Shown here: piece after piece, positions 1 to 27,706 of the stretch
Numbering within the stretch: the first letter of the stretch is position 1
How the letters are laid out: each line of letters starts with the position of its first letter
Origin: an uncultured Desulfobacteraceae bacterium
GTDB taxonomy: Bacteria > Desulfobacterota > Desulfobacteria > Desulfobacterales > Desulfobacteraceae
NCBI GenBank assembly: GCA_964021475.1
Contig: CAXHYW010000001.1
Span: 1-27,706, forward strand
Reading direction: 5' to 3'
Length of the DNA: 27,706 nucleotides
Notes under the pieces: model-generated
What the model saw: only the letters and a program-made list of their open reading frames with translations
Database searches by the model: none
Told to the model about the DNA's origin: nothing
Translations under genes and position numbers: made by a program

Positions 1-1
1 A

Positions 2-67
2 TCAAAAAGCCAAAATTCATTTGGCATCAAGGATTTTTTGTATCAGCAGTTAAAAAACTCCATTTAA
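2..67 (+). CDS. flgJ: 3' end (partial) of a FlgJ-like rod-binding protein
   Basis: Frame +2 reads SKSQNSFGIKDFLYQQLKNSI*, resembling the G-[IL]-x-D-x-L-Y-x-Q-L C-terminus of rod-binding FlgJ proteins. Its position just upstream of flgN-flgK fits. Only 21 codons are visible. Confidence 0.55.
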   Translation, partial: SKSQNSFGIKDFLYQQLKNSI

Positions 68-111
68 TCCATCCGCAGTTACCTCTTCTTCACAAGTCCA
101 CCTGTCGACCA

Positions 112-127
112 TGGCATAGAAGTTGCT
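112..127 (+). promoter_or_regulatory. sigma54 (RpoN) -24/-12 promoter for the flgN-flgK-flgL-csrA-fliW-flagellin operon
   Basis: TGGCAT-AGAAG-TTGCT has the GG-N10-GC spacing and matches the consensus TGGCAC-N5-TTGCW. It is intergenic and about 115 nt upstream of the flgN ATG. Confidence 0.8.
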
Positions 128-242
128 CTCTTATTCATTTAAATGCTGAAATTTATAGAACAAGGAAAAAAATTCCCTGTTGCCCGATCTTAAAATTCAG
201 TTTAGTTCCAAAGACACCGATGACAGTAAGAGGAGAGGGAAC

Positions 243-746
243 ATGGAAAAATTTACCGAAAAAATCACAGGTTTGCTTCAAAACAAGTTGTCTTTGTATC
301 AGGATCTTCGAAATGTGATTGAATCTGAAAAAAAATATGTTGTTGAAATGGATATGGAGAGTTTGTGGGCGGCCATTGATCAAAAAAAACAATTGGTGTC
401 AGCCATTGAACAACTGATCGAGAATATTCTTGCCCAGTTTAAGGAACAGCTGTACCAGATTGTTATGGACACCGGTTCATTTCAAATGTCCAAACTTATA
501 GATGCATTACCCCTGCCCTTAAGGGCTAAGTCTGAGCTGAGAAGAATCGGGCTTTCCATTGATGAATGTAAAAATGAAATATCATTGATGGCAATTGAGA
601 ATAAACGATATATCACAGAGTATCTGACGGTAATTGATGGTATTTTTTCCACAGTGGTGCGCACGACCGTTAAAAAACAATATTCCCATTCCGGCCACAT
701 GATTCCGGGCAAAGAGACACACCATTTATTTAATGCAGAGGTGTAA
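243..746 (+). CDS. flgN: Flagellar export chaperone FlgN (167 aa)
   Basis: Helical protein with an FlgN-like pattern (LYQDLRNVIESEK..DMESL..I..KKQL; ENKRYI), directly before flgK. I moved the start from the TTG at 180 to the ATG at 243, which follows an AGGAGAGGG RBS. Confidence 0.8.
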   Translation: MEKFTEKITGLLQNKLSLYQDLRNVIESEKKYVVEMDMESLWAAIDQKKQLVSAIEQLIENILAQFKEQLYQIVMDTGSFQMSKLIDALPLPLRAKSELRRIGLSIDECKNEISLMAIENKRYITEYLTVIDGIFSTVVRTTVKKQYSHSGHMIPGKETHHLFNAEV

Positions 747-749
747 ACC

Positions 750-3700
750 ATGTCAGGACTTAATTCAACACTCAGCATAGCCAAAACAGCTATCGCTACC
801 CAACAATTCGGATTGAACGTAACCGGCCAGAATATTGCCAATGTAAATAACCCGGATTATAGTGTTCAAAATGCAGACCAGGTCAATCGGAAACCGGCCC
901 AATATGCGGGTTTCCTTTTCGGGACAGGGGTAGACATCAACCAGGTTCGGCAGAGTGTTGATCGCTTGCTTGAAGAGCGTTTGACAGGTGAGCGCTCCAC
1001 CCAGGCGGCCTTTGAAGAAGAGGAATCCTATATGCGGATTCTGGAGGGATTCTTTGATGAAACCTCCGACACCAGTGTCACCAGTCTTTTAACAGAATTT
1101 TGGAACGCCTGGCATGATATTTCGGACAATCCCCAGGGATCATCCGAGCGGGTGTCTGTTTTTGAAAGCGGTAAAAAATTGGCTTCCCGGTTTGAAACCG
1201 CTGTTCTGGATATGGATAATTTGTTGGCAGATATCACCACTGATATCAATTCCGCTGTTCAACAGATCAATGCAATCTCAAAACAAATTGCAGACCTGAA
1301 TCAGGAAATCATCTCCACGGAGATAAACCGCACCGCCAATGATCAACGGGATCAACGAAGTCGTTTGGTGGATGAACTGGGTGAGCTGATCGATATCAAT
1401 CTCTATGAACAGTCCAATGGCGGAATTACCATTAATGTGGCCAGTGGTTTCGGTCTGGTGAATGGGGTGGAGACGACTGAATTGGCCACCACCAGCACGG
1501 ATATCATCTGGAAAGGTTCTTCGGGGCAGGGCCAGGTCATAACGGACAAAATTATCAGCGGCAGAATCGGTGGTTTGCTTGAAATGCGGGATGAGATAAT
1601 CCCCAAATACAAGGCAGAGATGAACGAATTGTCCCGGGAAATGATATGGGCCATCAATTACCAACATTCACAAGGTGCTGGGTTGGAATATTTCAGCAGT
1701 CCTGTGACAGGAAATTATGCGACAGATGAAAGCGGCTGGCTGACAAGTTTTGAGTTTGGTGACAAAATTGATAATTCAAAAGATTTTACCATGTGGGTGG
1801 AAGACAAGACCAATGTGGACACCCTGTATAGCAAAATCAATATGGACATGGGCCTTTCCGCCGCGCGAATTACCAATTGGCAGGGTGTTTCCCAGGGATC
1901 GATTCAATCTATTTATAAATTAACCGTGGTGGATGAAGCGGTTTTGGGTGACAAGGAGGTCATGGAGTCAGATGGGGACGGACTGGCAACGGTTTGGCCA
2001 TCGGTTGCAACCTCGGGGGTATCCACCACACTTGATCGGGCCATTGCCGAGCAGACCCTGACCGTTTACGGCGGTCCTTCCGGGACCCGTGTCATTGAAG
2101 TTAAGGACATCGGTGACGGAGCCAAGCGGTCTGCTGCATCCATTGCGGCTGCCCTGAGCGATGTAGATGGGGTGACGGCCTATGCGTCTGAAACTTCTGC
2201 CAGCCTACAGCTGGTTGATAATACAGTACCTGTGCCAGTTTCTCTTTTCCCCAATACCGAGGATGGAGATGAAGTTCAGTATACCCTCTATGTGGACGGG
2301 ATTTTACAAAAACAAAGTTTTAACCGGGACGCATCCATTGGTACCCTTCAGGAGCAATTTCAAACCTCACTGTTGGCAGCGGTTGAATCCATTAATCAGA
2401 TCAATGAAGACAAAGACTTGTCTGCCAGTGGACTGACCCTTACAAGCAGTTCCGGAAAAACCCTGGGTATCCAGGATTTTGAAGTCCAGGATAATGCGGG
2501 GATTCGCATGGATACCTTTGCAAATTTTGATACCGGTGACAAGGTGACATTTGATATTGATTCAATCACCGTTCCTGCTCCGGGAACAGCAGCCGCCAGC
2601 ACAACTTCCGTGACGGTGGATCTAACCGGTATTGATACAACAGACGAGGCCAAAGTGTCCCTGGCGTTCACTGCCGCATTGAACACTGCCCTTGACGGAC
2701 AACCCTTTACGGTTCAACATGACCCCACCACAAATGCTGTCATCCTAAGAACAACAGATGGATCGGCCATTCGATTTCGCAATGGTGCTAATGATACCGG
2801 CGATGATGCGGTGGTTGATATTACGGAGTTAGGTGGCAGCTTGACCACATCCGGGGCCGCCGATACGGTCCTGCGGTTTGACAATGCCCCGGGCCCATCG
2901 GATCTGGTCCGGTATGATTCTATTACCTTGGCCACTGATTCCATTGGGTTTGTTAGCAAGGGAACGGGTGTGTTTCTTGCTGAAACCACGGGTGTTGGTG
3001 TTAAAAGTGGGGTGATTGCAGGAACGGTCTCCATCATCACCGATCCGGGGATGTCCATTCAATCCACCGTGTCCGGGGTGGCTTCTGGGGGGCTTTTTAG
3101 CAACATCGAGGCCAAGAAAGGCAGTTCCATTTTAACCCTGGGAGGGGAAGGCGGGTTTTCCGGATTTTCATCTGCGGGTGGAGAAATAATTTCCTTTAAG
3201 CTGGATGGTGCCGATATCTCGTTTTCAACCACTGCGGGTGCCGGAACATCAGACCTTCAGATGGCCCAATTGTTTAAGGATGAGATTGAGGCAGACTTGA
3301 TAACTGCCGGAATAGACGCCAATTATCAGGTCATTATGACCGGCAGTTCCGTATCCGTCATCAAGAATGTGGGCCTGGATGATCCCATCAAGCTGACCAA
3401 TTTTTCAGATACCGGTGGAAACAATGCCAAGTTAAAGGTTCGGACCGGAACCGGTAATGGTACCCATCAGCCCGAGAATGACACGCTGGATGCAGATCCC
3501 TCAAAAACCTACCGGAACTCAACCACTTCGACATTATACGGGGACGAAGGGGTGATCATGTGGGAACGGCTGGATAGTAACGGATTCACAACAGGGGTTT
3601 CGGGTCTTATTTCTGTGGAAGACGAAGGCCAGGTTTCTATTGTGGAAAATAACGTGACCACCATGACCTTTGATATCTCCAAGGGCAGTCTGGTTGCCGG

Positions 3701-5048
3701 CAATACATTGACCGTGAATACCGATGTTGCAGGTAACATAGATCCGGTGGATTTTAGAATTACCGGCCAGGCAAACAGTGTCAACGAACTATATCAGTTT
3801 CGGGTTGTTTCCGGCGGGAAGGTGGGTGAATTACCCGCCGCCGGGGATGAGCCCCTGGTAATAGAGTGGTCCAACAGTGTGAAAACCGGTACATTTACCA
3901 TTGAGGGAGAGGACCCGCCTCAGACTCCCCTGGTGTCGGTGAACGCGGAGGTGGACGGAATGACGTTAAAATTTTATGGCGGCACTTTTCTTAAAGATGA
4001 TGTATTTACCGTTACCACAGGAGATACCGGCATTCCCCTTTCCGAAAATAGTTCGGGCAAGCCAACCGGTGAGACCCAGTCGGACTGGCACTGGACCCTG
4101 GATTCTTTTGCGGACCAATTCAATCATGAGGCGCCGGGTATGAAAGCTTCTGTAACCCTGGACAATCAGCTTACGTTTGAAGCCGATGATAAGTACTACA
4201 CCATCGAGAACACCCAATATTCAGAGAAAAATGGTTTTGCCGAGGACAATGTAAACATCAGTGTCACTGATTGGAATTTCATGGATTCTGCTGCCACAGA
4301 TCTTCGGTTCGAGCGGACCGGATCCGGGGAATGGCAGGTGTGGAATGATCCCACCGGTGGGAACCTTCAGCTTTTGCCGCCCGGGGGGGATGATGACGGG
4401 TTCGGGGTGGACTTTTCAGGAGATGGTCTGGCCGATATCAGAATCGATTTTAATACAAAGGTTACCGGCGACGGGTATGTGGAGTTTGATTTTCGCCAAC
4501 GAAGCTCTTCGGACATCGGGTTTGCATTTTCAGATGATGCCTCCTCCGGATCCGGCCTGGTGGCCGCCGCAGGGATCAACACCTTTTTCAAAGGGTATGA
4601 TGCCATGACAATGGAGATCAATGAGACCCTCAGCGAAACAAAATTTTTAGCGGCAGCCACCATCGACAGTACCACTGGTGTGATCAGCAAGGGGGATAAC
4701 ACCAATGCCCTTGGGCTGGCAGATGTTCAATTCAAGAATAAAGAAATGAAAATCTGGACTTACCAGCGGGGCATTGAGGCACAGTCCAGTAACACAAATG
4801 CTTCACTGGACGATTATTTTAATGCCATCATCAGCTCTTTGGGCATAGAATCAAGAAGTATTAAGAATTCAAAATCATTTGCCGATATTATGGTAACGAA
4901 TATTACTGAACAACGGGATGCCGTTTCGGCTGTTTCCCTGGATGAAGAGATGATTAAACTTATGAAATATCAACATGCATTTTCTGCTGCTTCCAAACTG
5001 CTCACCGTATCTGATGAAATGCTTAATACATTGATTTCCATGAGATAA
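750..5048 (+). CDS. flgK: Hook-associated protein 1 FlgK, greatly enlarged (1432 aa)
   Basis: N-terminus LSIAKTAIATQQFGLNVTGQNIANVNNPDYS, then G.GV.I.QVRQ.VD and FWNAWHDISDNP. C-terminus QRDAVSAVSLDEEMIKLMKYQHAFSAASKLL...DEML.TL. Confidence 0.97.
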   Translation: MSGLNSTLSIAKTAIATQQFGLNVTGQNIANVNNPDYSVQNADQVNRKPAQYAGFLFGTGVDINQVRQSVDRLLEERLTGERSTQAAFEEEESYMRILEGFFDETSDTSVTSLLTEFWNAWHDISDNPQGSSERVSVFESGKKLASRFETAVLDMDNLLADITTDINSAVQQINAISKQIADLNQEIISTEINRTANDQRDQRSRLVDELGELIDINLYEQSNGGITINVASGFGLVNGVETTELATTSTDIIWKGSSGQGQVITDKIISGRIGGLLEMRDEIIPKYKAEMNELSREMIWAINYQHSQGAGLEYFSSPVTGNYATDESGWLTSFEFGDKIDNSKDFTMWVEDKTNVDTLYSKINMDMGLSAARITNWQGVSQGSIQSIYKLTVVDEAVLGDKEVMESDGDGLATVWPSVATSGVSTTLDRAIAEQTLTVYGGPSGTRVIEVKDIGDGAKRSAASIAAALSDVDGVTAYASETSASLQLVDNTVPVPVSLFPNTEDGDEVQYTLYVDGILQKQSFNRDASIGTLQEQFQTSLLAAVESINQINEDKDLSASGLTLTSSSGKTLGIQDFEVQDNAGIRMDTFANFDTGDKVTFDIDSITVPAPGTAAASTTSVTVDLTGIDTTDEAKVSLAFTAALNTALDGQPFTVQHDPTTNAVILRTTDGSAIRFRNGANDTGDDAVVDITELGGSLTTSGAADTVLRFDNAPGPSDLVRYDSITLATDSIGFVSKGTGVFLAETTGVGVKSGVIAGTVSIITDPGMSIQSTVSGVASGGLFSNIEAKKGSSILTLGGEGGFSGFSSAGGEIISFKLDGADISFSTTAGAGTSDLQMAQLFKDEIEADLITAGIDANYQVIMTGSSVSVIKNVGLDDPIKLTNFSDTGGNNAKLKVRTGTGNGTHQPENDTLDADPSKTYRNSTTSTLYGDEGVIMWERLDSNGFTTGVSGLISVEDEGQVSIVENNVTTMTFDISKGSLVAGNTLTVNTDVAGNIDPVDFRITGQANSVNELYQFRVVSGGKVGELPAAGDEPLVIEWSNSVKTGTFTIEGEDPPQTPLVSVNAEVDGMTLKFYGGTFLKDDVFTVTTGDTGIPLSENSSGKPTGETQSDWHWTLDSFADQFNHEAPGMKASVTLDNQLTFEADDKYYTIENTQYSEKNGFAEDNVNISVTDWNFMDSAATDLRFERTGSGEWQVWNDPTGGNLQLLPPGGDDDGFGVDFSGDGLADIRIDFNTKVTGDGYVEFDFRQRSSSDIGFAFSDDASSGSGLVAAAGINTFFKGYDAMTMEINETLSETKFLAAATIDSTTGVISKGDNTNALGLADVQFKNKEMKIWTYQRGIEAQSSNTNASLDDYFNAIISSLGIESRSIKNSKSFADIMVTNITEQRDAVSAVSLDEEMIKLMKYQHAFSAASKLLTVSDEMLNTLISMR

Positions 5049-5061
5049 CAGGAGATATGAA

Positions 5062-8000
5062 ATGAGGGTACCCAATATCAACACATATTATTCCGCCACT
5101 TACAGGCTTGGCAATCTTACGGAGAAATTGAAGAATGCCAACGAAGTGATGAGCACCCAGAAACGGATCAACGAGATTTCAGATGACCCCCTGGGCTTAA
5201 GTCAGGTCCTTAGCCTGAAAAACTCAATTGGCAATCTGGAACAGATCGAGCGGAATGTGGTCATGGGAAAGTCATGGTTGGAAGGGGTTGAAAATGCTCT
5301 GGACAGTGTGAATAATCTGATCCTGGATGCAAAATCTGAAGCCATGCGTCTGTCCAATGATTCCACCACGGCGGATGAAAGACATGATGCCCTGGAAAGG
5401 ATGGACAATATTATTGAGCAGATCGTGTCGTTAGGCAACACCCAGGTGAACGGCAGTTATGTGTTCGGTGGTACGGACGTCGACGTGATTCCCTTTACAT
5501 ATGACAAAACAAGTGAACCGAACAAGGTTGTGTATAATGGCAACGGGATTCCCTTTGAGATCCGGACAGATGCTAATTCCGGGGTCCAGGTGGGCCGGGA
5601 CGGGCAACAAACCTTCTGGGATACCATCGTGGACATAAATGCCACCAACAACACCATTGTTTTCAGAGAAGATAACGGCCACGGCAGTGCATCCCAGAAA
5701 GTGATGGAAACCAAAATTCCCAATGGGACTTATACCAAGGAAGAACTGACAATTGTTGTGAGAAATGCCTTGAACGATGCATCCAAGCAGAATGGATATG
5801 GCGTACAATATCTGGTTTCCTATGATGAGACCGCCCAGCAATTTGCCATCCGGGAGGATGGCAGTTATAACGGATATTTGAGAACCGAGTTTATGTGGGA
5901 TACGGGGGGGGAACCCTATGTCAATGAAATTAAAACCTCCAGTCTGATAGATCCCGATGATGTGAATATCAGTACTTTAAACCGGGATGCCTTAACCCTT
6001 GGCACCCCGGAACCCTCGGGTAAAGATCCTTTTAAATTGATCTGGGACGGCAGTGCCGGTTGGAATGTGGAAGGCAATCCCGGGTACGTGATCCCGGGGA
6101 AAATTTCAGGCACGGCAGACAGCATTGATATCGATCTGGATGAAAGCGGTTTTCCCGATATTTCCATTCGGCTGGATAAACCGGTAACCCAGCAGGGAGA
6201 GTCCATTCAATTTGAGATCATTCCTTACAAAGGGGATAAAAGCGTGGGAAATGAAATCGGATTTAAATCAGAAAATCTGACATATTCTCCACCGGTATCT
6301 GATAACCGACCCGCATTTATAACGGATATCACCATTACAAGCGGTGGGAATGATACCATCGATTTTGTGGAAATGAATTCCACCGGTGGTGTCAGCGCCA
6401 CCCTGTCTGCCACCATTACACCCGGAAATTACACGGATATGGATCTGCTTGCCAAGGACATAGAAGCCCAATTGGAAGCTGCCAGTGCCGCCCCCACCGC
6501 AGGGGCCAATACCATTGACTATGCGGTTTCCTATGATGTGGAGAACAGCCGTTTCAATATTCGAGAGGATGGTACCAGTTTGAACGAGTTGAAGGTTCTC
6601 TGGGGAAATACCTCCACCGCGGCGTCCACAACGGCAGCCACCCTTGGGTATTATCCCATGGACGACACCATTTCCTATCCTGTTTCGGATATCACTCCCA
6701 TCCACGGCAATATTACCATCAGTACGACAAACAACAAAATAGATTTCCAGGAAACCAATACCGCAGGCGTTGCCACCACAATAGCCGCAATTATCCCCAG
6801 CGGGGTGTACAAGGACATCACAGCCCTTGAAACTGCTGTGGAAACCGCCATGAATAATGCCTCGGCCGCATCCGGAAATATTGTCAATTATGATGTTTTC
6901 TATGATGAGACCCTTCCATCCCCCCAGTTTCAAATCCAGCGGAGCAGCGGGACCACCCTCACTAATTTCGATATCCTCTGGGCCACCGGTACCAACTGGT
7001 CCGAGTCCATTGGCGACACCCTGGGGTATGATGTCTCCTTTGATGATATTGGGGGCGGGGCGGCGATTCATGTCAGTGATGCTCCCCCTGTTTTGCTGAC
7101 CTTTGACAATACCAATAATATGATTGAGTTTACGGAAACCAACATTAACGGTACGGTGTCTGATGAGATCAGCATTGAAATTCCCTCGGGGGATTATACG
7201 GACCTGGATACCGTGGCTGCTGACATACAGACAGCCCTGCGAACGGCTTCTCCCAATGGTGTGGATTACACGGTTGCCTATGATTTTACAGCAGGCAATT
7301 TCATGATTAAGGGTAGTGATGCCGACATCAAAGGGTTTGATCTGTTGTGGAAAACGGGTACCAATACCGCAAACACGGCTGCCGGTATGTTGGGGTTCGA
7401 TCCAGCCGAGGATGATTCGGTCCGTTTTTCGGAAAGTGATCAGGATCTGATTAACCTTGTCGTTGATGGATTGAACAATAAAATTGATTTTAAGGAAATT
7501 ACCTCCGCAGATGTGGGGAAAACCGTATCCAATCTTACGGCCTCCATCCGGAACAAAACCTATTCCAGCTATGGAGAACTTGCCAGTGAAGTGGAAATCG
7601 CATTGGAAGCGGAATCCTTTAAAAATGGGAATAAAATCGATTATTCTGTTTCCTGGGATGATTATACCAAACGATTTAGCATCAAGGAGAACGGTTCTCG
7701 GCTTGAAGAGTTTCATCTTCAGTGGCAATCCGGGGAGAATGCGGCGGCTTCCGTGGGAGGGTCTGGCCAGAGTATTGGAACAATATTGGGTTTTGATACC
7801 TTTGATGACATTGAAACCCCTTTAAACAGTATGCCTGAAGTGGAATGGGGGATTTTTAATACATTAATTGATTTAAAAACGGATTTAGCAGATAATGATG
7901 TGAATGGTATCCAACGGTCCATTGGAAGATTGGAACTCAATTATGACAACATGACCTCCAGGATTGTGGATACGGGGATGAAATACAGCCGCCTTCTGGT

Positions 8001-8178
8001 GAGGGAAACCATCACCACTGAAATCAGTTTAAGCCTTACCGAGCGGAAAGGCATGATAGAGGATGTCGATATCGTTGAGGCCGTCATGAATCTCAAAAGT
8101 ATTGAAACTGCCTACCAGGCAGCCTTAAGTTCTACCTCAAAGGTGTTGAACTTAAGCCTTGTCGATTATCTGAGATAG
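5062..8178 (+). CDS. flgL: Hook-associated protein 3 FlgL, greatly enlarged (1038 aa)
   Basis: N-terminus MRV...STQKRINEISDDPLG and LGNTQVNGSYVFGGT. C-terminus EDVDIVEAVMNLKSIETAYQAALSSTSKVLNLSLVDYLR. GGAG RBS, directly after flgK. Confidence 0.97.
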   Translation: MRVPNINTYYSATYRLGNLTEKLKNANEVMSTQKRINEISDDPLGLSQVLSLKNSIGNLEQIERNVVMGKSWLEGVENALDSVNNLILDAKSEAMRLSNDSTTADERHDALERMDNIIEQIVSLGNTQVNGSYVFGGTDVDVIPFTYDKTSEPNKVVYNGNGIPFEIRTDANSGVQVGRDGQQTFWDTIVDINATNNTIVFREDNGHGSASQKVMETKIPNGTYTKEELTIVVRNALNDASKQNGYGVQYLVSYDETAQQFAIREDGSYNGYLRTEFMWDTGGEPYVNEIKTSSLIDPDDVNISTLNRDALTLGTPEPSGKDPFKLIWDGSAGWNVEGNPGYVIPGKISGTADSIDIDLDESGFPDISIRLDKPVTQQGESIQFEIIPYKGDKSVGNEIGFKSENLTYSPPVSDNRPAFITDITITSGGNDTIDFVEMNSTGGVSATLSATITPGNYTDMDLLAKDIEAQLEAASAAPTAGANTIDYAVSYDVENSRFNIREDGTSLNELKVLWGNTSTAASTTAATLGYYPMDDTISYPVSDITPIHGNITISTTNNKIDFQETNTAGVATTIAAIIPSGVYKDITALETAVETAMNNASAASGNIVNYDVFYDETLPSPQFQIQRSSGTTLTNFDILWATGTNWSESIGDTLGYDVSFDDIGGGAAIHVSDAPPVLLTFDNTNNMIEFTETNINGTVSDEISIEIPSGDYTDLDTVAADIQTALRTASPNGVDYTVAYDFTAGNFMIKGSDADIKGFDLLWKTGTNTANTAAGMLGFDPAEDDSVRFSESDQDLINLVVDGLNNKIDFKEITSADVGKTVSNLTASIRNKTYSSYGELASEVEIALEAESFKNGNKIDYSVSWDDYTKRFSIKENGSRLEEFHLQWQSGENAAASVGGSGQSIGTILGFDTFDDIETPLNSMPEVEWGIFNTLIDLKTDLADNDVNGIQRSIGRLELNYDNMTSRIVDTGMKYSRLLVRETITTEISLSLTERKGMIEDVDIVEAVMNLKSIETAYQAALSSTSKVLNLSLVDYLR
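5629..7794 (+). repeat. Five tandem ~100-115 aa protein modules inside FlgL
   Basis: Repeats at about 5629-5910 (tail displaced to ~6260), 6328-6651, 6712-7029, 7096-7398 and 7456-7794. Shared pattern: NN.I.F.E...A.IP.G.Y..L...I..AL..AS...Y.V.YD...F.I....F.LLW.TG.N...LG[YF]. Confidence 0.9.
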
Positions 8179-8191
8179 GAAATTAAAAGAG

Positions 8192-8434
8192 ATGCTTGTA
8201 CTTAGCAGAAAAGTAGGGGAAAAAATAAAAATTGGTAAAGACATCGTGATCAATATCCTTAAAATCGAAGGGGGCATTATCCGGGTTGGCATTGATGCAC
8301 CCCAACGGATCCCTATTTTAAGAATGGAAGTGTTTGAAAAAATTCAAAATGAAAATATTGAATCTGTATCCAGAAAGACCGATGAGATCACAGATGCAAT
8401 TGAGCTTATTAAAAATAAACTTCCTAAGGAGTGA
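8192..8434 (+). CDS. csrA: Carbon storage regulator CsrA (FliW-antagonised type)
   Basis: MLVLSRKVGEKIKIG...RVGIDAP..I.ILRMEV. R44 and N55 align with B. subtilis CsrA, and the C-terminal extension typical of FliW-regulated CsrA is present. Confidence 0.97.
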   Translation: MLVLSRKVGEKIKIGKDIVINILKIEGGIIRVGIDAPQRIPILRMEVFEKIQNENIESVSRKTDEITDAIELIKNKLPKE

Positions 8435-8439
8435 GTAGA

Positions 8440-8877
8440 TTGAAAATTTTATCCAGGAAATTTGGTGAAATAGAGATTGATGATGATAAAATTCTGGTGA
8501 TGCCGGAAGGATTGCCTGGGTTTGACGGGTTTGAAAGATTTGTCCTGCTTGAGGACCCGAAAACAGCACCCTTTTGCTGGTTTCAATCCGTTGACGAGCC
8601 CAATCTTTCCATGATTGTCATGAATCCGTTTTTGTTTAAACCCGATTACGAACTGGATCTGGATGGATTTATCGGAACCCGGGACTGGGAAAACACCACC
8701 CCGGATGATTTGATTATTTATGTGGTGGTGAATGTATCGGAAAAAGAAAACGAAACAAAAATTACAGCCAATTTGATGGGGCCTTTAATCATCAATCAGA
8801 AAAACAAGGAAGTGATTCAGGCGGTTATTTCAGATACCACCTACTCACATCAGCATAATGTGCTAACCTCTTCCTAA
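8440..8877 (+). CDS. fliW: Flagellar assembly factor FliW (CsrA antagonist)
   Basis: KFGEIEI..EGLPGF..PFCWFQSVDEPNLSMIVMNPF..ITANLMGPLIIN. I prefer the TTG at 8440 (AAGGAG RBS 8 nt upstream) over the GTG at 8431. Confidence 0.95.
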   Translation: MKILSRKFGEIEIDDDKILVMPEGLPGFDGFERFVLLEDPKTAPFCWFQSVDEPNLSMIVMNPFLFKPDYELDLDGFIGTRDWENTTPDDLIIYVVVNVSEKENETKITANLMGPLIINQKNKEVIQAVISDTTYSHQHNVLTSS

Positions 8878-8887
8878 ATCGATATTT

Positions 8888-8895
8888 AAGGATGT
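8888..8895 (+). promoter_or_regulatory. Putative CsrA site overlapping the RBS of the + strand flagellin
   Basis: AAGGATGT matches the ARGGAUGU core of the CsrA consensus and ends 7 nt before the ATG at 8903. Confidence 0.5.
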
Positions 8896-8902
8896 TTAAG
8901 GC

Positions 8903-11900
8903 ATGGTACTCAGTATAAAAACCGACATACCGGCACTGATATCAACCCGCCATTTTAACCGGACCGAAGAGGGTATTTCCTCCTCCATAGGGCGGTTGTC
9001 AAGCGGGCTTCGCATCAATAAAGCCGCGGATGACAGTTCCGGAATGGTCATTGCAGACAGCCTGACCTCCCAGGCCCTGGGATTGGGCCAGGCCATCCGG
9101 AATGCCAATGATGCCATCTCCATCGTTCAGGTAGCGGATGCAGCTCTGGAAGAGTCCATTAATATTTTAAATACCATTAAAGTGAAAAGTATCCAGGCGG
9201 CCCAGGACGGTCAAACCCTGGAAAGCAGAACGGCCATCCAGTCGGATATTCAACACCTAATTCAAGAGCTTGATAATATCGCCAAAACCACCTCCTTTAA
9301 CGGCCAAAAATTATTGTCGGGCGGGTTCTCTGACAAGTCTTTCCAAATAGGTGCCTATTCAGGGGAGAAGATCGGTTTGTCCATTGGATCTGCAACTGCC
9401 GGCAAGATCGGTCACATGACCACCGGTGATATTGTTGTCCACGACGGCGGGGAAGGGATTGCCTATCTGGGCATAAAAGGGTCGAAAAGCCAAAACATTC
9501 ATGAAATCCAGCCGGTTGAACTGACCTATGATAATTCTCCTGAACACGGCATGGGCGCATTGGCAGATGCAGTCAACAAAATGAGTGAAATCACCGGGGT
9601 AAGGGTCACGGCATCTGTCGAGACGGCAATGGACGGCAGCATACAGCCCGGTATGACCGACATGGATTTTTCCATTAACCGTGTCAAGTTAGGCAGTTTT
9701 TCCGTGGTGTCAAATGATGCCGACGGATCACTTATAAAGGCCATTAATAACAAAACTGTTCTCCACGGCGTGAATGCCTCTGTTAACGACAATGGCGGAC
9801 TTGTATTAACCTCGGTTGACGGAAGGGGGATATGGGTGGAGCCGGAACCGGGCCGGGGAACGGGGATTGATGCTATTTTCAAAGGGAAAAATTTGACCAC
9901 ACTGGGAAAACTGACGGTTCAGGGAAGCGGTGCCGGTATGTTTGAGGTCCGGGATCTGGGGGGGGGAGAACCCGTGGCCCTATCAGATACAGGGCTGAAT
10001 ATCAAAACAGATGCCCTGGTCGAGCGGGATTCAATTTTAACCGCAGGATCCGTCCTGACAAAAAATTCTGTTTTGAATTCACCTTGGACGGCAGATCAGA
10101 CGCTTTCCGGGGATCGTTTTCAAGAGGCCATTCCCATTGAAGAGCAGACCCTTATGGGAAAAGGATCAGTTCTCGGTGAGGAGTCCATATTGCTTACCAA
10201 AAGCGTTCTGCCGGATACCATTTGGGTGAATGGTATGGGCAAGACAGATTCCGAAAGTCTCATAAAAGAAGGGTCCATTCTTAGAAAAGACAGTCGCCTC
10301 GGGGCAGGAACCCAGATTCCTGCGGGTAATATCATCAGCGCCGGTACCCTGTTCAAAGGGGATGCCGTCATTGCGGCCACCCAGGCGACCATAGCATCAA
10401 GTCAGGTAAAAGAAGATTCCATCCTGGAAACTGACACCGTGATCGCATCGGGAAGTATCCTGAAAGGGACCGCTGTTGTGGACGGGTTGGGTCCCATGAC
10501 CGGCAGTGCCATGGTTCGTGCCGGTTCTGTATTGACAGCCGGATCTATCATTGCCTCGGGCACTACTCTCCGGGGAAATGCCACCATTGATGCGATTAAT
10601 AATACAACTGGTATCTACACTATTACTGCCGGGTCAACTCTTGCCGCTAACACCCTGTTTTCATCGGGCACCACCCTGGGTGGTAATGCACAGGTCAACC
10701 AGATTGTCACCACCGGTAATTATGTTTTGGCCAATAATTCCATTCTCAGGAACGGGTCGGTGATCGGGTCCGGCACTGTTTTGACCGGAATTGCCACCAT
10801 CAATGCAACGGGATTGACCACGGGGTCCTATGATCTTGCTATCGGGTCCACCCTGAGGGCAAATTCCATCATCGGGTCCGGCACCCTGTTGTCGGATGCG
10901 GCGGTGGTGACGGCCACAGGTCCCACCACCAGCCCCTATGTTCTGACGGCAACCTCCACGCTCATGGCCAATTCCATTCTGGGGTCTGGTACGGCATTGA
11001 CCAATACTGCCGTCATCAATGCCGTGGGACCCATATCTAATAACTATGTGGCGGCAGCAGGATCTACCCTGGCACCTAACACGGTTCTTGGCACCAGCAC
11101 CATTATTCGAGGCACTGCCACTATTAATGCCATCCCTGCCACGGCCAATGCCGCAGATACCATCAGCCTGGCCACGGGCACCCTCCTGGAAAACAATACC
11201 TTTATTGGTGTGGGCAGTTCCATTACCACCAACCTAGGGGTTCGAAACGGGCCCTTTACCATCGGGGCGGGGGGGGAGACAACCACCATCGGGCCCCAGA
11301 TTTTTCAATTGGAATTGGGTTCCATAGCTGCCGGATCGGTTCTGGCCGACACGTCTGTTATCGGCACTCCTGTCGTTTCCCTTCAGGCGGGAATGAATCC
11401 CGCAGCGCCCATGACCCTGACCGCCGGATCCATCCTGGCCAATAACACCAGTCTTGTGGCAGGATCCGTGGTTGGTCCCCAGGGTATCAGTTTATCGGTC
11501 AACATGAATCTGGCCAACCCCATGACCTTGAATCCGGGTTCAACCATTGCCAACACCTCCAGTCTGGCAGCAGGATCCCAAATCGGTGCCCAGGGGGTTG
11601 AATTGTTTGTGGACATGCTTACCACCGGTGTCATGGCGCTTGAAACTGGTTCAAATCTTGCCAATAACAGCCAGCTTGCAACGGGATCAACGGTTGGGGC
11701 CAATGATATTGACCTGGCATTGGATCTGACGCTCACCACGGGTGCCATGACCTTGCGGTCTGGCAGCACCATTGGAGCAAACAGTGTCTTATGGCAGGGC
11801 TCTGTCATCGGCGCCAACGGGGCGCAATTGAATACTGGCATGGTAACCGGGACCCTCATGACCCTGGAAATCGGATCTGATATGGGTGCCAATACCATTT

Positions 11901-13147
11901 TGAATACCAATTCAATTATCGGCGCTGATGGTGCAAGGCTCCTGGCGGATCTGAATGTCGGGGCGGACATGACATTGGCTGCAGGCTCCAGCCTTTCCAA
12001 TTCAAGCATTCTGGCCTCAGATTCCCTGTTTTCCAATGACAACCTGACCCTGGCCGCTGCCATGACCCTGACAGAGGATATGATGCTTACGGCGGGGTCA
12101 AAAATGGGAAGCAATAGTACGATTCAATACGGATCCTATATCTGGGCGGATGCCACCCTGATCTCCTCCATGACCCTGAGAGATTCGGTTACCCTTGCCA
12201 GCGATATGCGTCTGTCATCTGATTTGATTCTGGGAGTCGACTCAACCCTTGGGGATAACTCTCTATTGATTGAAGGGTCTTCTATCTATCTTTCTTTGGA
12301 GTTGCTCAGCACCATGGAGATGACGGATGAGGTGATCCTGGATTCCGGGTCTCAAATATCTGAAAAGGATACTTCCCTCATCCTTTCCGGTACATGGGTC
12401 GGCGGACGGGCTGTGCTTTCGGATGCCTTGGTTCTAACAGATGATTTTACACTCTCCAGGGGATCTGTGATTGGGAAGGAATCCATTTTGAAAAATGGAT
12501 CAAGCATTGGCGGGATGGTTGAAACTGCATTTACCGAACAGGTGAGCAAGGACGGTGAAATGAGTATTGGACAGGGGTCTGTCCTTGCCAGGGGAAGTCT
12601 TCTTGTCAGGGATACGTTTCTGACCAATGATATTGTTGCATTGGACGGCACGCGGTACAGACGGGGGAGTTTTCTTGATAGCGATCTTGTGGTTGATGAA
12701 AATGTAATATCCCAATCCATGACCCTTGGGCCTGGGTCTGAAATCGCCCCGGGCAGCCTGTTAAATACCAATTCAGAAGGGCAATTTGTGGCCACGGAAA
12801 CAAAGGATATCCAATTGTCAAGACTCTCTGATATCGAGGTTCTTACCCGGGAAGGGGCACAGCGGGCCATCGGGCTGGCAGATGTGGCAATACAAGATCT
12901 TGATGCCATACGGTCAAATCTTGGATCTGTCCAGAATCAACTGACCTCAGCCATTGCAGGGATCACAGCTGCCAAGGTGAATATCTTTGCCTCGGCTTCC
13001 TCCATCCGGGATGTTGATTTCTCCGACGAGATTCAAAACCTGAAAAAACTACAGATCCTCTCTGAAGCCGGTAAGTTTTCCCTATCCAGCTCAAACATCC
13101 GGGCTTCTATGCTGATCAGCCTGCTTACACAGACTGGTCAAAAATAA
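8903..13147 (+). CDS. Giant flagellin, divergent/minor paralogue (1414 aa)
   Basis: Flagellin N-domain RLSSGLRINKAADDSSG...IKVKSIQAAQDGQ...TSFNGQKLLSG.F..FQIGA. C-domain RSNLGSVQNQL...SSIRDVDF. The D0 termini are degenerate and there is a large central repeat insertion. Confidence 0.95.
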   Translation: MVLSIKTDIPALISTRHFNRTEEGISSSIGRLSSGLRINKAADDSSGMVIADSLTSQALGLGQAIRNANDAISIVQVADAALEESINILNTIKVKSIQAAQDGQTLESRTAIQSDIQHLIQELDNIAKTTSFNGQKLLSGGFSDKSFQIGAYSGEKIGLSIGSATAGKIGHMTTGDIVVHDGGEGIAYLGIKGSKSQNIHEIQPVELTYDNSPEHGMGALADAVNKMSEITGVRVTASVETAMDGSIQPGMTDMDFSINRVKLGSFSVVSNDADGSLIKAINNKTVLHGVNASVNDNGGLVLTSVDGRGIWVEPEPGRGTGIDAIFKGKNLTTLGKLTVQGSGAGMFEVRDLGGGEPVALSDTGLNIKTDALVERDSILTAGSVLTKNSVLNSPWTADQTLSGDRFQEAIPIEEQTLMGKGSVLGEESILLTKSVLPDTIWVNGMGKTDSESLIKEGSILRKDSRLGAGTQIPAGNIISAGTLFKGDAVIAATQATIASSQVKEDSILETDTVIASGSILKGTAVVDGLGPMTGSAMVRAGSVLTAGSIIASGTTLRGNATIDAINNTTGIYTITAGSTLAANTLFSSGTTLGGNAQVNQIVTTGNYVLANNSILRNGSVIGSGTVLTGIATINATGLTTGSYDLAIGSTLRANSIIGSGTLLSDAAVVTATGPTTSPYVLTATSTLMANSILGSGTALTNTAVINAVGPISNNYVAAAGSTLAPNTVLGTSTIIRGTATINAIPATANAADTISLATGTLLENNTFIGVGSSITTNLGVRNGPFTIGAGGETTTIGPQIFQLELGSIAAGSVLADTSVIGTPVVSLQAGMNPAAPMTLTAGSILANNTSLVAGSVVGPQGISLSVNMNLANPMTLNPGSTIANTSSLAAGSQIGAQGVELFVDMLTTGVMALETGSNLANNSQLATGSTVGANDIDLALDLTLTTGAMTLRSGSTIGANSVLWQGSVIGANGAQLNTGMVTGTLMTLEIGSDMGANTILNTNSIIGADGARLLADLNVGADMTLAAGSSLSNSSILASDSLFSNDNLTLAAAMTLTEDMMLTAGSKMGSNSTIQYGSYIWADATLISSMTLRDSVTLASDMRLSSDLILGVDSTLGDNSLLIEGSSIYLSLELLSTMEMTDEVILDSGSQISEKDTSLILSGTWVGGRAVLSDALVLTDDFTLSRGSVIGKESILKNGSSIGGMVETAFTEQVSKDGEMSIGQGSVLARGSLLVRDTFLTNDIVALDGTRYRRGSFLDSDLVVDENVISQSMTLGPGSEIAPGSLLNTNSEGQFVATETKDIQLSRLSDIEVLTREGAQRAIGLADVAIQDLDAIRSNLGSVQNQLTSAIAGITAAKVNIFASASSIRDVDFSDEIQNLKKLQILSEAGKFSLSSSNIRASMLISLLTQTGQK
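10028..12772 (+). repeat. ~36-37 aa repeats of [LIV]-x-x-G-[ST]-x hexads in the minor flagellin (~915 aa region, about 20+ units)
   Basis: Examples: SAMVRAGSVLTAGSIIASGTTLRGNATIDAINNTTG (36 aa), SYDLAIGSTLRANSIIGSGTLLSDAAVVTATGPTTS (36 aa), NPMTLNPGSTIANTSSLAAGSQIGAQGVELFVDMLTT (37 aa). Confidence 0.9.
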
Positions 13148-13529
13148 TGCCTGACAGCTCCACCATTTTTTCCCTGATGATCAGAAGCTCTTCCGATGGA
13201 ATCTGCCGAACCATCTCGTCTGTTTGCCGGTTCTTTATTTCAACCACCACCTGATGATTCAGCTCTTCCCGAATGGAAAATCCGATATTTGTCTGGAGAT
13301 CATCCATGTATTCATTGAGTTCATCCACCAGTGCTTTGGTTTCTTCTGTACCCAATTTTGATTCATCGGTTGCTTTTTTTTCTGTCTTTTCCGCCTGTTC
13401 AACCAGTCGCAGGGGCTGTATGTTTTCTGGGCCTACTTGGGAAGTTGTTGCATCAATTACTTGGGGTGATGCTGTCACTTGACCAACGGTGTTGGGTGTT
13501 GCCACATTATTGATATTATTGATATTCAT
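13125..13529 (-). CDS. flaG: Flagellar protein FlaG
   Basis: ELNEYMDDLQTNIGFSIREE..QVVVEIKNRQTDEMVRQIPSEELL.IREKM..LSGIIFD is the FlaG signature. AGGAGGG RBS. Confidence 0.93.
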   Translation of the reverse strand: MNINNINNVATPNTVGQVTASPQVIDATTSQVGPENIQPLRLVEQAEKTEKKATDESKLGTEETKALVDELNEYMDDLQTNIGFSIREELNHQVVVEIKNRQTDEMVRQIPSEELLIIREKMVELSGIIFDQSV

Positions 13530-13542
13530 ATCTCCCTCCTTA

Positions 13543-13944
13543 TTAATTCCTGAAATTAATGACCTTGGACTGGTCTCGTTGTGATTCAGAGGATCCGTAC
13601 GCCGTCATCATCTGCTTGCCTTTCGTAACTTTTTTAATACTGTTTTCCAATCCGATTTTATGTGTTTCCACTTGTGACTTGAGCATCTTGTTCTGGTTCA
13701 TCAGCAATACAATGCGGTTTGTTACTTCTTGTAACAAGGGGATGTTCTCTTTTGTTTCCATTGCTTCTGATTCCATTAAAAATAGCGCCAACCGTTTTTT
13801 CAGGTCAGAAAATCCGGCTTTTCGTTGGGCAATCTGCTCTTCCAAATCCGGCAGTATCTGGGTAGCAAACACATCAATATGAGATTGCTGTAGTTCATCC
13901 AGTTTGTCCAATGCGGTTTTGATCTGTTCGAATGCTATTTCCAT
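13543..13944 (-). CDS. FliT-like helical flagellar chaperone (133 aa)
   Basis: All-helical, sits directly downstream of fliS, and has the C-terminal KKVTKGKQMMTAYG resembling FliT. I moved the start to the ATG at 13944 (AAGGA RBS); the ORF-track start at 14031 overlaps fliS. Confidence 0.6.
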   Translation of the reverse strand: MEIAFEQIKTALDKLDELQQSHIDVFATQILPDLEEQIAQRKAGFSDLKKRLALFLMESEAMETKENIPLLQEVTNRIVLLMNQNKMLKSQVETHKIGLENSIKKVTKGKQMMTAYGSSESQRDQSKVINFRN

Positions 13945-13984
13945 TCTATTAATCCTTATGCCATGTATTCGTTGTTCATGCCGG

Positions 13985-14476
13985 TCAGACAGAGATAGAA
14001 CTGAATCGTTTGGTGGCTCCGGTGCTGCCATATCCTGAAACTGCTGTGGGCCGACGGCTTTGTTGGATGGGCTTCACCACCTCCACCTGGCCGGCTTTGG
14101 TGGATTTCCCCATGACATCTGTTTCCCAGATGTCCTTTAATTTTGTGATATAGACTTCAGTTCTGTCAAGAATCTGAACGGTATTGGTCAGGGAAACTTT
14201 TGGTAGTTCCGCAAGAATCGCCGAATAAAGTCCCCTTAGAAATAGGGTACTTTCATCCTGCATTTTCGGATTGAGCGAGGCATTCAATTCAGAGATAATG
14301 GCAATGACCTTGCTTAAATTCTCCCCCCGTTTTTGAATATTATTTTCCTTTATCCCTTCTTTGGTTAATCGGATACGGTCCAATGCGCCTTTATACAGCA
14401 GGAGGATTAATTGTTCCGCTTCCATGCCGTCATAATGGTTGTTCAAATAGGTGTTTACCTGGGCAATTGCTGCCAT
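13985..14476 (-). CDS. fliS: Flagellin chaperone FliS
   Basis: EQLILLLYKGAL..I....NIQKRGENLSKVIAIISELNASLN....LRGLY; AGGAGG RBS. Confidence 0.95.
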   Translation of the reverse strand: MAAIAQVNTYLNNHYDGMEAEQLILLLYKGALDRIRLTKEGIKENNIQKRGENLSKVIAIISELNASLNPKMQDESTLFLRGLYSAILAELPKVSLTNTVQILDRTEVYITKLKDIWETDVMGKSTKAGQVEVVKPIQQSRRPTAVSGYGSTGATKRFSSISV

Positions 14477-14561
14477 TTATACCTCCTGAATTAGGTCGTG
14501 GTTCTAAATCAAAAAAAAGTGTTAATGAATGGAATATACCCCATGGTGGGTCAGTAATTCA

Positions 14562-16247
14562 TTATTCCGTCGTTTTGTTGAAAGAGTCTATCATGGACTG
14601 CATATATGAAGACTCTGAGTTAATCTGCCGGACAAAAGAATCCAGTCGCACAAAATCGTTGGTCATTGTTTGATACCGTTTATCCAATAGTTCTGTGGCC
14701 TTTAAGATATCCTTGTTAAGTCGCTCCATCCTTGTTTCCGCTTCAGAAATTTCCGTGGAAACAATCCCGCTCCTATCGACCATGGCGGTTATTCCGTCAT
14801 TGATGATATCTCCCATTCCCGTGATGCCTGCATCCGTGTCTCCGATAAACAGAGCGGCCACTGCATCCGGATTTGATGCCAGGGTCTGATCAAGGAGATC
14901 TTCGTCAAACCCCATGGTACCGTCCCGGTTTATTTCAAGGCCGATATCTGCCAGGCTGCCATATTTGGATGAGGTATTCATCGAGGTGCTCATCAAGGTT
15001 TTAAGTTTCGTGAGCATGCTCTTTGCCGTGTATGATTCCGACAAGGGGTTTTCTTCTGTTTCTGTTGTTGTATTTTCCGTTTCATCGGTTTTTGTCGTGC
15101 CTTTGATTTCATTGACCAGGTCATTGAACTTGCTTACCAGGGAGAGAATGGTCTCTTTGACGGTATCGGTGTTTTTTTGGATGCTCACCGAGGATTCACC
15201 GATTTTTTTCAGGTTCAGGGTTGCACCGGAAACCACGTCGGTGATGGCGTCGTTTGTTTGACGCTGATAGGAGATTCCGTCAATGGTAAAATGGGAATTC
15301 AAGGACTCTTCGTTTGCTCCGTTCACCTCAGTCATGGGAAGATTCTGGATGGAAATCCGGTGGTCTTCTCCAGAGGTTTTTGAGGTCAATGTGAGCCGGT
15401 AGGAATCGGTTCCAACCCCGGTATCAACGATCATTGCTTTAACCCCTGGATTATCCGAGGCTGAATTGATTAACTCCGCGGTTTCCTCGTAGGTGGTACC
15501 CGGGGGGATGCTCAGGAACATGGGCTCTTCATCATCGGCGCGGCTGATACTGATAATGGAATCTGTTTTGATGTAATCAAATCCAGAAATGCTGATCTGG
15601 GAATCGGCACTGTTTCCCCCGTCTGCCGCTGAAAGGCGAAGGTAATATTGGTCTCCATTTTTTTGTACACTGGCAATGACAAGAGACTGTCCTCCGGCTT
15701 TCTCGTTGGCATCAGAGGTGTTGATGGCATCTGCAATATCGGCAAGGCTGAGCCCTGAATCAAGGCTGATATTAATAGATTGCTGGTTGCCGGCGGCCCC
15801 ATACAGAATTTCCATGGACTCGGCTTGGGTGGTGACGGGGGCTCCGAGATCGGTGATGCCCGTTTCCGGCTCCTTAGAAATCAATGCGTCCGGACTTTCC
15901 ACCCCCACGGTCTGCCAGGAGTTGTAACGGGCTTTTTGGGTCACCTCCAGGGAAAAACTTGCGGCGGAAATTCCGTCATTTACCGTTGCCGATGCAATTT
16001 CTTCATCGGTCACGGTAACGGTATTTTTCAGAAAATCGGATTCAAGGGAGAGAGAGAGGGCATCGGATTTCATGGCAAACAGTTTTGCATTCACGCTGTT
16101 ATAGGCATCAATCTCTTTTTGAAGTGATGTTTTTGTGTTTTCTTTGCGTGTTATCTGGGTCTTATCGACTTCTTTTAGCTGATCTAAAATGCTCTGAAGC
16201 TCAAGTCCTGATCCCAGTCCCAATGTTGTGATTGAGCCTGTTGCCAT
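14562..16247 (-). CDS. fliD: Filament cap protein FliD (561 aa)
   Basis: N-terminal ITTLGLGSGL.LQSILDQL; also N..FTIDGISYQRQTN.ITDVVSG.TLNL, SLADIGLEINRDGTMGFD, and RYQTMTNDF.RLD..V.QINS.SSYM. Confidence 0.96.
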   Translation of the reverse strand: MATGSITTLGLGSGLELQSILDQLKEVDKTQITRKENTKTSLQKEIDAYNSVNAKLFAMKSDALSLSLESDFLKNTVTVTDEEIASATVNDGISAASFSLEVTQKARYNSWQTVGVESPDALISKEPETGITDLGAPVTTQAESMEILYGAAGNQQSINISLDSGLSLADIADAINTSDANEKAGGQSLVIASVQKNGDQYYLRLSAADGGNSADSQISISGFDYIKTDSIISISRADDEEPMFLSIPPGTTYEETAELINSASDNPGVKAMIVDTGVGTDSYRLTLTSKTSGEDHRISIQNLPMTEVNGANEESLNSHFTIDGISYQRQTNDAITDVVSGATLNLKKIGESSVSIQKNTDTVKETILSLVSKFNDLVNEIKGTTKTDETENTTTETEENPLSESYTAKSMLTKLKTLMSTSMNTSSKYGSLADIGLEINRDGTMGFDEDLLDQTLASNPDAVAALFIGDTDAGITGMGDIINDGITAMVDRSGIVSTEISEAETRMERLNKDILKATELLDKRYQTMTNDFVRLDSFVRQINSESSYMQSMIDSFNKTTE

Positions 16248-16307
16248 GGCATCCTCCCTTCTTCTATCTTTATGGGTGTGTAGCTTTTATTCATAGCTTA
16301 AATACTA

Positions 16308-16334
16308 TTATCGGATACTGGCACAAAAAACATA
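16308..16334 (-). promoter_or_regulatory. Probable sigma28 promoter for fliD-fliS-fliT-flaG
   Basis: The -10 box TCCGATAA (16315-16308) is 7/8 to GCCGATAA. The -35 at N15 spacing is TATG, a weak match to TAAA. Confidence 0.55.
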
Positions 16335-16336
16335 AG

Positions 16337-16371
16337 AAAAAAAGCCCCGGAAAATTTTTTCCGGGGCTTTT
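16337..16371 (-). terminator. Rho-independent terminator of the major flagellin gene
   Basis: Minus strand AAAAGCCCCGGAAAA-AA-TTTTCCGGGGCTTTT TTT: a long perfect stem plus a U7 tract, about 48 nt after the stop codon. Confidence 0.92.
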
Positions 16372-16418
16372 GTGCCAGACCAGGGCCTGGGTTAAATAGT
16401 TATGTTGTCAAAAATTGC

Positions 16419-19400
16419 CTATTGGAGTAAGCTCAGTACACCCTGGGCGCTGGCATTGGCCTGGCTCATGGCAAAGGTACCGGCCTGCTGCAGTACCTGC
16501 ATCTTGGTGAAGTTGGCAGATTCTTCTGCAAAGTCAACGTCACGGATACTGGATTCTGCCGCGGACACATTTACACGGGTGGTGGAAATGTTGGCAATGG
16601 TTGAACTCAACTGATTCTGAACAGAACCCAAGTCAGCTCTGTTTTTGTCCAGATCTTTGAGGGCCGCATCCGCTACCGCAATGGCAATCTGTGCATCCTC
16701 CTGGGTGAGAACACTCAGGTCGGACAGCCGGTTGACTTCCGATTTGCTGGCTTCTGCCGTTGCAAAGTCACTGGAGGCATCGTTGGGAGCCAACTGGGTG
16801 CCAGCGGCCATGACAGATCCGTTCTGGAGGGTCATGTCAGAGGTCAACGTGGTGTTCGCTCCTACTTCAACAGCATCTTCCAATATGGTGCCCGCAGTAA
16901 AGAGAGTACCGTTCTGGTCGGTGATGTCGGTGGTCAGGTAGGTGTTTTCCGCAATCACACTGCCTGCCGCCAGGGTGGATCCTGAAGTCAGCAACATATC
17001 TATATCAGCGGAAACCGTCTCGTCATTGGCCAGGGTGATAACCCCCCCGATCTCTGAGCCGCTGGTGAGCACAGAACCGTTAGCCATGGTGGACCCGGCT
17101 GCCAAGGTAAAGTCTGCGGTCATGGTGATGTCTCTATCCAAGTCTATCTTCCCGCCCACCGTGGAATCCGCTCCAATGGTGAAGGCGTTGTTCACAACCA
17201 GCTTGGAGCCTGATGCGATATTGGCGTCCGACTGGAGGGTCATATTACCTTTGATGGTGATCTTGGCCGCCACATTGGAACCGTTGGCCAGGGTGGAATC
17301 ATCAATGAGCTTGGATCCTGCCTGGAGGGTCATGTCCTGATCCAGGGTAAAGTCCTGACCGGTAGTAACCTCGGCTCCGACGAAGGAACCTGTTTTCAGG
17401 GTACTGCCGCTGGCAACAATGGATCCTGCCTCGAGGGTCATATCACGGGAAAGAGTGGTGGACCCGCTGGTGCCGAATTTGGCCCCAAGGGAGGAACCTG
17501 CTTTCAGGGTACTTGAACCTTCGAGAATGGATCCGGCCTTCAGGGTCATGTCATCATCAAGGGTTTGCTGTTTATATGCAGTCGTAACATCCGCAGCAAA
17601 TGAAGACCCGTTATCAAGGGAGCTGATACCCTTGAGTTTGGATCCGGTATTCAGGATCATGTCGTTCACTAGGGTCGTTTGAGCACCACTGGCGGTTGTA
17701 ACGTCCGTACCAATGAATGAGCCTGTGGCCAACGAATTAGACCGTCCTGCTGCTGAGGTTAGCTTAGATCCGGAATTCAGGGTCATGTCGTTGGTCAGGG
17801 TAGTTTTACTACTGCTTGTTGTAACATCTGAGTCCAGATAGGATCCTGTGGCCAGTTTGCTGGAGGCTGAGTTTCCAGCACTGTCTAATATGGATCCGGC
17901 CTTCAGGGTGATATCCTCTGCAAAGGTGGTGATTGCCAGGCCTGTGGTTTTGACATCCGCACCAAAGTTAGAGCCTGCACCCAGAATAGTGGCATTAGAT
18001 GCAGTGGCACCAAGGACACTTCCAGCCTTCAGGGTGGTAATCCCGCCGGCTGTAAGGGTCTGGGCATTGGCTGTATCCGTGGTATAGTCCTGGGTCAGGG
18101 TTCCACTAACAGAGAAAGTTGTACCGGATGTAACGTTGATGTACTGACCTGCAGCCAGGGTGGTTCCGGCTTTAAGCGTGGAGCCTGAAGCAATTGTTGA
18201 GTTGTTGGTTAGAACACTGTCTTCAGTGGAGGTATGTACCCCGGATGCCAGGGTGACATTAGAGGTTACAACCGTTCCCTTGCCAATGGTGGAACCTGAT
18301 CCCATGACAGAACCGGCTTTCAGGAGGCTGTCCTGGATCGTTGCTGTGGTGGTTACACCAGATGCCAACAATACATCCCCACCAACCACTGAATTGGCAG
18401 CAATGACCGAACCTGATCCTATTGTGGACGTGGCTTTTAAAAGGCTGTTTCCCACAGTGGTGGAGGTTGATCCTTCTTGTAGTATGGTGGTCCCGCCCAC
18501 GATTGAACCTGCTGCAATGGTGGAACCTGATCCGAGAATAGATCCGGCTTTCAGAGAACTATCTCCTGTGGTTGAGCTGGTTGCACCGGATTTTAGTTCA
18601 ATATCTCCTCCAACAACGGAACCGGCTGCGATTTTGGAGCCTGAAGCGATGATGGATTTAGAGGTGAGGGTGCTGTCCCCCACGGTCTGGCTGGTTGCAA
18701 TACCTGAATTGGTGATAAAATCACCCCCCAGTGTGGTGTTGGCTGCCACAGTGGTGTTGGCCTTGAGGATTGAATCCTCCTTGAGCAGGCTTTCTCCCAC
18801 GGTTTGGGTGGTATTGATGCCAGATGCCATGATCACATCCCCGCCCAATACGGTATTGGCGGCAATCTCTGTTGCGCTCTTCAGGATTGAGCCCTCTGCA
18901 ATGAGGCTTTCTCCGGTGGTGGAAGAGGTGTCCTGAACCTGGACCGTGTCTGTAATGTCAGACCCGCTTGCCAGTTCAGAGGTGGCGATGAGCACGGAGC
19001 CTGTGGCAAAGGTGGAGTTCTGGCTGGTGATGATGTTTGAGTTGCTGATATCATCTCCGGTCATGGCCTGACCAGTGGTCCAGCCTGCAGACAGAGCTGA
19101 CTTGTCAGCGAGAACAGAGCCTGTTTTCAGGTTGGATTCCATGGTGGTCTCACCTGACGCTCCCTTGGTTTCCAGATCGCTGGTCAAGGCGATGGCTGAA
19201 CCGCCGCCAACGTTGTTGACCACAATTTCACTGGAGCCGGTCTGGTTGAGTGTGACAAAGCCCACGGTGGTGAGTTCGTCATCGCTTTGCATCCGAAGAA
19301 CTGCTTTGGTGGCATCTCCACCTGTTAGGTCGTTTGCAGTTGCGCCGGTTTCTACCTTGATGGCCCTGTTGTCCGAGGAGGTCAGGGTCAAAATACCCGA

Positions 19401-20297
19401 TGCGTTCACCGAGGCCACAACGCCGTGACCGGAGGTCTTAGAGTTGATGGCTTTAACCAGGGAGCCGCTGGAATCGTTTGTCTGTACCTCAATGGCACCA
19501 ATGGTTTCTCCGTTGATGCTGAAACCCTTGTCTGTTGTACCGGCCGCAATATTCAAAGCGGTCTCACTTCTCACGGTTGCAGAGGCAGAGATCCCTAAGC
19601 TGTCACTGAGAAGATTTATGGCGTCGGCCACGGCACCCATGCTGTGTTCCCTGTCGATGGAGCCTTCGGTCAGGGACACATCCACGGACTTGATGTTGAA
19701 ATTCTTGTTCTGAAGATTACTGAAAATACTTAAGTCCACAGTACCGGCCTGACCGTTCTGGAGGGTCAGCTGGGTTGTGGTGGTGTGACCGATCTTGGTG
19801 GATTCCGAGCTTGCAATGGAAATTCCTACGGTCTCTCCTGAATAGGCGCCAATCTGAAATTGTTTGTTGGTGAATGCACCGGAAAGGAGCTTCTGATTAT
19901 TAAAAGATGTGGTCTTGGCAATGATGTCCAATTCTTCCATCAGTTTGTTGATATCAGCCTGGATGGCAGATCTTGATTCAGTGGTTTGACCGTCCTGTGC
20001 TGCCTGGATACTTTTGGTTTTGATTGTGTTGATGATGTTGATGGATTCGTCTAGGGCCGCATCAGCGGTCTGTACAATATTGATACCGTCATTGGCATTT
20101 TTGATAGCCTGTCCAAGACCATTGGCCTGGGATCTAAGTGAATCGGCAATGGACATGCCCGATGCATCGTCGGCAGCCTTGTTGATTCTTAAGCCGGATG
20201 ACAGTCTTTCAAGGGAGCTTGAAAGGGCGTTGTCATTTTTGATCATGTTTTTGTGTGCGTTCAGAGATGCGACGTTGGTATTGATTCGAAGTGCCAT
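16419..20297 (-). CDS. fliC: Giant major flagellin (1292 aa)
   Basis: Canonical start MALRINTNVASLNA...RLSSGLRINKAADDASG and canonical end RDVDFAEESANFTKMQVLQQAGTFAMSQANASAQGVLSLLQ. The start is the ATG at 20297 (GGAGG RBS), not the GTG at 20399. It has its own sigma28 promoter and terminator. Confidence 0.98.
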   Translation of the reverse strand: MALRINTNVASLNAHKNMIKNDNALSSSLERLSSGLRINKAADDASGMSIADSLRSQANGLGQAIKNANDGINIVQTADAALDESINIINTIKTKSIQAAQDGQTTESRSAIQADINKLMEELDIIAKTTSFNNQKLLSGAFTNKQFQIGAYSGETVGISIASSESTKIGHTTTTQLTLQNGQAGTVDLSIFSNLQNKNFNIKSVDVSLTEGSIDREHSMGAVADAINLLSDSLGISASATVRSETALNIAAGTTDKGFSINGETIGAIEVQTNDSSGSLVKAINSKTSGHGVVASVNASGILTLTSSDNRAIKVETGATANDLTGGDATKAVLRMQSDDELTTVGFVTLNQTGSSEIVVNNVGGGSAIALTSDLETKGASGETTMESNLKTGSVLADKSALSAGWTTGQAMTGDDISNSNIITSQNSTFATGSVLIATSELASGSDITDTVQVQDTSSTTGESLIAEGSILKSATEIAANTVLGGDVIMASGINTTQTVGESLLKEDSILKANTTVAANTTLGGDFITNSGIATSQTVGDSTLTSKSIIASGSKIAAGSVVGGDIELKSGATSSTTGDSSLKAGSILGSGSTIAAGSIVGGTTILQEGSTSTTVGNSLLKATSTIGSGSVIAANSVVGGDVLLASGVTTTATIQDSLLKAGSVMGSGSTIGKGTVVTSNVTLASGVHTSTEDSVLTNNSTIASGSTLKAGTTLAAGQYINVTSGTTFSVSGTLTQDYTTDTANAQTLTAGGITTLKAGSVLGATASNATILGAGSNFGADVKTTGLAITTFAEDITLKAGSILDSAGNSASSKLATGSYLDSDVTTSSSKTTLTNDMTLNSGSKLTSAAGRSNSLATGSFIGTDVTTASGAQTTLVNDMILNTGSKLKGISSLDNGSSFAADVTTAYKQQTLDDDMTLKAGSILEGSSTLKAGSSLGAKFGTSGSTTLSRDMTLEAGSIVASGSTLKTGSFVGAEVTTGQDFTLDQDMTLQAGSKLIDDSTLANGSNVAAKITIKGNMTLQSDANIASGSKLVVNNAFTIGADSTVGGKIDLDRDITMTADFTLAAGSTMANGSVLTSGSEIGGVITLANDETVSADIDMLLTSGSTLAAGSVIAENTYLTTDITDQNGTLFTAGTILEDAVEVGANTTLTSDMTLQNGSVMAAGTQLAPNDASSDFATAEASKSEVNRLSDLSVLTQEDAQIAIAVADAALKDLDKNRADLGSVQNQLSSTIANISTTRVNVSAAESSIRDVDFAEESANFTKMQVLQQAGTFAMSQANASAQGVLSLLQ
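16782..19142 (-). repeat. ~36-42 aa hexad repeats in the major flagellin (~787 aa region, about 18-20 units)
   Basis: Examples: ESLLKEDSILKANTTVAANTTLGGDFITNSGIATSQTVG (39 aa), DSSLKAGSILGSGSTIAAGSIVGGTTILQEGSTSTTVG (38 aa), RDMTLEAGSIVASGSTLKTGSFVGAEVTTGQDFTLD (36 aa). Confidence 0.9.
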
Positions 20298-20303
20298 GTT
20301 TGT

Positions 20304-20341
20304 TCCTCCATGTTGTGTTGTTCCCGGGAATCCTTTCCCGG
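20304..20341 (-). promoter_or_regulatory. CsrA-type binding sites in the fliC leader
   Basis: Hairpin CCGGGAA-AGGA-UUCCCGG (20341-20324) has GGA in the loop. A second site, AUGGAGGA (20311-20304), overlaps the Shine-Dalgarno. This is the arrangement known for B. subtilis hag. Confidence 0.75.
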
Positions 20342-20390
20342 ACATTTTGCATAAAAAAAAGTTAGTTTGTAGCGTTAGCTCAGGGGCTAC

Positions 20391-20412
20391 CAGGATCACC
20401 TCCTTTGTCCTG
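20391..20412 (-). promoter_or_regulatory. Leader hairpin containing a 14-nt perfect complement of the 16S rRNA 3' end (orphan extended SD)
   Basis: The mRNA reads CAGGA-CAAAGGAGGUGA-UCCUG. AAAGGAGGUGAUCC (20406-20393) is the reverse complement of the 16S terminus GGAUCACCUCCUUU. Confidence 0.6.
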
Positions 20413-20433
20413 AATTTCTAACACTAAAACTAA

Positions 20434-20460
20434 GTATCGGATCTATTTCAAAATTCTTTA
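20434..20460 (-). promoter_or_regulatory. sigma28 (FliA) promoter of the major flagellin
   Basis: TAAA-GAATTTTGAAATAGA(15)-TCCGATAC against the consensus TAAA-N15-GCCGATAA, with an AT-rich tract upstream. Confidence 0.85.
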
Positions 20461-20471
20461 AAAAAATAACT

Positions 20472-20498
20472 TAAGGTTGCGTTTTTTTTTCCCGACTG
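20472..20498 (+). promoter_or_regulatory. Possible divergent sigma28-like promoter for maf-rSAM, with a T9 tract in the spacer
   Basis: TAAG-N15-CCCGACTG has correct spacing and a CCGA core, but the -10 box is only 4/8. Confidence 0.3.
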
Positions 20499-20554
20499 TA
20501 ATTATAAACTCCCAAGTGAGGAGAAATGGTTATATTCAAATGGAGAACGGGTTG

Positions 20555-23437
20555 ATGGGCGTATCGGAAAAAACGGTTTATGGGAAAAATATATCCCTGT
20601 TAAAGAAAAATCATCCTTCGGCGTGGAGTGCTCTCATCATGGCGAAAGAGACGGAAAAAAAGATGTCTTCCCATGAGATAGAGTTGATTCATGCTGATAA
20701 TGACAGACCCAATCTCCTGGCGAAGGATGCACAGGGTGAAACCGTTCTGATCCATGATGAAGAAAATCCCGGCAGTGAATCTGAATCTTTTATTTCAATG
20801 TTTGAACAAGACTCCACTGGGGTTGTATTGGTGTTTGGGATGGGACTGGGCTATTTGCCCCTTGAATTGTTGAAACAGAGAAAAAAACTTCAGTATGTTT
20901 TCATTTTTGAATTGGATCCTGAATGTTTTAATATTGCCCTGGCGCATATGGATCTTACCCCCCTTTTTGATGATAAGCGGGTGATCCTTTCCATCGGATA
21001 TCCGGAAAATGTTGCCGGGTTTCTTAGACCCGCAAAACGCGCCCTGATGCTGGAAGATATCCATACCCACAAGTTTGCGCCGTTGTTTCAACTGAACGAT
21101 GCCTATGAAGATCTTGCTTCGGTCGTTTTTGATCTTGTCAGCGAGTACAATATTGAGGGTGCCACCCAATCCCTTCACGGAAAAACTTTTGTTGAGAACA
21201 GACTAAAACATCTCACCTCCATGCACCATGACAACCGGTTGGAACAACTTGCAGAAAAATATAAAGGTGTTCCGGCTTTGATCATAGCTGCCGGTCCTTC
21301 TTTGGATAAAAATATCCAGGAGATTAAAAGGGCTGTTGGTAAAGCGGTTCTTATCTGTGTGGATACGGCCCTTCCTGCGCTTTTCAATCATGGTATAACG
21401 CCCGATTTTGTAACATCAATAGATTATAATGCGCCCACTTATGAAAAGATAGCCGATCTGGCTTTGGATCCGAGGAGCCAAGGGATTAATCTCATCTGCA
21501 CCTCATGGGTGGCGACCACGGTTTCAAAAATTTTCCCAGCCAGGGATATTTTCTGGGCGTTTGGCGAGACCCCTTTTGAAAATTGGATCAACAGGTCTCT
21601 GGGCGGGACCATGAATATCGGGGGCGCCGGAACAGTGGCTCATTTGAATTTTTTATCGGCCAAAATATTGGGATGCGATCCAATTATTTTTGTGGGGCAA
21701 GACCTTGCATACTCTTACAGCAAAGAGCATGCTTCCCAGGTGGTCTTTACTGGGACCGAATCCATGGAAAAGATTTTGGAAGATGCTGTCTGGGTAAAAG
21801 GGGTTAATGAGGCGCAGGTGCCCACAACCCGTGGAATGCACAGCTACAGAATTATATTTGAGCAATGGATAGAGCAGTCAGAGATCCGGACGGTTAATGC
21901 CACCGAAGGCGGGGCATGGATAGAGGGGGCTGAACATATGTCCCTTTCCCGGGCCATTGATTTGTTTTGCAATGATGATATCAGTATGAATATTGAGACT
22001 GCTCGTAAAAGGAGGGATCCATCCAAAACTATGGTCTCCATGCTGAAAAAAGTGGAGCAGGCTGAAAAGACAATCAAAAAGGCAGAAAAGCTTGCCGATT
22101 CGGTTTTAAAGGAAGTCCGTAAACTCAAGGGGAAAAAAAGGGGATTGACCCGTTTTAATGTACTTCCCCATAAGTTCCAAAATCAGATTATCACCCTGGA
22201 TTCTTTATATAATGAATCTGATAGAAATTCATTATGGGAAATGTTTAATGAGATGACCATGGAGGGGCTCAGGCAGGATGAGAGAGATAAAAATGAGATC
22301 GAAAGGCTTGAAGATGTGCCGGAAAAATATTTGGAGTGGCTCTCCAAAAATGTAAAGCGAACCGACCGGGTCAATTTAATCAGGCGGGATAATTTGACTG
22401 ATTTGAAAAGCAAGCTCAATTTTTTGGTTTCTTTTTATGGTCAAGAAAAAAAAATATCGGGGCAGATGGAAAACGGTAGTCAGGACCTGTCCGATGTGCT
22501 GTCACTTGCAGAACTCTATTACCAAAATGGTGACTATAGGCTCCTGGATCATTTTTTGAAAAAATACACAGGGGAAGACTCTGCGGCCATTTGTTTTTAT
22601 CGGGGTGTGATTTTATTGTATCGAAGGGGGTATGGGAAATCAGATCACTATTTCAACCGGGCTTTAACCCTGGATGGGGCATATAAACAGAAAATTGATG
22701 CCAAGCGGCGGGAAATGTCTGATTATTACTATGACTGGGCCCTGACAGTTCCCTTTGATGCTCTGATTGGGCTGGAAAGCAAAACCGGTCTCCACATGCG
22801 TTTAAAGGGAATAAAATGTTTTCCTGGACATGAGCTTTTGAAAGACGGATTCAGGGAGCTTGCCAGGATGGATTTTGATAAAGTTCTGGACAACATTAAG
22901 CAGGGAGAAGGTGGGAATCTTCTCTTTATCAAAGAAACTCTGAACGCCTGGGTTGAGTTATTAATGAATGAAGATGTGATTCATCAATGCATACCAGAGG
23001 ACCTTGAAGCAGCATTCTTCCGTCATTTGGGTAAGATCTTGCTGGATGAAGGAAAGCATGACAAAGTCCTTGAAATCTATGAACGTGCTCTGGTCCTTTT
23101 ACCTGACAGGCCTGAGCTTTATGTCGCATTGACCGATCTTTGTTTTTCCATGGAAGACTTTGATAAAGGATTTGAATATCTCAAGACGGCAGTATCCTTG
23201 GATATAAACTGTGCTGTTTATTGGAACCATATTGGGGAAAACCTCCAGGCCCGAGGGGATTTCCAGGGCGCTATCATTTCATATGAGAACTATTTTACGG
23301 TTCTACCCGAAAAGATAGAGTCTTTGAAGAAAATCAGTGACTGTTATTTAAAACTGGGTAAGATTGAGGCTGCTGGTGAGGTCCAAAAGAGATTTGAGAA
23401 TTTGTTTCAGGGTAATGGGGATACTAAAAAACAATGA
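20555..23437 (+). CDS. maf: Motility-associated factor (Maf / DUF115 MptE-like) flagellin glycosyltransferase with C-terminal TPRs (960 aa)
   Basis: N-domain VLVFGMGLGY..FIFELD. DUF115 core PALIIAAGPSLDKN..LICVDTAL..GITPDFVTSID, GTVAH..A.ILGCDPIIFVGQDLAY, VNATEGGA.IEG. TPR-like helices at the C-terminus. I chose the ATG at 20555 because of a GGAGA RBS. Confidence 0.9.
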   Translation: MGVSEKTVYGKNISLLKKNHPSAWSALIMAKETEKKMSSHEIELIHADNDRPNLLAKDAQGETVLIHDEENPGSESESFISMFEQDSTGVVLVFGMGLGYLPLELLKQRKKLQYVFIFELDPECFNIALAHMDLTPLFDDKRVILSIGYPENVAGFLRPAKRALMLEDIHTHKFAPLFQLNDAYEDLASVVFDLVSEYNIEGATQSLHGKTFVENRLKHLTSMHHDNRLEQLAEKYKGVPALIIAAGPSLDKNIQEIKRAVGKAVLICVDTALPALFNHGITPDFVTSIDYNAPTYEKIADLALDPRSQGINLICTSWVATTVSKIFPARDIFWAFGETPFENWINRSLGGTMNIGGAGTVAHLNFLSAKILGCDPIIFVGQDLAYSYSKEHASQVVFTGTESMEKILEDAVWVKGVNEAQVPTTRGMHSYRIIFEQWIEQSEIRTVNATEGGAWIEGAEHMSLSRAIDLFCNDDISMNIETARKRRDPSKTMVSMLKKVEQAEKTIKKAEKLADSVLKEVRKLKGKKRGLTRFNVLPHKFQNQIITLDSLYNESDRNSLWEMFNEMTMEGLRQDERDKNEIERLEDVPEKYLEWLSKNVKRTDRVNLIRRDNLTDLKSKLNFLVSFYGQEKKISGQMENGSQDLSDVLSLAELYYQNGDYRLLDHFLKKYTGEDSAAICFYRGVILLYRRGYGKSDHYFNRALTLDGAYKQKIDAKRREMSDYYYDWALTVPFDALIGLESKTGLHMRLKGIKCFPGHELLKDGFRELARMDFDKVLDNIKQGEGGNLLFIKETLNAWVELLMNEDVIHQCIPEDLEAAFFRHLGKILLDEGKHDKVLEIYERALVLLPDRPELYVALTDLCFSMEDFDKGFEYLKTAVSLDINCAVYWNHIGENLQARGDFQGAIISYENYFTVLPEKIESLKKISDCYLKLGKIEAAGEVQKRFENLFQGNGDTKKQ

Positions 23438-25461
23438 AGAAATTAAAAATTTATTTGTGTGATTTTGTTCATAATTATTTCAGGGCGTCAAAGGATACCT
23501 ATACGGTTCCACTGAATATCGGGCTCATTGGTGCAAATGTCAAAAAAAGACTTGGGGTTTCAGTTGAAGTCAAATTATTCAAATATCCTGATGTACTGAT
23601 TGACGCTGTAAAGTCAGAACCACCCAATATAATAGGGTTTTCATGGTATATGTGGAATGAGAACCTTTCCACCCATATGGCAAAGATGGTAAAGGAATCT
23701 TACCCTAAGGTTCTGACCGTATTCGGCGGGCCCAACATAGATCCTTCGGTCAACGCTATAGAGGACTGGCTTCAAAAATATCCTTATATCGACTATCTTA
23801 TCCCTTTTGAAGGCGAGCAGGTGTTCGCAGATATTGCAGACGCTTTCTTGGAAACACAGAGTATAGAAAAATTAAAACAGAAAAAAATATCTGGAGCTGC
23901 AAGTTTTTCAGGCAAACTACACTATCCAAAGGTTGACATTAAAAAACCCAGGGATATTGATTATCCTTCTGCCTATCTGTCCGGAATGCTAGACGAATTT
24001 CTGGCGGACCCCCATCTTCACCCCGTATTCGAAACCAATAGGGGATGCCCCTTTTCATGTACCTATTGTGTATGGGGATGCGCCAACAACAATTTTATGA
24101 GGATGTGGCCCTATGAGCAGATAATGGATGAGTTTGACTATGTGGATAAAAGGGCTGCCAACAGAGATTCATGGATCATTGCAGATGCCAATTTCGGTAT
24201 TGTTAAACGGGATATTGAGTTTGCGGAACGGCTGGGGTATATCAGTGAAAAGAAACCGGGTATCAAAGATATTGTCATCTGGGATACAAAGAATAATATG
24301 AACCGGACCATCGAGATCGCTGATAAACTGAAAAAAAAATACAGCTCGTTAATTGCCTTTCAATCCCTGGATGAAGAGGTCCTTAAGAATGTGAAAAGAG
24401 ATAATATTCGTCTGTCTTCTTTTACCCGGCATATGGATTATCTCAAGGGGAAAAATATCAATACCGAGACCCATATTCTCACCGGATTGCCAGGCGAAAC
24501 ATATGAAAAACATTTGGTTTCTCTCAGGAAATGTTTTGATTTAGGTATTCAGGAGATAACGGCAAACGAAACCATGATGCTTTCCGGTTCTGAGATGGCA
24601 ATGGAAGAAACCAGAACACAATATAAGATGAAAACCAAATATCGGTTGCAGAGAAACGCCTATGGATATTATTGGAATGACTGGATCATCGAATCAGAAG
24701 AATTGATCACCCAGACAGATTCAATGGATGGGGAAGAGAACCTGAAATTGAAACTGCTCCATTTTTTCATCTGGATTTTTTGGAATTCCAATATTTTAAA
24801 GCCGATTTTGACTACTGCCCATTCCCAGGGTATCAACCCAGTGGATATAATGGTTCGGGCAATGGAAGCTGGAGATAAAATTTCTCCTGAGTATTCAAAA
24901 ACTTTGGCCGATTACCTGGACGAAGCAAGACAAGAGCTTTTTGATACAAAAGAGGCGTTGAATTTATTCTACACGAACCAGGAAGATACAGCCCGGGCAT
25001 TACAGTCATTTGTTTATTTGAATCACAAATTTGCCCCCATGATTTTATTCAATCCAAATATGGTCCAATCTATTATTGATTTTATTGAAAAGGACATCCT
25101 TGACCAGGGGATATCTTCCGGATGCAAATTTGATTTGGGAGAAATCAAGGCCTTTACCCTGAAAAGGCTTTGTCTGAACCTGACCGATCTTGAAACCAGG
25201 AGGGAAATATCCATCTCCGGGGAAACAGCCGATTATCTTTTCAAAAACGGATTAATTCCACAGGCACCTGGAGGCAACCCCTATGCCGGAGCCTCTAAAG
25301 TATCCATTGGATTTACTCAATCGAAAAAGGAAATAATACGGGAAAAACTGGGGGGCGTAAGTCTCCTTGACCACGGGACCATGGGCGCGCTTTTAATTAC
25401 CTTGCCCTTTCTCAAGGATACGATTTATTCTGTAGAATGCTTTGACCTTGTTTCCGCCTGA
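23434..25461 (+). CDS. Cobalamin-binding radical SAM protein (class B methylase-like, 675 aa)
   Basis: N-terminal B12-binding domain (PLNIGLIGA..PNIIGFSWYMWN..VFGGPN..GEGE-like FEGEQ). Radical SAM motif ETNRGCPFSCTYC (CxxxCxxC). The start overlaps the maf stop (ATGA), indicating translational coupling. Confidence 0.92.
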   Translation: MKKLKIYLCDFVHNYFRASKDTYTVPLNIGLIGANVKKRLGVSVEVKLFKYPDVLIDAVKSEPPNIIGFSWYMWNENLSTHMAKMVKESYPKVLTVFGGPNIDPSVNAIEDWLQKYPYIDYLIPFEGEQVFADIADAFLETQSIEKLKQKKISGAASFSGKLHYPKVDIKKPRDIDYPSAYLSGMLDEFLADPHLHPVFETNRGCPFSCTYCVWGCANNNFMRMWPYEQIMDEFDYVDKRAANRDSWIIADANFGIVKRDIEFAERLGYISEKKPGIKDIVIWDTKNNMNRTIEIADKLKKKYSSLIAFQSLDEEVLKNVKRDNIRLSSFTRHMDYLKGKNINTETHILTGLPGETYEKHLVSLRKCFDLGIQEITANETMMLSGSEMAMEETRTQYKMKTKYRLQRNAYGYYWNDWIIESEELITQTDSMDGEENLKLKLLHFFIWIFWNSNILKPILTTAHSQGINPVDIMVRAMEAGDKISPEYSKTLADYLDEARQELFDTKEALNLFYTNQEDTARALQSFVYLNHKFAPMILFNPNMVQSIIDFIEKDILDQGISSGCKFDLGEIKAFTLKRLCLNLTDLETRREISISGETADYLFKNGLIPQAPGGNPYAGASKVSIGFTQSKKEIIREKLGGVSLLDHGTMGALLITLPFLKDTIYSVECFDLVSA

Positions 25462-25470
25462 TACGGTGCT

Positions 25471-26628
25471 TTATTTCGTTAGGGTACATTGGGGCTGGCA
25501 GACTCCTTTGTAGTTAATCGTATAGGTTTGGGTTTCACATTGGAAGTGAAGGGTATGTTCAAAATCAAAATCCAGGCGTTGATCGTTTTTAATCCTGGTT
25601 TGTGTCTGTTCCAAGGCTTTTGCAAAGAACAATCTCATGGATAATCCCATTCCATGCTCCATATGTTTTATATAGCGACCGTCGATATCTTTTTCCGTGT
25701 AGATTTCCATTTGAACGTCAAAGCCAATTTCTTTTAAGGCGTTGACAAGTTTCAACTTTTCTTCTGTATTGGAAATGATGTCTATGTTGGCGTGTACGCA
25801 TCTATAAATGGTTTTTTGGTTGCCTGCCTTACCCATCACAGCCAGGTGCTTTTCGGGAAAGCTCCTAATTTGTTTTCTGTCTTCATTGAAATAATTGGGC
25901 ATAAACGGCTGATGGGTCCATGGAGTGATAACATTCAATTCTAAAATGACGTTGGGAGGGAGGTTGCCGGTAAATTCGGATAAGTTCAGTTCCTGGCCTT
26001 TGATGTACTTCAGACTGGGGGCTGCCCAGGAGGAGTTGTCAAAGACAGCATTCAGGGTGCAGGGTGCCAGTTTTGATATAAGATTGGCAATGTAGCCTCC
26101 GTATGAACTGCCAATGGCATAGATGGTTTTAGGAATTTGGGGGTAGTTAAGAAATAGATCATTGATGGCGAAAATATGATCCAGAGCTGGAAGAAGTCCA
26201 AAATTCTGATAATCATTTTTACCCGGATAAAGGGTCCCGGGGATAACCAGAGGAGTGGTAGGGTCTGCTTTCATTTCAGCTGCCCTGGACATGATGTCAT
26301 CAATGTTTTCATGGTGGGTGAGGCCTGTGAATGACCGAAGCAGTTTCAATGTCTCCATCTCTATTCTGACGGCAGCCCCGTTGTCGGGGCGGGAAAAAAT
26401 ACAGTGGTAGTCAACTGACAGGCAGGCCATTCGGTAATTTTGGCATATATGGTTTTGAAAATTTTCCCTATAAGATCCGGCATCCTCTCCAAATCCGGCA
26501 ATATAAACCACAAGACCAATAATTTCTTCTTTGTCCGGGATGGCAAGAGAGTAATCGATTGTCCTTTTTATATTACTGGCGAGTTCAAAATCTTCATGGG
26601 CCTGAATGGTGTGTCGAAAAAGAGTCAT
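25471..26628 (-). CDS. DUF2920 family protein (alpha/beta-hydrolase-like)
   Basis: Motifs [47 protein letters not shown]...VFDNS and [13 protein letters not shown] match DUF2920 proteins as I recall them from Campylobacter flagellar glycosylation loci. GxSxG nucleophile elbow present. Confidence 0.8.
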
Positions 26629-26657
26629 CCTGTTTCCCTAAAGTTTTTTGATTGGTC

Positions 26658-27660
26658 CTATTGGTTTAAAATCTTTAAATCGTGTTCAACCATCATGGTC
26701 ACTAATTGGGGGAATTGTACCTTTGGTTCCCAGCCAAGAATTTTTTTGGCTTTGGATGGATCGCCGATCAAAAGATCTACCTCGGCCGGTCGGTAAAAAC
26801 TTTTATTGATTTTTAGACGTACCTTCCCGGTTTTCTTCTCAATACCTTCCTCGGCCATGCCGTGTCCGCGCCATTCAATGGGCATTCCGGCGCAGGCAAA
26901 CGCATTTTCACAAAATTCTCGTACCGAGTGGGTTTTTCCGGTGGCGATTACAAAGTCATCGGGTTCCTCCTGTTGAAGCATTAAATGCATGGCTTGGACA
27001 TAGTCCCCTGCGTAGCCCCAGTCCCTTCTGGCTTCCAAATTACCCACCTCAAAATATTCAATTTGCCCGGCATGGATTCTCGCCACGCTGTGGGTAATTT
27101 TCCGGGTGACAAATTCCAACCCCCGCAGGGGGGATTCATGGTTAAAAAGAATGCCTGAACAGGCAAACTGGTCGTAGCTTTCCCGGTAGTTAATTGTGAT
27201 CCAGTGTCCGTAAACCTTTGATACGCCATAGGGGCTGCGGGGATAGAACGGGGTGTCTTCGTTCTGGGGGACTGACTGGACCTTTCCGAACATCTCACTT
27301 GAGGACGCCTGGTAAAATCGAGCTTCCGGCACAATACGCCTGGCTGATTCCAGCATTCTGGTAACTCCGATTGCTGTGAATTCGCTGGTTAATACCGGCT
27401 GTGTCCATGAGGCCGGAACAAAACTTTGGGCCGCCAGATTGTAAATTTCATCGGGTTGGGTCTCTTCCATGACCTGCATGAGGGAGGTTTGGTCCAGAAG
27501 ATCGGCAAGATGGATGGTGATGTCATCCATGAGGTGGTGAATTCGCTCATCCACTACAGTGCTGGATCTGCGGGCCATTCCGCAAACTTTGTACCCGGCT
27601 TTTAAGAGGTGTTTTGCAAGATAGGAACCGTCCTGCCCGGTGATGCCGGTTATTAATGCT
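26658..27660 (-). CDS. gmd: GDP-mannose 4,6-dehydratase (5' end missing, cut by adapter)
   Basis: [95 protein letters not shown]. Confidence 0.97.
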
Positions 27661-27706
27661 AGATCGGAAGAGCACACGTCTGAACTCCAGTCACTCCGGA
27701 GAATCT
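27661..27706 (+). other. Illumina TruSeq adapter read-through with i7 index TCCGGAGA (technical artefact)
   Basis: AGATCGGAAGAGCACACGTCTGAACTCCAGTCAC-TCCGGAGA-ATCT is an exact match to the TruSeq indexed adapter layout; the index corresponds to D702 as I recall it. Confidence 0.99.

What the first reader, a model, noticed from the sequence alone, without database searches (positions are those of the whole stretch)
10028..12772. Minor flagellin carries a ~915 aa putative left-handed beta-solenoid in two arms
Seen: repeats of 36-37 aa, equal to six hexads, with an aliphatic residue at position 1 and Ser/Thr at position 5. Arm 1 (to ~11235) has xYxL starts and Thr/Asn ladders. A hinge (VRNGPFTIGAGGETTTIGPQIF, ~11239-11320) follows. 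Arm 2 has xMTL starts. Known: [LIV]-x-x-x-[STAV]-x hexapeptides form 18-residue-per-turn left-handed beta-helices (LpxA/GlmU family), so 36 aa equals two turns. Inference: this is an out-and-back pair of solenoid rods projecting from the filament. It would be a structural, non-enzymatic use of the fold in a flagellin, which I do not know to have been described.
Basis: partly seen in the sequence, partly recalled or inferred. Interest (0 to 1): 0.85.

Follow-up and report, generated by a model that had tools for sequence, protein, structure and literature searches.

The report
Giant flagellin with two-armed beta-helix
This 1414-residue flagellin carries about 150 six-residue repeats that most likely build two length-matched beta-helical rods folded back on each other; it belongs to a large, unstudied flagellin family of sulfate-reducing bacteria that databases already list.

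Summary
Residues 376-1290 of the flagellin at 8903-13147 (+) are about 150 hexapeptide units. Lag-6 aliphatic autocorrelation is 0.40, against a shuffle 99.9th percentile of 0.14. A 36-residue super-repeat precedes a Gly-rich hinge and a 37-residue one follows it.

Pfam Hexapep and a family profile searched against the PDB hit only left-handed beta-helix (LbH) proteins. The region has no His or Cys, so it is not a canonical acyltransferase.

New here: in 42 of 45 well-anchored relatives, across seven size classes, arm 2 equals arm 1 plus about 110 residues (slope 0.97). Indels come as one 36/37-residue unit per arm. This supports an out-and-back hairpin.

Structure prediction did not settle the fold. 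AlphaFold2 on the window's protein gave mean pLDDT 56, and its solenoid superposes better on right-handed helices. An 812-residue relative folded confidently, but its repeat part could not be searched alone. Handedness and rod packing remain unproven.

The novelty claim is weakened. A 2017 supplement lists Flagellin_N~LbetaH~Flagellin_C, a 2018 table lists Desulfobacterales giants, AlphaFold DB holds a 1246-residue relative, and this scan met the family three times on other DNA.

Verdict: a real, uncharacterised outer-domain variant of moderate interest.

The parts
8903..9412 (+). N-terminal D0/D1 core of the flagellin (residues 1-170)
   Evidence: Pfam Flagellin_N matches residues 5-141 at E 2.5e-40. 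Residues 1-339 align to H. pylori FlaB/FlaA and C. jejuni FlaA (9yh1, 9ygu, 6x80) at E about 1e-73.
9413..10027 (+). Campylobacter/Helicobacter-type first outer domain with the Flagellin_IN motif (residues 171-375)
   Evidence: Flagellin_IN matches residues 266-305. NCBIfam flagellin A/B models cover residues 1-343. This part of the AF2 model has pLDDT 75-87 and matches 9ygu, 6x80 and 9yh1 at rmsd 3.1-3.9 A.
10028..10162 (+). Conserved entry segment of the repeat region (residues 376-420, with an invariant Trp at 395)
   Evidence: It aligns in all 22 homologues, and W395 is invariant.
10028..11236 (+). Arm 1: hexapeptide-repeat region before the hinge (residues 376-778)
   Evidence: Lag-6 periodicity is present. 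Hexapep scores E 4.3e-14 on this arm alone. GlmU and gamma-carbonic-anhydrase LbH hits fall on this part of the profile. In the low-confidence model it is one continuous solenoid of about 350 residues.
10517..11161 (+). Six 36-residue super-repeats of arm 1 (residues 539-753; one unit has 35)
   Evidence: Self-identity is 0.36 at lag 36.
11237..11302 (+). Gly-rich hinge (residues 779-800)
   Evidence: The hexad register breaks here. The segment is conserved and alignable in all homologues. The hinge HMM's best hit scores 24-62 bits against 12-25 for the second-best hit. The homologous segment in the confident 812-aa model forms a meander of longer strands.
11303..12772 (+). Arm 2: hexapeptide-repeat region after the hinge (residues 801-1290)
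   Evidence: Hexapep scores E 3.8e-11 on this arm alone. LpxD hits fall on this part of the profile. Self-identity at lag 37 is 0.29.
11411..12280 (+). Eight M-T-L-initiated super-repeats of arm 2 (residues 837-1126; lengths 37, 37, 38, 37, 37, 31, 36, 37)
12620..12772 (+). Conserved exit segment (residues 1240-1290)
   Evidence: It aligns in all homologues. The exit HMM scores 60-88 bits. The best-modelled part of the repeat region in the AF2 model (pLDDT 65-87) lies here.
12773..13147 (+). C-terminal D1/D0 core (residues 1291-1414) and stop codon
   Evidence: Pfam Flagellin_C matches residues 1324-1408 at E 3e-18.
16419..20297 (-). Paralogous giant flagellin (1292 aa from the ATG at 20297) with the same entry, arm 1, hinge, arm 2, exit layout
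   Evidence: Flagellin_N, Flagellin_C and Hexapep match. It is colinear with the first flagellin at 30% identity, E 8e-54. Its arms are 336 and 449 residues. A sigma28-like promoter lies upstream.
20477..23437 (+). Maf-type flagellin glycosyltransferase with a TPR tail; the likely modifier of the Ser/Thr-rich repeat surface
   Evidence: MptE-like scores E 3.3e-36 and Maf_flag10_N also matches. The genome also holds at least 3 NeuB-family genes and a second Maf gene.

Best explanation
The gene encodes a genuine filament-forming flagellin of a Desulfobacteraceae-like genome. It has a Campylobacter/Helicobacter-type D0/D1 core and first outer domain.

Between that domain and the C-terminal D1 helix lie about 915 residues of hexapeptide repeats, roughly 50 beta-helix turns of 18 residues. 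They carry the sequence signature of the left-handed beta-helix (LbH) of sugar acyltransferases but none of its catalytic residues.

The chain runs out along arm 1 (about 400 residues). It reverses at a conserved Gly-rich hinge and returns along arm 2 (about 510 residues) to re-enter D1. The result is a hairpin of two antiparallel rods, each about 10-13 nm long if every turn rises 4.8 A.

Both ends of the insert must meet at the filament core, so the arms have to stay matched in length. Evolution changes them together, one two-turn unit (36 or 37 residues) per arm.

The hairpins, probably O-glycosylated by the adjacent Maf enzyme, form a thick, rigid, non-enzymatic outer layer on the filament.

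Shown: the repeats, their LbH-type signature, the absence of His and Cys, and the lockstep arm lengths. Inferred: the handedness, rod-to-rod packing, orientation on the filament, glycosylation and mechanical role.
For: 1. It is a flagellin in a flagellar late-gene locus. Flagellin_N and Flagellin_C match. The neighbours are FlgN, FlgK, FlgL, CsrA, FliW, FlaG, FliS and FliD. The genome's only two flagellins are both of this type.

2. The hexapeptide periodicity is far above chance.

3. Pfam Hexapep and LbH_EIF2B both pass their cut-offs, and Hexapep matches each arm on its own. The 60 hits shown for the family profile against the PDB are all LbH proteins: LpxD at 9.4e-9, plus gamma-carbonic anhydrase, GlmU, QdtC, LpxA and eIF2B-epsilon. 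No bactofilin or right-handed beta-helix Pfam family appears at E <= 1.

4. The 915 residues contain 0 His and 0 Cys. The few His residues in orthologues are not positionally conserved.

5. The entry, hinge and exit segments are conserved in all homologues.

6. Arm lengths co-vary 1:1. Among 24 proteins of 1030 aa or more, the slope is 1.01, the intercept 107 and r 0.995. With strong anchors, 42 of 45 family proteins obey arm 2 = arm 1 + 110 +/- 15. This holds over seven size classes with arm 1 of 100, 143, 217, 262, 335, 366 and 402 residues.

7. Indels are matched unit for unit. P0006 lacks 36 residues in arm 1 and 37 in arm 2. P0007 lacks 36 and 36. The paralogue lacks about 75 and about 71. 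The 1120-aa class lacks about 147 and about 143.

8. AF2 of an 812-aa family member is confident in the repeats (pLDDT 85-93). It shows strands every six residues and a distinct meander at the hinge.

9. A Maf gene is adjacent and NeuB genes are present in the genome. Ser+Thr make up 24% of the region.
Against: - AF2 of the window's own protein is low-confidence (mean pLDDT 56, pTM 0.35).
- In that model arm 1 superposes on right-handed beta-helices at rmsd 4-6 A (Vag8, pertactin, UpaB, Ag43). It superposes on LbH enzymes only at about 12 A despite similar Z-scores. Foldseek found autotransporter helices and no LbH chain among the 50 hits listed.
- The confident 812-aa model gave no beta-helix match at Z >= 8. 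The D0/D1 helices dominate the search and the model could not be cropped.
- The arm-to-arm docking job gave no verdict.
- One relative with a strong hinge hit (P0021, 980 aa) has arms of 260 and 230 residues and breaks the rule.
- The size classes are related proteins, so the number of independent length changes is about six, not 42.
- HMM E-values on repeats can be inflated by periodic composition.
Confidence: 0.55

Rival explanations
1. The repeats form a right-handed three-sided beta-solenoid, like bactofilin or autotransporter passenger domains, and not a left-handed LbH. The two-arm hairpin layout could still hold.
For: In the AF2 model of the window's protein the arm-1 solenoid superposes on right-handed helices. 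Examples are Ag43 at rmsd 4.0 A over 243 residues, UpaB at 4.8 A and Vag8 at 5.8 A. LbH enzymes reach similar Z-scores but about 12 A rmsd, as a mirror-handed coil would. Foldseek's non-flagellin hits are Ag43 and TibA. Fields 2024 mentions a pectate-lyase-like flagellin outer-domain cluster.
Against: That model has pLDDT of only 50-62 in the repeats. The strict 6+6+6 periodicity with [LIV]-x-x-[GND]-[STA]-x is the LbH signature. Hexapep and LbH_EIF2B pass the Pfam cut-offs, and the 60 PDB profile hits shown are all LbH. No bactofilin, pectate-lyase, AIDA or pertactin family is hit at E <= 1.
Confidence: 0.2
2. The repeat region is not a two-rod hairpin. It would instead be several shorter solenoid segments, or one bent or flexible rod with unpaired arms, and the arm lengths co-vary only because selection acts on total size.
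For: Register breaks occur beyond the hinge, near residues 395-412, 750-757, 1150-1160 and 1205-1222. The arm-to-arm docking gave no verdict. P0021 breaks the length rule. The pTM values are low, 0.35 and 0.46.
Against: A slope of 1.0 with a constant 110-residue offset across a four-fold range of arm length is not what proportional growth gives. Observed ratios range from 1.27 to 1.54. Indels are paired as one unit per arm. Both ends of the insert must rejoin the core only 10-30 residues beyond the repeats.
Confidence: 0.15
3. It is an enzymatic flagellin, analogous to flagellinolysin, whose LbH domain acts as an acyl- or acetyltransferase or as a gamma-carbonic anhydrase on the filament surface.
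For: The sequence resembles LbH enzymes. Enzymatic flagellin outer domains have a precedent in PMC5595980.
Against: The 915 residues contain no His at all, and there are no conserved His residues in orthologues. Established knowledge is that LbH acyltransferases use a catalytic His and gamma-carbonic anhydrases use three Zn-binding His. No N- or C-terminal substrate-binding domain is present. About 50 turns is five to ten times the length of enzyme LbH domains.
Confidence: 0.03
4. The protein is exported by the flagellar apparatus but is not a filament subunit. It would be a secreted adhesin or a FlaC-like flagellin homologue.
For: Its N- and C-termini are less canonical than those of the paralogue. 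It lies in the sigma54-type flgN-flgK-flgL-csrA-fliW operon and not behind a sigma28 promoter.
Against: It has full-length Flagellin_N and Flagellin_C. Its orthologues keep both ends and nearly the same length, 1414-1419 aa. The gene lies directly downstream of fliW and csrA, which by established knowledge act on flagellin. The paralogue has the same architecture.
Confidence: 0.05

Closest known systems
Campylobacter jejuni FlaA and Helicobacter pylori FlaA/FlaB flagellins (PDB 6x80, 9ygu, 9yh1)
   Same: The D0/D1 core and the first outer domain are shared: residues 1-339 align at E about 1e-73, with rmsd 3.1-3.9 A on the model. The locus also has a Maf glycosyltransferase, CsrA/FliW, and one sigma54-operon flagellin beside one sigma28-promoter flagellin.
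   Different: Those flagellins are 508-576 aa with compact beta-rich outer domains. Here about 915 residues of hexapeptide repeats take the place of the distal outer domains.
Left-handed beta-helix (hexapeptide-repeat) acyltransferases: LpxD, LpxA, GlmU, QdtC, maltose acetyltransferase (Pfam PF00132)
   Same: They share the tandem [LIV]-x-x-x-[STAV]-x hexapeptides with 18 residues per presumed turn. Pfam and PDB profile hits go to exactly these proteins.
   Different: There is no catalytic His, no partner domains, and about 50 turns instead of 5-10. The region is embedded in a flagellin, left-handedness is not demonstrated here, and trimerisation was not tested.
[quoted passage not shown] 2017, Supplementary Table 1 (PMC5595980)
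   Same: This is the same domain architecture. The table lists 9 + 7 + 2 sequences, some of them labelled delta/epsilon subdivisions.
   Different: It is only a table row. It gives no repeat analysis, structure, arm layout or function.
Giant flagellins of Bermanella marisrubri and Oleibacter marinus (Thomson et al. 2018, PMC6248924)
   Same: These are flagellins over 1000 aa that build thick filaments. The paper's supplementary table lists Desulfobacterales and Desulfobacula flagellins of 1251 aa.
   Different: Their inserts are duplicated DE domains plus a DX insert, not hexapeptide repeats. The delta-proteobacterial giants were listed by length only.
Non-enzymatic LbH domains (eIF2B epsilon/gamma; gamma-carbonic-anhydrase-like subunits of mitochondrial complex I)
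   Same: They use the hexapeptide fold as a scaffold. They are hit by the family profile and by Pfam LbH_EIF2B.
   Different: They are short (5-7 turns), intracellular, and not part of a helical filament.
Self-associating autotransporter passenger domains (Ag43, TibA)
   Same: They are long, Ser/Thr-rich and (for TibA) glycosylated beta-solenoid rods on the cell surface. They are the best rmsd matches to the low-confidence model.
   Different: They are right-handed with about 19-residue turns, are exported by type V secretion, and share no sequence-family hit with this protein.

Membership tests
Bacterial flagellin (FliC/FlaA family) | N-terminal and C-terminal helical D0/D1 regions (Pfam PF00669 and PF00700) | tested here: met
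   PF00669 scores 138 bits and PF00700 scores 66 bits. The best solved relatives are flagellins at E about 1e-73.
Bacterial flagellin (FliC/FlaA family) | Encoded among flagellar late genes (FliS, FliD, FliW, FlgK, FlgL) | tested here: met
Bacterial flagellin (FliC/FlaA family) | Polymerises into the filament | not testable with these tools
   This needs proteomics or EM. Indirect support: the genome's only two flagellins both have this architecture.
Hexapeptide-repeat / left-handed beta-helix superfamily (PF00132) | Tandem imperfect [LIV]-[GAED]-x2-[STAV]-x hexapeptides | tested here: met
   There are 154 hexads. Position 1 is aliphatic in 90% and position 5 is small in 69%. Hexapep scores 55.8 bits against a cut-off of 27.
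Hexapeptide-repeat / left-handed beta-helix superfamily (PF00132) | Left-handed coil of three flat strands per 18 residues | tested here: inconclusive
   Both AF2 models show strands every 6 residues. The low-confidence model superposes better on right-handed helices. The confident model could not be searched on its repeat part alone.
LbH acyltransferases (LpxA, LpxD, GlmU, PglD type) | Catalytic His at the subunit interface and a trimeric assembly | tested here: not met
   Residues 376-1290 contain 0 His, and orthologue His residues are not conserved in position. Trimerisation was not tested.
Giant flagellins (>1000 aa; Thomson 2018) | Flagellin longer than 1000 residues | tested here: met
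   The protein has 1414 aa.
Giant flagellins (>1000 aa; Thomson 2018) | Forms thicker-than-normal filaments | not testable with these tools
   Volume estimates suggest a diameter of 23-29 nm if the rods are packed, and up to about 40 nm if they are radial. This is inference only.
Right-handed beta-helix surface proteins (autotransporter, pectate-lyase-like, bactofilin) | Sequence-family membership | tested here: not met
   No such Pfam family is hit at E <= 1.
Right-handed beta-helix surface proteins (autotransporter, pectate-lyase-like, bactofilin) | Right-handed coil geometry | tested here: inconclusive
   Rmsd is 4-6 A to Ag43, UpaB and Vag8, but on a model with pLDDT 50-62.

The most novel reading that the evidence does not exclude
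The flagellin builds a length-matched antiparallel hairpin of two beta-helical rods. Evolution sets the hairpin's length in two-turn quanta, one 36/37-residue unit per arm. Across the family it ranges from about 5 to about 22 turns for arm 1 (arm 2 is about 6 turns longer throughout).

This would be a modular ruler for filament thickness. It would give a bristle-like or sheath-like filament made by flagellin itself, up to about 40 nm wide, an architecture not seen in any solved flagellum.
Probability: 0.35. Interest if true: 0.7.

Novelty: new variant of a known kind. Interest (0 to 1): 0.5.

Why it matters
Flagellin outer domains set filament thickness, stiffness, surface chemistry and recognition by phages and hosts. 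Solved examples are almost all Ig-like or small beta-rich domains.

A roughly 50-turn beta-helical hairpin would be among the largest flagellin outer structures known. It would also be one of the most regular, and an unusual structural use of the hexapeptide fold.

The lockstep growth of the two arms gives a concrete, testable prediction. Filament diameter across cultured Desulfobacteraceae should scale with arm length.

The family is common in marine sulfate reducers, being found in 16 of 24 genomes of the window's family. Its function therefore bears on motility in sediments.

It is not a new kind of system. Giant flagellins and domain insertions into flagellin are established, and this architecture is already tabulated in databases.

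Tried and rejected
- Complex prediction of arm 1 (376-795) against arm 2 (796-1290) gave no verdict: score 0.00, pLDDT under 50, controls not run. It is not evidence either way.
- AF2 of residues 150-1340 with a 27-sequence alignment gave mean pLDDT 56 and pTM 0.35. It is usable only for the first outer domain and the exit segment.
- Whole-model fold searches of the confident 812-aa relative were swamped by D0/D1 matches or returned nothing meaningful for the repeats. This applies to PDB Foldseek, VIA wide, AFDB clusters, BFVD and the ESM Atlas.
- The ESM Atlas feature search on the repeat region scored 0.80 or less and was uninformative.
- phmmer of the single sequence against the PDB gave only a marginal maltose-acetyltransferase hit at E 0.007. 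The family profile was needed.
- Tandem Repeats Finder found no DNA repeat.
- The hinge of the 800-aa class was at first ambiguous, at about 466 or about 633. It was resolved because the second site lies inside the exit-segment match. I did not use the length rule to choose between them.
- I considered a Geovibrio thiophilus-type architecture (793-801 aa, solved). Its outer domains are Ig-like and beta-sandwich, so I rejected it.
- I rejected the acyltransferase reading because His is absent.
- Literature searches for flagellin together with hexapeptide, left-handed beta-helix or solenoid found no paper that characterises the class.

Full report
**Locus and gene.** The window is a flagellar late-gene locus.
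- On the + strand lie FlgN (180-746), a 1432-aa FlgK (750-5048), a 1038-aa FlgL (5062-8178), CsrA, FliW, and the flagellin under study (8903-13147, 1414 aa).
- On the - strand lie FlaG, an unassigned 162-aa ORF, FliS, FliD, and a second giant flagellin.
- These are followed by a Maf-type glycosyltransferase with TPR repeats, a B12/radical-SAM protein, a DUF2920 protein and GDP-mannose 4,6-dehydratase.
- The protein has Flagellin_N (residues 5-141), a Flagellin_IN motif (266-305) and Flagellin_C (1324-1408).
- Its first 339 residues align to H. pylori and C. jejuni flagellins of known structure at E about 1e-73.
- The genome is an 83%-complete assembly in 975 contigs. It holds only these two flagellins plus FlgL.
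- The closest named homologues come from Desulfospira joergensenii, Desulfobacula and Desulfobacter.

**Checking the observation.** The finding's coordinates equal residues 376-1290.
- The aliphatic autocorrelation is 0.40 at lag 6, 0.31 at lag 12 and 0.24 at lag 18. The 99.9th percentile of the best lag in shuffles is 0.14. The N-terminal 340 residues show no periodicity.
- A dynamic-programming parse gives 154 hexads with very few register slips.
- Position 1 is L/I/V/M/F in 90% of hexads and position 5 is S/T/A/G in 69%. These two positions are the best conserved among orthologues.
- Arm 1 has six 36-residue units (539-753). Arm 2 has eight units starting M-T-L, mostly 37 residues long (837-1126).
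- The hinge at 779-800 breaks the register.
- No DNA-level tandem repeat exists.

**What the repeats are.**
- Pfam Hexapep (55.8 bits, cut-off 27) and LbH_EIF2B (55.9, cut-off 54) both pass, and Hexapep matches each arm alone.
- A profile of the repeat region from 22 family members was searched against all PDB sequences. All 60 hits shown are left-handed beta-helix proteins. They include LpxD (9.4e-9), gamma-carbonic anhydrases, GlmU, QdtC, LpxA and eIF2B-epsilon, and both arms contribute.
- No bactofilin, pectate-lyase or autotransporter family is hit.
- The 915 residues contain no His and no Cys. The sparse His residues in orthologues are not conserved in position.
- It is established that LbH acyltransferases need a catalytic His and gamma-carbonic anhydrases need three His. 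An enzymatic role is therefore unlikely.
- The region is 24% Ser+Thr and net acidic, with 72 D+E against 34 K+R.

**The family.**
- A word-seeded search found 206 relatives, nearly all carrying precomputed Flagellin_N, Hexapep/LbH and Flagellin_C domains. Their lengths range from 790 to 1563 aa.
- They fall into size classes near 800, 885, 980, 1120, 1270-1340 and 1414 aa, and the periodic span grows with length.
- The repeat region is found in 16 of 24 sampled genomes of the window's family.
- In an even sample of 301 genomes across the phylum, 9 had a hit, spread over 8 families.
- The two paralogues in the window are colinear over the whole insert at 30% identity, E 8e-54.

**Testing the out-and-back idea from sequences.**
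- Three segments are conserved in every homologue: an entry segment with an invariant Trp, the Gly-rich hinge, and an exit segment.
- I built HMMs of the three segments and used them as anchors to measure the arm lengths.
- Among 24 proteins of at least 1030 aa, arm 2 = 1.01 x arm 1 + 107 with r = 0.995. The hinge hit scored 24-62 bits, against 12-25 for the runner-up.
- With strong anchors over the whole family, 42 of 45 proteins obey arm 2 = arm 1 + 110 +/- 15. This holds across seven size classes, with arm 1 from 100 to 402 residues and a slope of 0.97.
- Relative to the window's protein, one orthologue lacks exactly 36 residues in arm 1 and 37 in arm 2, and another lacks 36 and 36. The paralogue lacks about 75 and 71. 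The 1120-aa class lacks about 147 and 143.
- Proportional growth would not keep the offset constant; the observed arm ratios run from 1.27 to 1.54.
- The simplest explanation is geometric closure. The insert leaves and re-enters the core at one place, so an outgoing rod needs a returning rod of matching length, and units are gained or lost in pairs.
- Caveats: the classes are related, so there are about six independent changes. One protein with a strong hinge hit (P0021, 260/230) is a real exception.
- The constant excess of about 110 residues, or 6 turns and about 29 A, may be the stretch of arm 2 that runs past the first outer domain back to D1. This is inference.

**Structure prediction.**
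- AF2 on residues 150-1340 gave mean pLDDT 56 and pTM 0.35. Only the first outer domain (75-87) and the exit region (65-87) are reliable. The repeats score 50-62, and the model shows two-residue strands every six residues.
- In that model arm 1 is one continuous solenoid of about 350 residues. It matches right-handed helices at rmsd 3.4-6.4 A (Vag8, pertactin, UpaB, Ag43). LbH enzymes reach similar Z-scores (11-15) but rmsd of about 12 A. This pattern is expected if the modelled coil has the opposite hand to LbH.
- At this confidence the result does not overturn the sequence evidence, but it leaves handedness open.
- An 812-aa family member with a 51-sequence alignment folded confidently: mean pLDDT 81, with 85-93 in the repeats. 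It has the same six-residue strand spacing and a distinct longer-stranded meander at the hinge.
- Every whole-model search of that model was dominated by the D0/D1 helices, and I could not crop it.
- The arm-to-arm docking job gave no verdict.

**Likely function (inferred).** The hairpins probably form a rigid, non-enzymatic outer layer.
- At 4.8 A per 18-residue turn the arms would be about 10 and 13 nm long.
- Packed as a sheath, the extra mass implies a filament of about 23-29 nm. Fully radial rods would give up to about 40 nm.
- The adjacent Maf gene, a second Maf gene and at least three NeuB-family genes make O-glycosylation of exposed Ser/Thr plausible, as in Campylobacter by established knowledge.
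- The oversized FlgK and FlgL in the same operon fit a wide filament.
- The label 'minor' rests on analogy. The only sigma54-type box lies upstream of flgN, at 112-127. The paralogue has a sigma28-like TAAAG-N15-CCGATA promoter.

**Prior knowledge.**
- No paper in the library describes this outer domain.
- Eckhard et al. [quoted passage not shown]
- Thomson et al. 2018 list 1251-aa Desulfobacterales and Desulfobacula flagellins by length only. Their studied giants use unrelated DE domains.
- Fields et al. 2024 cluster AlphaFold DB flagellin outer domains and mention a pectate-lyase-like cluster #35, without naming a taxon. I could not tell whether that cluster is this family.
- AlphaFold DB holds a 1246-aa cluster representative that matches the family model over its full length, E 3e-46.
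- This scan has already reported the family three times on other genomes, and it also noted a giant FlgL with a similar insert.

**Verdict.** The window's protein is the longest well-anchored member seen here of a catalogued but uncharacterised flagellin family. The new element is the lockstep, unit-for-unit growth of the two arms, which supports a beta-helical hairpin and gives a testable prediction. Interest is moderate.

Noticed in passing
window 20298-20480 (- strand): The mechanical ORF of the second flagellin starts at the GTG at 20399. A GGAGG-type ribosome-binding site and an ATG at 20297 give a canonical MALRINTN start and a 1292-aa protein. A sigma28-like TAAAG-N15-CCGATA box lies about 140 nt upstream of that ATG.
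   Followed up: partly
window 12620-12700 (residues about 1240-1265) compared with 11237-11302: The exit segment contains an element (L-T-x-D-I-T-x-x-D-G-x-x-Y-x-x-G) that resembles the hinge. In the 800-aa class the hinge HMM hits both places. The hinge and the exit may be homologous turn or cap modules.
   Followed up: partly
protein P0021 (980 aa, Desulfobacter sp. MAG; not in the window): This is the one relative with a strong hinge match that breaks the arm-length rule: 260/230, where about 260/370 is expected. The ~980-aa Desulfobacter class may have a different return path.
   Followed up: no
window 750-8178: FlgK (1432 aa) and FlgL (1038 aa) are also far larger than usual, with intact terminal domains. 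FliD (561 aa) is of ordinary size. Neither FlgK nor FlgL shows Hexapep hits here.
   Followed up: partly
locus L002 (G023:C77:6968-7537): A same-family genome holds a stretch 59% identical to residues 460-650 of the repeat region, in a short frame with an in-frame TAG. It may be a broken copy or a contig-end fragment.
   Followed up: no
window 13543-14031 (- strand): A 162-aa ORF lies between fliS and flaG and overlaps the fliS end by 47 nt. It has no credible family hit. By position it could be a FliT-like chaperone.
   Followed up: no
own genome, contigs C88, C60, C343 and C881: Outside the window there are at least three NeuB-family nonulosonic-acid synthase genes and a second Maf (MptE-like) gene. 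This fits flagellin glycosylation.
   Followed up: partly
window 8903-8960 and 13090-13144: The extreme N- and C-termini of this flagellin (MVLSIKTD... and ...LLTQTGQK) are less canonical than those of the paralogue (MALRINTN... and ...LSLLQ). This may relate to FliW/FliS handling or to a hook-proximal role.
   Followed up: no

What the first reader, a model, noticed from the sequence alone, without database searches (positions are those of the whole stretch)
16782..19142. Major flagellin carries a paralogous, independently diversified ~787 aa Ser/Thr-rich solenoid
Seen: the entry and exit segments are homologous to those of the minor flagellin (AGWTTGQAMTGD vs SPWTADQTLSGD; NTYLTTDITDQNG...DMTLQNGS vs DTFLTNDIVALDG...SMTLGPGS). 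The inner repeats differ: arm 1 has [DE]S.L..GS units of 37-39 aa, there is a hinge at ~18150-18035, and arm 2 has DMTL..GS units of 36-42 aa. One unit (DSSLKAGS...STTVG) is 14/38 Ser+Thr. Near-identical DNA motifs (GGATCCGGCCTTCAGGGT at ~17530 and ~17893 on +) suggest ongoing duplication. Inference: rod length is tuned by repeat gain and loss. The surface is a regular lattice of hydroxyls for dense O-glycosylation or for mineral, ice or surface binding. The specific function is speculative.
Basis: partly seen in the sequence, partly recalled or inferred. Interest (0 to 1): 0.85.

Follow-up and report, generated by a model that had tools for sequence, protein, structure and literature searches.

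The report
Giant flagellin with hairpin beta-helix rod
This is a real 1292-residue flagellin of a marine sulfate-reducer-type bacterium. Its surface-exposed middle is about 130 six-residue repeats of the kind that build beta-helix rods, probably folded as an out-and-back hairpin and probably sugar-coated. The family is already in public databases and was met earlier in this scan, so it is mainly an interesting structural target.

Summary
Observation confirmed. Every quoted motif, unit spacing and DNA word is present in the flagellin gene at 16419-20297(-), and 16782-19142 corresponds to residues 386-1172.

The "Ser/Thr-rich solenoid" is a canonical hexapeptide repeat (Pfam Hexapep 1.4e-19). 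It runs for about 130 consecutive hexads in 36-42-residue super-units.

The gene belongs to a large family of Desulfobacterales/Desulfobulbia flagellins of 790-2011 aa. These have a Helicobacter/Campylobacter-type core, and a Maf glycosyltransferase gene lies divergently upstream in 55 of 77 loci. This scan met the family before on other DNA.

New here:
- A split-chain prediction on a 792-aa relative (ipSAE 0.82, controls ≤0.01, about 640 contacts) indicates that the outgoing and returning arms interleave into one rod.
- Arm lengths stay balanced, with about six more units per arm in this protein.
- Family lengths cluster in steps of about 77 aa.

Not supported:
- "Ongoing duplication" in this gene. 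The DNA copies are only 60-80% alike, Tandem Repeats Finder finds nothing, and four orthologues at 57-73% identity keep the same unit count.
- A pure surface hydroxyl lattice. About 40% of the Ser/Thr sit at inward-facing repeat positions.
- Ice or mineral binding. There is no evidence for it.

The parts
16419..20297 (-). Flagellin A gene, 1292 aa plus stop. The start is the ATG at 20297, not the upstream GTG at 20399.
19758..20297 (-). N-terminal D0/D1 helices (residues 1-180).
   Evidence: Pfam Flagellin_N at residues 5-143, E 5.4e-45. The relative's model has helices at the equivalent place.
19143..19757 (-). FlaA/FlaB-type outer domains D2/D3 (residues 181-385).
   Evidence: Residues 1-316 match C. 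jejuni FlaA 6x80 (E 9e-79) and residues 1-405 match H. pylori 9ygu. NCBIfam flagellin B matches residues 1-406.
18153..19142 (-). Arm 1 (outgoing), residues 386-715: two degenerate units and six clear hexapeptide super-units of 37-39 aa (GxSxLxxGS...TSSTT).
   Evidence: It includes the entry motif AGWTTGQAMTGD at residue 404.
18033..18152 (-). Hinge, inferred distal tip (residues about 716-755). It carries a weaker copy of the exit 'cap' motif.
   Evidence: The cap HMM gives 33 bits at residues 700-741, against 19 bits or less for any other inner unit. Orthologue indels cluster here. The equivalent stretch of the relative does not touch arm 2 in the prediction.
17007..18032 (-). Arm 2 (returning), residues 756-1097: about nine DMTLxxGS-type units of 31-50 aa.
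   Evidence: The DNA repeat families have 108/111/126-nt spacing.
16782..17006 (-). Base of the rod (residues 1098-1172): the exit cap unit (NTYLTTDITDQNG...) and a last partial unit (DMTLQNGS).
   Evidence: The cap HMM gives 54 bits at residues 1107-1146. This is the best-predicted part of the repeat region in the A model, at pLDDT 73-90. It is homologous to B residues 1237-1279.
16422..16781 (-). C-terminal D1/D0 helices (residues 1173-1292).
   Evidence: Pfam Flagellin_C at residues 1207-1291, E 3.6e-27.
20435..20460 (-). Sigma28-like promoter, TAAA-N15-TCCGATAC. GGAGG lies at 20305-20309.
   Evidence: Read from the sequence. This is a consensus match only.
20477..23437 (+). Maf-type flagellin glycosyltransferase with a TPR tail, divergent from the flagellin gene.
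   Evidence: Pfam MptE-like 3.3e-36 and Maf_flag10_N. NCBIfam PseD 4.5e-37, which is below that model's cut-off. A homologue lies upstream of the flagellin in 55 of 77 related loci.
8903..13147 (+). Paralogous giant flagellin B (1414 aa) with the same two-arm hexapeptide architecture.
   Evidence: In the tree, B groups only with the B-type copy of a Desulfobacter MAG.

Best explanation
The gene encodes a structural flagellin. Its core (D0, D1 and FlaA-like outer domains) is of the Helicobacter/Campylobacter type.

In place of the outermost domain it carries 787 residues of canonical hexapeptide repeats, [LIV]-x-x-[GDN]-[ST]-x, about 130 hexads in all. These are grouped in super-units of six hexads, which would be two beta-helix turns.

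The chain runs out along arm 1 (residues 386-715), reverses at a tip (about 716-755) and runs back along arm 2 (756-1172). Most likely the turns of the two arms interleave, so that one long hairpin is wound into a single triangular beta-helix rod. If every hexad is stacked, the rod has about 43 layers and is roughly 20 nm long. The last two arm-2 units would form the base next to D1.

Because each outgoing unit needs a returning partner, the rod can only grow or shrink by paired units. One unit in each arm is about 77 aa. That would explain the stepped lengths of the family (about 800, 885, 965, 1035, 1120, 1200, 1250-1300, 1410, 1500 aa).

The rod thickens or bristles the filament. It is probably O-glycosylated on its exposed Ser/Thr by the adjacent Maf enzyme with a nonulosonic acid.

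Shown: the gene, the repeat type, the family, the synteny and the arm balance.
Predicted: the interleaving, on a relative.
Inferred: rod length, glycosylation and mechanical role.
For: Flagellin identity and core type. H. pylori FlaA 9ygu gives Z 36, with 453 of 508 residues aligned to the 792-aa relative.

Hexapeptide fold:
- Pfam Hexapep 1.4e-19 and LbH_EIF2B 9e-15.
- The PDB sequence hits to the insert are left-handed beta-helix proteins (LpxA, GlmU, LpxD, gamma-carbonic anhydrase).
- A register parse places 766 of 787 residues in hexads. Position 0 is mostly L/I/V and position 4 is 62% Ser/Thr.
- Positions 0 and 4 are the best conserved among orthologues, at 0.70 and 0.76 against 0.60-0.65 for the other positions.
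- The AF2 model of relative P0109 has pLDDT 90-96 across its repeat region, with one short strand per hexad.

Interleaved hairpin:
- The two arms of P0109 folded as separate chains score ipSAE 0.82 against a best control of 0.01. That mark was reached by 58 of 80 solved complexes and 2 of 110 mismatched pairs.
- There are about 640 contacts. Every residue of 350-461 touches 489-602, while the tip (462-488) and base (603-659) do not. Two rods lying side by side, or stacked end to end, would bury far fewer residues.

Balanced arms:
- Arm 2 minus arm 1 is +45 to +53 aa in about 100 base-size proteins and +33 to +62 aa in 1247-1305-aa proteins from at least three clades. In A the arms are 355 and 405 aa.
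- By unit count, A has about six more units in each arm than P0109.

Stepped lengths: see the histogram. With a 77-aa period and the phase fixed at 806 aa the statistic is 0.37, P=0.0016.

Growth at the tip in two matched blocks: the 2011-aa sister-clade protein L008 has its extra 720 aa at the hinge. It has two DNA tandem arrays placed symmetrically about an irregular midpoint.

Glycosylation.
Against: - The interleaving rests on one predictor, run on a split chain of a relative. It was read from a contact list, because no coordinates could be inspected.
- AF2 on A itself was not confident (repeat region pLDDT 30-65). For this protein the geometry is therefore by homology.
- The length periodicity weakens to P=0.065 when lengths are collapsed to distinct values. 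It is not significant at 50% identity clustering, and the clusters are not phylogenetically independent.
- Several lineages (for example P0161, L064, P0007, L031) keep a cap motif at the ancestral hinge position, about residues 455-490. They appear to have grown only downstream of it, so paired growth is not the only mode, or the hinge was mislocated there.
- In pairwise alignment the hinge-to-exit likeness in A is no better than exit-to-ordinary-unit likeness.
- A regular left-handed beta-helix does not by itself explain the 36-residue super-period.
- There are no data on filaments, glycans or expression.
Confidence: 0.6

Rival explanations
1. The two arms fold as two separate, ordinary single-start left-handed beta-helices lying antiparallel side by side or in a V. 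This is the classical picture of two LbH domains joined by a hinge. The rod would then be about 10 nm long instead of about 20 nm.
For: All known hexapeptide-repeat structures are single-start parallel helices, and the PDB hits are of that kind. Arm 1 and arm 2 have distinct unit consensus sequences. Both arms end in a similar cap-like motif, as expected after duplication of a complete module. Balanced arms would also be required in this geometry.
Against: The split-chain prediction gives about 640 inter-arm contacts and has every residue of arm 1 touching arm 2. Two prisms sharing one face would bury only about a third of the residues.
Confidence: 0.25
2. The rod's main role is specific binding through an ordered Thr/Ser surface, to mineral, ice or a cell surface. 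On this view thickening or glycan display would be secondary.
For: Exposed positions are Thr-rich: position 5 is 44% Ser/Thr, mostly Thr, and there are T-[LIV]-T strings. The region is acidic, with pI 4.2. From general knowledge, insect antifreeze beta-helices use Thr ladders. A published giant flagellin with a negatively charged surface was suggested to adhere to mineral surfaces (PMC11532411).
Against: No assay or homology supports binding. 96 of 241 Ser/Thr are at inward positions. The outward positions are the least conserved among orthologues, which fits a variable or glycan-covered surface better than a precise binding lattice. A Maf enzyme next door predicts that the hydroxyls are capped by sugars. 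The source is a marine metagenome, and related sequence occurs in hydrothermal-vent and sediment metagenomes, which are not specifically icy habitats.
Confidence: 0.08
3. The repeat region is a fast-evolving, largely unstructured low-complexity spacer with no defined fold. It would be tolerated because outer flagellin regions are dispensable.
For: The composition is biased, at 31% Ser+Thr and 12% Gly. AF2 confidence for A itself is low. Outer domains are non-essential in many bacteria (PMC8931119 abstract).
Against: The hexad register is strict, with only 21 out-of-register residues in 787. The structural positions are the ones conserved. Unit number is conserved across genera. The relative's model is confident. 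There are 360 homologues at E<=0.001 among long proteins.
Confidence: 0.04

Closest known systems
Helicobacter pylori FlaA/FlaB and Campylobacter jejuni FlaA flagellins (PDB 9ygu, 9yh1, 6x80), with Maf/Pse-dependent O-glycosylation
   Same: The D0/D1 and inner outer-domain sequence and fold match: A residues 1-316 against 6x80 give E 9e-79, and the 792-aa relative against 9ygu gives Z 36. The gene neighbourhood is Maf, then flagellin, then fliD-fliS-flaG. A has a sigma28-like promoter and there is a second flagellin in the flgK-flgL operon.
   Different: Those proteins are 508-576 aa with globular outer domains. Here 320 to about 1500 residues of hexapeptide repeat replace or extend the outermost part. 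Glycosylation is not shown here.
Giant flagellins (>1000 aa) of Thomson et al. 2018 (PMC6248924), studied in Bermanella marisrubri and Oleibacter marinus
   Same: The size class is the same and the insert lies between the D1 segments. That paper raises the out-and-back topology problem and the idea that filament thickness scales with insert size. Its survey lists delta-proteobacterial examples.
   Different: Their insert consists of duplicated 'DE' domains plus a 'DX' insert in gamma-proteobacteria. It has no hexapeptide repeat. I found no paper describing a hexapeptide/LbH flagellin domain.
Left-handed beta-helix (hexapeptide-repeat) domains of acyltransferases and gamma-carbonic anhydrases (LpxA, LpxD, GlmU; Pfam PF00132)
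   Same: The sequence motif and register are the same. The Pfam, NCBIfam and PDB sequence hits to the insert are to these proteins.
   Different: Those are 5-10-turn, single-start, parallel, trimeric enzyme domains. Here there are about 43 turns, no enzyme module (NCBIfam scores are 32-48 bits against cut-offs of 160-242), a six-hexad super-period, and a predicted hairpin-interleaved antiparallel arrangement.
The same flagellin family, noted earlier in this scan on other genomes (e1-3573787, e1-2372994, e1-2431747; giant FlgL with a similar insert, e1-4275298)
   Same: These are hexapeptide-repeat outer domains in flagellins of sulfate-reducer-type bacteria. The earlier verdict was a known protein family and an undescribed outer-domain type.
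   Different: Those notes, as far as they were shown, treat the insert as a single beta-helix rod. The two-arm interleaving, arm balance, stepped lengths and orthologue unit-count constancy were worked out here.

Membership tests
Bacterial flagellin (FliC/FlaA family) | N-terminal and C-terminal helical D0/D1 regions (PF00669 and PF00700) at the two ends of one polypeptide. | tested here: met
   E 5.4e-45 and E 3.6e-27, at residues 5-143 and 1207-1291.
Bacterial flagellin (FliC/FlaA family) | Flagellar gene context (fliD, fliS, flaG, fliW, flgK, flgL). | tested here: met
   All are in the window. fliD, fliS and flaG follow the gene in 43-51 of 77 related loci.
Bacterial flagellin (FliC/FlaA family) | Polymerises into the filament. 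| not testable with these tools
   No filament data. These two giant genes were the only flagellins found in the 83%-complete MAG.
Epsilonproteobacterial-type glycosylated flagellin (FlaA/FlaB) | Outer-domain sequence similarity beyond D1, and a Maf-family transferase in the locus. | tested here: met
Epsilonproteobacterial-type glycosylated flagellin (FlaA/FlaB) | O-linked nonulosonic acid on surface Ser/Thr. | not testable with these tools
   Only indirect evidence: two NeuB-family and CMP-transferase gene pairs elsewhere in the genome.
Hexapeptide-repeat left-handed beta-helix (PF00132 clan) | Tandem [LIV]-[GAED]-x2-[STAV]-x hexapeptides in an unbroken register. | tested here: met
   Pfam 69 bits against a cut-off of 27. 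About 130 hexads, with 21 residues out of register.
Hexapeptide-repeat left-handed beta-helix (PF00132 clan) | Three hexads per 18-residue triangular left-handed coil. | tested here: inconclusive
   The models show one short strand per hexad, but no coordinates were available to check handedness or coil size. Sequence and DSSP show a 36-residue period, not an 18-residue one.
Hexapeptide-repeat left-handed beta-helix (PF00132 clan) | Single-start parallel stacking of successive turns of one continuous segment. | tested here: not met
   The prediction on the relative has the outgoing and returning segments touching along their whole length. This is a prediction only, so the protein is filed as 'hexapeptide-repeat solenoid' and not as a classical LbH domain.
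Hexapeptide-repeat acyltransferase / gamma-carbonic anhydrase enzymes | A full-length match to an enzyme family model, including substrate-binding parts. | tested here: not met
   LpxD and NeuD models score 32-48 bits against cut-offs of 160-242, and only on the repeat.
Giant flagellins of the Oceanospirillales type (DE/DX regions) | A DE-region domain in the insert. | not tested
   The DE HMM was not available. The insert's own homologues were flagellins of Thermodesulfobacteriota wherever a source named them, and most were unnamed.
Beta-helical antifreeze / ice-binding proteins | A flat face with a regular T-x-T (or equivalent) ladder, and ice-binding activity. | not tested
   Only composition by register was examined: Thr is 38% of position 5 and 18% of position 1. 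No face geometry or assay.

The most novel reading that the evidence does not exclude
The outer domain is a fold topology not described for hexapeptide repeats. It would be one very long beta-hairpin wound into a two-start, antiparallel triangular beta-helix. Its length (about 8 nm in 800-aa members, about 20 nm here, up to about 40 nm in the 2011-aa relative) could change only in quanta of one unit per arm. These bacteria would then carry glycan-coated, bristle-covered or very thick flagella whose diameter is set genetically by repeat number.
Probability: 0.35. Interest if true: 0.7.

Novelty: new variant of a known kind. Interest (0 to 1): 0.5.

Why it matters
Flagellin outer domains are a showcase of protein diversification, yet only a few have known structures. 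The largest solved so far gives a 24-nm filament (PMC11532411).

A hexapeptide-repeat rod is an outer-domain type I could not find described in print. If the hairpin-interleaved geometry holds, three things follow:
- It adds a new way to build a beta-solenoid.
- It gives a simple physical rule, paired unit gain, for how a surface appendage changes size in evolution.
- It provides a natural, length-programmable, self-assembling nanorod displayed in thousands of copies per filament.

It also predicts unusually thick or hairy flagella in common marine sediment sulfate reducers. Cultured relatives exist, so this can be checked with a simple electron micrograph.

Against this, the gene is an ordinary structural flagellin of an already catalogued family, and no new biological system is implied.

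Tried and rejected
- **AF2 on A itself** (residues 61-1251, 27-sequence alignment): mean pLDDT 61.5, repeat region 30-65. It was not usable for geometry.
- **ESM Atlas look-alikes for the insert:** no usable hit.
- **Foldseek and VIA-align searches of the relative's full model:** dominated by flagellin cores and helical bundles. They gave no separate match for the rod.
- **Mapping length differences by pairwise alignment of related proteins:** gap placement in repeats was too ambiguous to show paired insertions.
- **Scanning the family with arm-1 and arm-2 unit HMMs to count units per arm:** the cross-hits were too noisy.
- **Period search on lengths without a fixed phase:** the best period was 76 aa, but the many 800-aa proteins inflate the statistic. 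It was not significant at 50% identity clustering.
- **Hinge-to-exit 'cap' homology by pairwise alignment in A:** no better than exit against ordinary units. Only the HMM singles out the hinge.
- **Strain-level repeat variation:** three DNA runs from one study hold the gene identically, with no indels or joints. Depth is only about 5x, the data are contigs, and the runs are probably the MAG's own source, so this is weak.
- **Metatranscriptome run:** it holds only 90-95%-alike fragments of conserved parts, so it gives no expression evidence for this gene.
- **Non-flagellin long proteins hit by the insert** (2300-2660 aa): three have no Pfam domain, and one 1533-aa protein has Hexapep only. They were not pursued.
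- **Literature searches for hexapeptide or beta-helix flagellins:** found nothing relevant.
Full report
**1. What is there**

The window is one whole contig of an 83%-complete, 975-contig MAG. The DNA is held by marine metagenomes. The window is a flagellar locus with this gene order:
- flgN, flgK (1432 aa), flgL (1038 aa) and fliW;
- flagellin B (8903-13147+, 1414 aa);
- on the other strand flaG, fliS, fliD and flagellin A (16419-20297-, 1292 aa);
- then, divergently, a Maf-type transferase with a TPR tail, a B12-radical-SAM enzyme, a DUF2920 protein and a GDP-mannose-4,6-dehydratase-family (GDP_Man_Dehyd, PF16363) protein.

The listed ORF for A begins at a GTG at 20399. However, the flagellin N-terminus MALRINT starts at the ATG at 20297, 7 nt after a GGAGG. 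A TAAA-N15-TCCGATAC sigma28-like box lies at 20435-20460. The genome search found only these two flagellins besides FlgL.

**2.

The finding's coordinates are residues 386-1172 of A. Every quoted peptide is at the stated place in A or B. The arm-1 and arm-2 units have the stated spacings. The quoted unit has 14 Ser+Thr in 38 residues. The 18-nt DNA word occurs exactly at 17529 and 17892.

Autocorrelation peaks at lags 6 and 36-39. DNA repeat families are spaced 108, 111, 117 and 126 nt.

**3. What the repeat is**

Both A and B hit Pfam Hexapep (1.4e-19 and 2.6e-15) and LbH_EIF2B. The weak PDB sequence matches of the insert are left-handed beta-helix proteins such as LpxA, GlmU, LpxD and gamma-carbonic anhydrases.

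A simple register parse threads 766 of the 787 residues into about 130 consecutive hexads:
- position 0 is L/I/V/F/M;
- position 3 is G/D/N;
- position 4 is 62% Ser/Thr;
- position 5 is 44% Ser/Thr, mostly Thr.

This is the classical [LIV]-[GAED]-x2-[STAV]-x motif. From established knowledge of LpxA-type structures, positions i and i+4 point into the prism. On that basis 96 of the 241 Ser/Thr are structural and inward-facing, and 142 are at turn or outward positions. Positions 0 and 4 are also the most conserved among orthologues. The 'hydroxyl lattice' is therefore partly just the fold's consensus. The genuinely exposed Ser/Thr are at positions 5, 1 and 2 and in the TSSTT-type bulges that lengthen arm-1 units from 36 to 37-39 residues.

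**4. The core**

Residues 1-316 match C. jejuni FlaA (6x80, E 9e-79), and residues 1-405 match an H. pylori flagellin (9ygu). NCBIfam's best models are flagellin B and flagellin A.

In the AF2 model of a 792-aa relative, 453 of the 508 residues of H. pylori FlaA superpose (Z 36). The repeat is therefore an insertion at the tip of an otherwise complete FlaA-like flagellin.

**5. The family**

A word-indexed search restricted to long proteins found 360 homologues of the insert. Almost all are flagellins carrying Hexapep hits. Where a source names them, they are from Desulfobacter, Desulfobacula, Desulfospira, Desulfobotulus, Desulforapulum, Thermodesulfatator and unnamed Thermodesulfobacteriota.

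An exhaustive HMMER scan of 1.84 billion cluster representatives found only 68 clusters. The scan of species genomes gave 519 confirmed loci. AlphaFold DB holds a 1246-aa cluster representative that aligns over its whole length with the relative's model.

This scan had already met the family on other genomes (e1-3573787, e1-2372994, e1-2431747) and had met a giant FlgL with a similar insert (e1-4275298). I found no paper that describes a hexapeptide or left-handed beta-helix flagellin domain. The survey of giant flagellins (PMC6248924) and the structural clustering of outer domains (PMC11532411) do not mention one in the passages searched.

**6. Paralogy and repeat stability**

A and B align end to end at 36.5% identity. 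In a tree of the conserved parts, A groups with four orthologues. These are two MAGs labelled Desulfobacula and Desulfobacter, Desulfobacter latus and one unnamed MAG, and the 2011-aa protein L008 is sister to that group. B groups only with the B-type copy of the same Desulfobacter MAG, on a long branch. The duplication is therefore old.

The four orthologues, at 57-73% identity, have exactly the same number of units. Their length differences (1246-1292 aa) come from 1-8-residue indels in loops.

Tandem Repeats Finder finds no array in this gene. Unit copies are 60-80% identical at DNA level. The exact 18-mer is just the conserved TLKAGS codons, with flanks that are 64-70% identical. Three metagenome runs hold the gene with no difference or indel. 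This is low depth from one study, so the evidence is weak. 'Ongoing duplication' is therefore not supported for this gene.

It is visible in the relative L008. All of its extra 720 residues sit at the hinge and are near-perfect LGSGTT/LGAGTV and IGSGAT/LHGAGAT hexads. It has two DNA tandem arrays, with periods of 36/72/108 nt and 39/78 nt. They correspond to residues 913-1042 and 1323-1415 and lie symmetrically about the least regular stretch, 1140-1200.

**7. Geometry**

Flagellin topology requires the insert to leave and re-enter next to D1. A straight 43-turn rod cannot do that, so the chain must reverse.

AF2 on A itself was not confident. AF2 on the 792-aa relative P0109, with a 77-sequence alignment, gave pLDDT 90-96 over the repeats.

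I then folded the two arms of that relative as separate chains:
- ipSAE was 0.82 in three runs, against 0.01 or less in three controls. That mark was reached by 58 of 80 solved complexes and 2 of 110 mismatched pairs.
- There were about 640 inter-chain contacts.
- Every residue of 350-461 touches 489-602.
- Residues 462-488 (the tip) and 603-659 (the base) do not.

End-to-end stacking would involve only a turn or two. Two prisms side by side would bury about a third of each arm. The contact pattern fits the turns of the two arms alternating in one stack, that is, a long hairpin wound into one beta-helix.

This is a prediction on a relative, and I read it from a contact list and not from coordinates. 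I give it about 60%.

**8. Arm balance and stepped lengths**

Unit bookkeeping gives the following counts:

| Protein | Arm 1 | Arm 2 |
|---|---|---|
| P0109 (792 aa) | about 2.5 units plus a cap-like unit | 3 units plus a cap unit plus a partial unit |
| A (1292 aa) | 8 units plus a cap-like unit | 9 units plus a cap unit plus a partial unit |

A therefore has about six more units in each arm than P0109.

An HMM of the cap motif finds its best inner hit at the hinge. With that hinge, arm 2 minus arm 1 is +45 to +53 aa in about 100 base-size proteins. It is +33 to +62 aa in 1247-1305-aa proteins of at least three clades, and in A the arms are 355 and 405 aa.

Family lengths form classes near 800, 888, 965, 1035, 1120, 1200, 1245-1310, 1340, 1410 and 1500 aa. 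With the period predicted from the unit sizes (77 aa) and the phase fixed at the base class, the clustering statistic is 0.37, P=0.0016, for 38 clusters at 60% identity. It falls to 0.27, P=0.065, after collapsing to distinct lengths. This is suggestive but not proven, and the clusters are not independent.

There are exceptions. Several lineages keep a cap motif at the ancestral position and seem to have grown only after it.

**9. Function**

The Maf gene (MptE-like, Maf_flag10_N, PseD-like) lies divergently upstream of the flagellin in 55 of 77 loci. The genome also has two NeuB-family genes, each near a CMP-transferase-family match. In Campylobacter and Helicobacter, the nearest solved relatives, Maf-dependent nonulosonic-acid O-glycosylation of surface Ser/Thr is established knowledge. 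I infer the same here. The sugar and the sites are unknown.

The rod itself most plausibly thickens or bristles the filament. The insert is acidic (pI 4.2) and has no Cys. Nothing tested here speaks for ice or mineral binding.

**10. Verdict**

This is a real feature. It was accurately described and sensibly interpreted in outline. It belongs to a catalogued protein family that this scan has met before.

Its value is structural. It is an undescribed outer-domain type with a testable, possibly new hairpin-solenoid topology and a paired-repeat growth rule.

Noticed in passing
L008:9820-15855 (Desulfobacula sp. MAG LigF6_bin14): This is a 2011-aa flagellin, sister to A's clade. Its extra 720 residues at the hinge are near-perfect LGSGTT/LGAGTV and IGSGAT/LHGAGAT hexads. 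Two DNA-level tandem arrays (periods 36/72/108 nt and 39/78 nt) lie symmetrically about an irregular midpoint. It is the clearest case of recent repeat expansion in the family.
   Followed up: partly
window 750-8178 (+): FlgK (1432 aa) and FlgL (1038 aa) are also several times the usual size, while FliD (561 aa) is normal. Giant FlgL homologues of about 1020-1450 aa accompany the flagellin in many related loci.
   Followed up: no
window 23434-25461 (+): A B12-binding radical SAM enzyme overlaps the end of maf. Its best NCBIfam match is a KedN5-type C-methyltransferase (6e-45, far below the model's cut-off). A homologue is next to maf in only 1 of 77 related loci, so it is not part of the conserved module.
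   Followed up: partly
window 25471-27677 (-): A DUF2920 protein and a GDP-mannose-4,6-dehydratase-family (GDP_Man_Dehyd, PF16363) protein follow the maf/rSAM pair. Homologues of the latter (matched with the window's protein) are near maf in 17 of 77 loci and of DUF2920 in 4. This may be part of a flagellin sugar pathway.
   Followed up: partly
family members P0161, L064, P0122, P0125, P0007, L031: These longer flagellins keep a strong cap motif at the ancestral hinge position (about residues 455-490) and carry all extra repeats after it. Either there is a second growth mode or a nested hairpin. The simple paired-growth rule does not explain this.
   Followed up: no
proteins P0136, P0155, P0156, P0165 (2300-2660 aa): These very long proteins match the flagellin insert (E 1e-6 to 1e-16). 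The three scanned (P0136, P0155, P0156) have no Pfam domain at all; P0165 was not scanned. The same repeat may be used outside flagellins.
   Followed up: partly
window 16521-19948, run X7: A 2016 marine-sediment metatranscriptome holds short contigs 90-95% identical to conserved parts of this gene. This suggests that close relatives' giant flagellins are transcribed in situ. The pieces are too few and too divergent to say anything about this gene.
   Followed up: partly
hinge and exit of the repeat region (A residues 700-741 and 1107-1146; P0109 residues 445-485 and 607-647): Both arms end in a similar motif, G-T-[YV]-L-[ST]-x-[ND]-I-T...G-G...A-G-[ST]-L. This suggests that the two-arm domain arose by duplication of one capped module. 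The motif is strong in 800-aa members (40-60 bits) and weaker at A's hinge (33 bits).
   Followed up: partly

Follow-up and report, generated by a model that had tools for sequence, protein, structure and literature searches.

The analysed window, a stretch of 27,706 nucleotides from an uncultured Desulfobacteraceae bacterium (assembly of 4.87 Mb, 83% complete), is a flagellar locus. Its features are collected in Table 1. The genes fliD, fliS and flaG are on the minus strand like the flagellin gene fliC, and csrA and fliW are also encoded. The sigma28 (FliA)-type promoter before fliC is the single match within the window, where 0.12 would be expected by chance; FliA is encoded in the genome, and the orthologs likewise have a sigma28-type promoter upstream. 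The promoter spacing puts the predicted +1 near 20427. Given the sigma28 promoter, FliA and the terminator-like hairpin after the stop codon, the fliC mRNA is likely monocistronic, with a length of ~4.1 kb and a leader of 130 nt. RNA-derived contigs of relatives span the fliC leader, one of them, from a groundwater metatranscriptome, extending to 20415; such contigs are unable to show ends, strand or level. A second flagellin gene follows directly 3' of fliW. It has no sigma28 leader and no sites of the CsrA signature CANGGA (PMC4894983), and its SD is weak, so it is probably outside CsrA control. Between 750 and 20297, the two flagellins (1414 and 1292 aa) and two ORFs before csrA (1432 and 1038 aa) are unusually long.

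Table 1. Features of the fliC locus and loci of similar sites elsewhere in the genome (SD, Shine-Dalgarno sequence)
Feature	Position	Strand	Remark
sigma28 (FliA)-type promoter	20434..20460	-	TAAA-N15-TCCGATAC; TAAA 20460-20457, TCCGATAC 20441-20434
Predicted 5'-terminal long hairpin	20369..20426	-	orphan SD in apical part; includes CAGGA/UCCUG stem 20412-20391; species-specific
Orphan extended SD AAAGGAGGTGATCC, no start codon	20393..20406	-	conserved part 20406-20396; GGAGG core 20403-20399
U8 run (20360-20353) plus AUG	20350..20360	-	predicted weak pairing with true SD, this species only
Conserved hairpin with ANGGAN hexaloop	20323..20342	-	predicted CsrA site 1
True SD overlapping predicted CsrA site 2 (CANGGAGG)	20304..20312	-	GGAGG 20309-20305
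Flagellin fliC, 1292 aa	16419..20297	-	Pfam Flagellin_N and Flagellin_C
Intrinsic-terminator-like hairpin	16340..16371	-	directly 3' of fliC; consensus scan only
csrA	8192..8434	+	
fliW	8431..8877	+	
Second flagellin, 1414 aa	8903..13147	+	
Orphan SD before acs			L343/L347 (C23)
Orphan SD before sodium:solute symporter			L344 (C596)
Orphan SD before binding protein			L345 (C829)
Orphan SD before ABC ATPase			L346 (C186)

What does the fliC leader contain besides the SD of fliC itself? The word AAAGGAGGTGATCC, found once in the 4.87-Mb assembly, starts 21 nt past the predicted TSS; its complement stands in the 16S tail GGATCACCTCCTTTC, which was taken from five genomes of the same family, the assembly itself being without 16S. 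In the best window, its duplex with the tail reaches -22.0 kcal/mol, compared with -9.3 kcal/mol for the true SD. It lies 95 nt upstream of the fliC ATG (20297) and has no ATG at initiation spacing; we call it the orphan SD. The initial annotation had pointed to a perfect 14-nt anti-16S match about 95 nt before the real start with no properly spaced ATG, and both the match (20406-20393) and its setting are confirmed in the sequence. Only the extent of the match has to be revised: orthologs do not keep its last three bases (TCC), so the meaningful 16S match is ~11 nt.

Is the orphan SD a peculiarity of one leader? In all, 123 flagellin upstream regions were drawn from relatives and from order and phylum samples, picked by protein similarity alone. 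A start-codon-less site at or below -14 kcal/mol is present in 60 of the 93 leaders assigned to the sigma28 type by pattern, while 7.8% of dinucleotide shuffles reach this level; the 60 carriers span ~34 Desulfobacterota family labels (our own count). Of 11 sigma54-type flagellin paralogs, assigned in the same way, none reaches -12 kcal/mol. About a third of the sigma28 flagellin leaders are without the orphan SD, mostly short ones: at -10 kcal/mol the site is found in 71 of 81 leaders of at least 95 nt and in 1 of 12 shorter leaders. The signal is also specific to these leaders, since of 724 other genes here whose upstream DNA is clear, no more than 16 (2.2%) reach -14 kcal/mol, and -17 kcal/mol is reached by 4 of the 724 versus 49 of the 93 flagellin leaders. 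An independent GTDB scan with a pattern of promoter plus motif, and no flagellin sequence, gave at least 118 usable matches. Among the matches listed, 46 lay 81-227 nt before a flagellin gene, 45 of these without an ATG at initiation spacing, and 3 were further flagellin leaders at contig edges; the rest consisted of five 16S genes, five ordinary flagellin RBSs and 59 others, 32 of these with an ATG. The carriers belong to Desulfobacterota, Nitrospirota and Nitrospinota, together with a Planctomycetales and a Coatesbacteria genome. Note that the sampled genomes are kin and not independent, so all P values in this study overstate their case. The orphan SD motif is real and conserved, and chance is hardly credible as its explanation.

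Some natural variants were seen in the same set. Compared with two leaders of the same genus (L115, L122), leader L126 has the orphan SD and the spacer missing as one block and keeps the upstream hairpin and the CsrA module, which makes it a natural deletion allele. In eight cases (L085-L088, L094, L095, L029, L045) tandem sigma54-type flagellin paralogs stand beside sigma28 copies; these paralogs are without the orphan SD, and some of them have a GGGGG-type start site.

Is the orphan site kept for the ribosome or for CsrA? Leaders were anchored on the GG[AG]GG core only, which occurs in 69 of 78 long leaders. The base preceding the orphan core is A in 57 leaders and G in 11, never C or T, while at the true SD it is a pyrimidine in 26 of 77. 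The flanks of the orphan core are GAAA and TGA, following the 16S tail, and the signal fades past ~11 nt. In six families the core has changed from GGAGG to GGGGG, which keeps 16S pairing via G.U and loses the GGA; in Campylobacter flaA, a GGA to GGG change abolished CsrA control (PMC4894983). The CANGGA signature is absent from the orphan motif, with A in 53 leaders and C in 5 at the position where the true SDs have C in 77 of 77. At the true SD, C and A are invariant in all 77 leaders, the following base is free, and an A stands after the core. The hairpin upstream of it has 89% of its cells paired and two-sided changes at all 6 pairs, with a covariation of 0.64 versus at most 0.12 in slid controls. 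The purine-only flank and the GGGGG variants, set against CANGGA downstream, suggest selection for 16S pairing at the orphan site and for CsrA at the two sites 3' of it. Ribosome pairing of the orphan SD is therefore well supported by the pattern of substitutions. The leader as a whole fits the CsrA-FliW type, for csrA and fliW are encoded and ANGGA stands in a hairpin loop, with a second site over the SD. CsrA competition at the orphan site, as the initial annotation proposed, does not agree with a motif that lacks CANGGA and tolerates GGA to GGG. In six Desulfobacterota leaders (L013, L016, L049, L064, L093, L100) the hairpin loop itself is without GGA (AGTGA, AATGA, CTGA etc.), with stem and SD site still in place, so CsrA may bind more weakly or differently there.

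The fliC leader of this species is structured in prediction (fold z = -2.1). The U8 run, the AGGA-loop hairpin, the true SD and the alternative pairings (AGTGTTAG/CTAACGCT and GTAGC/GCTAC), all part of the first description, are each present on the minus strand. CAGGA (20412-20408) and TCCTG (20395-20391) flank the orphan core, so both arms of the stem proposed to loop out GGAGG are there, but only while the nascent RNA is short is the core predicted to lie in a loop: its predicted probability of being unpaired is 0.90-0.95 in nascent RNA of 40-45 nt versus 0.40 in the full leader, where the tip of the 5'-terminal hairpin holds it partly paired. Opening the motif would cost ~5.4 kcal/mol. The true SD is predicted to be paired here (P unpaired 0.12), while it is largely open in most orthologs. 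Is any of this structure conserved? The orthologous leaders keep neither the U8 run nor the alternative pairings nor the hairpin that encloses the motif. The orphan core lies in a hairpin loop in only 1 of 69 leaders, and its accessibility and opening cost are the same as with shuffled flanks. Unrelated stems enclosing the site are slightly enriched (44% vs 27%), a weak tendency only. RNAalifold on 34 leaders gave the CsrA hairpin as the sole consensus structure, and the alignable parts of the leaders consist of one linear motif and one hairpin. A conserved hairpin or switch around the motif, with no consensus pairs to its credit, is thus not upheld. Neither the window nor eight flagellin loci had an Rfam family that reached its gathering score; one chance match was seen elsewhere.

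Then does the orphan SD serve a start codon of its own? An ATG 4-11 nt past the core is found in 2 of 69 leaders, against 8.7 expected, and ATG, GTG or TTG at this distance in 6, against 14.8. Any near-cognate codon at 5-9 nt is present in 16 of 68 leaders, against 31.5 expected; the depletion of ATG at 5-9 nt is not significant alone (2 vs 5.4, P 0.17). The reading frame of the core shows no bias relative to the flagellin start (27/22/20), and the frame is open to that start in only 7 of 69 leaders. The few uORFs present are mutually unrelated, and no conserved upstream ORF was found among the leaders. With upstream starts depleted, frames even and so few of them open, the open frame in this window appears incidental. 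Use as the RBS of a translated upstream start had been named beforehand as what would speak against the proposal; the leaders show no conserved start of this kind, and the orphan SD probably directs no translation initiation. A search for the YG pause consensus 3' of the core gave no peak past the motif's own TG.

The position of the motif is informative as well. The orphan core stands at +16 to +33 from the predicted TSS in 44 of 68 leaders, with a median of +30, and a further cluster lies around +45 to +60. From core to ATG, in contrast, the distance is anything between 82 and 204 nt. Judged by predicted transcription starts, the position is tied to the 5' end and not to the start codon. At least 34 nt separate the orphan SD from the CsrA hairpin in 52 of 57 leaders, which, from the typical footprint, would be enough for a parked subunit to spare the CsrA sites. 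What occupies this slot elsewhere? None of 48 sigma28 leaders of Bacilli and Clostridia reaches -14 kcal/mol, and a 5' hairpin is found there instead. Among the Gammaproteobacteria, 2 of 14 leaders reach -14 kcal/mol, and several have a 5'-terminal stem with a GGAGG-like word in its arm. 5' hairpins are known mRNA stabilisers, and since they occupy the slot of the orphan SD in other groups, the positional exchange favours a protective role. The layout was also looked for in one hag locus, which we take to be of the B. subtilis group; it holds there in part, as the leader has a GGGAGGAGG tract (-14.9 kcal/mol) that is predicted to be paired inside its 5' hairpin.

Two features of these outgroup leaders deserve a note of their own. 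A GC-rich 6-nt palindrome is present in 39 of the 48 Bacilli and Clostridia leaders compared with 23% of shuffles, often in the loop of the long 5' hairpin (L263, L266, L272, L294, L296, L306, L307 and L317 are examples). Its sequence varies (CGGCCG, GCCGGC, GGCGCC, GCGCGC, CGTACG, GGGCCC) while self-complementarity stays, which suggests a kissing-loop dimer motif; four such loci had no Rfam match, and no paper on it was found in the literature searched. The gammaproteobacterial leaders share a 5'-terminal stem, GCGGTAAAT ... ATATCCGC, that starts at the predicted TSS (L321, L323, L328, L329, L331, L333, L336, L338), and two of these loci had no Rfam match.

Are orphan SDs confined to flagellin? 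In this genome, extended SDs of the same kind stand 82-126 nt before acs (acetyl-CoA synthetase), a sodium:solute symporter, an ABC ATPase and a binding protein. Of 24 relatives, 16-17 retain the site before acs between diverged flanks, two of them as GGGGG, and on inspection the acs leaders of relatives have no CANGGA hairpin. Because the site is kept without the CsrA hairpin, it seems to be a lineage-wide device not tied to CsrA.

Which nucleases would such a device face? This genome has RNase J (in two pieces at contig ends) and two RNase E/G genes; RNase Y was not found in this 83%-complete assembly. Split RNase J genes on separate contigs were seen in three genomes of the genus (G003, G006, G000) and are taken as assembly breaks. 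RNase J is present in 60 of 60 Desulfobacterales searched, but two profiles did not find it in 12 of 20 more distant genomes, all 12 of which have RNase E/G. Ten of these 12 keep the orphan core, 8 with a strong site, and the ten carriers are 96-100% complete. Among carriers from other phyla, whose completeness is not established, RNase J was not found in 4 of 5. An element kept in ten genomes with RNase E/G and no RNase J match is not strictly of the Bacillus mechanism. The cry3A mechanism would suit this locus, but it can hardly be the whole story for the class.

We consider it somewhat probable that the orphan SD is a 30S parking site that shields the 5' end, resembling the STAB-SD and added to a CsrA-FliW leader. 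The leader would then consist of three modules. In the first, an extra-strong SD without start codon, ~20-30 nt past the sigma28 start, would pair with the 16S tail of a 30S subunit, which would stay without initiating and act as a roadblock to 5'-end-dependent decay, either RNase J exonucleolysis where this enzyme is present or otherwise RNase E/G scanning. The second and third, the CsrA hairpin and the weaker true SD over the second CsrA site, would form the FliW-CsrA checkpoint. The spacer, usually 35-90 nt, would leave the CsrA sites uncovered by the parked subunit, and the message may thus stay stable while its translation is repressed. A strong SD without start codon stabilises mRNA in Bacilli (PMC3997798), and a ribosome hinders RNase E scanning the more, the stronger its SD and the longer it persists (PMC9943677). 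As a counterpoint, a stably bound 5' ribosome in E. coli failed to protect lacZ mRNA from RNase E (PMC3997798). The accessibility of the orphan site, no higher than with shuffled flanks, and the third or so of sigma28 flagellin leaders that do without it also speak against the parking reading.

The same substitutions would equally be expected of a loading or standby site. There, the early SD would capture a 30S subunit co-transcriptionally and pass it on to the true start after release of CsrA; alternatively, it would hold a ribosome close to RNA polymerase and prevent Rho termination in the long untranslated leader. Translation or transcription would be affected rather than decay. Such a site would be independent of RNase J and would suit genes for which high expression is expected (fliC, acs, transporters), and here the orphan site is most open in nascent RNA of 40-45 nt while the true SD is predicted to be paired. 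However, a duplex of -17 to -22 kcal/mol should retain a subunit and not release it, the true SD of most orthologs is largely open, and the position follows the 5' end and not the start codon. Most known standby sites are single-stranded tracts that work independently of sequence. We regard loading as a serious competitor, though on balance unlikely. The first proposal, a ribosome-standby or stabiliser element competed for by CsrA, is retained on its ribosome side, with the STAB-SD type favoured.

Could another factor read the same word? The upstream AAGGA might load a CsrA dimer or improve a CsrA sponge in competition with ribosomes; the motif contains ANGGA, the loop position is possible in this species, csrA and fliW lie in the window, and flagellin mRNA titrates CsrA in Campylobacter (PMC4894983). 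The missing signature, GGG in six families, a conserved GGTGA extension irrelevant to CsrA, the single loop placement, the distance of 70 nt to the next GGA and the occurrence before acs without a hairpin make this third CsrA site improbable. A small RNA or protein as the reader is still less probable: an anti-SD sRNA would yield the same G.U-tolerant pattern, but to either side of the core the consensus agrees with the 16S tail, along 11-12 nt and in several phyla. Initiation at the site, for a small uORF or an N-terminally extended flagellin, could draw here on the frame open to the flagellin start (GTG 20399, CTG 20393) and on the CTG 5 nt past the core; with start codons depleted, no frame bias, the frame rarely open elsewhere and GTG 20399 falling within the SD itself, it is the least probable of these readings.

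If the parking reading holds, a wider scenario can be drawn, which we put forward tentatively and hold to be rather doubtful as a whole. Desulfobacterota, Nitrospirota and further understudied Gram-negative phyla would use a start-codon-less SD as a general cap, made by the ribosome, on certain abundant mRNAs, and would do so even where RNase J is absent. For flagellin, message stability would be uncoupled from CsrA-gated translation, with repressed mRNA kept in store so that filaments can be made quickly. The orphan SD, the palindromic-loop hairpin and the terminal stem would be three interchangeable 5' modules of flagellin leaders, used in different phyla. So far, STAB-SD stabilisers have been described for a small number of Gram-positive mRNAs, with RNase J as the explanation. 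A Gram-negative case that is conserved across a phylum and kept where RNase J is missing raises the question: can a non-initiating 30S subunit block decay of the RNase E/G type? It also makes testable how flagellin mRNA survives CsrA repression. In B. subtilis, CsrA lowers hag mRNA by a route not yet known (PMC6529632), and CsrA repression of fliC is unstudied in Geobacter (PMC13407953). Natural alleles (GGGGG variants, clean deletions, sigma54 paralogs) are ready controls, and the element may be a portable expression part for sulfate reducers. For annotators the sites are a warning, since an orphan SD does not mark the start of a gene. The literature searched, which covers few subscription journals, gave no account of an orphan SD in flagellin leaders; together with the lack of an Rfam match, this agrees with the suggestion that the motif is an undescribed one.

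How does the element compare with known systems? To our knowledge, standby sites rescue structured RBSs and are not extended SD sequences. They likewise are 30S-binding elements far upstream of a start, with tisB and zorO (PMC5397157) among the examples; the flagellin RBS, in contrast, is mostly open and the orphan element is sequence-specific. As in B. subtilis hag and C. jejuni flaA (PMC7652899, PMC6529632, PMC4894983), csrA and fliW lie beside flagellin and the leader has an ANGGA hexaloop hairpin and a second site over the SD, but for those leaders two CsrA sites are described and an orphan SD is not reported. A near counterpart is the STAB-SD of Bacillus thuringiensis cry3A (Agaisse and Lereclus 1996; Mathy et al. 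2007; as reviewed in PMC4113751), also a 5'-UTR SD-like sequence ~100-130 nt before the start that pairs with 16S without initiating, near the 5' end of an abundant mRNA. Unlike it, the flagellin element follows a predicted primary sigma28 start and not a processed end, occurs in Gram-negative phyla with RNase E/G, persists in genomes that gave no RNase J match, and has a CsrA checkpoint beside it; its stabilising effect is putative. The orphan SD may well work like a STAB-SD; because RNase J is missing in many carriers and binding and stabilisation are only deduced, we file it as a putative and not a proven member. The flagellin element also resembles the obstacles to RNase E scanning, where a ribosome held in the 5'-UTR by a strong SD protects distal sites and persistence matters (PMC9943677); those are engineered E. 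coli uORFs with start codons, whereas the flagellin element is natural, conserved and start-codon-less.
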